A DNA stretch of 57,505 nucleotides, counting the filler, from Jimgerdemannia flammicorona (lineage: Eukaryota): NCBI GenBank assembly GCA_003990765.1. It is 2 parts of 2 records of this genome, joined end to end, with 100 filler letters (N's around TTAATTAATTAA, not from the genome) between each part and the next. Parts side by side here need not be neighbours in the genome. Positions count along the whole stretch, not along the records: positions 28,812 to 57,505 come from RBNJ01000545.1; 1 more part is not named here. One strand, written 5' to 3'. Below are positions 1-57,505 of this stretch, one piece after another. The position numbers were made by a program, and so were the translations under genes. The notes under the pieces were generated by a model. It had not been told where the DNA came from and ran no database searches. It worked only from the letters and a program-made list of their open reading frames with translations. Numbering within the stretch: position 1 is the first letter of the stretch; every line of letters starts with the position of its first letter.

Positions 1-366
1 AATTTAAAGTCTCTATATATATTACTACCTCTCTATCATTATAGTCTATGGCTGTCAGTATACCATTATCTATTGATCTCTATCAAGACTAGTATAGTAT
101 ATCTTTAAGAATAAGTTATTACTCAGAACTATAGTTTTGACAAACTTCTCTATCTACTTTGGTCTCATTCTTCTAGTAATGGCCTCATATCACCTCTAAC
201 TATAGATACTCCCTAGCTCTCTAGCATCTTCACCCCAGCTGTCAATCAAGCTGTCATCAATTGTGCTATTATCTCATTATCTGCTACTATTGTGGTTATA
301 CCCATCTCTCTGATAGCTATCTCTGCTTTCACTCTAGTTCTCTGAATAAGCTGATATGGATTAGCT

Positions 367-857
367 TTAAATCTCATCTGGATCAACTCAGATAAGATTT
401 AAATTCCATCCAGATTGATTTGAATTAATCATTGTTTTGATTTCCAAATTAGATAATTAAATGTTTATATCAATTACTCAATAAATAATTATTCAATTTT
501 GATGATCTTAATGTCATTTGAAGGCCCTTAATAAGGCCTTTATAATGAGACCAATAATATTAAAATCAGATTATGCATTGCTGAGCTATTAAGGAAAACA
601 TTCTTTTGAATAAATTTTCAAAATTGGTAAGTCAGACATTTTTCTTGATAACTCAGCAATATATGATCCAATTTCAATATTCTTAATATCATTAGAAAGG
701 CGCTTTTAAATGATACTAACATCATCAAATTGGATAATTATTTATCAAGTTATTGATATAAAATTTAATTTTCTAATTTGGAAATCAAAATAATAGTTAT
801 TCAAATTGATCTAGATAGGATTCAAATTCTATCTGAGTTGATCCAGATGAGATTTAA
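367..857. repeat. ~490 bp foldback/MITE-like inverted repeat (arms ~367-599 and ~640-857)
   Basis: ttaaatctcatctggatcaactcagata pairs with tatctgagttgatccagatgagatttaa; inner arm cattgctgagctattaaggaaaa pairs with ttttcttgataactcagcaat. Confidence 0.85.
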
Positions 858-2099
858 TCTGAATCTAATCTGAATTCAATCTAGATTAAATTGACTCATT
901 CAGTATACTACTTAATCCTTATGAGTAGTTTTGGTCTATTGGATAACTTTTAGAGTGAGACTCTATCTATTCTTTATATCTCTTCCATTACTACTCTACA
1001 TATCAGAGTTCTCAGTACTAATATTTTACTTAAATATACTTATATTAACTAATGCTTACTGGCTGTGGTCATTGATAACTCCTTCTCTACTATTTCTCTT
1101 AGTCATCTATTCATTCTTCAGAGCTCCTCCCAAGACTCAATTCATCAAAACAGTTGATAATTCAGACTCAAAGGTCATCTTATAGAAACCTCAGGCTATC
1201 TTAAAAGACCTATTCAATGTTCTAACATTTCTTGTAATCCTCCTTACCTACTTCAGTATTCCGTATAATGCATATCCTGAGTCCACTAAACCTACTCTAT
1301 TCTTTATCTATACTACTGACTTTATCTTACTATCAATATCATCTTTTTTATCTACACTACTCAACTATTATATCTCCTTTTACACTAAGCAGATCCCTAA
1401 AATAGTAAGTAATAGTATCTCACTAGTATAGTACTATCTCTGAGTATATTGTGACTCTGATTTGTTTATAGTTCTGAGTCTATACTAATGGCCCCACATG
1501 TCCATTATCACTTCCAAAACTCTAAAAAAAGTCTGCAACTCCCCTCACTTCTCTTGCTCAGTAGAGGTCTCTATACTACAGACTTCTGAAGATATATTAG
1601 TAGGTTTATATATCATACCTACAACTGTATCACATTTGATAGTTTCACTACCAGAGATCTTAGCTATCAACAGGAGAGCTATATCTATACTCACATCTGT
1701 ATCTATTATAATAAAGACTATCTGTGACTATACTGCTCTCACAACTCACTATTTTGACTCTAAGAACTTACCTCTATCAAGTTTCCCTTTGTCCCTTCTT
1801 CTGTTTCAAATACTTATCTCTGATATCTAATTATATTACCTCTTGATAATACTGCTCTAGTCATCTTATATTATTTTTCACTACTTCTCATTTTATTATT
1901 CATTACTATATAGATATATGAACTGTTATATTATCCTACTTAGTCCATATCTCAGGCTATTATTGATGCTATTTCTTTTGATATTCTACTCAGCTACATT
2001 AGCTCTAGATACTATCCCCTCACCCATAACTATCACTCTATCTTAGACTGCTCTGATACTATTATTCAGAATATCAAATAAGAAGTATTGATAGGATAT

Positions 2100-3365
2100 A
2101 TCTGTGGTCTAATCTTCTCTTTATCTTTTCTGAATTTCTGATTATCTCCTCTAGGTACTATTACTCTAGTACTATTTTATATTATATTCATAATCTCTCC
2201 TGGCCTTGCAAGGGTAGATTAGTAAATACTGGTATTGATCATGATATATTTTAGCTATTATATAATTATTTCAATGATACACTAGACCTAGTTCATTAGC
2301 TCAGCTGTGAGTGCCTTTTATCAAAAGTCAATCTGACTGATATATATCACTACATTCTCATTAATCCTACTGACTGAGAGCTGCTCAGTTTCAAATAGAT
2401 AAGGCAGTTCTACTTTGATTGATTCACCTCTTTCAGTGCCTCATTCTTACCTTTCCTCATCAATGTTTTTATAGAACTCCTCATATAGATAACCCTTCAA
2501 TAGGGCCTTTGATCTCTCATTCACTATATTAATAATTTTCTACTAGTCTCTATCTCTATACTCAAGATTATTAACTGAGAGCTACAATCATTTCTATTAC
2601 TTAGCTATAATCTCAGTTGGTCAATACAAGACTATAAGATAGAGGGACCTATTATATCTCTAGTCTTTCTAAGCATCAAACTTGATTCAGCCACTATAGA
2701 AGTTTGTTTTTCTATTAAGAAGATCAATATAATTATAAAATACCTATGTTAGTAGTCAATATACTCAATATATATGAGATTGTAACTTCAATCTCTAATT
2801 AGTCTATTGGTATTTGTAATTAATATTATCTCTCCTAGCTATCTATTCTTTTGCTGATTTATCTATCTAATAACTGGCAACTCTATCTTCTATATCTTAC
2901 TTATAGCTAACTTTTATACTAATGTATTATAATGGCCTGAGTTTCTCTTATAATAGAATGATATCTCTATTATCTATATAGTCAACTGGTCTCACTCTTC
3001 TGATTCCCAGCTCCGGACTGACACTAGTAGCAATTTTGACTTTAGAGTATATTATAAGAACTCTTGGTTCTCTACTCTCTGACCCCTCAATCTTCTCTTA
3101 TATGACATTCAATTTAAAGAGTTATATATAGTCATCACTACTGCTGTGACTAGTAGTTATTGCTGGTCATTCTATTAAATCTTACTTCATATAAAAAATT
3201 AAGCTATTGTCACTATTATTAATTCTAAAATCTCCCAGAATTCTCTTCATCTTAAGCTACTATACTAGCTTTACTTTCTTATAGTATCTTATATATTTTA
3301 ACTCTTCACAATATATATCTCTATAGCTCATAATAGTATTACCAATACTCTATTCTGCTCTGACC
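2100..3365 (+). pseudogene. Ngaro/DIRS reverse transcriptase + RNase H remnant (approximate limits)
   Basis: Degenerate HYLDDF-like motif at ~2520-2545, KxEGP..L.FLGI.LDS-like motif at ~2636-2690, DIQFKELY at ~3103. Confidence 0.8.
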
Positions 3366-3449
3366 TATCTTATTTTCACTATCTTGCTCCCTATATAAAG
3401 ATGCTCTAAATATAGATTAGTATTATCTATATACTGCACTTTTATCTAT

Positions 3450-4360
3450 TATTACCTTCTTTCTATAGTTTAGTCTAGCAAAATCAATACATTACTTATA
3501 TTTATTAAAATAATACAGTTTTTTTTTAGTTCTGTATTCTCTATAGTGGCTATTATAGATCTGACCATGCCAGTCTCTACAATACTCTCCTCACATCAAG
3601 TTGATATTAATGTACTGAGTATGCTCTCTTGCTTAATATTATTTACAACTTCCTATCATCAAAAAGTATCTCTCAGCTATTTAATCTCTCTATATCAACT
3701 CTGACTTTACTGACCTATTCATTGGTCTTCAACAGCTCCTTTATATGATATATGGTATAAAACACTGGCTTGGGCTGAATCTGTCTCACTCTCAGTTATT
3801 AATTATAATTAACATTCTATATTACCTTCTAACTCTTCTATATTTGTTTAATTTTAATAATCTCAATCTTATCATAGTAATGTCTCTTACATATATTGTC
3901 TGGTAAATTTATATGAGACCTCTCTTTCAATATATCTCATTATATATCTCAATACTATATTATCTTTTAATCTTATATTACAGACTCTATACTTATCATC
4001 TTTATTCTATAAGTATCCAAAATAGATCCTTTTCAATAGAGTTACTCTCTGTTCATTAGCTGAATAGCCTACAATATTCCATATATCATCTCACTCTTAT
4101 ACTTATTATTTCTTACATTTCTCACTCTACTCAGTACCCACCTATTTATATCCTTAGTATACTATCTCTTCTTTCAATCCTACTTTATTCAGTATCTTCA
4201 ATTTTTACTTTCTTAAATTAGTCTTACCTCAACCCTCTTTACTGGTTACAGCTTTCAAATTAGTACTATATCTGATACCACCATAGTAGGTCTCTTTAAC
4301 TATAAGATATAAATACTCAGATAATAGTCTAGCAGGGCTTTCAAAGGATATATATATATA
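3450..4360 (+). pseudogene. Tyrosine recombinase remnant (approximate limits)
   Basis: 4241-4355 translates TGYSFQISTISDTTIVGLFNYKI*ILR**SSRAFKGYI, matching the YR C-terminal pattern GHSFRIGAA...G.....I..LGRW.S.AF..YI after C>T/G>A decay. Confidence 0.75.
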
Positions 4361-4690
4361 CTCATCTCTCAAATTATCAGACTTTGTGTATCTCTCTTGA
4401 TTATCAACAATCTCCATCAATATTCTGACTGCTTATCTGTAATATTGTCTCATCAGTAATAGTCTCTCTATAGTACATAGGCTACTATATCAGCCCTATA
4501 GCTCTGTACTATATATGGCTATCTACTCTATCTTCTCATATTGCTTACACTACTACTCACCTTCTCTCCTCTCTTCTACTTTCAACATTTCTATTCTTTA
4601 AGTACATATCTCTTTAGCTTCTCTCTCTTCTTTTTTTCTATCAATATTTATTTATCCTCTTCTTTATATTATATAATATTTTATTAGGCT

Positions 4691-5360
4691 AGTTTTCTTT
4701 TTATTATATATTTCTTTCAAATATATTTACTGGAAACAATAATTATATTTATGAGTTTTACTTCTTTCACATTAGAGAGTCATATCTTTCATATACAGAT
4801 TATCTTCTTTTATATAAGAGGGTTATAACTTTTTCACACTGTTCAGATATTTTAGCTAGATATTGAATGAGTGAACTTAGTTGAGACTACAGATCAATGA
4901 TTGTAAAAATGTCTTTGGCACTGATGTCTTTAGTATATATATCTTATCTATATTTCCGTTTTGAAGTTGTGATAAAATAATATAATGTTTTAATATATAT
5001 ATATTATAAATATATATGTATTTTCTATTTGGATAATTTATAGTATTAAATACTTTATACTAGTTCTATTTATTATTTTTAGCTCAATACACTACTCTCT
5101 ATACTTTATATATATTTACTACATATATATTTGCTTTTTCTTTCATCTACTACTCTACTCTCTACTTATATATATATAGTTATAGAGTCAGTTTTCTTTT
5201 CACTATATACATATTTCTCCTAAATATATTTACTGAAAACTACAATTATAATTATGAGCTTTATATCTTTATATTAGAGAGTTATATCTTTTGTCTGTAG
5301 GTTATCTTCTTATACATCAGAGGGTTATAATGTATCTGATATTGTAGCTAGACATTGAAT
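4691..5360 (+). repeat. Split direct repeats B1 (~4691-4868) and B2 (~5190-5360) at the Ngaro 3' end
   Basis: Two ~175 bp homologous blocks (agttttcttt...aaatatatttactg...attagagagt.atatcttt...agagggttataa...tagctaga.attgaat) separated by ~320 bp. Confidence 0.7.
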
Positions 5361-6124
5361 TAAAGTTATTTAATTAACTACTATTATATCAAATCTAAGT
5401 CTAAATCTACTTCAACCAACTCTAATTCTACTAACTTTATAACTTTAATCTTATTAGCTTTTCTTACCTTATTTATAAGATCTGTAGAATATATTTTTAT
5501 TATTTTCAATACTATTTTTTTTTATATATTTCCTTATTTATATTATTTATAAGACTTATTATTATGTATAAATATAGTCTATACATCTTCTACTCTTATA
5601 TATAACTATGACTACTATATTATATATATGTATATTTAAGAGTTAATTTTAAGTAATATATAATAGAATATAATTAAAATAAGAATAATGTAACTAAATT
5701 CTAACAAATAGAGATTAATTCTATTATATAAATTATATAGTAAAATTTATAGATAAATTTACTTATAGATATTTTGATATATATAATATATATCTAAAAG
5801 TTATTCTATAAGTATATATTTTAATTATATCTTTATTATTAATATAATATATATATATACTAAGAGAATTTACTTAATTTACTAAATTATTGATATATAT
5901 TTAGTATAATTATAAATATACTTTTTGAGCTTAATTTATAAATTAAGTAATTAGAATTTCAGATATATAAAATTAATATAATAAAGATATTTATATATAA
6001 TAATTATATAGTATCTCTTATACTTTAAAAATGACTATAGAATTTATTTGAAAATTTAAAAGTATAAAGGTGATCATTTATAATACTTAGTATTATTTAA
6101 TATTATAATTTTAAATTTATATAT

Positions 6125-6584
6125 TGTGATGGTATAGCCAGATTCAGAAGAAGAAAATAGGGAACAGACACTTAATCGTACCCAGTCCCAAAATAGTATA
6201 GCCACATAGTTAGCAGTCCTTGATTTCGCCACTTGCTAAATATTTCACAAAGTGCGAGATCGAGCTTCTTGATATAGTATAGTATTTTGCAACTAGTGAA
6301 ATATTTCACAAAGTGTTAAATGACTTATAACCTAGCTACATAACTCATCTCATAGCTAGCAAACTTGTATAAATAACTCAGTATCTTCAAGTGAATAAAT
6401 CTCAGATCGAAATAGTTCAAAATAAAGAGATAGCAAAGGAACTAGTAAGTCTGTGGGCAGATACACTTCGAACTCACCCACCCTTCCCTGCGACTTCAAG
6501 AGACTCTGTGAGAGTCAGAACAGTCAAGTTTTCAAGATACAGAAATCTGACATACTTTCAAGAGTAAGCTTTCACTACATTACA
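6125..6584 (+). repeat. 5' LTR of A1
   Basis: Direct repeat of 12345-12804; TATA-like gtataaata at ~6367 and AATAAA at ~6394. Confidence 0.96.
6223..6321. promoter_or_regulatory. U3 array of four 19-bp palindromes (ATTTCGC-N5-GCGAAAT), putative protein-binding sites
   Basis: Units at 6223, 6242, 6284 and 6303; consensus built from both LTRs; lies just upstream of the TATA-like box. Function is inferred. Confidence 0.65.
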
Positions 6585-6698
6585 ACTTAGTGCCCATTGG
6601 CTGGTGATTCAAGATGAATCCCTCACTTTTAAGCTGAACAATGAACAACTGCCACTACCCAAACAACCATACAAACCAAGCCCCAATACCCAGATAAG

Positions 6699-9600
6699 AT
6701 GGATATGAGATCACCAGTATTCCATGGATATACCTCAGATGAATCAATCATCACCTTCATTGATGATTTCAAGCAGGATGCTACTATAAGGACCCTGACA
6801 GTAGCACAGCAAGTAGCCCTCATGCCCCTCAGCCTACGAGGTCCTGCCAGAGCAGCATTCACAGCCGCAACCCATGCAGAAAATGATACTGATGCTATAC
6901 TGACAGCACAGAAGACCTGGCTCTGAAATACATATTATATAGATGAGATCAAGTAAGCCCTGAAGGATCAGCTCAATACAATATGCCAAGGAATGAGTGA
7001 GGATCCAAACACATTCTATACCAGAATTTGATATCAGATAATCCTTGCAGATTATGCTGCTGCTATCCGAGATCAAGTAGCCGAAGCAACCTTCATGAAA
7101 GGAGTCCATCCAGAAATAGCCATGGCCATCTGCTCATCACCAGTGATTCTGGATCTGCCACAGAAGGTCACCTATGCTCAGTGATACTGGATAGCTAGAC
7201 ATCCACAAGACCATATAATAGAAAGGGTCATGGAAGTCAAAATTGAAGCACCTAAGACAACCAGTGTGATCTCTACCACAATGATCAATTGAAACACACC
7301 TCAGCCAAAAACTACAGAGCAGCAAAAGAACAGTGACCCTATGGAGGAACTTGCCAAAAGGTTTGCCGAAATGACTGCCCACCTGGGAGATGTGGTAAAG
7401 GAAATTCGAGGAAGAGACCACCACCCTGTTCAGAAGTTTGCCACTACCTCAGATAAGAAGAAAGGTAACTGCTACAGCTGTGGAGAAGAAGGCCACTACT
7501 CCTATGAATACATGAGTGAAACCAAGTGCAAGGCTCAACCAAGCAATGCTACATGAAATAAGGAGCAGGCCAATACAATTACCTTTGAAGAAATCAGAGA
7601 ATCCAATGAAGAGGAATGGAAGGCCTATCCTGCTCAGACCACCAAGAAGGATGTTCGCAAAGAACTCTACAAGAGACTGCCAGGAAGACCCAAGAAGAAC
7701 CCAGTGGAAAAGTGGATGGAAACTACCACAGAAAGCCAAGCTGAAGAGATGGACTAAGATATGGAGCTGGAGCAAGCAGTTCAAGATATCATCTGAGAAA
7801 CCACTCTAGCCAGTGAAGGAGAAAAAGAAAAGAAGCTTCGCAAGACCAAGACCTTCAAGTATGATATCTTCAAGGACCTCAGTCAACAAAAGGTCAATGC
7901 AACCTTTGGTCAGCTTACAGAAATCCCAACATTCAGATAGCAAATGAGGTTTGGACTTGCCGAAACAACTAAGGAACAAGGATGGAAGATAACTGAGACC
8001 AATAACATTCAAGAGGACTCAGGAGAAGAAAGTGAGGACAATTGCAAAACCTCTGCTTATGCAACATGCCAAATCAAAGATAGAATCTTTGAAGCCATTA
8101 TTGATATGGGAGCAGGAAGATATCTCCTCAGCAAGAAGGCAGCAGACCACCTAGGTTGGGATGTGGAAGAAGCAACTAAGCTGGTGTTCATCACAGCCAA
8201 TGGTACAAGAGCCATATCTCTGGGAAAGATCCGAGATATTTCTATCAAGATTGGAGGAGCAACTATTCCAGTAGATGTAATTGTAACCAATACCACCAAC
8301 TATGACATCCTCATTGGCAATCAATGGCTTCACAAAGCCAAGGCAGTAATCGATCTCAATGCCCAGAAGATGCAGATCACCTACCGGGAACAGAAGATAC
8401 AAATTCTCATCAATGTCAATAGGGGAGTCCTGCCTGACATGGAGGAAGGGGAGAGCGAGCAAGAGGAAGCTTATATGGTGACTACTCCAAAGAAGAAGAA
8501 CATTGGATGGATAAGTAAAGAAGAATGGTGCAAGAAGATCACAGAAGGTTATGCCCCACAAGGAGTCTGTCCTCATGGGATCAAGATGTACTATATGGAG
8601 CATGTCAATGATTGCTACCAGTGCACTATTGGAATCAAGAAGATCCACCAGGAAAGAAGGCAGAAAGCTCTCAAAAAACAGATCAGGGAAGAAGAAAAGG
8701 AGGAAGATGATGAACCACCAGCCCTCCTGGAGGACAGTGATGATGAAGAAGAAATCAAGGTCAAGATTCAAAAGATCCACCCTGATGCAGTCTTGCCAGA
8801 ATACAAGTCAGAAAATACAGCTAGAATGGACATCACTATAGTAGAAGAGACTGTACTGGAATCCCAGACAATCACCCTACTTGTAACTGGACTGAAGATG
8901 ACCATCCCTAAGGATTATGTTGGGATTCTCAAGACAAGAAGCAGCCTGGCTAGAAGTGAAATCACAATCGAAGGAGGAGTCATCGATTCAGACTCTACTG
9001 GAGAAATTCTACTCATTACTAGGAATCACAATCTTACAATCCTATTTCCAGTCAAGATGAAGGACCGATTGGTACAAATGTTGATCTTTCCAATCCTACA
9101 ACCAAAGATCATAGAAGTTAAGAAGCTGGAGGAAATGAAAAGAGGAAAGAAAGGATTTGGATCCATAGGAAGAGAAGTATTCGCTAGCACCAAGATCACC
9201 AAACTCAAGCATAAGAAGGAGGAAAACACAAGTAAGCACAGCTAAACCATTAGAAATGAATTTCTACTCAAGAAAGAACTCAAGAAAATACTCCACGAAT
9301 TCGAAAATATTCTTGCCACAGATTTCAAGAATATCAAAAGAAAGACCCCACACTACTATCATGAAGTAGATACTGGAAACACTGAACCAATTTATCAGAA
9401 GGCAAGACCTGTCCCACCAGCCTACCAAGAATGGCTCAGAGAAGAAATCAAGCAGATGGAAGAAGCTGGCATCATTAAAGAAGTCAGTAGCCCCTGGTCC
9501 TCACCTGTTGTACTAGTCCCAAAAAAGGGCAGCAAGTCTGGAGAATTTGCACCAAGACTCTGTGTTGACTACAGAAAGCTCAACATGGTTACCAAAAATA

Positions 9601-10669
9601 ATTGCCAACCACTGCCCCTCATCCATGACATCTTCATAACACTGGGAGATAAAGTACAGTACTACAGTACTTTGGACTTATACTCAGGATTCCACCAAAT
9701 CGGACTCACAGATATGACAAGTGAAAAGTCAGCTTTCATCACTCCAGATGGAACCTACATCTATCTATAAATGCCATTTGGAATATATAATGCACCAGCA
9801 AAATCTTCTACTATGATATGGGAAGATGGATAATGGTCTATATTGACAATGTAATCATCTACAGCCAGACATCAGAAAAACACCTGCAGCACATCTGGCA
9901 GATAATGAAAAGACTGAGAAAGCATGGCCTATACATTAAGCCCAAAAAATGCAAATTCACAGAAATCGAGATCTCCTATCCTGGCCACATCATCAACCAA
10001 GATGGAACACACACGGACCCCCTCAAGATACAAGCAGTGGCAGCATACCCAAGACCCACCACTGTTATAGAAGCCCAAGCCTTCATGGGACTTGCCTCCT
10101 ATTATTGCAGATTTATTAGAGGATTTTCTAATATTGCAGGACCAATCTATGAACTTAATAAGAAGGATACCAAGTTCCAGTGGACTGGCAGACAACAAAA
10201 AGCATTTGATGAACTCAAGGTCAGACTGACCCAGGCACCCATCCTCAGAAGACCTGACTGGACTCAAGAATTCATCCTACAGACTGATGCAAGTGCACAA
10301 GGACTAGGAGCAGTTCTAGCTCAAAAGAAAGATAAAGTAGAGTATGTTATCGTATACCTCAGCTGCAGAACCCAAGGAGCTGAAAAAGAATATGAATCCT
10401 ATAAGTTGGAACGCCTCACAGTTATCTGGGCCATAGAAAAGTTCCACTACTACTTGGCTGGAAGACACTTCACCATCCAAATGGATCACTCAGCTCTCAC
10501 CTGGCTACTGACAACCAGACAACCCAAAGGAATCTATACCAGATAGATAATGAAGTTGCAAGCTTATGATGTAACCATTGTACACCGCTCTGGAAGAACC
10601 AATGCCAATGCAGATGCCCTCTCACGGACACCCCGAACTACCTCCAACCAATAAATCAATCATGAATAA
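6699..10669 (+). pseudogene. A1 polyprotein: gag (CCHC knuckle) - AT hook - aspartic protease - CxH..CxxC motif - dUTPase - RT - RNase H
   Basis: ORF fragments 6699, 7341, 7944 and 9456 share one frame; motifs CYSCGEEGHY, IIDMGAG, YDILIGNQWL, RLCVDYRKLN, VYIDNVII, LQTDAS, ADALSR. One small deletion near 9800. Confidence 0.93.
8754..9175 (+). pseudogene. dUTPase domain between protease and RT (A1)
   Basis: KIHPDAVLP, ARMDI, TGL, RSSLA, GGVIDSDSTGEI, DRLVQ, RGKKGFGS represent the five trimeric dUTPase motifs. Confidence 0.93.
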
Positions 10670-11856
10670 GGAGCTCTACTATGGAATTATCACATACCTG
10701 GGACAGTGAAAGATGCCCCAACATCTGGAAGAATAGATACAAATGATTATCAACAGAACATGGAAACAATTCGAAACTGATGGAGAAATACTGAAGAAAG
10801 GAAAACTACTAGTTATACCAGAACACAATAAGGAGCAAGTGATGAAATCAGTATACGAACTTGGTCATCTAGGAGGAACAAATACATATGACAAGGCAAG
10901 AAGAACAATATGGTGGCCAGGGATGGAGGAAGATATCAGACAATTCATCAAGACCTGCGACAAATGCCAGAAACAGAAACAAGACCAACGAAATCGAGCT
11001 CCAGGATCAGCATACATAGAACCAGTACCATTCACCCACATTGCAATAGATGTAATTGGCCCTCTATCCTTAACTTTGACTGGCAACTGATACATCATTG
11101 TCATTGTAGACCTTTTTACAAAATGGATAGAAGCAGGACCCCCTATGGAAGCCAATGTACAGTCAATCGCTAATTTCTTCTACAAGGAAATTATCTGCCA
11201 GTTCAAGACCCCAACACAAGTAACTACAGATAGAGGAACAGAATTTATGAACCAGCTCTTTGAGGTTCTCTACAAGAAGTACAAGATCCAGCACATTCAG
11301 ACCACAGCCTATCACCCCTAAGGAAATAGACAAGCAGAAAAGACTAACAAGACCCTCAAGAATGTTATTGCCAAGATCTGTGATAACTATGAAAACTGAG
11401 ATTACTATCTGCCAATAGCATTATCTGCTCTCCAGGATATCTAATCACAAAGTACCCACTTTACCTCTTAAGAAATGCTGTTTAGAGAAGAATGTTCTCA
11501 GGAAACCCTATCATCCAATAGAGATGCTGTATGGAAACATGTAGACATGGAAATATGGAGACTACACCAAATCAGGAAGAAGGCTGAGGATAACATAACC
11601 AAGGTGCAGATACTACAATGGAGGAATGTGGAAAAGACCCACAAACTCTTGGAGATTATCAAGATAGGAGACAAAGTTCTAGTATATTGGAATATAGTAG
11701 AAGCTTCATGGTCACGAAGACTGGAGTCCAAGTGGGAAGGACCTTACCTGGTACAAAATATAAAAGGGACCACCTTTTGGCTACAAAAACCCTCAGGCAC
11801 AAAAAATCCCCACCACCATTCACTGAAACTAACTCAAGAAATATCATGGCCAGTAA
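10662..11856 (+). pseudogene. A1 integrase as a separate ORF (HHCC zinc finger, DDE core, GPY/F)
   Basis: MNKELYYGII...GHLG...WWPGM...CDKCQ...IAIDVIGP...TDRGTEF...KWEGPY; ATG overlaps the RNase H stop (CATGAATAA). Confidence 0.9.
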
Positions 11857-12307
11857 CAAAAGTACTGCAATGGCACTCAAGATCACTAGCACTGCCCAAA
11901 GAGCCATCAAGAGACAATGGCATACCACTGAGCCTCTGACTATAGAGGAGTCTTATGATAGTATCCAAAGTATTGTACAGACTCATCTCTCTCAAATCTC
12001 ATACTTCAAGATCTATCAGCATTGAAACGAATTTCAAGAGTACTTCAAACTTGGCCAAGTACTCAACCAAGACCCAGAAATGACCAAAGAAAATTGGATC
12101 ACAGAATGCCAGCTCTCCTATTCCCAGATCACCATTGCTAAGAGAATCCACAAGCTATTCCAAGAGGATGAACCAGCACTAGCCCACCTGTAAGGAGTAA
12201 CTCCCTCAGACTTCAACCAAGTCAGATGACACTATTGGGAAACAGTAATGCAACAAATCGCACAATACAAGACCATACAGACCATTGAAGCTTGGGAGTT
12301 TAAATAG
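11846..12307 (+). pseudogene. A1 accessory ORF3, unknown protein (~153 aa, interrupted by TGA/TAA stops)
   Basis: Colinear with the nearly intact ORF 45007-45468 of copy 2. Confidence 0.8.
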
Positions 12308-12344
12308 ATACTTCAAGGATGAGATCATCTATTCAGGAGAAAGT

Positions 12345-12804
12345 TGTGATGGTATAGCCAGATTTGGAAGAAGGAAATAGGGAACAGACACTTGATCGCA
12401 CCCAGTCCCAAAGTAGTATAGCTACATAGTTAGCAGTCCTCGATTTCACCACTTGCTAAATATTTCGCAAAGTGCAAGATCAAGCTTCTCGATATAGTAT
12501 AGCATTTCGCAACTGGCAAAATATTTTGCAAAGTGTTAAATGACTCATAACCTAGCTATATAACTCATCTTATAGCTAGCAAACTTGTATAAATAACCCA
12601 GTATCTTCAAGTGAATAAACCTTAGATCGAAATAGTTCAAAGCAAAGAGATAGCAAAGGAACTAGTAAGTCTGTGGACAGATATACTTCAAACTCACCCA
12701 CCCTCCTCTGCAACTTCAAGAGACTCTGTGAGAGTCAGAACAGTCAAGTTTTCAAGATACAGAAATCCGACATACTTTCAAGAGTAGGCTTCTGCTATGT
12801 TACA
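12345..12804 (+). repeat. 3' LTR of A1
   Basis: Direct repeat of 6125-6584, preceded by purine tract aggagaaag. Confidence 0.96.
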
Positions 12805-13251
12805 ATATATTATATATATACTATACTTTACTAAGCTAAATTTATTAAGAAGATTTATTATATAGAATACTTAAATATTGTAATCTTTCTTAATAAAGAC
12901 TAGAATAGATCTCTTAGATATATTTATATTAATAACTAGAACTATATTTTTATATCTATATCTATATATATTATTAGACTAATCTTAGCTTATTATAATA
13001 TAGTATATATTTTTATATATTTATTTATAAATACTCAGTACTAATATATCTCTAATTTATATAGTTAAAGAGAAAGTAATTATTCAATAATATAAATTAT
13101 ATACTTTTAATAATTATTAATTAAAATAAATATATTAAATTAAATTAAATTTAACTTAATTTGATTTAATTAGATTTAATTTAAATTAAGGTTTAATTTA
13201 AAGTTTAATTTGTATCTATTCTTTTAAAATTTAATAACTTTACTAAACTAT

Positions 13252-16200
13252 TATTAGGATGGCAACTTGATATATCAATATGTAATTGGTGATTTCATCA
13301 GTCTTATATCATCTATCAGTAATAGTGAATATATATCCTATATAAGTTTAATAAAAATGCCCCTCTTTCCAACAAAGGTTATGAGCTCTGCTAGCACTAA
13401 GTGGATATAGCAAAAATAAATAAATAAATAAATACATATACCTTATAAATATATACTATATAATATATACTAAAAATGGCAGATAGTTAATTTAGCAATG
13501 AAAGCAATATAGATACACCAACCATGAGTATTCTGGCAATAAGAACAGTCTCTATTGTAAGTATAAACATAGCCAAAAGGTCCATTCTGATCTTTAATGA
13601 GAAAGATTATGCCATCTAAGTGTTCCATATGATAAATCTTCTTGACAAATGTGACTTGGCAGAGTATATGAAGCCACAAGTACAGATTTAAGACTACAAC
13701 CCTGCAAATGATCACTGAGCATTATGTGAGATTATATAATTTATAAATAAAGCTCATAATACATGCAGATATGACCAATGAAGTATGGAAAGTTCTATAC
13801 AATCATTATGTATAAGTATCTACATTGAATAGATTCTATCTGAAATCTCAGCTATTCAATCTTTAAATAAAGCCAAAGGAGAATATTTATAAATATATCA
13901 GTTATATTGATAATCTAGTAAATTAAGTGAATTCTCTCAGTATATCTATGGATTGTATTGGTAATAAAGATAAGGTTATAGCACTCATAAGGAGACTTCT
14001 GGATATGTATAATGTTATCATTACAGCCATATATGAGAGTAGCCCTCTCATGGACTATATCCATATGATAATGAGTCTCATAAATGAGAAAATGCACCAA
14101 GGAAATAACAGTGATGATGATGAAAGAGCATTCTATGGATTCTATAGATGCAGTATCAAATAAGGTCAAAGTACAGTCAACAATATGACCAATGATCTCA
14201 AACTCAAAATTAATAATGCAATAGCTAACCAACTAAGTATAATGACTACTATGAATACTGCAGTAAGTATAGACATAAGAAGTACTAATGTTATCACTGG
14301 AAAAATGAAAATAAGTGTGAAAACTAGTATTGGAAATATAGAAATAGTGAAAAGAACTATCATAGAAGTGGCAGAAGTCAATATGAAAATACAAATACCA
14401 CCAAAACTAATAGAAGTGATAATTTATTTTTTATACAAACCAGTCCTTCTACATCTATAAGGCCTGGCAAGGATGATGATTTTGGATCTAAAAGTCCTGC
14501 CAAATCAACTGCCAATTCTGACAGTGTCAGTTCTGCTAGTTCTACTAGTACAGAATCTAGTGTTAAATCTACTAACTCATCATCTGCAAATACCAGTCAG
14601 TAAAATACTTTTGGACTAATGAAAAGTAGTGATAACATCAGTACTACCAGCAGCATAGATAGAAAAACCACCAACTATATATATATCTACTAAATATGCC
14701 AATATAGCCAATGATAACTATATCTGGTTAATGAATTCTGAAGTCATGTAATATATGATGTCATATAGAAAATAGTTCTCCATGTATCAATTATTTGAAC
14801 ACTCTATACTCATTAAGTTGGGAGATAACAATGTCATCTATGCTCAAGAAATGGGAAATTTCAGTACATATCTCTATAAAAATGTCATTAAGCCTACTAC
14901 TACTCTTGCAGATATACTATATACTTCAGAGATAGGAAAGAATCTCTTCTCTATAGACAAAATGAAGACTCATGGTAATAAAGATATATATATATATTCA
15001 AAAGACACAATAGTATATAATTCACATAACAATAAGAGATTAATAATAGTCTTGAAATATGGTAATCTTTATACAATCAATAGTATACTGAGTAGTATGA
15101 AAGTAACTATATATATGACAACTATGTCTAATGTGTCCAATATATGGCATCAATACTTAGGACATATCAGCAAGATAAGACTCAAATGAATGTTAAGAAG
15201 TGGATCCATCAGCAGATTACTGGAAATATATCCATATGACAGTTTTTGCAAGAATTGTATGGTAAATAAAATATTCTAGCAATCATTCAAAGAATGATTA
15301 AAGAATATATCCAAGACCCTTAACCTCATGTATATAGATATATATAGGCCAATGCATATACTATCATATTTCAGCAAAAGATATTTTCTCACATTCATTA
15401 ATAATCCTATGTAAAAAGTATATATATATCTTCTATCAGTAAAGAGTAAAGTCTTAGATAAATTCAAAGAATTCAAAGTGATCACTAAAAATGAAACTAG
15501 ATATAGAATACATGCTATATGATCAGATAATAGATGCAAATATATCAATCATATATTCAAGCAATTTCTGATAAAATATAGCATAATCTATCAAATTATG
15601 GCTCTCTATACACCTCAGCAGAATGGTATAGCTGAGTAATTTAACTGTATGGTCATCAAAATAGTACAGATAATAATCGATACTGCCAGATTAGGATATT
15701 CCTATTAGACCATAGCTATCAACACAGCAGTATATATCTTCAATAGATATATATCTTGATTGCTAAGTAAGGAAGCTGCCAACAACAATAAGCATAAGAA
15801 TGATATCTCACTTTTGAAGAATTATAAAGTAAAATGAAGCCAGATATATTCCATTTATATATATTTGAATGTGACATATATGTCCTTGATAAAAGCAATA
15901 CTATCTAGGATAAATTCAAACTCAAGATAAGTAAGTATGTGTTTCTTGAATATTCTGGCAAAGTATATCAGCTATGGGATCTATACAAGTAGCATATAGT
16001 TATCTTGTATAATATATAGTTCAGAGAAAAAGAAAATAGCTTAGAACCTTATATAGAAGTAGTAGTTGAGACCTCTATATCTATATATATCTATATCCCA
16101 GCTAGTATAAATGTAGCAATCAGTGCAACCATTATCCACCTCTCCAGCAGTTAATCAAAATTATTTTTAACTACTATATATACCTGAGCCTGAATCTAGA

Positions 16201-18507
16201 ATAAAAGAGATCAAAGATGAAGATAACAGTGAATCCTCCAATGATAAAGAATCCTTTACAAAGAGTAAACAAAAGAATAAGCAATCTAACATTTGCCAAG
16301 AAACTTATTCAGATTTAGGAAACTATTGAGATATACTAATAAGCTCTTGACAGCAATATAAGGACCATATGAGCTATACTAAAGTATATAAATATACATA
16401 TATTGTAATATCTTCTAGTGAGCCAAGCATATATGATGAAGCTGTAACTAATCCTGATAGCAAGAAATAGAAATAAGCAATAGCTGAGAAATATAATTCA
16501 CTTATCAAGAATAGTATATAGGGTCTTATGTCTCTTCTATAAAATCATCAAATAATCAGATCCAAGTGGGTATATAGAATAAAGTACAATGCTAAAGAAA
16601 ATATGAAGTAATATAAAGCTCATTTAATTGTTAAGAGCTATTTGTAAGATTATAGCATTGATAACAATGAAACATTCTCACTAGTGTTCAAGCTTACTTT
16701 ACTTAGAATACTTCTTGTGATCGATGCACTATATAATCTAGAAATCTATCAAATAGATATTAAGATAGTCTTTCTAAATAGTGACATAGATATCAAACTA
16801 TATTTTTATCAACTATAAGAATATAAACTATATGATAACCAGAATAGTAAGCTCATATACAAACTATATAAAAGACTATATAATATTAAGCAAGCAGTAT
16901 ACCTATAGAATAAAGGGATTGATAAATATCTCCTTGATAAGAATTCAAGTATTGCAAGGTAGATAATAGTATATATATATATATCCAGTATTATGATAAT
17001 ATATAGCATAGTATTTATTAGTATATGGGTTAATGATATCATCAGTAAGAATAGGCTTAATAGAGTAAAAGAAACTCTATACTAAGAATTCAAGATAACT
17101 GATATGGGTAATATATCTTTTTTTTTTTGGAGATATTGATTATATATAATAGAAATACATATGCTATATATCTCTTACAAGAAACTTATGCTAAAGCCAT
17201 CCTCGAATACTTCAATATGAGTAATTACAAGTCTGTTAGCACTCCTATAGATACTTTTATGAAGTTAAGGAAGTCAAGTACTATACCTGAGGATGATGAC
17301 AACAAGAATAGTATCAATAATATTCCCTATTATCAAGCAGTTGGCTCTCTCATGTATCTCATACTAGGAATGAGGTCTGATATATCATATACTATGAATA
17401 AGATAGCACAATATTTCTCATATTATGATAATTCATATTAGATAGCTGTTAAGAGGATTTGGTGATACTTAAAGAGATCAGTATACTATATATTCATACT
17501 GAATGATGATATTAGATTAAGTAGGAGCAATAGCATCCAGCTATTATTTATGATACTAATTGGGACAGAGACTTAAATGACCACTGATCTACAACTGGAT
17601 ATCTCTTCCATATTGGTGATCAAGGATCTATCATTTTATAGCAAATATACAAGTAGAGTTCTGTGGCAATATTCTTAATACAGACAGAGTACAAGATATT
17701 ATTATTGACAATAAAGGAAGTCATTTGGCTCTGTGAACTATTAAAGGAGCTCAGCTTTACTCAGGAAAAGAACTCTATACTAATCAAGCAAGATAATCAA
17801 TCAATGATAGTACTTGCCAAAAATCTAGTATACTATAGCAAAACAAAACATATTAATATATAGTACCACTTTGTTTATGAATATATAGAAAATAGTACTA
17901 TATATCTGAAATATATCTCTATGAAGTATATAACTACCAATTCACTTACTAAAGCCCTTCTAAGACCAAAGTTCTAGCAATATATAAAGGAATAGGTCTT
18001 ATACCAATATTTAATTGATTATAGGATACTCTTCTCTTTTTTTAGGTTATTAAAAGTCTCTTATACTATATATATTTACATATATTAGTTATATCCCTCA
18101 TCTGTGAGTGGATAATATTATATTACATTGTGGAAAATATTTAAAATATTTCATATATCTCAGAACAATTTTCAATTAATGAAAATTTCTATATAACTGG
18201 TCTTTTACTATATTCTTTACTTATTTTTATACTTATAAGTAGAAAATTTTGACCTTCTAAGGTTATTTAGATAGAATTCTGTTGGTTATATCTAATTTAC
18301 CTCCATTTTAGTTTGCATTCTATTTTTTTTTTTATAGATACATTTTGTATTCTTTTTATATATATATCTCATTGAGTGAGAGTGTTGAGATAGCAACTTG
18401 ATATATCAACACATGATTGGTAATTTCATCAGTCTTACATTATCTATCAGTAATACATGAAATATACATCCTATATAAGTTTAATAAAAATACACCTCTT
18501 TCTAATA
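13252..18507 (+). mobile_element. Ty1/copia LTR retrotransposon, heavily mutated
   Basis: ~123-bp LTRs at 13252-13374 and 18383-18507; TSD actat/attat; PBS ggttatgagctc (copia-type half-tRNAMet site GGTTATGGGCCC); PR-IN-RT-RH order (IWHQYLGHIS, YTPQQNGIAE, YYQAVGSLMYL, SKTKHINI). Confidence 0.93.
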
Positions 18508-21022
18508 ATTATATTTAAATTTAATAATCTTTAGCTTATTAAATATATCTTATTAAAATAAATCTAATATAATAAAAATATTAAATATAGTTAAGTTATT
18601 ATATTTTAAATTTAAAATAGAAATTAAAAAATAAATTTGATATTAATTCAATTTAAAAAGATATTAATTTAAATTAAATCAAATTTAATAAAATCTCAGT
18701 TTAATTTGAACTTAATTTTATTTATTTAGAAATACTAATTATAATTACTAATAATTTAAAACTAATGAAATAGTTAAAATTATATATCCATATAAAGTTA
18801 ATATCTAAATATAATAAATTTATAATAGTTAACATAAAGATGAGAAATATAAAGATATATTAATAATTGGAGTTTTTTAATTTTTTTAGTTAATAAATAT
18901 TAAGTTCTTATATAATAAATTAATAACTTAAAAAATATATCTTTTTAATTATTTTTAATTTTCAAGTTAGTTATAAAATATACTTAATAATAATAACTGA
19001 AGATATTATTACTAAACTACTAAAATAAGTAAAAATAAAATATAAAATAATATATCTTAATATTTTATTATTAGAATACTCTTATTTTACTAAGTATTTC
19101 TAATTATTTTAAGTTATTTATATAAGTTTAAAGTATAAAGTTTAAGCTATTAATTTTAATATTAAGTTAAATTTAAACTATTTATTATATTATATATAAA
19201 TTTAAATATATTTTATTAATTAAAATTATTATAATTAAAAATATAAGTATTAAAATAGATAGTCATTATATATTATTTATACTTTTAAGATAAATATATA
19301 TAATTACTGTGATAAACCAGAATGTATCATCTAAATTATAATTTAGTCAGATAATATAAATATATAGCATCATAACCAGATATAGCAACTATTGCTGTGG
19401 AAAACTATATAAATAGCCAGACTACTAGATAAGATATACCTATGCTGAACATCTGTGCTAAACTAGCATACTTGTGCTAAACCAGCACACCTATGCCAAA
19501 CCAGTATACTTGCTATAGATAGCAATCTATAATTAGCAATATAGTAATCAGATAGTAATTACAACTATATAAAATATCCTAGAAATAAGAGTGAATAAAC
19601 CTCTGTCTGAATTGAAGTACAAACTAAAGAACTAAAGATTGATCATTGGTCTCCTTATTCTTACTCTTGTCTACTTTTCAATATAAAGCCTTAGTTTACT
19701 TACCAGATAAGCCTGAAGATTTGCTGTCAAAGTTCAAAAAAGATCTTCACTGCCTTTTGAAGAGAAATCTACTGCTTATAGAATAAGCCATTATATTTTT
19801 AGTTCACTTGCCGGATAAGCCTGAAGAAGTCTGAGTTATCCACATTTCTGGAGAGCCTTAAGAAATCTTGCTACAAAGCCAGTCTGTTGATGCAACTTCA
19901 CAGTGAACTTATTCATGCAAATGAAGCCATTCTTGATGTAACTTTGCCCAAAAGCCCACCATCCTAGTTATTTCCCAGAAGTCTGCTGATTTAGAAAGAG
20001 TCTGCAATATCTGAGTTATTTATCTGTTTCCAGTAAACCCAATTACTACCAGTATAATTTCCAGTGAGCCTGATCTGCACCATCCTCTATTCCCAGTAAG
20101 CCACCAATTCAGAAGAATTTATACTAAATTGATTTATCTACCAAATTGCCAGATTGTCCTGCATAAGGAACCCACTGCACTACACAGAGATCATCACACT
20201 ATACAAAGAGATCTTTATGCAGAAATCACATTTTTTGGAGAATGCCCATACTACACAAATTGCTGCTACATCCAGAGAACCATCCCAATAGGAAAATTGA
20301 TATATAAATCACTTGCAGATATTCAGTTTTAACTATTATACCACTAAACACCAAGAATATTTTATTGCTTTTAACAAAGTAACTGGGGACTCAAGTAAAA
20401 TATATCAACTCCCAATCTTGTAATTTGTCTCTATTGAGTCAGATATGTTATATTTGGAGGCTCAACTCGGAAGATCTCAAAATTGATGTGACTTTTTAGC
20501 TTATAAGAACCTATAGTCAGACTGAATACATTTAATACAACTCCAATCTCTGTCACCACAGGAGAACTAGTCATCACCAGCATTTAGACAGGAAGAGAAG
20601 TAATCACCTCAAGACTTACCAATTACATAGTATCAGAAGGATCTCAATCAGAACTAGAAGCTAGTATAACCCAAAATCTCCAATCAGATCAATCAGACAA
20701 TACAGGTGGCCCTGTTGGAAATTTTGAAGAACTTTCCCAAGAACTAGAAGATCTTATTACACAAGTCCTAAATTCTGTAGTTAGACATCCCACAGTAGCC
20801 CCACCAATCTTACTCATTAAATCTTTACTATCAGTCCTTGCAGAATTGGAAATAGCTTCTTCAAGAATACCTAGACTCATTCCACTTCATCCAAGGTCCA
20901 GAAAACCATCCTTAAGATACCCAAGCACCCACATTTCTATTGACAATTTAGAAAGTAAATCAGAGTCAGAATTCGAATCAGAACCCAGACCAGAACCAGA
21001 ATCAGAAGGAAGTGATGATAAA

Positions 21023-24000
21023 ATGGCCACCTTATTGCTAACTTTTGCAGAATATTTAAAAGAAGACCCTAGAGAATTCCTTGATGGAATTGAAGGAATC
21101 ACAGCTCTGAGAAATCTCTCAGACAAAAGAAAAATTGTCATCTATAAGGCCCAGCTCAGAGAACCAGTCAGAGGAATTTTTCACTGAACAACAAATGACC
21201 CACACTCAGAACTAGTAACATAAATATAAGTAGCAGTATCCTACAAGCTGGAATACATAGCCATAGTCTACTGGCTTATCAAAAAATATATAGAAAACAA
21301 AACCCACTATAAGGCTCAAGAATCTATTATAGAGATAAAGATGAATCTTAGAGAATCACCTAGAGTCTTCTTTGTAAGAATCCAGAAGAAAATGTATATA
21401 GCTAGGTTCAATGCTACCAACAAAGACATTATAGGTCCAATGACCTTCATGAATGGAATTCCCCCAAACATTGCCCAGCATATCTGTATCTTAGGCATCA
21501 GAAGATCTGAAGAGCAAGTAGATGCAGCCTAAGAATTCTTTGATATCAGACAAAAAACTATCTGAAGTGACTATGATAAGAAGAATGATAAAGAATATAT
21601 CCTAGTCAAAGCCCTATAAGGACTCCTTCAAGGATGAGAAAGATCTAAAGATAAAAGATCAGTCAAAGAAGGAGAGAAGAACAGAAATGAAATCTAAGAC
21701 CATAGTTTCAAGTTGGACTAATTGGTTGGATAGATCAAAAAACTCACCATATGTAAAAATCAGAGTTATCAAGACAATAGAGGATCCCCCCCACAAAGAA
21801 ACCAAGGTTATCTATCCAGAGATAATAGGAGCTATCAGTAAGAAGAAAGAAGATACTCTATCTGAGATAGAGCCCAAGTCCAATACTTCTACTGTAGACA
21901 ATTCAGACACTATGCTACTGAATATGATAACAAAAGAAGTAACCAAAGAGATTCAGAACTATGAAATCGAAGGAATGAAACCTAGTACAAGAGGACTGAA
22001 GCCCATCCTGTTGAAGACTTTGAAGAAGAAAGCAACAGTAAAGACTACAGTGACCTGGACTTGTACCTAGCCAAAGTTACCACCCAAAGGACAGTCTACC
22101 TAGCAGAGAAAAGAAAGAGACCTATAGGAAGGCCATCCAGGAATATCAGTAGAAGAATTATCCAAGAAGAAGAATATGAAGAATAATAAGTAGAAACACC
22201 TCTCCAGACTCCCTCACCTTTTGCCCCTGAGACAAATGAGCTACTACCAGAGGATGAAGAAATAGAGTAAAAAGAATGAGAACCTACTGCTCCAAAGCCC
22301 AAGAAGAAGTACACCTTAAAGACTATGCCCAGAGATATCTACAATGAAGTCTGGCAGAAGATTCAAGAAGCCAAGATAGAAGTCCCTTTCCTGCAGTTCC
22401 TGCAACTGACATCAGCTGAAGTCTGAAACAAATTACTGAGGACTACTAGGTCTAGCACTGGCCAAGTTTCTATTCCACAGCAAGAGCTAGCTCCCAAACT
22501 CATCCAAGCTGCAGAAAGATATATCAGCACCTACTTACATAGAGATATTAGTGGACAAAAGGCAATGATTCTCATAGATATAGGAGTAGCTATCTGTATT
22601 ATTGCCAAATGATTTCTAGATACCCTCCAATGGCTCAATGATAGACCAACCTCAGCATCATAGTAGCAGATGGAGCCCAAACTCAACCTCTTGGAGAAGT
22701 ACATATGAAACATCATTATTTCTCTAGGACACATTCAGTTCTCAATCTCAAAAGCTGTTGTCACCAAAACTGTCACCTATGGCACCAACTGAATGAAGGA
22801 AATGAATGCAGTTGTTGATATTGGTCAACAAGTACCCAAGTTTGACTACTGAGCAAGAAGTACAGATGTAAGGTGACCAACTATGAGCAATCAAAGAAGA
22901 AGAAGAAGATCACTATCCAGGAGGAATATGCTAGTAGTGAAGAATCTACTATAGAAGAGGAGGAAGAATCTGAAGATAAAAATGATCTCAGACTCAATCC
23001 CTGGATCAATCTAGTGGATGACAGGCCAGAAGACAATGTGGGCCAAAAACACCATCTCCATTACCATCAGAGCCATTGCAGGAGAAATCAAAGGATGCCC
23101 CATCTGCCTCAAGAGACACAAGTACCTCAAGCACTCCTCCAAGATCATTGGGACAAGGAATTCGCCTGGCACAATCTGCCTGGAGTATAGAAAGAAGAAG
23201 AAGAAATACAGATATATTCCAGAAACATCGGCAGCTGAAGCTGCAGAAGTATAAGCAATTTGGGATCAAGAATAATCTGAAGAAGAAGAAGCTCCTGAAT
23301 GGGAGGTTTCTGAACAAGAAGTATCTGAAGAAGAAGAGATCCCCAAACTCATTCCCTGGGATGACCCTTGCTGGACACTATCTGAAGATAATGATCCTTG
23401 GAATATAGAAGAAGGACCCAGTATAATCCCCATCATTCTCAAGAAAGAAACTCACCAAGAAAGGGCTTTTCAGCTAGAAAGATGTCTACACCAAATTATC
23501 TTCCACTCTTCTTGAGACTACTGCTATCAGTGCTATCTATGAGACCTGTAAGAAAGACAGAGACTCTAAAGACCAGAACTCCCAACTACAGTTGTACAGT
23601 CAACAACTTTTCAAGAAGTTACCACCAAGTTGCAAAGCTGATTTAGAGGATAAGGCCTCTTTACTTGAACAGAAGTATACCTCTTATCTACTCTTCCTGC
23701 AACTTATGACTAAGATGGATACTAATTCCCAAGACAATAAGAAATCAATAACTGGGAATAGCATTTTCAAGCAATGGAATATTGTAACCATAGAAGATAC
23801 CCAGACTGCCAAGACTGCAGATATCAGAAGATTCACCTCAGTTATGATATTGTGATCCACACCTTGAAAAGAGAAGATAATAGAGACCAGATTCAAAAAA
23901 GCCAGACCAAGAAGCCAGAAAGAAGGACTCTTAAGATCTATGATTTAGAAGAAGACATCTTAGCTCTTATCAGACACACAACCTACCAAAAATGGATAGA

Positions 24001-26395
24001 AGATGCCACCAACTTCATGGAAGCCCTAGACCCTACAGAAAGAAGAGAAATCAACTATCTCCAAGACCCCTCTACTGGAGCCAGATGGCCACACCTCAAC
24101 CTCAGAGCCTGGAGGCTCTCTGCTAGTAGAGCTTTAGCTCAAGGATCGCCTGAACTCAGCAAAGATATTGCCCAGTATGCCCTGCTACATCCTAAGGCCA
24201 AACCCCCAACCAAAGCTCACCTGGAAGATATATGATATGATCTTCACAGTCTGGAGGATGAATCCATCAAGTCTGGAAAACATTCATGATTAGAACTGGA
24301 CTAGCCATACAGCCACCCCAAGGAACTTACATCCAACTGACCTCAAGGTCTAGACTTGCCAGATAAGGAATAACTATAGAAGAAGGAATCATCGATTCAG
24401 AATATACAAGTAAAATCAAGGTCATCTTACACAACAGTAGTACAGAATATTACTGAATCATTAGAGAACAGAAGATTGCCCAAGCAGTCTTCATGAATGT
24501 CAAGAACATACAATTATAAGAAGTTCCCAAACTGATTGAAGGAACAAGACAAGCCAAAGTATTTGGAAGTTCAGATAAGAAGGAAGTACATCTCCTTCAA
24601 CTCAACCATCTCAAGAGGAATGTTCTCCAGCAAGTATACTACCAACTAGTCAAACTGCACAAGAATCTCATTCTAGAGCCTAGAGAGCAAACCACCTTTA
24701 ATATCTTTATATCACCTGACTTCATAAATCTCTTCTTCAAACTCAATAAAGATATCCCATACCTGGATATAGAAGAATATACATTTCTCAATAAGATGAA
24801 TCCAGTATACTCCCAAGCAACCAACCAAAGTTGGGAGACTATCATCTTGCCAAAAGGAACTATCATAGGACATCTGGTGCCTTTTCTCAACTGAACTTAT
24901 AGAGAAGTTTATAAACTAAACTTATCAGGAAATGGCAAAAGGTTCTAGAAGAAAGAAAAGGCCCCTCTGCAATCCAGGAGACAGTGAAGTCTTCTACTAA
25001 CATTGAAGAAGAATTGATACCTCAGTAATGACAACAACTAGTAGAACTCTTCAACAAATATTAAGATATCTTCACTACTGATTATAGCAACCTACTATAT
25101 AACCCATCATATCACTACAGCATATATATAGGAAATGTAATGCCCATCTAATAGAAACTCTATAGAATACCCCATTACCTAAAGACATTCAAAAAGGAGT
25201 ACATTCAAGAACTCTTAGACAATAGAGTCATCTGACCCTCAACTAGCCCCTGGGCCAGTCCTATACTTATTGTACCAAGGAAAAGAGGATAGAGACTCTA
25301 CATTGATTACAGAAAACTCAATTCAGTCACTGAAAAGGATGCCTATCCTTTGCCAAGAATCAATGACCTCTTGGATCAGTTACAAGATACTAGATACTTC
25401 AGTAGTATGGACCCTTTTATAGAATTCTATGAGATTTTCATAAATCTAAAAGACATTCAGAAGATGGCCTTTCTTGCCCTAGGAAAACTGTTTAAATACC
25501 TCTGAATACCCTTTGGACTTTGCAATACACCTCCCACCTTCCAGAAAATGATGAATTTGGTCTATGCCCCTCTGATCTACCACTGTCTGATTGTATACAT
25601 AGATGATTCCAATATCTATTCAGCAAATTTCAGAGAACAACTGCACTATCTAAAAGAATTCTTCAAGCTCACCCACCAGAACCACCTGAGACTCAATGCT
25701 AAGAAATACTACTTTGGGAAACAGAAACTTGAATTCCTTAGATTCATAGTTTTGAATGAAGGAATCCATACAGACCCAAAGAAAACTGAGAAGATCAACA
25801 ATTAGTCAGTACCCAATACCCCACCAAAAAACCTATCATTTCTGATGTTAGTGTCCTACTACAGAAGGTTTATTAAGAACTTTGCCCAAATCACTGCCTC
25901 AATTCGGATTCTTCTCAAGAAATAAGTGCCATACAAATAGATAGAATCACAAGAGAAAGCCTTCAAAGAACTCAAGAACTGCATGACCACAGCACTAATC
26001 TTGTGCACCCCAATCTACAGAAGCCATTCATCTTATACATAGATGCTTCCAAAGATAGCCTAGGAGCAGTTCTAGCCTAAGAAGGATCTAATCAATAATA
26101 CCATATGATAGCTTATATAAACTAAGCTACCAATCAGCAGCAGATGAACTATGGTAACACCAAACTAGAATGTCTTGCAGTTATATAGATGGTCACTTTG
26201 TTTAAGTATTACCTTATTGGAAAAAGGTTCACTCTAATCACAGACCATGCAGTACTCAAATGGCTATTCAACTATAAGGAACCTACTGAAATCCTAGCCT
26301 ACTGGATCCTTATCCTTTAGGATTACAAAATCACCATTATTCACAAAGTAGAAAAAGCTCACAACAATATTGATGTACTTTCCCACCAGCTCTAA
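21023..26395 (+). pseudogene. C polyprotein gag-PR-long Cys/acidic insert-dUTPase-RT-RNase H
   Basis: EDPREFLDGIE capsid-like start; ILIDIGVAICI protease; RT and RNase H motifs; ends HNNIDVLSHQL*. Confidence 0.85.
24185..24575 (+). pseudogene. dUTPase domain of family C
   Basis: LHPKAKPPTKAH..YDL..RTGLAIQPPQGTYIQLTSRS.LA..GIIDSEYTSKIKVILHN..KIAQ..RQAKVFGSS. Confidence 0.88.
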
Positions 26396-27473
26396 TGAAC
26401 CAGAAAAAGAGTGTCCCAAGGAACTATACCCTGAAAGAAGCTTCTCAGACTACCAAGGCACAAGAAGATCTCATCTGGAAAGAATATCAGAAAGCTTATC
26501 AAGAACAGATGAGTATAGAAAAAAAGCTGCAAACAATATACCAACATTGGCCCAATCTCAGAATATAAGTTCAGGACATACTCAAGAAGTGTGATATCTG
26601 CCAGAAGTACCAAGGAAGAAAGAACTGCCAAGTACTACTGCAACTGATTGCACTACCAGATAACATCTTTCAGAGATAGGAAGTAGATGTAATTGGACCC
26701 CTACCAGTTATATCAAGAAGAAAAAAGTATATCCTTGTATTTGTAGAACATCTGACTAAGTGGCCTGAGGCTTTTCCAATGAAAATTACAGATGCCTTAA
26801 CTATTGTAGGCCTTCTCTATGGATTCACACTCAGATATAAATCCCCAGAAGAACTCATCTCTGACCAAGGCACAGAATTCATCAATAATATAATTATAAG
26901 TTATGTTCAAATTCACAAGATCCACCTTAAATAGACCACATTATACTACCCTCAGACCAATGGTATGATAGAAAGAATGAACCAGACCATTAAGAAAGAA
27001 CTTATCTGAGTTAATTCTATCAACTGGAACCTCTGCTTATTAGAGATTCTATGGGAAATTCAAAACACTCCTGCTACTTCCACTAAACAAAAGTCATTCA
27101 AAATAATATTTGCCAAGAAAACCAGAACTGCTGATCATGAGAATCTCAGAGATCTCCTCAAGAAGGCAGAATAGTTATATAATTAAGCCTGAGCTCAGAT
27201 TATCAAAGCTCAGGAAAGACAAAGAAGTACTATGACCAGAAGCAGAAGGATCAGGAGATCAAGATTGGAGATCAAGTTCTAGTTTGGAGAAGTATGATCA
27301 AAACAAACTTTGCTGCCAAATTGAAGCTCAAATGGGAAGGACCTTATCTTGTATATAATATCAAAGGAACCAGCATTTATTTAAGAAGTATGGATGGACA
27401 ATCTCTGAGGACACCAGTATACATCAATTATCTCAAGATATACCTCTTCCCATATCATGAATCAGAGAGTTAA
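26395..27473 (+). pseudogene. C integrase as a separate ORF starting at a TAATG stop/start overlap
   Basis: ATG 26395 reads in frame into WPNLRI.VQDILKKCDICQKY; VDVIGPLP, SDQGTEF, YYPQTNGMIER and KWEGPY follow. Confidence 0.87.
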
Positions 27474-27971
27474 CAACTACCTTCAGACTCTTATCCTCAG
27501 TTTATTTCAATCACTGCCAGTTCCCCTACCCCAATTCTAAGAAGTCAATGGAAATATCCTCTAGAAAATTCAGATTCATTAAGAGAATCTTGTTCTGATC
27601 AGACAATGTTACAGGTCCATCAACTTCAAGCCTATTATACAATCAGAGAATAATTGCAGAACCTTTCAGCCCCAGAACAAATATACATCAGAAATACTAC
27701 AGGACTATCAAGGAGAGATATCACTACTGCAGACAGGCTCCACACCCTTTATAAACAAAACCCTGTAGCTCTGATACAAGCACAATTCTCCTGGTGTGAT
27801 GTATAAGAAATGAACCTAGACATCTACCTAAGCATTATTAATGCTGTTGAAATTCTATTCCCAGAAGAAGAAGAAGAACCCCTGGAATAGAGTAACCATG
27901 GTATAGATGATGAGGATGATAGAATGAGTATTGATGCAGAAGTTGCTTATTCATACTGGGATGATGACTAA
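27457..27971 (+). pseudogene. C accessory ORF3, homologue of A ORF3 with an acidic tail
   Basis: QLQAYYTIRE.L...LSRRDITTADRLHTLYKQNPVAL aligns by eye with A ORF3 EFQEYFKLGQVL...LSHSQITIAKRIHKLFREDQVAI; one frameshift near 27600. Confidence 0.7.
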
Positions 27972-28139
27972 AGGACAGTCTGAGGACAGACCATCCTTTA
28001 GTGGGGGCTGATGTGACAAACCAAAATGTACCACCCAAATTATAACTTAGTCAGATAATATGAACACATATATAGCATCATAACCAGACAAAGCAACTAT
28101 TCCTACAGAAAACTGTATAAATAGCCAGACTACCAGATA

Positions 28140-28208
28140 AGGTACACTTGTGCTGAACCAGCACATCTATGCTGAACTAGCACACCTGTACTGAACCAGC
28201 ACACTTGT
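28140..28208. repeat. 19-bp tandem palindromic repeats in the C LTR U3 (also ~19431-19512)
   Basis: Unit cagcacacctgtgctgaac containing CAGCACA-cc-TGTGCTG, ~3.6 copies. Confidence 0.85.
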
Positions 28209-28711
28209 CATAGATAGCAATCTATAATTAGCAATATAGTAACCAGATAGCAACCACAACTATATAAAATACCCCAGAGATAAGAGTGAATAAACCTCAG
28301 TCTGAATTGAAGTACAAACCAAAGAAGCCTCTAAAGATTGAACATTGGTCTCCTTATTCCCACTCTGGTCCACTTTCTGATACAAAGCCTTGGTTTGCTT
28401 GCCAGATAAGCCTGAAGATTTGCTGCCAAAGTTCAAGGAAGAACTTCACTGCCTTTTGAAGAGAAATCTGCCACTTAAGGAATAAGCCATTATGTTTTTG
28501 ATTTGCTTGCCAGATAAGCCTAAAGAAGTCCGAGTTAACCTTGCCACAAAGCCAGTCTGTTGACGCAACTCCGTAGTGAACTTGTTCATGCAAACAAAGC
28601 CAGTCTTGATGTAACTTTGCCCAAGAAGCCTGCCAATTCAGGAAGAGTCCGCAATATCCGAGTTATTCGTCCATTCCCAGTGAACCCAATTGTCTTTTTT
28701 TTTTTTTTTTT

Positions 28712-28811
28712 NNNNNNNNNNNNNNNNNNNNNNNNNNNNNNNNNNNNNNNNNNNNTTAATTAATTAANNNNNNNNNNNNNNNNNNNNNNNNNNNNNNNNN
28801 NNNNNNNNNNN
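28712..28811. other. Assembly gap with artificial six-frame-stop linker TTAATTAATTAA (28756-28767)
   Basis: 100 nt of N enclosing the linker. Confidence 0.97.
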
Positions 28812-29283
28812 TCCTATCTGTGACGGCCATCTCCCCTCCCATCCCGACATCACCCGAAAAGCAGTCACCTACGCCAGAACCGCGCTCGCCGGGAAGCTCG
28901 CCAAAGCCAGAGGGCCCCACCACAGGCACCGAGGACCTACAGGTAACCTACACTGAGCACTTGACGCCCAAGGTCGGCCGACTCCCTACGTAGCCCGAGA
29001 CATACCGAGACAGCACCTTGTTGACGACGGCAAAAGGAAGAAGGCGCCGCACCAAAACGGATATACTCCAGACGCAGCCGAAGACACCAGAAACCACGAA
29101 AAAGTGGAGAAGACACCGATCGGACACCGATAAAGGGGCAACTCATCACCATTGCCCTCCTCCCACCATGCCCATGCAGGCACAGCAAACCAACCCGAGG
29201 TAGAGGGGGTAATAATAGGGGAAAGGGGACTCGGAAGGTAGCCTACCAAACCTTGTGACTGGTAAGGTAGCGGAGAAAGGAGC
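28812..29283 (-). mobile_element. SINE-like element, 5' half (CpG-rich, young copy)
   Basis: Near-identical to 31820-32293 and to the reverse complement of 56390-56860. Confidence 0.9.
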
Positions 29284-30344
29284 TGTGTAAAACATACCTT
29301 TGATGACTAAGCTATTAAGTCAATATATTATATAACAGAGGTCTCAAAAGGATCAGAAGTAAGTCTTCATGAGTAATTTTATACAACTTATTTATATGTA
29401 ACTTATTCTCATACTCTTTTCTGAATACTCACTCTTTATTTTATTTAATTTTATTTTTTTTATATTCTCTCCTAAAAACTCTACATACTTAACTTAGTTT
29501 ACTACTCAGATCAAGACTCAGTTCTACTATAAAGGAGAATTCAAAGTTATCTAAGTTCAACTACATCTGACATCTGATCAAATAGTGAAGTTCAAGGGCA
29601 AGTTATTCAGTATAAGTAATATCAGTATTACTATTAAGACTTAGAGATCTATATTCAAATCAGAACTAATTGTTCTTAATCAAGAAGCTCATTGGTCTGC
29701 TGGAGTATTCAACAATAAAGAGAACTATATCATTATTAACAAACATAGAGAGATTGTTACAATAGTAGTAAGAAATCTCTATAGTGATAAAGTTTATTAC
29801 TATATTAACAAGATTTGTGAGAATTATATCAAATATTAGATAGTAGAAAAGAGGTAATTATAAAAAGTAGAGAGGAGGAGTTTGGATATACTATAATATT
29901 AATAAAGGGTGGATTCTTTGGAGTTTTTTTTTTGAAATTCTCTATATTTATCTCTTTTTTTTAAAGATTTTCTTTACTAACCTATTCTTGTTAAATTTCT
30001 AAAAATGTACAGAATTTTGTACTCTTATCAGAACTTTAGAAGTACTATTGAAGAACAAGCTATATATAAGTATGACATGACCTATATAGTGATAGCAGCT
30101 ATAATCTGAGATTCTTTGAGCAGATTGCTAAAGCAAATAGTAGACCAACTTAGTAGTACTCTTAGTATAGCTATATATATATTCTTAGTGCAATTTAACA
30201 TATCATATAAGATGAGGAGCTTGACTTTTTTTTGATATAGCCCAAGGGTTTCTGCTCTTTATATGTAAAAAGGATTGACCAGATACTGTCTATTTTGGTA
30301 AATTTCTAAGCTAGAGCTTTCAGAGCTTGACAAAGAATAAGTAT

Positions 30345-33300
30345 TATAAGAGGATTACTTGTTAAAGTATCATTATATAGTTCTGAAAGAGTTTTCTGGA
30401 AGTTCTAAATATTCTGGAAGACTGTTTTCTTAAGATCAAGATCAATTATATATAGAGTATATCCTCTATACTTATTGATTTCAAAATCAGATTGATGTCT
30501 CAACTAAAATTCTTTTTTGAACTTGTTCTGAATATTCAGAATTTTCTATATTTCAGAAAGTTTAAAAAACTAAGACTAGCTTAGTTGAATTGGCATATTG
30601 CTGCAGACAATATCCAATTAGGAAATTTCATAACATAGTTAGGAATAGGACTTAACAGAGTGTAGATTTACTTAAGAGTAGTTTGTGGGTTATTAAATAG
30701 GTTTATTTACTATTTATGATATTGCTATACTAGGAGTAGTATATAAAGAGATATTATGGAGAAGTATTCAAGAGTTATTATGTATTCAGATTGTTTAAGT
30801 CTATCTTTCTGAGATCTGGAGGAGAGGGTTTTTATACTAATGAGGGGCTATCTGGACTATACTAAATATAGATATAATACTTAGTACCTTGCTGAGTCAG
30901 AATGCAGTTATATAGTACAAGTGTGAATTGATATATCAAGAGATCATCTGACTGCTGAGTCAGTATACAGTTATATTATATAAGACTAATCTAACTATAC
31001 TAATAACTGCTAAGCTACATATCTATAGATTTAAATACTATCTGGGTAGTCTTTGATGACATCACTATTGATGATATTATCTCTAATAAAGTAGTTATCT
31101 TTTTTTTTTATTTTTTTTATTTTAACGGACTCATGTCCTGCGGATTTTTATTGAAAGGGAACCTAGACTATATAGGCCAAAACTCTCCCCCACCACCCAC
31201 CAAGCACTGCCCCCCTATTAACCTAGGCTAGCTATTGTCCAGTAGCTTGACCATACCAGGCGCAGCAGGGCTGATAAGCCCACACCTCATTCTGTGCACC
31301 ATGCTCTCCCTACTACCAGGGGAAACCCAACCATACACCAATGACCAAAAGCGCATGTCTGAGAACCCAATGTATGTACAAGGCCACACCCGAGCTGAAT
31401 AGAATAGCCCCTGCCACCCCAAAGAGAATGACAGGCAAATAAAAAACCCTCATCAAAGCACAATACGGTGGGTAGGGCCTGGTTCTCCCAGTTGAGGTGA
31501 GTAAAGGACTTATACATGAGGTGGGAGGAAACCCCCAATACCCCACTACTCAAGCCTGTGGACTTTGATCACATTGCCGTGTCAGCTCCTAGTTTCAGTT
31601 GAGTACAGCCAAGATGCCTGAAATGGGTAGCCTCGGGCCTCCTGACTCCCCCTGATGACTGGGGCCCAACCCCACTGATCGCCAAAAGAAGCCAATAGTG
31701 ATACCTACCACCTAACTGTGCCGTACCAATCAAAAGGCCCCACCAAAGCAGCACCTGCCCCAGCCCCAATGACCACCCCCAGCCTGGCACCCTACTGGTT
31801 CACCGTAATTGCCCTTCTGCCTATCTGTGACGGCCATCTCCCCTCCCATTCTGACAACACCTGAAAAGCAGTCACCTACGCCAGAACCATGCTTACCAGG
31901 AAGCTCGCCAAAGCCAGAGGGTCCCACCACAGGCACCGAGGACCTGCAGGTAACCTATACTGAGCACTTGACACCCAAGGTCAGCCGACTCCCTATGTAG
32001 CCTGAGACACACTGAGACAACTCCTTGTTGGTGACGGCAAAAGGAAGAAGGCACTGCACCAAAATGGGTACACCCCAGACACAGCTGAAGGCACCAGAAT
32101 CCGCGAAAAAGTGGAGGAAGCACTGATCTGACACCGATAAAGGGACAACTCATCACCATTACCCTCCTCCCACCATGCCCCTGCAGGCACAGCAAACCAA
32201 CCCAAGGTAGAGGGGGTAATATTAGGGGAAAGGGGACTCGGAAGATCACCTACCAAACCTTGTGACTGGTAAGGTAGCAGAGAAAGGGGGCCACTAATAA
32301 AGTAGTTATCTAGAAAGAGTGATTCTTGGATTACTTCTCTCTATTCACTTAGGTAATAATACATTGGGACTAAATCACTATCTTATAGGATAGCATCATC
32401 TGTTTTATATATTAGATAAGATATCAGTAGATAGAGAAGGGGTACATTATCTTCACTTTCATCCAATTCACTATCTATATATCTTCTATAGGTAACAGCA
32501 CTATGAGTTGTAGGATTGTAGTATGCTGATAGTTATGGCTTGTTTTGTATAGGTAGAATTGTTGGTTCGATCTTAAGAATTATCTAGAGGTATAGGTTAT
32601 ATTCTCTAGTTTCTTTATTATAGTTGAAGTAATTGGATATAAATGTAGGTTAGTACTTGTACTAGTAGTCATTATCTCAATAGGTCTTGTAGGTAGTTAT
32701 GAACTATTATAAGTTTATCAGCAAGGTTAGTAAAGTAATCAGAGCTGGCAGAGATCTTTAGCTGGAGATCATATTGATGTCAGAGAGATTGTTATCTTCT
32801 ACTTCATCATTATTGAACTAAATTATATCATAGATATCCTTTATAATATATTTAACTTGGAGTATTTATAGAATGTAATTATTAGAGTATAAAAAGATTT
32901 TGTCTATAGTTTGAATATACTTAATATACTTATAGTTGAGTTCTTATACCATATTATCAATTTGGCCATAGAACAGAGTAGCAATCATTTCAGTAATAAT
33001 AACTTAGAGATAGGAAATAAAGATACTATACTTATAAAAGAGTTCTTGATATTTATGAGTAATGAGTTTCTGGTATTAAGATATCTAAGTAATGTCTGTA
33101 TTATAGTAGTGTTCAATTATATCTTCTAGAAGGTAGTCAATCTGATAGTAGCTTGAGATTTATCTGATTCAGTAGACTTCACTGAGTATGTTCAGGACAT
33201 TTCATCAGGCTTCTATAAAGTAGAGAGATACCAGGCTATAGATATTTATGAGGAGCAGAGAAGGTATAGCTCAGTTGATAATAGTATTCCAAATGTCAGC

Positions 33301-33604
33301 ATGGATGTGGTTGTAGATCTCAGTGGTCATATTTGTATATATGTATATTTAAGAATTATAGTTATTTATTTAGTTTGTTATAGTTTTCATTTCAATATAT
33401 CTGAGTACTTAGTATATATATATTCAGTCTTAATTAGTGAGGTTTCATTTATATAAATCTTATATTCCATAACTTTGAGTTAACTTAGCTTTATATTCTA
33501 TAACTTTAGTTTGACTCAGCTTCATGATCTTGCATGTGATTTCTGGATTTGTTCTGAGAGTGATATGTGATTTTGATGGCTTGGAGGTTGTACATATACT
33601 TATA
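30345..33604 (-). mobile_element. Solo LTR of chromovirus family D (~2.05 kb plus inserted SINE)
   Basis: Termini tataag...cttata (decayed TGTAAG...CTTACA); flanks agtat/ggcat differ only by transitions; homologous to 51008-52870. Confidence 0.85.
31101..32293 (-). mobile_element. Full-length poly(A)-tailed SINE-like element
   Basis: 18-bp TSD ctaataaagtagttatct at 31083-31100 and 32294-32311; poly-T at left end. Confidence 0.93.
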
Positions 33605-33964
33605 GGCATCCTCTAGTACTGTCTGGTAATATAAGGTCTGAGTCAAGGGTTTACTCAACTATATACTTGTATCATATTGAGGTATATTAGATATAATATT
33701 TCTCTATCTATATACACAGACAATAATATCACTCTAATAATATTTTACATTCTAGAAAAGAAAGGCCCAACTTAGAAGGATAGTAGTAGTATCTAGTATA
33801 ACCTTATCTATGGTTTTGAGGTCCTGTTTGTAGTCAATATGGCTGTCCTATTTCAACTACATAACCTCTATAATACTATCATCTTTAAGAAGAGCTCAGA
33901 TACTATAGTTATTATACTGATAACAGACTCATCAAGGTCTGAGACCAGTGGGTAGAGTAGTTTT

Positions 33965-34260
33965 ATAAAGGTTAGACAGTCTTTTGTAAAGACTAAATAG
34001 TCTTTTATGAAGGTTAGACAGTCTTTTGCAGTTAGGCACCTCTTTTTATAATACTAGTTTTAGCTTTTTACCAGGCTTTACTAGTCTCTTAGTTCTGCTT
34101 TATAGTGCTATAAATATGGTATTGCAATATAGGGCCAGAGTATCTGTGGGGTCTGAATCTATACTAGAGTCTGATCTATACTAGAGTCTGATTTGTACTG
34201 AAGTTTGATCTATGCTAGAATCTGATCTATATTAGAGTCTGATCTGTATCAGAGTCTGAC
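33965..34260. repeat. Short tandem arrays: ~21-bp x3 (33965-34030) and 17-bp x6 (34150-34260)
   Basis: aaggttagacagtcttttg repeats; ctagagtctgatctata repeats. Confidence 0.8.
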
Positions 34261-34984
34261 TATTTGAAGTTGCTTCTTATAGTGGATCATTGGGCTACAA
34301 ATTCTACATACTCTCTCTAACCTAGACTTCTACATCAACTTGTAGCTTGAGGTCACTTCTTACTGCTGATAGAGGACTACAAATTTTATATACTCCCTCT
34401 ACTAACCCTACTGACCTCCACCCTACTTGAGCTGGCAAGGAGTTATAAATACTGATATATTCTCTTTATCTACTATCTTATACCCTGAGCTAAACTCTCT
34501 CTTTTTTTTTTTTTTTTTTTTTTAAAATAATATATAAAAAATAATTTATTTCTAACTCTTTTTGTTTAATACTACAGAACTCACTTAATTTTAGTAGCCT
34601 ATACCCCACTAAGACTTTAGATATATATAGGCCTAAATTGTCTTAATATTTAGTATATATCTCTTAGAGAAAATGAGATCTACTCTACCAGAGAACACCC
34701 ACTCAACTAGAGCACTGGTGATAGAAATGGTCAGATAGTTTTAAACTATACCATATAGGCTAGAAAAGTCTATTTGATATATCTGTAGTCACACACCCCA
34801 TGGAGTAGAATGGTGATTAGAATGATAGATAAAATTGACCCAATCTCACCAACTATCTATAGAAAGACAACTCACCTTCTACTAGTTGAGCACCTCTATA
34901 CTCTCCAGTAGAATCATATAGTTACTAATAAGATAAATAGTTAGTTTATCTATTAACAGTAGTTCTTCTACTAATAGCTCTCTC

Positions 34985-36997
34985 TATAAGAGAATTTACT
35001 TTTTAGAGTAACTGTTATATAGTTCTGGAAGAGTTTTCTAGAAGTTTTGGATATTCTGGAAGACTGTTTTCTTAAGATTAAGATCAATTTCATATGGAGT
35101 ACATCCTCTATACTTATTAATTTCAAGATCAGATTGATGTCTCAACCAAAGTCCTTTCTCAGACTAGTTCTAGATATTCAGAATTTTCCATATTTCAGGA
35201 AGTTCAAGAAACTAAGACCAGCTTAGTTGAATTGGCATATTACTGCAGACAATACCCAATTAGGAAATTTTATGATGGAGTTAGGAGTGGGGCCTAATAG
35301 GGAGTGGATTTACTTAAGAGTAGTTTGTGAGTTATTAAATAGGTTTATTCACTATTCATGATATTGCTATACTAGAAGTAGTTATGTAAAGGGATATTGT
35401 GGAGAAGTATTCAGAAGTGTTCTTGTATGTTTGAGTCTATGATTCTGAGGTCTGGGGGAGGGGATATTTATACTAGTGAGGGGCTATCTGGACTATTGCT
35501 AAATATAGATGTAGTACTTAGTACCTTGCTGAGTCAGAATACAGTCATATAGTATAAGTGTGATCTGACATATCAAGAGATCATCTGACTGCTGAGTTAG
35601 TTCACAGTTATGTCATATAAGACTAATCTAGCTATACTATGACTGCTAAACTATTTATAGATTTAGATGCTGTCTGGGTAGTCTTCGATTACATCACTAT
35701 TGATAATATCATCTCTGATGAAGTAGTCATCTAGGAAGAGTGGTTTATAGATTACTTCTTCTTGTTCACTGAGATAATAATATATTGGAACTTTGTTACC
35801 ATCCCACAGGATAGCATCATCTGTCTCATATGCTGAATAAGGTATTAGTGGGCAAAGGAGGGGTGTATCATCTTTACTTTCATCAGATTCGCTATCTATA
35901 TATCTTTTATAGGTTACAGCATTATGAGTCATGGAGTTGTAGTAAGCTAGTAACTGTAGTTCATGTCACTTATACTCAGGTGGCAGGGTGGTTGGTTCGA
36001 TCTCAAGGGTTGTCTGAAGATACAAGTTGTATTCTCCAGTCTCTTCATTATAGTTAAAGTAATTGGGGATAAATGCAGGTTAGTACTCATACTAGTGGTC
36101 ATTGTCCCAATAGGTCTTATAAGTGGTTATGAACTGTTGTAAGTTCATTGACAAGGTTGGTGGAGTGATCGGGGTTAACAGAGATCCTTGACTTATGGTC
36201 ATGTCAGTATCAGAGAGATCATTGTCTTCTGCTTTGTCTTCATCAAATCGGATTATATCATAGATATCCTTTATTGTGTATCTGACTTGAGGCATTTGCA
36301 GAATATGGTCATCAGGGTGTAGAAAGGTTCTGTCTGTAGTCTGAACATACTTGAGGTACTTATGGTTGAGTTCTTATATCATGTCATCAATTTGGCCATA
36401 GAATAGGATAGCAACCATTTCAGCAGTAGTAACTTGGAGGTGGGGAATAAAGGTACTGTACTCATAAAAGAGTTCTCAATATTTATAGGCAATGAGTTTC
36501 TGGTATTGGGATATCTGAGTAATATCTGTATCATAGTAGTATTTGACTATATCTTCTAGAAAATGACCAATCTGGTAGTAGCTTGAGATTTGTCCGATTT
36601 AGTGGGTCTCGCTAAGCATATTCAGGGTGTTTTATCAGACTTCCACAAAGTAGAGAGGTGCTAAGCTATAGATATTTATAAGGGGCAGAAGGGGTGTGGC
36701 TCAGTTGATAATGGCATTCTAAATATTAGCATGGATGTGATTATAGATCTCAGTGGTCATGTTTGTATATGTTCAGAAGTTGTGATTATTGTTTATTTTA
36801 GTTCTCTGTTTTGATGTGTCTTGGTGCTCAGTATATATATATTTGATCTTGATTAGTAAGATTCTGTTTGTGTAAATCTTGTATTCTATGACTTCATATT
36901 GACTCAGCTTTGTGCACTGTGACTTCAGTTTGACTCAGCTTCATGATCTTGCAGATAATTTCCAGATTTGTTTGGAGGTCACATGTGATTTCAGTGG
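34985..36997 (-). mobile_element. Family D LTR lacking its first ~25 bp
   Basis: Colinear with 30345-33604 and the reverse complement of 51008-52870. Confidence 0.85.
35663..36760 (-). pseudogene. 365-codon ORF inside the U3 of the family D LTR; N-terminal part homologous to ORF3
   Basis: Single frame from ATG 36760 (MTTEIYNHIHANI) to TAA 35663 with no frameshift; internal stops look like transitions from TGG/CGA/CAA; includes ORF-track pieces 36092-36295 and 35663-35932. Confidence 0.78.
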
Positions 36998-36999
36998 CA

Positions 37000-37620
37000 G
37001 TCCTTGATTTGGCATATATCCAATACTCTTATATATTATATATCTCTAAAGTATTAATGATCCACTACTGAATTTTAGAGTTCTAATTATCTAATTTGAT
37101 TAGAGCTCTCTATTACTGCTCAATTTATATCATATCTATTTATATCTATTGGAGCCCAAATGGTTAATCTTTATTTTATCAAAAAACACAATGATTTTCT
37201 AGTTATAAATTGTCCAATACTTATATTTTGTAATAAATTCATAGTATATCTTCATATAATAAGGCAGCAAAGTGGTTTCATTTACTTTATATATACTTTG
37301 AGGCTGGTCTTTCAGAGTATTCATTTTATTATACTAAGGCTCACCTTTTTGCTACTTTTTTGAAGGACTTTTATAACTCTAATAGTATTATCTACTTTGC
37401 TAGTTATAACTTAGTAGACAATCTATACTTTATCCCAGACTGAAAACATAGCTAGACAACTACCTTTTGATAAAATAATATTATTACAATATGATATTTT
37501 TATACAGTTTATTATTATTATACTCATATTTATTTCTTTGGCAATCTTATATATAGATAAACTGGATTGTAGTGAGTAAATAATACAGTTATAAATGTTG
37601 ATAGAAAGCTTTTTTATTGC
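37000..37620 (-). pseudogene. Tc1/mariner transposase N-terminal remnant
   Basis: HTH-like LQSSLSIYKIAKEIN...KGSCL; KYKYWTI...VF.DKIKINHLGSN (from WT..DW..V.FSDETKINRLGSDG). Confidence 0.75.
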
Positions 37621-37671
37621 TTGAAAATAATGGCAAAACACTATAAAGTAGTAAAGAATATCTAAAATAAT

Positions 37672-37702
37672 CTGTTTAAAAAAAAAAAAAAAAAAAAAAA
37701 AA

Positions 37703-37736
<34 letters not shown>
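37672..37736 (+). mobile_element. Ultra-truncated TPRT insertion (ctgttt + poly-A)
   Basis: TSD tctaaaataat at 37661-37671 and 37737-37747; ctgtt matches the SINE 3' end gtctgtt-poly(A). Confidence 0.7.
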
Positions 37737-37739
<3 letters not shown>

Positions 37740-37890
37740 AAAATAATACTATAGTAAAAGTAGATAATTATAGCTCAACTCAATAGTATATAGTGTGACA
37801 GTACAGCCAAATTCAGAAGAAGGAAATAGGGAATAGACACTTGATCGCACCCATTCCAAAGTAGTATAGTATTATAGTTAGCAGTCCTCA

Positions 37891-37989
37891 ATTTCGACAT
37901 TGTCTGAATTCTTAGACATTATCCAAATCAAATACCCCAATTTAGTATAGCATTTAGATATTGTCCAAATGTTTCGACAAAGTCCAAAT
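37891..37989. promoter_or_regulatory. U3 array of four 19-bp palindromes (ATTTnGAC-N3-GTCnAAAT) in A2
   Basis: Units at 37891, 37910, 37952 and 37971, same spacing as the A1 array; repeated in the 3' LTR. Confidence 0.65.
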
Positions 37990-38364
37990 GACTCATTTAT
38001 TACTTAGCCACTCTCTCATAGCTAGCAAACTTGTATAAATAACCCAGTATCTTTGAGTAAATAAACCTCAGATCGAAATAGTTCAAAGCAAAGAGATAGC
38101 AAAGGAACTAATAAGTCTGCAGGCAGATACACTTCAAACTCACCCACCCTCCCCTACAACTTCAAGAGACTCTGCGAGAGTCAGAATGGTCAAGTTTTCA
38201 AGATACAGAAATCTGACGTACTTTCAAGAGTAAGCGTCCACTACATTACAACTTAGTGCCCATTGGCTGGTGATTCAAGACGAATCCCTCACTTTCAAGC
38301 TGAACAACGAACAACCACCACTATCCGAACAACCATACAAACCGAGCCCCAATACTCAGACAAG

Positions 38365-41300
38365 ATGGATATGAGACCGCCAGTATTCCATGGATATACC
38401 TCAGATGAATCAATCATCACCTTCATTGATGATTTTGAGCAGTATGCTGCTGTAAGGACTCTGACAGCAGCACAGCAAGTAGCCCTCATGCCCTTCAGCC
38501 TATGAGGCCCTGCAAGAGCAGTATTCACAGCCACAACCCATGCAGGAAATGATGCCGATGTTGTACTAACAGCACAGAAGACCTGGCTCTGAAACACATA
38601 TTATATAGATGAGATCAAGCAAGCCCTAAAGGATCAGCTCAACACAATGTGCCAAGGAATGAGTGAGGATCCAAACACATTCTATATCAGAATTCGATAT
38701 ATCAGATAATCCTTGCAAATTATGCTGCTGCTATCCGAGATCAAGTAGCTGAAGCAACCTTCATGAAAGGAGTCCATCCAGAAATAGCCATGGCCATCCG
38801 CTCATCACCAGTGATTCTGGATCTGCCACAGAAGGTCACCTATGCTCAGAGATACTGGATAGCCAGACACTCATAAGACCATACAATAGAAAGAGTTACA
38901 GGAGTCAGAATCGAGGCATCCAAGGCAACCAGTGTGATCCCCACCACAATGATCAATCGAAACACACCTCAGCCAAAAGCTACAGAGCAGCAAAAGAACA
39001 GTAACCCTATGGAGAAACTTGCCAAAAGGTTTGCTGAAATGACTGCCCACCTGGGAGATGTGGTAAAGGAAATCTGAGGAAGAGATCGCTGCCCTGTTCA
39101 GAAGTTTGCCGCCACCTCAGACAAGAAGAAAGGTACCTACTACAGCTGCGGAGAAGAAGGCCACTACTCCTATAAATGTATGAGTGAAACCAAACGCAAG
39201 GCTCAACCAAGCAATGCCACATGAAACAAGGAGCAGGTATAAGAGGGTTACTTTTTAGGGTAATCGTTACGTAGTTCTGGAAGGGTTTTCTGGATATTCT
39301 GGATGTTCTGGAAGACCGTTTTCTTATGGTCAAGATCAATTTCATATGGAGTACGTCCTCTACGCTTATTGATTTCAAGATCGGGTTGACGTCTCAACCA
39401 AAGTCCTTTTCCGGACTAGTTCTGGATGTTCAGGATGTTCCATATTTCAGGAAGTTCAAGAAACTAAGACCAGCTCAGTTGAATCGGCGTATCGCTGCAG
39501 ACAATACCCAATTAGGAAATTTCGTGACGGGGTTAGGAGTAGGACCTAACAGAGAGTGGATTTACTTAAGAGTGGTTTGTGGGTTATTAAATAGGTTTAT
39601 TCGCTATTCATGATATTGCTATACTAGGAGTATTTGTATGAAGGGATATTGTAGAGAAGTATTCAGGAATGTTCTTGTATGTTTTTGTCTGAGATTCTGA
39701 GGTCTGGAGGAGGGGGTATTTATACTAGTGAGGGGCTATCTGGACTATGCTGAATATGGATATAGCACTAAGTGCCTTGCTGAGTCGGAATGCAGTCACG
39801 TAGTACAAGTGTAATCTGACATGTCAAGAGATCGTCTGGCTGCTGAGTCAGTTCACAGTCATGTCGTACAAGGCTAATCTATCTATGCTATGACTGCTAG
39901 ACTATTTATAGATTTAGGCACTGTCTGGTTAGTCCTTGATGACATCACTATTGATGACATCATCACTGGCAAAGTCTGAGCAGTTTTCTGACATCATCAG
40001 TTTTCAAGATGTCGTCACGTCTATCTCTTGTAAGATTAAGGCTGTCCTTGGTGGTGGTGGTTGTACAAGGATAACAGGTCTTGGTTCTCTTTTTTTTTGG
40101 TCTGCTGGTGTATTTGCGAGGACTGGCCATTCTCGTCTAGGGCGAGGGCTCTCAATGTCGCGGCTGGGGGTTCGAACCTCTCAGAAATGATATTTTCTGT
40201 AATCCGAGGTAATTTCTAGTAGTAATATCTGTCACGTGGATGGCTTGAGATTGGTTTCGACGTTGTCAGCTTTCTTGAGTTCAGATGAAGCGTCCGTCAC
40301 TCTCCAACGGAGGTGATACAGATAAAGCGAACAGAGTTGTTCAAATGTATTTTACTTCTGCTAAGTAATGAGGTCTTGTATAGTCATGGTATATCTTGGT
40401 CTTGAGTTGATAAGTGCAGTTCGTGAACCTTTTGATGGGTGAGATAGGGTTCTTCTTATCTTGATTTGAGTTTGGTACTTTCAGTTTCTTTTGTAATAGT
40501 ACAGTACACCAAACTAGCTATAGCGGTTCAGAGTCAGTCTTATGGTTGTAGTACTTCTTCTAGTATTCTTGTATCTTGGCAGTGGGTTCTCGTGCTTGCT
40601 GGCGTATTTCGTGTAACCAGATGATCTCTTGTTTTGTAGTCTCGCATGTGGTTTCCAAATTAGTTCTGAGGATACCATGCGATTTTGGTGGCTTAGAGGT
40701 TGTACGCTTACAGCAGGCCAATACAATCACCTTTGAAGAAATCGGAGAATCTGATAAAGAGGAATGGGAGGCCTATCCTGCTCAGACCACTAAGAAGGAT
40801 GTTCGCAAAGAACCCTACAAGAGACCACCAGGAAGACCCAAGAAGAACTCAGTGGAAAAGCAGATGGAAACTGCCACAGAAAGTCAAGCCGAAGAGATGG
40901 ACCAGGATATCAAGCTGGAGCAAGCAGTTCAAGATATCATCCGAGGAACCACTCCAGCCAGTGAAGGAGAAAAAGAAAAGAAGCTTCACAAGACCAAGAC
41001 CTTCAAGTATGATATCTTCAAGGATCTCAGTCAACAAAAGGTCAATGCAACCTTTAGTCAGCTCGCAGAAATCCCAACATTCAGATAGCAAATGAGGTTT
41101 GGACTTGCCGAAACAACCAAGAAACAAGGATGGAAGATAACCGAGGCCAATAATGTTTAAGAGGACTCAGGAGAAGAAAGTGAGGACAATTGCAAAACCT
41201 CTACTTATGCAACATGCCAAATTGAGGATTGAGTCTTTGAAGCCATCATTGATACAGAAGCAGGAGGATGTCTCCTCAGTAAGAAGGCAGCAGACCGCCT

Positions 41301-43839
41301 AGGTTGGGATGTGGAAGAAGCAACCAAGCTAGTATTCATTACAGCTGATGGCACAAGAGCCACACCTCTGGGAAAGATCTGAGATGTTCCCATCAAGATT
41401 GGAGGAGCAACAATCCCAGTAGATATAATCGTAACCAATGCCACCAACTATGACATCCTCATCAGCAATCAATGGCTTCATAAAGCCAAGGCAGTAATCG
41501 ATCTCAATGCCCAGAAGATGCAAATCACCTACCAGGGACAGAAGATACGAATTCCCATCAACGTCAACAAAGGAGTCCTGCCCAATATGGAGGAAGAAGA
41601 GAGCGAGCAAGAGGAAGCTTATATGGTGACTACCCCAAAGAAGAAGAAAGTCAGATGGATGAGTGAAGAAGAATGGTGCAAGAAGATTGCAGAAGGCTAT
41701 ACCATACAAGGAGTCTGTCCTCATGGAATCAAGATGTACTGTATGGAGCATGTCAATGATTGCTACCAGTGCACCATCGGAACCAAGAAGATCTACTAGG
41801 AAAGAAGCCAGAAAGCTCTCGAAAAACAGATCAGGGAAGAAGAGAAGGAGGAAGATGATGAACCACCAGCCCTCCTGGAGGACAGTGATGATGAAGAAGA
41901 AATCAAGGTCAAGATTTGAAAGATCCACCCTGACGCAGTCTTGCCAGAATACAAGTCAGAAAATGCAGCCAGAATGGACATCACTACAGTAGAAGAAACT
42001 GTACTCGAACCCCAGACAACTACTCTACTCGCAACTGGACTAGAGATGACCATCCCAAAGGATCATGTCGGGATTCTCAAGACAAGAAGCAGCCTGGCTA
42101 GAAGTAAAATCACAATCGAAGGAGGAGTCATTGATTCAGACTATACTGGAGAAATTCTACTCATTGCTAGGAACCACAATCCTACAATTCCATTCCCAGT
42201 CAAGAAGAAGGACCGATTGGCACAGATGTTGATCTTCCCAATCATATAGCCAAGGATCATAGAAGTCAAGAATCTGGAGGAAATGAAAAGAGGAAAGAAA
42301 GGATTCAGATCCACAGGAAGAGGAGTATTCGCCAGCACCAAGATCACTGAACTCGAGCACAAGAAGGAGGAAAACACAAGCAAGCACAGTTACACCATTG
42401 GAGATGAATTCCCACTCAAGGAGGAACTCAAGAAAATACTCCACAAATTCGAGGATGTCCTCACCACAGATTTCAAGGATATTAAGGGAAAGACCCCACA
42501 CTACTATCACGAGGTAGATACTGGAGACACTGAACCAATTTATCAGAAGGCAAGACCTGTCCCGCCAGCCTACTGAGAATAACTCAGAGAAGAAATCAAG
42601 CAGATGGAAGAAGCCGGTATCATCAAAGAAGCCAGCAGCCCCTGGTCTTCACCAGTTGTACTAGCCCCAAAAAAAGGAAGCAAACCTGGAGAATTTGCTC
42701 CAAGGCTCTGTGTTGACTACAGAAAGCTCAATACAGTCACCAAGAAGGATCGCCAACCACTGCCACTCATCAGTGACATCCTTATAATACTGGGAGATGA
42801 AGCACAGTACTACAGCACCTTGGACTTATACTCAGAGTTCCACCAAATCAGACTCACAGAAGTGGCAAGTGAAAAGTCAGCCTTCATCACCCCAGATGGA
42901 ACCTACATCTACCTATGAATGCCATTCAGAATGTGCAATGCACCAGCAAGCTTTTAGCAAATGATGAACAAAATCTTCCGCTATAATATGGGAAGATGGA
43001 TGATGGTCTATGTTGATGATGTAATCATCTACAGCAAGATGGCCGAGGAACATCTGCAGCACATACAGCAGATAATGGAGAGACTAAGACAACATGGCCT
43101 TTATATCAAACCCAAGAAGTGCAAGTTTGCGGAAATCGAGATCTCCTATCTTGGCCATATCATCAATCGAGATGGAACACACACAGACCCCCTCAAAATA
43201 TAAGCAGTAGCAGCATACCCAAGGCCCACTACCATCACAGAAGCCCAAGCCTTCATGGGACTTGCCTCCTACTATCGCAGATTCATTAGAGGATTCTCCA
43301 ACATCGCAGGTCCAATCTACGAACTCAACAAGAAGGATACCAAGTTCCAGTGGACTGGCAGACAACAAAAAGTATTTGACAAACTCAAGGTCAGACTAAC
43401 TCAGGCACCCATCCTCAGACAGCCCAATTGGACCCAGGAATTTATCCTTCAGACAGATGCAAGTGCACAAGGACTAGGAGCAGTCCTAGCTCAAAAAGAA
43501 GATAAAAAAGAGTATGTCATTGCATATCTTAGCCACGGAACCCGAGGGGCTGAAAAAGAATATGAGTCCTACAAGTTGGAATGCCTTGCAGTCATCTGGG
43601 CTATAGAAAAGTTCCACTACTATCTGGCTAGAAGACACTTCACCATCCAGACAGACCACTCAGCTCTCACCTGGCTACTGACAACTGGATAACCCAAGGG
43701 AATCTATACCAGATGGATAATGAAGTTACAAGCCTATGATGTAACTATCGTACACTGCCCTGGAAGAACAAATTCCAATACAGATGCTCTCTCACAGACA
43801 CCTTGAACCACCTCCAACCAACAAATCAATCATGAATAA
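38365..43839 (+). pseudogene. A2 gag-PR-dUTPase-RT-RNase H polyprotein (interrupted 39238-40712)
   Basis: Same motifs as A1; VYVDDVII intact; dUTPase ~41900-42320 with GGVIDSDYTGEI. Confidence 0.93.
39238..40712 (-). mobile_element. Solo LTR, short variant of family D (1475 bp)
   Basis: Perfect 5-bp TSD GCAGG (39233-39237 and 40713-40717); termini tataag...cttaca; removing it restores the A1 sequence. Confidence 0.93.
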
Positions 43840-45017
43840 GGAGCTCTACTATGGAATTATCATATACCTGGGACAGCGAAAGATGCCCCAACATCTGGAA
43901 GAATAGACACAAATGATTATCAACAGGACATGGAAACAATTCGAAACTGATGGAGAAACACTGAAGAAAGGAAAACTACTAGTTATACCAGAACACAAGA
44001 AGGAGCAAGTGATGAAATCAGTACATGAACTTGGCCATCTAGGAGGAATGAATATATACGACAAGGCAAGAAGAACAATATAGTGGCCAGGGATGGAGGA
44101 AGATATCAGACAATTTGTCAAGACATGCGACAAATACCAGAAACAGAAACAAGACCAACAGAATCAAGCCCCAGGATCAGTACATATAGAACCAGTACCA
44201 TTTGCCCATATAGCAATGGATGTAATTGGCCCTCTACCCTTGACCCTGACTGGTAACCAATACATCATTGTCATCGTAGACCTTTTTATGAAGTGGATAG
44301 AAGCAGAACCCCTCAAGGAAGCCAATGCATAGTCAATCGCCGATTCTTCCACAAGGAAATCATCTGCCGGTTCAAGACTCCAACACAAGTAACTACAGAT
44401 AGAGGAACAGAATTCATGAACCAGCTCTTTGAGGTTCTCTATAAGAAGTACAAGATCCAGCACATTCAGACCACAGCCTATCACCCTCAAGGAAACGGAC
44501 AAGTAGAAAGGACTAACAAAACCCTCAAGAATGTTATCGCCAAGATCTGTGATAACTACGAGAACTGGGATCACTATCTGCCAATAGCATTATCTGGGAT
44601 ATCTGATCACAAAGCACCCACTTTACCCCTTGAGAAATGCTGTTCAGAGAAGAATATTCTCAAGGAACCCTATCATCCAATGGAGATACTGTATGGAAAC
44701 ATGTGGACATGGAAATATGGAGACTACACCAAATCAGAAAGAAGGCTGAGGATTATATAACCAAGGTACAGACACTACAATGGAGGAATGTGGAAAAGAC
44801 CCACAAGCCTTTGGAGATTATCAAGATAGGAGACAAAGTCCTAGTATATCGGAATATGGTAGAAGCTTTATGGTCACGAAAACTGGAGCCCAAGTGGGAA
44901 GGACCTTACTTTATGCAAGATATAAAAGAGACCACCTTTTGGCTACAAAAACCCTCAGGCACAATAATCCCTACCACCATTCACCAAAGCTGACTCAAGA
45001 AATATCATGGCCAGTAA
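43832..45017 (+). pseudogene. A2 integrase as a separate ORF
   Basis: Same CATGAATAA overlap and frame change as A1; DVIGP, TDRGTEF, YHPQGNGQVER, KWEGPY. Confidence 0.9.
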
Positions 45018-45468
45018 CAAAAGTACTGTGATGGCACTCAAGATCACTAGTGCTATCCAAAGAGCTATTGAAAGACAATGGTACACCACCGAGCCTCCGA
45101 CCATAGAGCCATACTATGAGGATATTCAGAGTATTGTGCAGACTCATCTCTCTCAGATCTTGCACTTTAGAGCCTATCAGTATTGTGCAGAATTCCAAGA
45201 GTACTTCAAGCTTGGACAGGTGCTCAATCAGGATCCAGTAAAGACCAAGGAGGACTGGATTGCCAAGTGTCAACTCTCTCACTCACAGATCACTATTGCC
45301 AAAAGGATCCACAAGTTATTCCGAGAAGATCAAGTAGCGATAGACCACCTGAGAGGAGTAACCCCTACCGACTTCGAGAAAGTGAGAAGACATTATTGGG
45401 AAACAGTCATGCAGCAAATTGCACAGTACAAGACCATATAGACTGTTGAAGCCTGGGAGTTTGAATAG
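45007..45468 (+). CDS. A2 accessory ORF3, unknown protein (144 aa open; 153 aa if TAG 45439 is reverted to CAG as in A1)
   Basis: ORF track 45007-45441; ATG overlaps the integrase stop; synonymous divergence from the A1 copy. Confidence 0.8.
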
Positions 45469-48400
45469 ATGCTTCAAGGATGAGACCATCTATTCAGGAG
45501 GAAGTTGTGATGGTACAGCCAAATTCGGAAGAAGGAAATAGGAAATAGACACTTGATCACACCCATCCCAAAGTAGTATAGCATTATAGTTAGCAGTCCT
45601 CGATTTCGACATTGTCTGAATTCTTAGATATTATCCAAATCGAATACCCCGATTTAGTATAGTATTTAGACATTGTCCAAATGTTTTAACAAAGTCCAAA
45701 TAACTCATTTATTACTTAGCCACCCTCTCATAGCTAGCAAACTTGTATAAATAACCCAGTATCTTTGAGTGAATAAACCTTAGATTGAAATAGTTCAAAG
45801 CAAAGAGATAGCAAAGGAACTAGTAAGTCTGCAGGCAGATATACTTCGAACTCACCCACCCTCCCCTACAACTTCAAGAGACTCTGCGAGAGTCAGAACG
45901 GTCAAGTTTTCAAGATACAGAAATCTGATGTACTTTCAAGAGTAAGTGTTCACTATATTACAATAGTAAATCCAAATAGGTTTGGATGGCCAAGAGAGTC
46001 AAAACTATAACAATAGCAATATAACTTAAAATATTATATTAATGTCTATATTTATCTAAATAAAATAAAAAATATATTATTCAAAAGCTAAGATACTATA
46101 TTATTAATAGTAAAAAATTGGATTTTATTATATTTATATTGAAGCTATAATATAATTATATATTAACAATAACTAAATATTATTATAGTTTTAATTGCTA
46201 CTATATATTTTGATTATAACTTACTTGGCTTTCTCAATATAATACTACTCCTAGCTCTGATCTTTGTGATATTGTAGCTTTAAGTATAGATTCAATATTG
46301 TTTTGAAAAAGAGGATGAGTTTTGTAGAAATTTCTCTTTTTTGGAAGAGGTAACTACTATATTAACATATCTATACTAATTGAGTATATAGTGGTATCTA
46401 TTTTGAAGTAGTATTTTCTAAGCTTACTCAGAGTAATCTTTACAGTATCTCTCTAATCTGAGCTAAACTGAAAATTATTACTACTCTCTAGTCTTTCCTC
46501 AAGCTTATTCTCTAGTTAATCAATTAAAAGATTATATACTAGTATTGTAGAGCTTATTTTTAGAGTAGTTTATTTGACTATATTTTTCATATAATTATCA
46601 AAATACTAGTAGTTAAAAATAATGAATTGTTATATTACTATATAGAGGCAGACAAAACAAATATAGAGCTAAAATAATCATTACTTACTTCTAAAACTCT
46701 AATAATATTCCTTAGTATATTTTACTTACTTTCATCTATAGTCTCACTCTGCATTTTTCTGTCAGCAATAACTATAGAATCTATTAGCTTTTTTTTTTTT
46801 TAAAAAAAAATATTCTATTTTAAAATTAATTAACAATTCTTCGTCATCCAAAACAATTTACTTCAGCCAATTGAAAAAAGAATATATACCATAGCAAACT
46901 CTAGTATATATTGAATTATTATAAATATTATATTTTAATATATATAAATATTTAATATCAGCTCTTTTGGAACTAAACTGATTGCCCTATACTGTGCAGT
47001 AAATTTATCTTATCATTGTAAAGATGATCAGACCAATATAACTAGTTTATACAGCTTGGAAACAATACTCAAGATTCATTTACTTCTGGATATTTTGTCT
47101 ATATATATAAGATAATTCTGAACTACAAGATTCAGTATATATGTAGATCTGATAATATATATAATAGTTTTCTATACTAAAGGCTATATTTTCCTATTGA
47201 AGATTAGCTACTAAATTTTGAGTTATTTATAGCATTATCTGTTATAATAGCCAAAATCTGTACTTGAAATTTTCAGTTAGCAAATTTATATAAAAATAAA
47301 TAATTATTAAAATCTATTTTATTTTAAAACTTTTCTCAAAATGCTAACCAGATAGCAAGCCATTCTTTTTACCTTAGTTGTAATCTCAAGCTCTCAGATA
47401 CAACTAATAAAAGCATCTGTAATATTTTCTCTATAGTTAAAATAAGAGAACTCTATAATTAATTGGGTAAACTATTCTCTGACTATCAAGAAAAAATATC
47501 ACAATTTCAAACTGCAAGGAGAAAAAGACTCACTCAGTTCTAGTGACCCAGGCTTAAAAATCACTTATCTCAACAAACTATAACTTAATAAATTAGCTAA
47601 AAAATATCCTCTCTTTGCTATCTCTATATGACTATCTAAAGGAGAATCCAAGAACTTTAAAAAAGACTTTTCCAAAGTTGACAGCTATATTAGACCATTA
47701 CTTTAGAAATTCTGAGATATATTTCTAAAGAAACTACCAAAAGGTCTACCATCCAAAAGAGCAATTGACCATGTAATCAAGACCATCCCAGATGCCAAGC
47801 TAGCCTTCAAGTCAATCTACTATATATCTTTTAGGAAAATTGATGTACTCAAGAAAGAAATTGATAAACTCCTAGAATAAAGATTCATTAGACCTAGTAT
47901 ATCATATAGTACATCAGTTCTCTTTATTGTCAAGAAAGAAAAAGACCTATAAATATATATTGACTACTGAGACCTCAATGAATAGACCATCAAGAACTAT
48001 TGTCTACTATCTCAAATTGATAAAATATTTAATAAGCTTATCAACTCACAATTCATAAACTCTTTTGACCTATGAAATAGCTACCAGCAAATTGCCATAA
48101 AAGAAGAAAATATCTACAAAACTGTCTTCTGAACTTGCTATGGATATTTCAAGTTCTTGGTTATATCTTTTAACTTAACTAATACTTCTATAATCTTTCA
48201 GATACTGATAAATATCATCCTATACCTATATCTAGATAAATTTGTTGTTGTTTATATTGATGACATTCTAGTCTTTATTAAAACCCTAGAGAAATATCTT
48301 GAACATCTTGAATTAGTACTACTGAAGCTTTGAGAAAACTAACTCTTTGTAAAACTCAGCAAATACAAATTTCTTCTAAAGGAAATTCAATTTCTTAGAT

Positions 48401-50422
48401 ATATTATTACTCCTAATAAAATCAAAGTAGATCTTAGTAAAATATCTATAATCAAGGAATAGCTCAGACTCAAGAAGTTGAAAGACCTCTAGTCATTTCT
48501 GAGACTAGTAAACTATTACTGACAATTTATTATAAACTTCACTAAGATTGCTACTGCCCTTACTCAAATAACTAAGCATAATAGAAAGAAAAATAGCCCT
48601 AGACTATAAACTAAGAAAAAGACTTCAACAATCTTATAAATTAGAGACCTGAATAAGATATAGCCTTTTAAGCCCTGAAAGATATCTTGATAACTACTCT
48701 AGTACTTTAAGTGACAAATTCTACCCTTCTATATAAAGTTACTACTGATGCCTCTGACCTAGTTTTTGGAACAATACTTATATAAGAAGAATATCCTGTA
48801 GTCTATTATTCTCATAAGTTCAATAATACTAAAATCAACTATATGACTTATAAGAAAGAAATATTAGCTATTATAGACACTCTGATCAAATTATGGCTAT
48901 ACTTTAAAGGAGCATACTTTACTATTTTGATAGACTACAAATCATTAGTCAATATTAAGACTCAGACTATCTTTTTCTGAAAGTAAGCCAGATAAATGAA
49001 AGTTCTCACCAATTTTGGTTATGAAATCTAATACTGCTCTGATAAGAAAAATATTATTACTAATATAATTTCCAGACCACTAATTGAAGAAGTTATACAA
49101 ACTCTCATCTTAATTAACTCTATTATATAACAAATCATTACAGTATATGCTAATGATAAGAAGCTCAAGCACTCCTGAGCAATGATAATATTAACAAATA
49201 CTCCTAGTATGTATCATCAATACTCTAACTGAAGGATAATACTATTTACTATAATAATAGATTGTATGTTTCTAATAATTAAGATCTCTAAAGGACTATT
49301 CTATTTAAATATTATGATATCCCTATAGCTGGATATCTAGAATTTAATAAATACTATGAAGTTATTTCCTGAAACTTCTATTGGTCATATATAGCAGATC
49401 AGCTAAAGACCTATATTACTTTTTATAATACCTGCCAATGCAATAAGTTCTCAATACTAATAAAACCTGACCTACTATATCCTATTCCAGTATCATCCAC
49501 TAATTGAGAACAAATCTCTATAGACTTCATTATACAACTATCCCAAACTAAGAATAGAAAAGATATAATTATTGTCTTCATAGATTATCTTAGCAAATAA
49601 GCCTACTTCATACTTACTGCTATAACTATAACAGTATCTGAAATTGCTATACTCTTATTTAACAACATCTTCTACTATTATGGTCTTTCTAAGATTATTA
49701 TTAGTAATCAAGATCTGAAATTCACCAGCTATTTTTGGAAAGCTCTATATACATACTTTGAGATGAAATTTATACTATCTATAGCCTTTCACTCTAAAAC
49801 TGATAGCCAAACTAAAAGGATAAACTGAACTCTAAAGTAAATATTAAGAAACTATATTCCTATAGATAAGATAATTAATATGAACACTTTACTATAATCA
49901 AGTTTATCTACAATAATAATAAATAAGCCTCTTTTGAAATTACTTTATTCTTTGTCAATATAGAGTAAAATCTATACACTTCTCTGACTCTTATTAGAAC
50001 TATTAATAAACTCTTCACTATTAAAGCCATTGAAGAATTTCTACTCTAAATATACAACTTAAGCCAGATTATAACTGAGAATTTATTTTGAGCTCAAGAA
50101 TAACAATTATAGTATATCAACTAGCACTATCAAGAAGAAACTTTTAATATTAGAGAAAAAGTTCTACTAGATATCCAAGGATATCAAGTTGATAACCTCA
50201 AGCACAGACCCTCTATAAAGCTGAATAGCAAATTCATTAGACTATTTGAAGTTATTGTATAAGTCTCTCTAACTTCTCACAAATTTATACTACTAGCTAT
50301 TATCAAGATTTATCCTATTTTTAATATCTAATGTTTTAAGTGATATAATAAAAATGATGATGAGCTATATATTTCTAAATTGAACTAAAAAACTACTAAT
50401 ATCTATCATTATTAATAATTAG

Positions 50423-50590
50423 GAAGAATACAAAGTTGAACAAATTCTCAATAAATATAGTTATAAGAAATATAGTTACAAGAAATATCCAGAATACCTT
50501 ATCAAATAGAAAGGTTATCTGATCTATGATGTAATATGGGAACCCAAAACCAACCTTCAGAATACTACTAACTTAGTATAAGAATATGAT
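50423..50590 (+). pseudogene. Integrase C-terminal chromodomain remnant
   Basis: EEYKVEQILNK...EYLIK*KGYLIYDVIWEPKTNLQN. Confidence 0.88.
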
Positions 50591-52248
50591 TCTTTAAACA
50601 ACTAAAACTTAAATACTTTAATATCTATTAGTCTTATACTATATATTATCTCTTCTGAACATTATTAAAAGTACTCTTATAATTATCATAAATGAAATCA
50701 AGAACTCAGTAAGTTAAGACAAAAGAAATACTAACTCTTTAGAAAAATAGCAAAACTGAAAGCTAGTCTATTCTCTCTATACTACTAATGAGAAATAAGA
50801 TATATATATTTAAGAAAATTCTTTAGAGGAAATTCTCCAGTAGTAAATGACAATATAAATTCAATGTATTAGACAACTATACTATAAGTATACTACTTTT
50901 TGAGAAAAATAGATATTACTGAACTTTTGATCATCTAAATAATATAATAATACTAGACCAAATTAGAAGACTTTGATGAGGATATTGAAAGCTAAAAAGG
51001 GGAGAGTTATAAGGATATAATCTCTAAGCCACTAAAATTATATATCACTCTTAAAACAAATTTGAAAATCACATATAAGATTATAAAGCTAAGTCAAATT
51101 AAAGTTATAGATCACAAAGCTAAGTCAACTCAAAGTCATGAAATATAAGATTTATAAAAACAGAACCTTATCAATTAAGACTGAAAGCATATATACTAAA
51201 TATACAAGTATATCAAAATAGAGAACTATAATAAACTAAATAAATAACTATAACTTTTGAACATATATCAAATATGACTACTAAAATCTATAACTACATC
51301 TATACTGATATTTGGAATGCCATTATCAACCAAGTCATAGCTCTCCTACCCCTTATGAATATCTATAGTCTAGTATCTCTCTATTTTATAGAAGTCTGAT
51401 AAAATACCCTAAACATACTTAGTGAGATCTACTAAATTAGACAAATCTCAAGCTACTATCAGATCAGTCATCTTCTGAAAGATATGGTTAGTCATCACTA
51501 TGATACAGATATTACTGAAATATCTCAATATTAGAAACTTATTGCTTATAAATACCAAGAACTCTTCTATAAATATAGCACCTTTATTTCTTGCCTTTGA
51601 GTTACTACTACTGAAATGATTACTACTCTATTCTATAGCTAAATTAACAATATTATATAAGAACTCAACCACAAGTATATCAAGTATACCCAAACTATAG
51701 ATAGATTCTTCTCACATTCTGATGACTATATCTTATAAATGCTCTAAATTAGATATATCATAAAGGATATCTATAATATAATCTAGTTCAATAATGATAA
51801 AGCAAAAGATAATAATCCCTCTGATACTAATATGATCTTTAGCCAAGAATCTCTACTAACTCTGATTACCTTGCCAATCTTGCTGATAAACTTATAATAG
51901 TTTATAACCATTTATGAGATCTATTGAGATAATGACCACTGGTATGAATACTAATCTATATTTATACCTAATTACTTTAACTATAATAAAGAGATCAGAG
52001 AATATAACTTGTACCTTCAGATAACTCTTAAGATCAAACCAATAACTCTACCTTCTGAGTACAAGTAAAATAAACCACAGCTATCAGTATACTATAACTC
52101 TATAATATATAGCACTATAATCTATTGAAGATATACTGATAGCAAATCTGATAAAAGTAAAGATAATAATATAGTTCCAACCTACTACTATATAAATAAA
52201 TAGAGAGATATTATCTAAGAATCACTCTTTCTAGACAACTACTTTATC

Positions 52249-52426
52249 TAGTACTTCTAATGAATTAAATCAAATCAAATTTGACTCAAATTTAATTTGA
52301 TTCAATCAAATCAAAGGCTAATTCAATTTGAACTTAATTCAAATTAAAAAATTTTCAATTTAATTTAATTTGAATAACTCTCAATTCAATTCAATTCAAA
52401 TTGATTTAATTTATTTGAGAGTACTA
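52249..52426. mobile_element. hAT-type MITE (178 bp) inserted in the family D LTR
   Basis: TIRs tagtacttctaatgaatt / aatttatttgagagtacta; 8-bp TSD actttatc/actttatt; empty site visible in the other LTR copies. Confidence 0.8.
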
Positions 52427-52879
52427 ACTTTATTAGAGATAATATCATTAATAGTAATCTTATCAAAAAATATCCAAACAGTATCTAAATCTATAGATAG
52501 CTTAGCAGTTATTAGTATAGTTAGATTAGTCTTATACTATATAACTATATACTGACTTATCAGTCAGACAATCTCTTGATATATCAGTTCACACTTATAC
52601 TATACATATAACTATATTCTGACTCAATAAAGTACTAAGTGCTATATCCATATTTAGTATAGTTCAGATAGCCTCCTATTAGTATAAATATCTACTCTAT
52701 CAGATCTCAGAAACTTAGACAAAAATATAAACAAATAAGTTAAGAATACTTCTCTATACAAATATCTCTTTATATACTACTCCTAATATAGTAATATTAT
52801 AAATAATGAATAAATCTATTTAATAATCTACAAATCACTTTTAAGTAAACCTGCATTATATTAGGTCTTACTTCTAGAG

Positions 52880-55800
52880 AGTACTGAATTCAGATAGGCT
52901 ACTGATGTATAGTTTACAAGACATTCTGGGCTTACTCAAGGAGAGGTGGAGCAGTTTGTGGAGTGAGAAGGAGGGTGGGGCAATGGCCACTACTATTGCA
53001 CATACTTTGGAGAATTGGCATCTACTATAAGTAGATGGGCTGGATAGTTTGGTGATGCTAGTTCAGAAGGAGGAAATTTACCAGGTTCTTATCATAACTA
53101 TACTGAGCATAGTATCTAGTGAGGATGGCTGTCCTGGAACTTTTGGAAGAGGATGCTGGGAGTATCTGGGGTACTGGGAGAGATGATGATAATGTGTGAT
53201 TTAGTACTACACTCAGAGAGGTGGGTGGGGGAATAAGATCTGAGACTGGTAGTACTGCTTTATAAGGATAAGAGTAGAAGGAAGAACTGGAAGAATTGGT
53301 AGCCCATCATGCTTCTGGATATAGACAGGAAGTTGGTCACTAAGGTAGTAGTAGAAAGACTATAGAAGGTGGTCTAGTAAGTTTTGGGTGAGGAGTAGTA
53401 AGGGTTTGTAAGGAGCTGGCTCATTAAAGATGATATGGCCTAGGTGTATGATATTATTGAAGAGACTTGAGCCTGTAGACTAAATGAGAGGCTGGTCTTC
53501 GCTCCTTTCTCTGCTACCTTACCGGTCACAAGGTTTGGTAGGTGACCTTCCAAGTCCCCTTTCCCCTATTATTACCCCCTCTACCTCGGGTTGGTTTGCT
53601 GTGCCTGCAGGGGCATGGTGGGAGGAAGGCAATGGTGATGAGTTGCCTCTTTATCAGTGTCGGATCAGTGCTTCCTCCACTTTTTCACAGATTCTGGTGC
53701 CTTCAGCTGTATCTGAGGTGTATCTGTTTTGGTGTGGTACCTTCTTCCTTTTGCCATCGCCAACAAGGAGTTGTCTTGGTATATCTCGGACTACATAGGG
53801 AGTTGGCTGACCTTGGATATCAAGTGCTCAGTATAGGTTACTTGCAGATCCTCGGTGCCTGTAGTGGGGCTCTCTGGCTTTGGTGAGCTTCCCGGCAAGC
53901 ATGGTTCTGGCGTAGGTGACTGCTTTTCAGGTATTGTCAGGATGGGAGGAGAGATAGCCATCACAGATAGAAGGAAGGATGATTATAGTGAACCAGTAGA
54001 GTGCCAGGCTGGGGGCGGTTGTCGGGGCTGGGGCAGGTACTGCTTCGGTAGGGTCTTTTGATTAGTGCAGCATAGTTAGGTGGTAGGTGTCACTATCGAC
54101 TTCTTTTGGCGGTCAGCAGGGTTGGGCCCCAGTTGTCAGGGAGGGTCAGGAGGCCCAAGGCTATCTATTTCAGGTGTCTTGGCTGTACTCAACTGGAACT
54201 GGGAGCTGATATGGCAATGTGATCGAGGCCTGCAGGCTTGAGTAATGGGGTATTGGGGGTTTCCTCCCACCTCACATGTAAGTTCTTTACTCACCTCAAC
54301 TAGGAGAACCAGGTCCTACCCACCATGTTATGCTTTGATGAAAGTTTTTTCTTTACCTATCATTCTCTTTGGGGTGGTAGGGGCTTTTCTATTTGGCTCA
54401 GACATGGCCTTATACATACGTTGGGTTCTCAGGCATGCACTTTCGGTTATTGGTGTATGGTTGGGTTTCTCCTGGTAGTAGGGAGAGCATGGTGTGCAGA
54501 TTGAGGTATGGGCCTATCAGCCCTGCTGCACCTGGCATGGTCAAGCTGCTGGACAATAGCTAGCCTAGGTTAATAGGGGGGCAGTGCTTGGTGGGTAGTG
54601 GGGGAGGGTTTTGGCCTATATAGTCTAGGTTCTCTTCCAATAAAAATCCATGGGACATAAGTCTGTTAAAAAAAAAAAAAAAAAAAAAAGAGAGGCTGGT
54701 CTTCTTGGATCAGAAGAAAGCTTATGACTATATAAGGTAAGTCTGACTAGTAAAGGTTCTGGACAAGATTGGTATCTCTCAGTAGTTTCAAGTAACAATA
54801 ATCAGCCTACTAAAAAGGAGTCATACAGTACTCATATATAATGAACATAAAGGAGTAGCATTCTCTCTAGAGAGAGGTATACTCCAGAGGGACCTCCTGT
54901 CTCTGATTTTATATACTCTGTTCTTGGAGCTATTAATGAATAGGATTCAGTAGAAGATAGAGGGGCTCTCTATTTTTGGCATTGTTTGGAAGATAGGAGT
55001 TTGTAGGTAATATGGTAGTCAGTCTGGAGTTAATTGCTAATATCAAGGAACTTCAGAAAACAGTGGAGTAGTATGAGGTGCTCTCTGGGGCTAAACTTAA
55101 CTAGTATAAGTATGAAGTGATAGTATTAGATAATAGTCTAATAGGAGGGAATATCATTGAAACAATTGTCTCTGCTAGAGAGACTGTGAGATACTTGGGT
55201 ATTTATCTTTCTATATATAGATCAGTCCTGATATATACTTAGTAAGAGTGATGAGTAACTATCTGGGGGGAGGTTCTGAGAGGTTGGAGAGACTGCCAAC
55301 TGTCTTTAGCAAGACACATTACAATTTTGAATATTTACTGGCTACTGAAGTTGTGATATTTGGTATATTATCTAGACTTTCTAATCTGGATAGTAAAAAG
55401 ACTATTGAAGCTAGTAAAAGATTAGATCTGGGCTAGACAGAGGAGTCAGATTAGCTGGGAAATCTTATTATTACCAGTAGCTAGAGGGGGCCTTAGGCTA
55501 GTGGACTTTCTGAAGAGGCTATATTATCTGTAAGTATAGTGACTGAAGAGAGCAGTGAAACTAAGAAGTAGTAGCTGGGTTCCTCTGATAAAGAAGATCT
55601 GGGAGATATGATGCTCACTAAGAGGAGTAACTAGAGATTTACTGTCCTTGGTTGAGCTTACTAATAGGGAGTGAATGAGATATAAGAGCTTCTAGTAGAG
55701 AGTAGTAGATGGGGTTCACTACATAGAGATTCATTGGCAGGAGGATGAAAGAGAGGTGTCTTAGGGCTTAACAATATAGAGTTGAGATCAAGTATTACTA

Positions 55801-56389
55801 GGGGGTACTCCTCTTATAGACTTTGATATTGGTGATAGAGTAGAGTACCAGAGGGAGATGAGACAGAATATATGGTCTAGCAGCTAGCAGATGGCAGGAA
55901 TTGAAGAGAAGTATGACTAGAATGAAGTCTGGGCATAGAGTGCAGTAATAAGGCAATAGCTACTATCTAAGTACTGGGTAATTTAGTAGTACATACTGTG
56001 GAGGAATATTATACTCAACTTTTGCTCAGGCCACCTTATAGAGAGAGAGGACTTTGATTGTGAGAAGTGCTATAATGTAGGACAGAAAGGGAAATTTGTG
56101 CAGACACTAGAATATTGGCAAGATACTTGGAGACTTTTGGTTAGTAGTTGGGAATAGGTTAGATATGGAGTATAGAGGGGATAGAGAGTGGGGTCAGTGG
56201 AAAGATCTGAGAGATAGATTGGTAGGGGGAGTGGAGAGGAAGTGGCTGACTTTGGGTTGAGTATTAGTAGTATAAATGGGACTAGCAGGTCACTGACTAT
56301 TTGTATTTGAGGATAGAAAGCATTTGAGTTTAGGGAAGTAGTTAGCAAGATGAGAAGAATTGATGGAGGATATATTGATAGATTGTACA
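52880..56389 (+). mobile_element. Decayed non-LTR retrotransposon ORF2 (L1/Tx1-like RT)
   Basis: VLLYKDK..KNW.PIMLLDIDRKLVTK..GFV; LVFLDQKKAYD (split by the SINE); GILQRDLLSLILYTL; VRYLGI; GGL.LVD. Confidence 0.85.
53501..54689 (+). mobile_element. Full-length poly(A)-tailed SINE-like element
   Basis: 15-bp TSD gagaggctggtcttc at 53486-53500 and 54690-54704; AATAAA shortly before a 22-nt poly(A). Confidence 0.94.
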
Positions 56390-57505
56390 CTCCTTTCTCT
56401 GCTATCTTACCGGTCACAAGGTTTGGTAGGCGACCTTCCGAGTCCCCTTTCCCCTAATATTACCCCCTCTACCTCGGGTTGGTTTGCTGTGCCTGCAGGG
56501 GCATGGTGGGAGGAGGGCAATGGTGATGAGTTGCCCCTTTATCAGTGTCGGATCGGTGCTTCCTCCACTTTTTCGTGGATTCTGGTGCCTTCAGCTGCAT
56601 CTGGGGTGTACCCGTTTTGGTGCGGCGCCTTCTTCCTTTTGCCGTTGCCAACAAGGAGTTGTCTCGGTGTGTCTCGGGCTACGTAGGGAGTCGGCTGACC
56701 TTGGGTGTCAAGTGCTCAGTGTAGGTTACCTGCAGGTCCTCGGTGCCTGTGGTGGGGCCCTCTGGCTTTGGTGAGCTTCCCGGTGAGCATGGTTCTGGCA
56801 TAGGTGACTGCTTTTCAGGTGTTGTCGGGATGGGAGGGGAGATGGCCGTCACAGATAGGTGGAAGGGTGATTACGGTGAACCAGTAGGGTGCCAGGCTGG
56901 GGGCGGTCATCGGGGCTGGGGCAGGTGCTGCTTCGGTGGGGCCTTTTGATTGGTGCGGCGTGGTTAGGTGGTAGGTGTCACTCTCGGCTTCTTTTAGCAG
57001 GTAGCGGGGTGAGGCCCCAGTCGTCAGGGGGGGTCGGGGGGCCCGAGGCTACCCATTTCAGGCGTCTTGGCTACACTCAACTGGAACCGGGAGCTGACAT
57101 AGCAACGTGATCGAGGCCCGCAGGCTTGAGTAGTGGGGTATTGGGGGTTTCCTCCTGCCTCACATGTAAGTTCTTTACTCACCTCGACTGAGAGAACCAG
57201 GCCCTACCCACCGTGTTGTGCTTTGATGAGGGTTTTTTCTTTGCCTGTCATTCTCTTTGGGGTGGCAGGGGCTATTCTATTCGACTCGGGCGTGGCCTTG
57301 TACATATGTTGGGTTCTCAGGTATGTGCTTTCGGTCATTGGCGTATGGTTGGGTTTCCCCTGATGGTAGGGAGAGCATGGTGCGCAGAATGAGGTGTAGG
57401 CTTATCAGCCCTGCTGCGTCTGGTATGGTCGAGCTGCTGGACAATAGCTAGCCTAGGTTAATGGGGGGGCAGTGCTTGGTGGGTGGTGGGGGAGGGTTTT
57501 GGCCT
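56390..57505 (+). mobile_element. SINE-like element, young copy running off the window end
   Basis: Colinear with 53501-54615 and retains many CpG sites. Confidence 0.92.

Follow-up and report, generated by a model that had tools for sequence, protein, structure and literature searches.

What reads the regular dyad array in the U3 region of a fungal LTR retrotransposon, and why does the whole array differ in concert between two of its subfamilies? The question is raised by a stretch of 57,505 nucleotides, filler included, of the Jimgerdemannia flammicorona genome (hereafter the window). As the window is made of two contigs, C544 and C545, put together over N filler at 28712-28811, the two elements compared here, A1 and A2, need not lie close to each other in the genome. 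Both are decayed copies of family A, A1 at 6125-12804 and A2 at 37794-45962. Protease, dUTPase, RT, RNase H and integrase are recognized by Pfam, the integrase core being matched in the A2 copy. With its PR-RT-RNase H-IN order, TG...CA LTRs and target duplication, family A is a dUTPase-bearing Ty3/gypsy LTR retrotransposon. It is also a high-copy family, since a 14-base anchor from its U3 has 1254 exact matches in the 231-Mb genome. The 88 Zn2Cys6 matches in this genome mark it as fungal.

The coding parts and LTRs of A1 and A2 given here lie on the plus strand. The 5′ LTR of A1 (6125-6584) runs from TG to CA within a 4-base target duplication, ATAT, and a broken pol (protease to integrase, by Pfam) occupies 7941-11845. 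Between integrase and the 3′ LTR lies ORF3, which has 153 codons and is interrupted by stops in A1 (11846-12307) and is open for 144 codons in A2 (45007-45468). The 3′ LTR of A1 (12345-12804) carries its array at 12443-12541. In A2, flanked by the target duplication ATAG, the LTRs lie at 37794-38250 and 45506-45962, with arrays at 37891-37989 and 45603-45701, respectively. ORF3 would hardly be an env gene: with 153 residues and a compact helical model, its product does not appear to be a large membrane glycoprotein. The two LTRs of an element differ by transitions alone, 40 in A1 and 28 in A2; about half of these are at CpG and many at CpA. A2 also carries, in reverse orientation, an inserted solo LTR from another family (about 39239-40711); its U3 has TGATGTCA and TGACTCA-type motifs and no regular dyad array. 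A different element in the window carries two tandem arrays, 21 bases x 3.2 (33961-34027) and 17 bases x 6.6 (34151-34263).

The array of the A1 5′ LTR consists of four imperfect 19-bp palindromes starting at 6223, 6242, 6284 and 6303, that is, two pairs (6223-6260 and 6284-6321) separated by a spacer. A fifth dyad (6257-6275) lies in the spacer and overlaps unit 2. Directly 3′ of the array is a TGACTCA-type site (6321-6327, plus strand), which we take to be AP-1/Gcn4-like; it is kept in A1, A2 and A3 and is a variant in A4. A TATA box, its function inferred, follows 46 bases past the array (6368-6375, plus strand), with an AATAAA 3′ of it (6394-6399, plus strand). The initial annotation described the same 99-bp geometry in A2, and all four LTRs of the window (arrays from 6223, 12443, 37891 and 45603) agree on it. 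The dyad symmetry exceeds chance, the best-four score giving p = 0.0005-0.009 over 2000 shuffles of each of the four window arrays. Units from 39 copies of A1 have, on average, 5.5-6.1 of the 8 possible pairs, against a flank background of 2.0 with a maximum of 4.7. The array is thus a real feature, and the mechanism discussed below is plausible.

The two motifs quoted in the initial annotation are idealised. While the four 19-bp units of A1 stand, ATTTCGC-N5-GCGAAAT is literally found in none of the 8 A1 units of the window, and in only 2 of 8, both of them unit 3, when CpG decay is allowed. Likewise, ATTTnGAC-N3-GTCnAAAT, said to be present in all four A2 units, has a literal match in 1 of 8. 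Position 5 is non-pairing in most units. The change from A1 to A2 is best described as a shift of the inner C..G pair by one base inward on each side, with the outer T/A tracts kept at a distance of 19 bases. The earlier argument that deamination does not explain this change holds, because many of the differences are transversions: the two window copies differ by 30 of them in the 150-base bin that covers the 3′ array, compared with 0-4 in each gag-pol bin. The flanking LTR sequence, described as almost the same, is so upstream in U3 (2 fixed differences in 98 bases), but not in the approximately 30 bases just downstream in most A2 copies.

Across the genome, family A falls into four subfamilies that differ mainly in half-site spacing. 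The inner C-to-G gap is N5 in A1, N3 in A2, N4 in A3 and N4+N5 in A4, these classes comprising 45, 44, 25 and 12 arrays, respectively; these numbers are raised by matches that overlap, and three mosaic copies are counted under A1. A3 and A4 were retrieved by a divergent-ORF3 search together with a downstream anchor. Such differences in spacing would be hard for one host dimer to read. Unit number was compared in 43 LTRs of A1 and 56 of A2, which had been collected through the anchor, through complete elements or through an ORF3 search. The A1 LTRs have four units nearly always, and the A2 LTRs mostly five, with a range of four to seven. The four-unit, 133-base A2 form of the window is therefore a minority (8 of 56), one unit more being present in 37 of 56; array lengths vary from 133 to 180 in A2, and deletions reduce A1 arrays to as little as 81. 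At five loci, the arrays are of yet another variant, in which the right halves are of TGTAGA type, as they are in a metagenome relative.

If the units bind a protein, the element itself may encode it. The initial annotation named ORF3 as a possible candidate and called it divergent between A1 and A2, and the divergence is confirmed. Between the two window copies, the peaks of transversions are confined to ORF3 and the arrays. Among 14 A1 and 16 A2 full elements, 50 columns carry fixed transversions. Codons 35-134 of ORF3 account for 20 of these, the two arrays for 28 and the upstream U3 regions for one each, while gag-pol has none, so that no coding region other than ORF3 shows such differences in this set. 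The same codons of ORF3 hold 51 fixed differences in 300 bases, compared with 2/102, 3/97 and 2/98 on either side. Of the codons with transversions, 11 change the amino acid and 7 are silent, so ORF3 is still under constraint. The aligned part of ORF3 is free of stops in 22 of 48 A2, 2 of 45 A1 and 1 of 26 A3 copies, and there are metagenome homologues with an open reading frame as well. The change is also uneven between subfamilies. With A3 as outgroup (pairwise values, first 10 copies per class), transversions in the ORF3 core amount to about 5.2% on the A2 branch versus 2.2% on the A1 branch, whereas the upstream U3 is even (1.3% and 1.8%, respectively). This indicates that protein and array were sped up on the same branch, that of A2. 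A double crossover was considered for the conserved stretch between ORF3 and the array; it is unneeded, as faster change on the A2 branch suffices.

The rest of the element follows a different history. In clustering, gag, protease, RT, RNase H and integrase group by body lineage, not by array. A1 arrays are found on a main and an alternative gag-pol body (10 and 4 of 14 elements), and A2 arrays are likewise found on both (12 and 4 of 16). Since each array type occurs on two bodies, ORF3 and U3 form a cassette moved by recombination. Most A3 and A4 copies have the main body. Mosaic gag-pol bodies with several breakpoints were seen at ten loci and show frequent recombination between distant lineages.

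Does palindrome type then travel with the ORF3 allele? In most copies it does. Among 93 copies with A1- or A2-type ORF3, 42 pure A1 alleles are on A1 arrays and 45 pure A2 alleles on A2 arrays; two of the remainder have no readable array and four are mosaic, all four on A2 arrays. The predicted linkage thus holds apart from partial reassortment within ORF3, in 4 of 49 A2-array copies. As ORF3 adjoins the array (it stops about 135 bases short of it, and the two parts compared are about 200 bases from each other), linkage is expected and the test has low power; the family copies, moreover, are not independent of each other. One of the mosaics has an A1-type helix-turn-helix (HTH), is A1-type through residue 92 and turns A2-type from residue 112. 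Residue 92, the only difference between A1 and A2 in the recognition helix, was tried as a specificity switch and rejected, since it varies independently of array type. The residues found with every A2 array are T121, or what it decays to, and K125, and no others. Residues 121 and 125 are also the diagnostic sites nearest to the array, and crossovers number zero in the last 220 bases versus two or three in the preceding 270, which is not significant. The pattern fits a specificity patch outside the HTH, at 121-125. The bacterial protein KorB has such a specificity patch outside its HTH.

The fold predicted for ORF3 agrees with a DNA-binding role. Residues 50-144, modelled from a 37-row alignment with a pLDDT of 90.1 and a pTM of 0.80, form a long helix, an HTH at about 81-105 and three more helices, while the full-length model is poor (pLDDT 54). 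The diverged part of ORF3 is thus predicted to fold as an HTH-like domain. R100, in the second helix of the HTH, is kept in 90% or more of the distant homologues. When the 50-144 model was compared with 48,161 chains, no chain reached Z 5, and six of the top 50 were ParB-family DNA-binding domains. VirB (Z 4.5, 73 aligned residues, 3.5 Å) tied for first with an unrelated photosystem subunit, and was accompanied by P1 ParB (3.8), KorB (3.8 and 3.5), SopB (3.7) and Spo0J (3.1). These ParB/KorB-type matches lie at Z 3.1-4.5 with the confident model and at 4.4-5.7 with the low-confidence one. Foldseek on PDB gave nothing at E<=0.001 for the ORF3 model. The top match among viral structures was DUF3102 (probability 0.87, TM 0.54, E 0.47), which also accounts for 10 of the 30 named Atlas hits; proteins of this family in turn give weak matches to the ParB HTH model. 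Homology to DUF3102 (PF11300) nevertheless found no support, with no Pfam hit, no candidate in G000 and no significance in profile comparison (hhalign probability 0.5%, E 0.13, from a thin profile of 8 sequences).

At the sequence level, ORF3 has no match in Pfam, PHROG or PDB, and no sequence or profile match to the ParB/KorB-type HTH. Sequence searches returned unnamed metagenome proteins only (8, 5, and 11 for the distant P0183 group); one of the 5 is a spurious repeat protein. No relatives were found in viral contigs, and a single phage hit is weak (E 3). The protein p82 of phage Mx8 was considered and dropped, its match being too weak. Homologues of the P0183 group have long acidic tails that contain W, F and L, and family A ORF3 ends in a short acidic-aromatic motif. 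Such ends resemble acidic activation domains.

A local profile search of the retrieved loci also detected weak ORF3 homologues in LTR families other than A, at 10-27 bits against at most 2.1 for reversed controls. The homologue in family D (27582-27971 of the window, plus strand; 9.6 bits versus a reversed-control maximum of 2.1) has an acidic tail by eye, and the U3 of that family has an array of 19-base repeats with a dyad of its own (28143-28215, second copy at 19454-19512). Dyad arrays of their own are found in families C and D and in one metagenome relative. In family C, repeats of roughly 35 bases, each with its own 18-base dyad, lie about 370-500 bases past the ORF3 homologue (two loci). 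The metagenome relative, whose ORF3 is 63% identical, has near-identical 18-base tandem units (L195:3596-3685), cut by the contig end. No dyad array was found downstream of the ORF3 homologue in family B.

Comparison with known systems may provide some clues regarding the function of ORF3. One close parallel is that of the VANC proteins, anti-silencing proteins of the Arabidopsis VANDAL (Mutator-like) transposons for which demethylation has been shown, according to the available parts of PMC5735166. As in family A, where tandem target motifs diverge with the protein apart from the mosaic exceptions, an element-encoded protein and its tandem-repeat target motifs diverge together between subfamilies, several units at once (PMC5735166, accessible sections). 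VANDALs, on the other hand, are plant DNA transposons with large DUF1985/DUF287 proteins and short non-palindromic motifs (same sections of PMC5735166), whereas family A is an LTR retrotransposon with a 153-residue HTH-like protein lacking DUF1985 and DUF287, with its dyads in U3 and with array CpGs that show no protection. A second comparison is with Tas/Bel-1 of foamy viruses, likewise a divergent protein encoded by an accessory gene near the 3′ LTR; it combines a DNA-binding domain with an acidic activation domain and acts on the LTR (PMC3798896, as far as its accessible text goes). It differs in coming from a vertebrate retrovirus, and no sequence match between it and ORF3 was found. To our knowledge, no regular palindrome array exists in foamy viruses.

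Spm TnpA and other transposase-derived activators resemble the proposed role of ORF3 in their sequence-specific activation of cognate copies; these systems are DNA transposons, and the words retrotransposon and LTR are absent from the text (bioRxiv 10.64898/2026.08.24.746577). The ParB/SopB/KorB/VirB domains and DUF3102 share with the predicted fold of ORF3 an HTH plus the following helices. By the ends of the ranges only, the base-reading R167 of VirB falls near K99/R100 of ORF3 and F190 near the variable 121-125 patch (PMC3905869, in the parts available). ORF3 differs from the ParB types in its Z below 5 on the confident model, in having no significant sequence or profile match to them and in lacking the ParB CTPase domain. 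Plant LTR retrotransposons are comparable in that U3 varies among subfamilies and an extra sense ORF may precede the 3′ LTR; in these plant elements, host factors are the readers of the U3 motifs, and the extra ORFs are described as being of unknown function (PMC10794571 and PMC11728184, accessible sections). For LTR retrotransposons in general, the latter source describes extra-ORF functions as largely unknown in its available text (PMC11728184). By analogy, family A may work like VANC, the TnpA-type activators and Tas, while belonging to none of these groups. In the literature covered by our search, which includes few subscription papers, we found no case of an LTR retrotransposon that encodes a protein binding and regulating its own U3, and no anti-silencing extra ORF in such elements. 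What is added here to the initial annotation is the HTH-like fold predicted for ORF3 and the divergence in two islands.

The co-change of array and ORF3 suggests that each subfamily makes a private activator of its promoter, and we give about even chances to ORF3 being a subfamily-specific activator of its own LTR that works like VANC or Tas. That ORF3 binds the array, as first proposed by comparison with transactivators of complex retroviruses, is favored by the fixed coding transversions found in ORF3 only and by the HTH-like fold; against this, the fold matches are weak, the linkage test had low power, mosaic alleles exist, CpGs of the array show no protection, CANNTG motifs are present in every array type and no dyad array was found for the family B homologue. 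All probabilities given here are rough, and the explanations overlap slightly. In a competing explanation, which we regard as unlikely although it deserves serious weight, the units are enhancer sites for host factors, such as bHLH proteins or other dimers, and A2 reflects a factor switch or an escape from CpG methylation, ORF3 being merely adjacent. The host-type TGACTCA site directly after the array, the existence of mosaic ORF3 alleles and the commonness of subfamily-specific U3 regions in plant LTR elements (PMC10794571, in its accessible part) are all consistent with host control. CANNTG motifs, too, occur in all four array types (averages of 1.4, 0.8, 2.2 and 2.3 per array in A1-A4), but in A1 and A2 they are off the dyad axes. 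Host control also leaves unexplained the HTH-like fold of ORF3, its being the sole coding region with fixed differences, and its faster change on the branch leading to A2. Methylation escape, offered as an alternative at the outset, agrees with the loss of CpGs in A2, where one CpG column was scored against six in the A1 units, the A2 figure being low as repeat number blurs the alignment. The CpGs of the array, however, are no better kept than flanking ones (0.14-0.37 in A1 units versus 0.33-0.48 at six neighbouring sites), so that no methylation footprint was seen over the array. A literature search on host methylation yielded nothing relevant. Pieces of a cytosine methyltransferase gene, presumably Dnmt2-like, are present at two loci of the same genome, which has two further matches.

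Even if ORF3 binds the array, it could do so as a repressor that controls copy number or confers an immunity of the phage kind, or it could serve nuclear import or integration as a tether. The co-divergence and the fold apply equally to these roles, and the nearest folds include repressors and partition proteins. Nevertheless, the acidic-aromatic tails of the homologues and the position of the array upstream of the TATA box, rather than over it, suit an activator better, and we consider repression or tethering rather improbable. Slightly more doubtful still is neutral minisatellite turnover, in which quasi-palindrome correction would make changes symmetric and template slippage would copy them through the array. 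Unit number does vary freely, from 133 to 180 in length in A2 and down to 81 in A1, and the metagenome relative has near-identical tandem copies. Yet symmetry, unit length and the position before the TATA box persist in four subfamilies and in other families despite turnover of the sequence, the change affects the units to the left and to the right of the spacer alike, and position 5 has stayed mostly asymmetric where correction would have removed the asymmetry. Finally, the array might act as an RNA structure in the 3′-terminal part of the transcript, to which ORF3 might bind in a Rev- or Tat-like manner. All 4 window arrays fold better than their shuffles (z -2.7 to -5.0), but self-complementarity is to be expected of any series of dyads, the predicted structures are not the same in the four arrays and most units have the non-pairing position 5; we therefore hold this to be very improbable.

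Under the preferred reading, that of ORF3 as an activator, ORF3 and the U3 array would constitute one regulatory cassette. ORF3, as a small HTH protein, would bind the dyads as dimers just upstream of the host bZIP-type site and the TATA box, and would turn on the LTR in cooperation with a bZIP factor of the host. Through its short acidic-aromatic tail, it would most likely activate or de-silence the LTR of its own element. Tandem duplication may spread a new unit through the array, to which the protein would then adapt. In this way, each subfamily could acquire a private key and lock and with them a private feedback loop, and recombination may carry the cassette onto different gag-pol bodies. 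It is conceivable, if somewhat short of an even chance, that a bacterial or phage-like HTH transcription factor in a fungal Ty3/gypsy clade binds an operator array in its own U3, in swappable cassettes like the lambdoid immunity regions and in types that do not cross-talk. Sequence-specific self-activation encoded by the element has already been shown for plant DNA transposons and complex retroviruses. In family A, there would be four natural protein-site pairs with different half-site spacing, plus natural mosaics and, if the interpretation is true, these may serve as small orthogonal regulators for fungi.

Follow-up and report, generated by a model that had tools for sequence, protein, structure and literature searches.

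The stretch of DNA analysed here (the window) comprises 57,505 nucleotides of Jimgerdemannia flammicorona (GCA_003990765.1), two parts of the assembly joined by filler. It contains a Ty3/gypsy retrotransposon, A1, in which an additional reading frame, ORF3, lies between integrase and the 3' LTR, and a sister copy, A2. The features of the two that matter most are these:

6124-12805, plus strand: element A1, 6.7 kb, recognised by its LTR pair and Pfam domains
11846-12307, plus strand: ORF3 of A1, ATG to TAG, 153 codons, 170-235 bits in an HMM scan
11854-11856, plus strand: probable authentic integrase stop of A1, in the frame ending LKKYHGQ(stop)
12334-12343, plus strand: polypurine tract (PPT) of A1, AGGAGAAAG-type, directly 5' of the 3' LTR
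12344-12805, plus strand: 3' LTR of A1, whose U3 part extends to about 12563 and falls within a divergent ORF3+U3 block
45007-45468, plus strand: ORF3 of the sister copy A2, open for 144 codons, 181-243 bits in the HMM scan

The domains that Pfam recognises in A1, upstream of ORF3, are gag (zf-CCHC), PR, dUTPase, RT, RNase H and IN (H2C2, rve). Its LTRs (6124-6585 and 12344-12805) are 91.1% identical, its termini are TGTGAT...TTACA, and the 3' LTR bears TATAAATA near 12590 and AATAAA near 12613. The initial annotation had drawn attention to 11846-12307, and this is exactly an ATG-to-TAG frame in A1, with the ATG at 11846 and the stop codon at 12305-12307, 37 nt short of the 3' LTR. The frame is interrupted in A1 by three stops (codons 60, 116 and 128). 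In A2, an element that occupies 37787-45965 within a 4-bp target duplication (ATAG), there is a single premature stop (45439-45441). The peptide quoted there for A (...KLFREDQVAIDHLRGVT) is that of A2, at 45007-45468; A1 reads ...KLFQEDEPALAHL(stop)GVT.

The end of integrase in A1 can be placed only indirectly, because the integrase frame of A1 is itself broken. Homology around LKKY to the integrase end of a distant family, E, puts the stop where the ATG of ORF3 lies 8 nt upstream of it, in the +1 frame, so that the ATG overlaps the end of integrase. An integrase that ends with the stop-to-stop frame 11472-11939 (94-nt overlap, -1 frame) was rejected, as comparison with family E identifies that frame as one shifted by decay.

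Is this a gene or an accident of open sequence? The databases hold eight proteins related to ORF3 of A2, intact, with 62-76% identity (E 6.6e-67 to 1.4e-26). A profile search over 1.84 billion representatives uncovered family E, which consists of 11 clusters and is linked to family A in profile-profile alignment by hhalign (probability 97.3%, E 1.7e-11, 108 columns). The same search also brought up a 604-aa repeat protein (P0014, E 6.3e-5), judged spurious as its match is confined to profile positions 28-54. A metagenome scan with the ORF3 alignment led to two loci, while scans of viral contigs found no relatives and protein-atlas searches no usable match. Contig L002 carries a near-full-length element of family E, with gag, PR-dUTPase-RT-RH, IN (5094-6452) and then ORF3 (6397-6896), which again overlaps the end of IN in the +1 frame. 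ORF3 is thus kept across its families: it is present in both A copies of the window, in 8 clusters for A and in 11 for E.

The pattern of substitution is that of a protein. Between the family E loci L001 and L002, dN/dS is 0.07-0.11 in the frame of ORF3, and the two remaining frames give 0.86 and 1.5; between A1 and A2, pN/pS is 0.18 against 1.10 and 1.17; the values are rough, with dS near saturation and many transitions in both A copies. They show purifying selection on ORF3 in two families that share only about 40% identity in pol. ORF3 has been kept intact in related copies, and therefore the elements probably need it.

It may be objected that ORF3 is no separate protein, that ribosomes shift by +1 at the integrase stop or before it and so add ORF3 to the C-terminus of Pol. 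Ty elements use +1 frameshifting, ORF3 lies +1 to integrase in A as well as in E, and in a third element, C, the homologous stretch stands in the integrase frame after one stop. What happens around the ATG in family E makes this very unlikely. Upstream of the ATG, the integrase frame is identical at 37 of 43 codons and the ORF3 frame at 21 of 43; over the first 19 codons from the ATG, ORF3 is identical at 14 and the overlapping integrase, whose stop comes some 55 nt downstream of the ATG, at 9. Conservation switches from one frame to the other exactly at the ATG, and therefore ORF3 is read from its own start codon. In the alignment, every full-length protein of A and E starts at that ATG, and among 73 candidates in longer proteins none is a fused form. 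ORF3, judged from its sequence, is a genuine protein-coding third gene. Its location on the gag-pol strand, between the end of integrase and the PPT or 3' LTR (A1, C and L002), makes it a sense additional ORF of the class called aORF-3S.

The initial annotation went further, with the claim that three Ty3/gypsy lineages in this window share related stretches. Beyond A there are the following:

27474-27971, plus strand: ORF3 homologue of element C, with three stops; hhalign and HMM match at 27618-27773
36092-36760, minus strand: ORF3 homologue D1, 222 codons from its methionine with six internal stops, ending ...TYWDNDH(stop)
32677-33288, minus strand: D2, a second decayed D copy, 15 stops in the 204 codons read, with a weak HMM match at 32902-33150
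51274-51954, plus strand: D3, a third decayed D copy, downstream of a chromodomain-bearing pol remnant
34985-36998, minus strand: LTR-like terminal unit of 2 kb that carries D1, its ends common to other copies
39238-40712, minus strand: a 1475-bp insertion in A2, related to the D unit and flanked by a 5-bp target duplication (GCAGG)

Element C is bounded by LTRs at 19308-20044 and 28012-28691. A single stop separates the IN remnant from the ORF3 homologue, which continues in that frame to the ending ...SYWDDD(stop); the LTR begins 40 nt further on, at 28012. The D copy does lie within an LTR-like unit, as had been surmised. The unit has the same ends in all copies, 5' T[G/A]TAAG... and 3' ...CTCTTATA, and the 1475-bp relative has both of them, with a remnant of an integrase C-terminal (GPY/F-like) module in place of ORF3. 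A different parsing, in which a 0.75-kb block X is the D LTR and block Z is internal, was rejected: the junctions show the supposed Z/X boundary to be merely a site of later insertions. Upstream of D3 lie RT (47848-48576), IN (49298-49837) and a chromodomain (PF00385, 28.8 bits, E 1.2e-6, about 50429-50590), and this pol is an unproven candidate for the partner of D ORF3.

The members of C and D seen in the window are all broken, and pairwise comparison of such sequences is only suggestive. BLASTP gives 43% identity over 23 aa for A2 with C (E 1e-4), 32% over 60 aa for A2 with D1 (E 1e-3), and no similarity between C and D1 (E 0.9). One might then hold that C and D resemble A by chance or through composition, and that a real gene is shared only by families A and E. 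The decay of every copy, the 7-15 stops per roughly 205 codons in D, its strong AT bias and the lack of any C-D1 match would all suit that view. A profile HMM offers a better measure. Built from database relatives of A and E, with no C or D sequence in it, it was scanned over six frames of the window, and after the two A copies the best matches were C (9.9 bits) and D1 (9.4 bits). They stand some 12 bits clear of the next match (-2.6 bits); the best reversed-sequence match scores -4.5, and none of 60 block-shuffled windows that preserve composition reaches 9.4 bits, the maximum being 0.8. C also lies directly between an integrase remnant and the end of an LTR, D follows an integrase-like remnant within its terminal unit, and both end in a tryptophan-acidic motif. 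I consider coincidence highly improbable.

Profile-profile comparison is less even. For C, hhalign against the A+E profile returns a probability of 79.8% (E 1.5e-5, 53 columns); for D it returns 19.3% with a single copy and 3.2% with a three-copy alignment, and so lends D no support, a point that belongs on the side of chance. The homology of D is argued instead from the HMM scan, from the full-length, collinear match of D1 (profile positions 1-146, beginning at its methionine) and from its C-terminal ending. The case for relationship is strong for A and C, through scan, shuffles and hhalign, and moderate for D.

Do these lineages share ORF3 by exchange, as was also suggested? A, C and E are sister families built on a common plan: PR-dUTPase-RT-RH-IN, with an end of the GPY/F type and without a chromodomain. 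The dUTPase (PF00692) is found at E 1.9e-20 in A1 and 1.2e-20 in A2, by tblastn at 24286-24570 in C, and as a dUTPase-like stretch in the pol of L002; none is detectable in the D3 pol remnant. Pfam finds no Chromo match in the ORFs of A1, A2 or C, and the integrase of L002 ends without one. The pol proteins of A, C and E are 31-47% identical, and the ranking by ORF3 similarity is the ranking by pol, with A and E closest (ORF3 25% identical against 38-40% for pol). Descent from an ancestor that already bore ORF3 would be enough to explain such parallel divergence, and because of it ancient exchange between the lineages is not shown.

At close range the idea of exchange fares better. Between A1 and A2, identity in the block 11814-12563, which takes in ORF3, the PPT and U3, is 78-80% and transversions number 8-26 per 250 nt, against 83-95% and 0-6 outside it, and pS is 0.62 in ORF3 against 0.18 in the adjoining IN segment. 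ORF3+U3 behaves as a recombinant block within family A. Strand transfer between molecules could have produced such a block as a routine side effect, with no functional coupling. Both this recombination and the D copy, in a 2-kb terminal unit adjoining a chromodomain-bearing pol, fit a modular movement of ORF3. Probably ORF3 has for the most part been passed on together with pol, the ORF3+U3 block recombining now and then.

The protein is 144-169 aa long. AlphaFold's best models for families A and E are helical, with pLDDT 74.0 (pTM 0.68) and 76.2 (pTM 0.72), only the best of five being confident in each case (the others reach 52-60 for A and 53-70 for E). The soluble product is predicted to consist of an all-helical domain of about 140 aa, followed by a disordered acidic and aromatic tail. 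In family E the tail (residues 144-167) falls within a segment of pLDDT<50; of its 25-27 residues 10-11 are D/E and none is K/R, and F, I, L and W are present as well; in composition, and in composition only, this is what is seen in acidic activation domains. The tail of family A is short, 13 residues of which 3-4 are acidic. Tryptophan flanked by acidic residues occurs in the endings of all four lineages (EAWEFE, DEWDL, SYWDDD, TYWDNDH).

Several of the initial annotation's remarks on this protein hold up: it does occupy the position of env with neither signal peptide nor transmembrane segment (over 19 residues the Kyte-Doolittle mean reaches at most 0.19-0.74, so a hydrophobic segment is absent), it is predicted to be the soluble helical protein surmised, and on the question of an existing DUF, no Pfam family or DUF matches it. 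In Pfam, four ORF3 translations and 18 members of the alignment A3 gave best E-values of 0.01-0.3, all below the cut-offs, and no family at E<=1, env included, rises beyond that sub-threshold noise. As regards gag or nucleocapsid, a CCHC motif is absent, neither Pfam nor the PDB sequences give a match, no capsid chain is among the fold matches listed for the ORF3 models, and the ORF3 profile finds nothing in the gag regions of the window.

The hope that structure would disclose a relative was disappointed, for no fold match stands out. A sequence profile search of the PDB gave a best E of 0.37. Foldseek gave 0.5 for model A against the PDB and 0.71 for model E against BFVD, with no match at or below 0.001 in either, and a wide search with VIA-align gave best Z-scores of 4.5 (model A) and 3.2 (model E), below the noise that the tool states for helical proteins. 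Model A aligned with ParB-type chains, namely SopB (Z 4.3, rmsd 3.5, 86 residues aligned), KorB (Z 4.0), Spo0J (Z 3.9) and P1 ParB (Z 3.2), all within that noise. The lead to a ParB/KorB/SopB-type helix-turn-helix was dropped: model E gave only VirB, at Z 2.6, and there was no Pfam match. With a pI of 5.95-7.9 in six proteins, the helical domain is close to neutral and lends no support to RNA binding, which the initial annotation had suggested beside a putative transactivator or anti-silencing role; nor was any pointer to DNA binding found.

Which known systems come closest? Sense additional ORFs between pol and the 3' LTR are described as aORF-3S, with the env-like ORFs of Athila and Bagy2 as examples (PMC7264820). 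As that source portrays them, ORF3 shares their position and orientation, its presence in most copies of a family, and the lack of a cellular homologue and of an assigned function (PMC7264820). The plant examples it describes are env-like by their transmembrane segments and lie far downstream; ORF3, in contrast, has no such segment, is only about 150-225 aa long and overlaps the integrase stop (PMC7264820). The bdelloid rotifer elements Vesta, Juno and TelKA have a dUTPase between PR and RT and non-envelope ORF3s, types of which have been proposed to be common to different retroelements (PMC5408684). By the account given there, they resemble the present elements in being Ty3/gypsy-like, in the dUTPase, in a GPY/F-type integrase end with no chromodomain and in an ORF3 that is not an envelope (PMC5408684). 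The rotifer ORF3s listed in that account are a paramyxovirus-type fusion protein, small TM proteins, a GDSL esterase and a DEDDy exonuclease, none of them small and helical with an acidic tail (PMC5408684), and Pfam finds no fusion-protein, esterase or exonuclease domain of the rotifer type in our ORF3. Rice Retrosat2 has ORF0, an ORF inside its long LTR (PMC3485330). In lying inside an LTR, ORF0 may be compared with the D copy in its 2-kb LTR-like terminal unit; ORF3 of A, C and E is internal and in A and C ends 37-40 nt before the LTR. Literature word searches, which are blind to unnamed families and whose scope was outside subscription journals and Repbase-type libraries, found no description of the ORF3 protein.

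A further parallel is of a different kind. Complex retroviruses have regulatory genes at their 3' end that overlap or abut U3, such as Tas/Bel1 of foamy viruses and Tax of HTLV. By analogy, ORF3 may be likened to these: it is small, non-structural, 5' of the 3' LTR, inherited in linkage with U3, and has a tail like that of an activation domain. It differs from Tas/Bel1 and Tax in having no sequence or fold match to viral proteins (best Foldseek E 0.71 in BFVD and at least 0.5 in the PDB), and from complex retroviruses in that its host is no vertebrate virus system and its activator role is putative.

I propose that ORF3 is a conserved third gene, read from its own ATG, that acts as a regulatory adaptor, a reading I hold to be somewhat better than even. 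Its RNA might be a spliced or internally started sub-genomic RNA, or translation might re-initiate at the overlapping integrase stop; the tail would recruit a host factor. Among sequencing runs, none of RNA was listed for this sequence, and two runs of DNA or unstated type contain only 5-9% of its words. If the tail serves as an activation domain, the helical domain may attach to U3, either directly or through a host factor bound there. The best single guess, which I rate below even, is that ORF3 activates transcription from the LTR of its own element; this would fit its 3' position and its co-inheritance with U3.

That co-inheritance is just what would not be predicted by another function, that of an accessory to the particle or pre-integration complex. 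Here the helical domain would bind Gag or integrase, the tryptophan-acidic motif would recruit a host trafficking or chromatin factor, and ORF3 would replace the missing chromodomain by helping in nuclear entry or target choice. There is something to be said for it. ORF3 always comes directly after the integrase C-terminal module, in the D unit too; Pfam scans find no chromodomain in A, C and E and find one in the pol beside D3; and the short ending kept in four lineages resembles a docking motif, motifs of the tryptophan-acidic type being binders of host factors. Yet the motif is short and would serve equally well as part of an activation domain, and I take the accessory role to be unlikely.

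Alternatively, ORF3 might block the host's silencing of the element (by RNAi, DNA methylation or repeat-induced mutation). Copies in the window bear heavy damage of the transition type (each 250 nt of pol has 12-36 transitions and only 0-6 transversions), and D copies have the many stops given above; the host therefore attacks or mutates its repeats. Accessory genes that evolve faster than pol are typical of conflict with the host, and ORF3 is the faster of the two between A and E. However, the dN/dS and pN/pS of 0.07-0.18 mark purifying, not diversifying, selection, and no similarity to any known suppressor came from the Pfam, PDB or fold searches, which leaves counter-defence quite unlikely.

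Additional ORFs of LTR retrotransposons are known, almost none has been assigned a function, and attention has gone mostly to those that are env-like. As an accessory gene, ORF3 is compact, with a soluble product, and bears clear marks of selection; its architecture has two parts, its place overlapping the integrase stop is fixed, and its inheritance is linked to the promoter half of the LTR. It therefore offers a tractable case for learning which functions a retrotransposon requires in addition to gag and pol. With it comes a protein family that today's domain libraries miss, and therefore its copies are now annotated as hypothetical protein or not at all. In its boldest form, which is rather doubtful, the proposal is that a lineage of LTR retrotransposons outside the vertebrates encodes its own activator, made from a sub-genomic message, co-evolving and recombining with U3, and that in D the gene has moved into the LTR. 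If that is true, a regulatory circuit in the style of complex retroviruses would exist in a Ty3/gypsy element.

The window is crowded with nested LTR retrotransposons, and its G+C content is 40-44% in the better-preserved elements against a background of 21-30%. The Ty3/gypsy element A1 and its sister copy A2 share 87.2% identity across 5.3 kb by self-comparison, and each carries a third open reading frame, ORF3. Two further loci, C and D, had been flagged as carrying something similar.

Elements and ORF3 stretches in the window
6124-12805: element A1; LTRs of 462 bp, 91.1% identical by self-comparison
37787-45965: element A2; LTRs 93.9% identical; target duplication of 4 bp, ATAG
19308-20044 and 28012-28691: the LTRs of element C, 77.5% identical; more decayed than A1
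11846-12307, plus strand: ORF3 of A1, ATG to TAG, 153 codons with three internal stops
45007-45468, plus strand: ORF3 of A2, same frame, 144 codons open
27474-27971, plus strand: C stretch, after an integrase remnant, ending 40 nt before the 3' LTR of C
36092-36760, minus strand: D stretch, with two further copies in the window

The initial annotation was right about the locus 11846-12307, which holds an ATG-to-TAG frame, but the peptide quoted for it is that of A2. A Pfam scan of 124 stop-to-stop frames of at least 75 aa found in A1 zf-CCHC, aspartyl protease, dUTPase (E 1.9e-20), RVT_1, RNase H, Integrase_H2C2 and rve. The more decayed element C keeps RT, a remnant of rve and a dUTPase-like stretch. 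The dUTPase lies between protease and RT in A1 (8790-9160), A2 (41938-42240), C (24286-24570) and a metagenome contig, L002 (about 3330-3620). The AT-rich stretch that separates A1 from C contains a Ty1/copia-type remnant (14776-15186; Pol_BBD, E 1e-7). Two runs of 44 N (28712-28755 and 28768-28811) come shortly after the 3' LTR of C, and the order of blocks beyond them is uncertain.

The observation that first drew attention to ORF3 is confirmed. The family is real and unnamed, with relatives in databases, selection specific to its frame and a corresponding place in L002. Searching 5.8 billion clustered proteins with the ORF3 of A2 turned up eight relatives (62-76% identity, 83-153 aa), all of them annotated "hypothetical" or unnamed. 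The profile of these relatives picked out five proteins at E<=1e-3 among 1.84 billion representatives, including a distant one, P0015 (165 aa, E 3.9e-4), whose own family of 11 clusters I call family E. Compared by hhalign, the profiles of family A (the relatives of A1 and A2 ORF3) and family E match at a probability of 97.3% (E 1.7e-11, 108 columns, 25% identity). L002, 7.9 kb long, has a family E ORF3 in element context, the order being gag, one in-frame stop, PR-dUTPase-RT-RH, integrase (5094-6452) and ORF3 (6397-6896, +1 frame), and its pol shares with that of A1 38-39% identity in RT/RH and 40% in IN. The gag and pol of L002 lie in one frame, with the single stop at 1102-1104 representing read-through expression or one mutation. 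Between two family E DNA copies, dN/dS by the Nei-Gojobori method is 0.07-0.11 in the ORF3 frame versus 0.86 and 1.5 in the two alternative frames, and between A1 and A2 pN/pS is 0.18 versus 1.10 and 1.17; with dS near saturation the ratios are approximate, yet the frames differ clearly from one another.

Homology with family E places the integrase end of family A at ...LKKYHGQ(stop), the stop being 11854-11856, and so the ATG of ORF3, in the +1 frame, lies 8 nt upstream of that stop. The integrase of family E extends about 55 nt beyond the ATG. One might then imagine that ORF3 is an extension of Pol, joined to it by a frameshift. The sequences favour a separate protein instead, because conservation switches at the ATG: upstream of it two family E copies are identical at 37/43 positions in the integrase frame and 21/43 in the ORF3 frame, while over the first 19 codons past it the figures are 9/19 and 14/19. 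Moreover, an aligned methionine starts all full-length A and E proteins, and a fused longer protein was found in none of 73 candidates. An extension of Pol I consider very improbable. Ribosomes might reach the ATG of a separate ORF3 by way of a spliced or internal transcript, or by re-initiation at the overlapping stop. At its other end, the stop of A1 ORF3 is 37 nt from the 3' LTR, and a short polypurine tract stands just before that LTR.

The protein has no match in Pfam, to a DUF or any other family, nor to any sequence in the PDB. The AlphaFold2 models made with family alignments are all-helical, with pLDDT 74.0 and pTM 0.68 for A and pLDDT 76.2 and pTM 0.72 for E (the other four models of each run were poorer), and neither Foldseek (E>=0.5 in PDB, E>=0.71 in BFVD) nor VIA-align (best Z 4.5 and 3.2) found a significant match to the fold. 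In the family E model, residues 1-140 are structured and 144-167 disordered. The pI of the helical domain is close to neutral (5.95-7.9). Of the 25-27 residues in the family E tail, 10-11 are acidic and none is basic, and F, I, L and W also occur there. A hydrophobic segment is absent from ORF3 proteins, which, with the helical models, bears out the idea of a soluble helical protein lacking a transmembrane segment. ORF3 is neither an envelope protein nor a recognisable nucleic-acid binder.

How far the family reaches is a matter of C and D, which the initial annotation had grouped with A. Pairwise BLASTP supports their relatedness weakly. A six-frame scan of the window (stops as X) with an HMM made solely from 18 A and E proteins gave 181 and 170 bits for the A copies, 9.9 bits for C (27618-27773) and 9.4 bits for the D copy D1 (36329-36760; profile positions 1-146, beginning at the D methionine). 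The next match stood at -2.6 bits, the best on reversed frames at -4.5, and 60 shuffled versions, made by permuting residues inside 150-aa blocks, gave at most 0.8 bits. D1 still reaches 5.5 bits with just the family E profile, to which the window contributed nothing. Profile-profile comparison by hhalign upholds C (probability 79.8%) and gives D only 19.3% and 3.2%. Homology gains support beyond these scores from the C-terminal endings (A ...EAWEFE, E ...DEWDL/V, C ...SYWDDD, D ...TYWDNDH), where all four lineages finish, in frame with the core match, on an acidic stretch and then a tryptophan with acidic neighbours. Judging from these sequences, I take C as homologous to the ORF3 of A and E, and D as probably so.

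The D ORF3 sits within a 2-kb LTR-like terminal unit whose copies share a 5' end, T[G/A]TAAG..., and a 3' end, ...CTCTTATA, while their upstream flanks differ.

Features related to the D unit
39238-40712: 1475-bp relative of the unit, in the gag region of A2; TG...TA ends; target duplication of 5 bp, GCAGG
47848-50590, plus strand: decayed chromovirus-type pol immediately upstream of the D3 unit (RT 47848-48576; IN core 49298-49837; chromodomain about 50429-50590)

The 1475-bp relative shares both ends with the D unit and has an integrase C-terminal remnant in place of ORF3; it looks like a solo LTR with the end of pol inside U3. Its 5' half is a GPY/F-like remnant in two frames, and its 3' half is the 0.75-kb block X of the D unit. 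A purine run precedes D3, and the chromodomain upstream is PF00385 (28.8 bits, E 1.2e-6). The earlier description of D as an LTR ORF is plausible. D may be a chromovirus whose LTR took in a segment with the integrase end and ORF3, pol and unit being linked by adjacency only. Decay is heavy in all D copies, at 7-15 stops per roughly 205 codons, and several stops of one copy are sense codons in a sister copy. A 1.19-kb repeat (31098-32287, 53504-54693 and 56392-57505) is inserted inside the D2 unit and terminates in a poly(A) run where it meets block X (31100-31140), and a 468-bp sub-repeat of it occurs also at 28813-29280.

Elements A, C and E have one architecture, with pol 31-47% identical, and the order of ORF3 similarity is the order of pol: A and E are clearly closest, C and D distant from both. 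Co-divergence of ORF3 and pol would predict just this order, and on such similarities deep exchange is not required. The notion of a module traded among retrotransposons is not borne out at the deep level, where pol and ORF3 rank alike across A, C and E. Modular behaviour does show in two places, in the D unit described above and in the comparison of A1 with A2. Their pol regions (A1 7564-11813, A2 40712-44970) are 83-95% identical, and the differences are overwhelmingly transitions (12-36 per 250 nt, versus 0-6 transversions). Over 11814-12563 (ORF3, PPT and U3) identity is 78-80%, with 8, 16 and 26 transversions per 250 nt, and in R-U5 it is back to 90%. Synonymous divergence is 0.62 in ORF3, against 0.18 in the integrase segment just before it. 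The ORF3+U3 blocks of the two copies thus diverged earlier than their pol and form a recombinant module. Breakpoints are indicated near the IN/ORF3 junction and near the U3/R border. Inter-molecular first-strand transfer is established retroviral biology, and the pattern of this block is as such transfer would be expected to leave it.

The excess of transitions between A copies is consistent with mutation of repeats in the host by cytosine deamination or a repeat-induced type of process; the D copies, which are full of stops, have shifted towards AT much further than A. Around the TATA box the LTRs of A (12578-12620) and E (L002 7628-7672) are identical over 19 nt, AAACTTGTATAAATAACCC, and 15-20 nt further on comes GTGAATAAA, in elements whose pol is only about 40% identical. 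A GTAAGT in the U5 of A1, at about 12665, could be a splice donor.

The results show the product of ORF3 to be a selected, separately started, soluble protein of two parts, whose gene lies at the 3' end in linkage with U3. I propose, as a candidate function, that it may be a regulatory adaptor. Perhaps it transactivates the LTR of its own element, the best guess but a tentative one; that it serves as an adaptor in the particle or the integration complex is rather unlikely, and a role in countering silencing is quite doubtful. By position ORF3 is like the additional ORFs of plants that lie in sense orientation from the end of pol to the 3' LTR, reviewed in passages of PMC7264820, and by element type like the varied ORF3s of dUTPase-bearing rotifer elements in passages of PMC5408684. 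It lacks the features of an envelope protein and corresponds to no ORF3 type of the rotifers. Passages of PMC2864245 concern dUTPase-bearing fungal gypsy elements; a figure legend there names an "additional ORF of unknown function", which those passages of text do not describe further. Word searches of the literature found no published description of the ORF3 family. The family is unnamed, and it falls within the known class of additional ORFs.

Follow-up and report, generated by a model that had tools for sequence, protein, structure and literature searches.

A decayed 365-codon accessory gene that probably lay within the U3 region of a Ty3/gypsy LTR in Jimgerdemannia flammicorona

To our knowledge, a complete gene inside an LTR is known only from a few retroviruses, and a repeat of ~2 kb in the genome of Jimgerdemannia flammicorona raises the question of whether an LTR retrotransposon may once have carried one as well. 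A first-pass annotation had described this repeat, family D, as an LTR present in three copies whose U3 region holds one continuous 365-codon gene. We examined it in a window of 57,505 nt from assembly GCA_003990765.1, which consists of parts of two records joined through 100 N (window positions 28,812-57,505 correspond to RBNJ01000545.1). All the copies compared lie within this window, where they were located by self-blastn and brought into a four-copy alignment. The three frame-bearing copies (D1, D2 and D3) were recovered as described, together with a fourth, ORF-less one (D4). These copies and the features next to them are:

34985-37033, minus (sense) strand: D2, a complete D-family LTR of 2049 bp, defined by self-blastn, its ends and the four-copy alignment
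32295-33604, minus strand: 5' LTR part of D1, which holds the greater part of the ORF (20 internal stops, a 9-nt in-frame deletion)
30345-31099, minus strand: 3' LTR part of D1 with the last 22 ORF codons and the TATA and AATAAA block
51008-52876, plus strand: D3, an ORF-bearing LTR cut off on its 3' side (18 internal stops)
39238-40712, minus strand: D4, an ORF-less solo LTR of 1475 bp inserted in the gypsy element A2
50994-51006, plus strand: polypurine tract of 13 purines ending GGGGAGAG, one base upstream of the D3 terminus
47800-49837, plus strand: decayed gypsy-type RT-RNase H-integrase relic, ~1.17 kb upstream of D3

Several features support the view that the 2.05 kb D unit behaves as an LTR. 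D2 is bounded by TATAAG...CTTATA; read in the sense direction D4 starts with TGTAAG and the others with TATAAG, the starts differing by transitions only, and all copies end in CTTATA, giving TG...CA-type termini with a short inverted repeat as in Ty3/gypsy LTRs. A target-site duplication in the 4-6 bp range of such elements is exact for D4 (GCAGG at 39233-39237 and 40713-40717), whose empty site survives in the paralogue A1 (7565-7569), and a 5-bp duplication is also found in element A. The D1 flanks (AGTAT versus GGCAT; three identical positions and two transitions) fit a 5-bp duplication weakly, and the D2 flanks (CTCTC versus TATTA) do not match. At D3, the polypurine tract lies before the LTR and downstream of the pol relic on the same strand, and its junction with the D3 terminus resembles the tract/LTR junction of element A. 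The relic was detected by tblastn over 48220-49837 (E 1e-15 to 2e-7); its RT-like start was read from the translation, Pfam giving no hit there. Pfam, applied to the plus frames of 45966-48223 and 37034-37786 in search of a gag or protease belonging to the D3 element, yielded nothing credible, and tRNA and Rfam scans of the window found nothing.

The window holds no pair of direct D LTRs flanking gag-pol with a primer-binding site. Without A2, the stretch flanked by D2 and D3 measures ~5.8 kb, but the two are mutually inverted. D1 and D2 are direct, and we considered them as the LTRs of one short element; this was rejected, since they enclose 1.38 kb of unrelated sequence, share no common duplication and are, with D3, about equally diverged from one another. 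D1, which is split into its two parts by a LINE fragment, is probably a solo LTR, in line with the earlier proposal that solo LTRs disperse copies of the gene. D4 matches D1-D3 over its first ~80 nt and its last ~760 nt; the central 664 bp are unrelated to theirs, and it lacks the ORF apart from about the last 20 codons.

The frame itself was followed in D2, and its homologous segments in D3 were mapped to 51274-52248 with a tail from 52427. Its landmarks in D2 are:

36760 (ATG) to 35663-35665 (TAA), minus strand: ORF of 365 codons plus stop, with 10 internal stops
36374-36376, minus strand: codon 129, TAA in D1, D2 and D3; Gln in homologue P0001, while homologue P0002 ends at residue 128

The coordinates, length and single register of the frame thus held up, with zero frameshifts over 365 codons, but stops interrupt it internally, 10 of them in D2, 20 in D1 and 18 in D3. 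No alternative genetic code rescues it, because TAG, TGA and TAA all occur in D2. Across the three copies, which are ~23% apart, the only indels of the ORF are of 9 nt (D1) and 69 nt (D3, in frame), D3 also having received a 177-bp MITE-like insertion. By itself, the low stop count of the D2 frame is unusual to a moderate degree only. Over its six frames D2 has 10, 22, 46, 14, 36 and 26 stops, 35 of 5000 mononucleotide shuffles gave at most 10 stops in some frame, and in D1 and D3 stops are fewer in an antisense frame than in the sense frame. What marks the frame as more than chance is the absence of frameshifts together with two intact homologues.

These homologues, P0001 and P0002, were the only matches among 1.84 billion representative proteins, and a search aimed at shorter proteins returned P0002 as the sole match, which leaves a protein family defined with only two members among ~15 billion public proteins. 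P0001 (247 aa, E 3.6e-87) covers residues 115-365 of the frame and P0002 (128 aa, E 4.4e-53) residues 1-128; both are uninterrupted, and between them they also have the start MTTEIYN (P0002) and the end YPDSI (P0001) of the window frame. Metagenome and viral scans found no DNA of relatives, and Pfam assigned no family to the window frame, P0001, P0002 or ORF3 of element A.

Differences between the D copies are overwhelmingly transitions. Between copies, transition:transversion ratios were 221:16, 216:41 and 186:17, and in the LTR pairs of A1 and A2 transitions made up 41/41 and 28/28 of the differences. Among 69 sites with C/G in D4 and T/A in D2, the contexts were CpA/TpG (27), CpG (23), CpC/GpG (16) and CpT/ApG (3). 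Near-exclusive C>T/G>A changes in repeats, with a dinucleotide preference, place this decay with RIP or RIP-like processes. Transition differences affected 0.61, 0.59 and 0.65 of the G/C-bearing columns at the three codon positions; there is no bias and thus no sign of selection in the window copies, among which dN/dS is uninformative, their divergence being transition hypermutation irrespective of codon position. From this we conclude that the three ORF-bearing copies are dead pseudogenes that have decayed neutrally under RIP-like C>T/G>A hypermutation, a pattern that is silent on the ancestral gene. Columns with transversions numbered 16, 8 and 21 at the three codon positions, no more than a weak hint of constraint in the past.

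P0001 and D2 are 60% identical, and 75-79% compatible once transitions are undone. When each codon was compared with the intact residue, allowing C>T/G>A reversal, 297/361 codons of D2, 290/340 of D1 and 282/335 of D3 were compatible, as against a mean of ~50 and a maximum of 69 in controls (200 shuffles per copy); with P0002 alone, 125, 124 and 121 of the 128 codons of D2, D1 and D3 were compatible. Internal stops fall where the homologues have Trp, Arg or Gln: all 10 in D2, 19/20 in D1 and 16/18 in D3. Some, as had been noticed at the outset, are sense codons in another copy, codon 223 being TAG in D2 (36092-36094) and TGG in D3 (at ~51940). Both observations support the stops being secondary, and the comparison leads us to conclude that the ORF was once a real gene. 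Codon 129 has a history of its own, its TAA probably predating the decay: given that it is found in all three copies and that P0002 stops there, the long frame may already have been interrupted in the D lineage before hypermutation set in.

Where the gene lies within the LTR was judged from the following elements:

36832-36937, minus strand: promoter-like block upstream of the ATG, partly kept in D1 and D3 and absent from D4
35652-35659, minus strand: first TATA, TATAAATA, 3 nt past the stop codon, in D2 and D4
35465-35472, minus strand: second TATAAATA, with core GTATAAA invariant in all four D copies
35344-35349, minus strand: AATAAA, candidate polyadenylation signal on the R/U5 side, invariant in all four D copies

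The promoter-like block comprises two TGAGTCA motifs 31 nt apart (36900-36906 and 36931-36937), which are putative Gcn4/AP-1-type sites, and a TATATATATA run at 36832-36842, ~75 nt before the ATG. That the frame ends a few bases before a TATA-like motif is right as to the 3-nt gap, but the motif reads TATAGATAG in two of the four copies (D1 and D3). The second TATA, ~190 nt downstream of the first, is the better candidate for the LTR promoter, since its core is invariant in all four D copies. Both GTATAAA and AATAAA lie downstream of the ORF, and both are invariant also in the ORF-less D4. Because the ORF is upstream of the TATA and AATAAA that all four copies have in common, its position in U3 is likely. 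The original placement of a gene inside U3 agrees with the LTR termini and the downstream signals; the U3 assignment itself is one made from motifs only, and the U3/R boundary is putative.

We consider it probable, if well short of certain, that the frame is what mutation has left of a true ~365-codon accessory gene, sense-oriented and contained wholly in the U3 of a Ty3/gypsy LTR that is unusually long at ~2.05 kb, and we weighed this against four other explanations. That an AT-rich repeat contains, by chance, a frame poor in stops, as the shuffles and the antisense frame with 14 stops might suggest, is refuted by the two intact homologues (E 1e-53 to 1e-87) and by the placement of the stops at Trp/Arg/Gln positions, and we give it practically no weight. 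Quite unlikely, in our estimate, is a long R or leader, whereby transcription would start at the TGAGTCA/TATA block and the ORF, lying outside U3, would be the first cistron, repeated at the 3' end. The TGAGTCA pair and the TATATATATA run, 75-175 nt upstream of the ATG and in part retained by D1 and D3, are as expected for such a start, as is the variation between copies of the TATA adjoining the stop codon; yet D4 does without the promoter-like block altogether, while it has GTATAAA and AATAAA like the other three. An R of ~1.5 kb would also be far longer than any known to us.

Very unlikely, on the present evidence, is an internal origin, by which the ORF would be a 3' accessory frame situated after pol and before the LTR, and the true LTR would shrink to a block of ~740 bp (35724-34985). 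All copies are broken near 35717-35732, D1 by a LINE, D3 by a MITE and D4 by a sequence change, and element A of the same window does have an accessory ORF between integrase and LTR. The breaks in D1 and D3, however, arose from separate insertions, each with a duplication of its own (16 bp and 8 bp), and the sequence upstream of the ORF ends in D1-D4 at one common terminus, beyond which the flanks are unrelated and which adjoins the exact duplication in D4 and the polypurine tract in D3. The gene might instead be a passenger, a foreign or host cassette captured once by one LTR lineage and without a role there, already null through the codon 129 TAA before it spread. Normal integration of the ORF-less D4, which lacks exactly the promoter-like block and the ORF, agrees with this, as does the TAA, which is common to three copies and to which the end of P0002 also points. 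We nonetheless hold it to be unlikely: P0001, in spite of its divergence from D2, has an uninterrupted frame of 247 codons that ends in the same C-terminus and encodes Gln at position 129, which argues for maintenance in a second lineage, and the 1.84 billion representative proteins include no host homologue.

If the gene did belong to U3, between the polypurine-tract boundary and the conserved TATA/AATAAA block, each round of reverse transcription would have copied it to both ends of the element, so that it would be duplicated with the LTR and stay behind in solo LTRs. It may have been expressed in sag-like fashion, from the 3' LTR as part of spliced element transcripts, or else from the promoter-like block that directly precedes the ATG, with use of the LTR poly(A) signal. 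As to its origin, a cassette could have been captured into U3, or the polypurine tract could have shifted upstream and so brought a 3' accessory ORF into U3. The gene would not be needed in cis, as a D4-type LTR integrates without it. A bolder version, which we regard as doubtful, would make each D LTR, solo LTRs included, a self-contained cassette of promoter, 365-codon ORF and poly(A) signal that encodes an autonomous acidic regulator, used by the element like sag or the foamy-virus transactivator, with the 3' ORF drawn in by the upstream shift of the tract; if true, it would give fungal-type Ty3/gypsy elements their first example of this arrangement.

As to the product, its composition is acidic and rich in Tyr and Pro, as the first-pass annotation had it. 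The proposed likeness of the N-terminal domain to ORF3 of element A found no support in closer comparison: tblastn gave marginal values (E 0.019 and 0.29), and hhalign probabilities were 1.1% and 1.8% in different registers. In the ESM Atlas, P0001 has a letter-for-letter entry with a poor model (pLDDT 0.39, pTM 0.15) and without usable neighbours, and P0002 fell under the recognition bar, with mixed hits. AlphaFold2, run with four sequences for each part, modelled five helices in the N-domain (pLDDT 52) and gave pLDDT 31 for the C-terminal part, no portion of which exceeded 50. Foldseek of the N-domain model against the PDB returned no match at E <= 0.001, a blank that is uninformative because the model is too weak for it to count. 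The product is thus predicted to combine a helical N-domain of ~128 residues with a very acidic, Tyr/Pro-rich disordered tail of ~240 residues. That it was a regulator or adaptor encoded by the element, working by way of protein-protein contacts like an acidic transactivator, is a tentative suggestion to which we attach a low probability.

A close parallel to this layout is MMTV sag, likewise a complete accessory ORF within the LTR; both ends receive a copy of it, and the one in the 3' LTR is read. Unlike MMTV, the D element is a Ty3/gypsy element without env, in a host that is probably a fungus, and its copies are dead. The nef gene of HIV/SIV and bel2/bet of foamy viruses are 3' accessory genes that reach into the U3 of the 3' LTR, and the foamy-virus region also encodes an acidic transactivator. 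These genes only overlap U3, whereas the D ORF lies wholly within the LTR, start included, and has no homology to them; for Sag and Nef, homology was sought through Pfam, which found no family in the frame, P0001 or P0002, and through the weak N-domain model, which had no structural match. Cassandra TRIM elements carry a 5S RNA gene in their LTRs and so resemble family D in dispersing, with every LTR, a gene-like unit that has its own promoter; theirs is a host-derived RNA gene, whereas the D ORF is protein-coding and without a host relative.

Accessory frames are also familiar from the internal region of LTR retrotransposons, where PMC7264820 places aORFs, mostly in the stretch from pol to the 3' LTR. 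PMC2864245, which reports dUTPase domains located between protease and RT in fungal gypsy elements, has an entry 'additional ORF with unknown function' among its figure abbreviations. The D ORF resembles plant aORFs and ORF3 of element A in being a lineage-specific accessory ORF in sense orientation, 3' of pol, but differs from aORFs, which are internal and occur once per element, in lying beyond the polypurine tract and within the LTR. Full-text term searches of the literature brought to light no LTR retrotransposon whose LTR contains an ORF, an absence that is not proof. Should the layout hold in undecayed relatives, a retrotransposon U3 could hold and spread a whole gene, solo LTRs could be gene copies besides promoters, and the boundary between 'simple' retrotransposons and 'complex' retroviruses, with their 3' regulatory genes, would be less sharp. 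For annotation, the locus is a warning that coding sequence may hide in long LTRs and that transition hypermutation can mask it.

The frame is a genuine accessory gene, now dead, that lies within a long LTR of gypsy type, in one of four D-type units that we defined by self-comparison of the window:

30345-31099 and 32295-33604, sense minus: D1, split unit
34985-37033, sense minus: D2, complete, 2049 bp
39238-40712, sense minus: D4, variant without the ORF
51008-52876, sense plus: D3, 3' side cut off, with a 177-bp insertion

The reading frame is present in D1, D2 and D3, among which the only ORF indels are of 9 nt and 69 nt. D4 agrees with the other units over its first ~80 nt and last ~760 nt, with roughly the final 20 ORF codons among the shared sequence, and its middle 664 bp is unrelated to them and lacks a long ORF. 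The fragment interrupting D1 (31100-32294, 1195 bp) starts with poly-T and is flanked by an exact target duplication of 16 bp (31084-31099, 32295-32310); it looks like a LINE 3' end lying on the other strand. Relatives of it occur at 53501-54693 and 56390-57505, and a 468-bp piece occurs at 28813-29280; translation near 54700-56390, between the first two of these, yields a non-LTR RT-like motif. The AT-rich 177-bp insertion in D3 (52250-52426), which has terminal inverted repeats TAGTACT/AGTACTA and is surrounded by an 8-bp duplication (ACTTTATC / ACTTTATT), looks like a MITE.

All four units share two termini (TGTAAG or TATAAG at the start, CTTATA at the end), beyond which their flanks are unrelated. 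D4 lies within A2, a copy of the Ty3/gypsy element A, between an exact 5-bp duplication, GCAGG, and the uninterrupted site is kept in the paralogue A1; the target duplications of element A itself are also of 5 bp. A polypurine tract of 13 nt, with GGGGAGAG at its end, precedes D3 by one base, similar to the tract/LTR junction of A, and an RT-RNase H-integrase relic lies ~1.17 kb upstream on the same strand. Together, the common termini, the D4 duplication and the D3 tract and pol relic identify the D unit as an LTR, as the first-pass annotation had claimed, with the ORF between its termini in sense orientation. The D1 flanks (AGTAT / GGCAT) are a weak fit, forming a duplication only if two transitions are allowed; those of D2 showed no target duplication, and no complete element with two ORF-bearing LTRs was found within the window. 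If A2 is removed, D2 and D3 flank ~5.8 kb containing the pol relic, which is the size of the internal region of A; the two units are mutually inverted, with their 5' (U3) ends both inward.

Within D2, the frame and its nearest motif are:

36760-35663, minus: decayed ORF, ATG to TAA, 365 codons, free of frameshifts
35659-35652, minus: TATA-type motif TATAAATA, 3 bases past the ORF stop

The gene had been described as one continuous frame of 365 codons; its coordinates, length and freedom from frameshifts hold, but D2 contains ten internal stops (2 TAG, 4 TGA and 4 TAA). Since these are of all three kinds, no variant genetic code can open the frame, and that explanation was excluded. Stops across the six frames of the stretch number 10, 22, 46, 14, 36 and 26; ten or fewer in some frame occurred in 35 of 5000 mononucleotide shuffles, and in D1 and D3 stops are rarer in one antisense frame than in the sense frame. 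Stop counts alone are thus not decisive for the gene status of the frame.

Two intact public proteins, both without interruption, match the frame in HMMER: P0002 (128 aa; residues 1-128, 73% identity), which starts at the frame's Met, and P0001 (247 aa; residues 115-365, 60% identity), which ends with its YPDSI. Their contigs measure 998 and 1180 bp. No further match emerged from 1.84 billion representative proteins, and word-based searches agreed.

Agreement with the intact proteins: stops at their Trp, Arg or Gln positions, and codons compatible with their residues once C>T and G>A may be reversed (shuffled mean for both proteins ~50, maximum 69, in each unit)
D1: stops 19/20; codons 290/340 (P0002 alone 124/128; P0001 alone 179/226)
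D2: stops 10/10; codons 297/361 (P0002 alone 125/128; P0001 alone 186/247)
D3: stops 16/18; codons 282/335 (P0002 alone 121/128; P0001 alone 174/221)

With 121-125 of 128 codons compatible, P0002 is in effect the undecayed N-terminus of the D ORF family, and the lower compatibility with P0001 marks the latter as the more distant lineage. On this evidence the frame was once a real gene.

Its decay is dominated by transitions. Between D copies, transitions and transversions stand at 221:16, 216:41 and 186:17, and the differences between the LTR pairs of element A are all transitions (41/41 in A1, 28/28 in A2). The 69 sites with C/G in D4 versus T/A in D2 fall in CpA/TpG (27), CpG (23), CpC/GpG (16) and CpT/ApG (3) contexts. 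The transition-variable share of G/C-bearing columns is nearly equal at codon positions 1, 2 and 3 (0.61, 0.59, 0.65), so that decay took no account of reading frame. Transversion columns number 16, 8 and 21 at the three positions, no more than a slight hint of past constraint. We read the D copies as dead through hypermutation like that of repeat-induced point mutation. Background G+C at 1-6117, 12808-19307 and 46000-51000 is 21-30%, versus 37-47% in younger elements; these stretches are probably older repeats in which this transition bias has carried decay further.

Codon 129 is TAA in D1, D2 and D3 alike. P0002 ends at residue 128 with its other vulnerable positions undamaged, and P0001 has Gln at position 129; the stop is probably older than the decay in the D lineage. 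It may mark a split gene, a read-through site or an inherited null allele of a gene not needed in cis; D4, which integrated without the ORF, shows that an ORF-less LTR is able to do so.

Further candidate signals are:

35465-35472: GTATAAA, invariant in D1-D4, including ORF-less D4 (3'-block alignment)
35344-35349: AATAAA, likewise invariant in D1-D4 (3'-block alignment)
36900-36906 and 36931-36937: two TGAGTCA motifs, 31 nt apart, upstream of the ATG
36832-36842: TATATATATA run, upstream of the ATG

The promoter and poly(A) candidates common to all copies both come after the ORF, and on these motifs the ORF is most likely in U3, the LTR part upstream of R. The gene had been placed in U3 just before a TATA-like motif; the motif next to its stop exists in D2, but D1 and D3 have TATAGATAG in its place. 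In D1 and D3 the TGAGTCA pair, putative Gcn4/AP-1-type sites, and the TATATATATA run are partially conserved; D4 has neither. This block might give rise to a transcript of the ORF alone that finishes at the LTR poly(A) signal or, on a rival reading, could be the element's own transcription start site.

The acidic, Tyr/Pro-rich region noted earlier is borne out by P0001, the C-part (247 residues, pI 4.05; 46 Asp/Glu versus 10 Lys/Arg, 23 Tyr, 24 Pro, no Cys). Its models (AlphaFold2, pLDDT 31 throughout; Atlas, pLDDT 0.39) we read as predicted disorder, a reading limited by an alignment of four sequences. The N-domain (P0002) is modelled as five predicted helices at low confidence (pLDDT 52, pTM 0.41), and a structural search with this model gave no match, nor did Pfam give a family for the protein. 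From composition and position, our guess would be an element-encoded regulator or adaptor acting via its acidic, aromatic tail.

The nef and foamy-virus 3' genes have loosely similar layouts. Closer in layout is MMTV sag, whose ORF lies in the 3' LTR and is accessed through splicing (PMC3026287); Pfam indicated no homology of the D ORF to any of these. In LTR retrotransposons, accessory ORFs are described as internal features, situated in most cases between pol and the 3' LTR (PMC7264820). In full-text literature searches, no retrotransposon emerged whose LTR contains an ORF; this is no proof of absence.

Such an internal gene is ORF3 of element A (A1 6118-12807, A2 37787-45965; 462-bp LTRs), which encodes 144 aa between integrase and polypurine tract, intact in A2 (45007-45441) and with stops in A1 (11846-12280); public databases contain 8 unnamed homologues of it (62-76% identity), and Pfam gave no family. 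The N-terminal domain had been called ORF3-like, a likeness we could not sustain: P0002 versus ORF3 gave tblastn E values of 0.019 and 0.29, and two profile-profile comparisons gave probabilities of 1.1% and 1.8% with different segments aligned. By Pfam, element A reads protease-dUTPase-RT-RNase H-integrase, and fungal gypsy elements with dUTPase between protease and RT have been reported (PMC2864245). A long A-rich run (37700-37786; poly-Lys in translations) lies directly left of the A2 insertion site. A further gypsy-type element, B (19308-28691), has ~740-bp LTRs (19308-20044, 28012-28691; 77% identical) and a plus-strand pol relic at 24286-27398.
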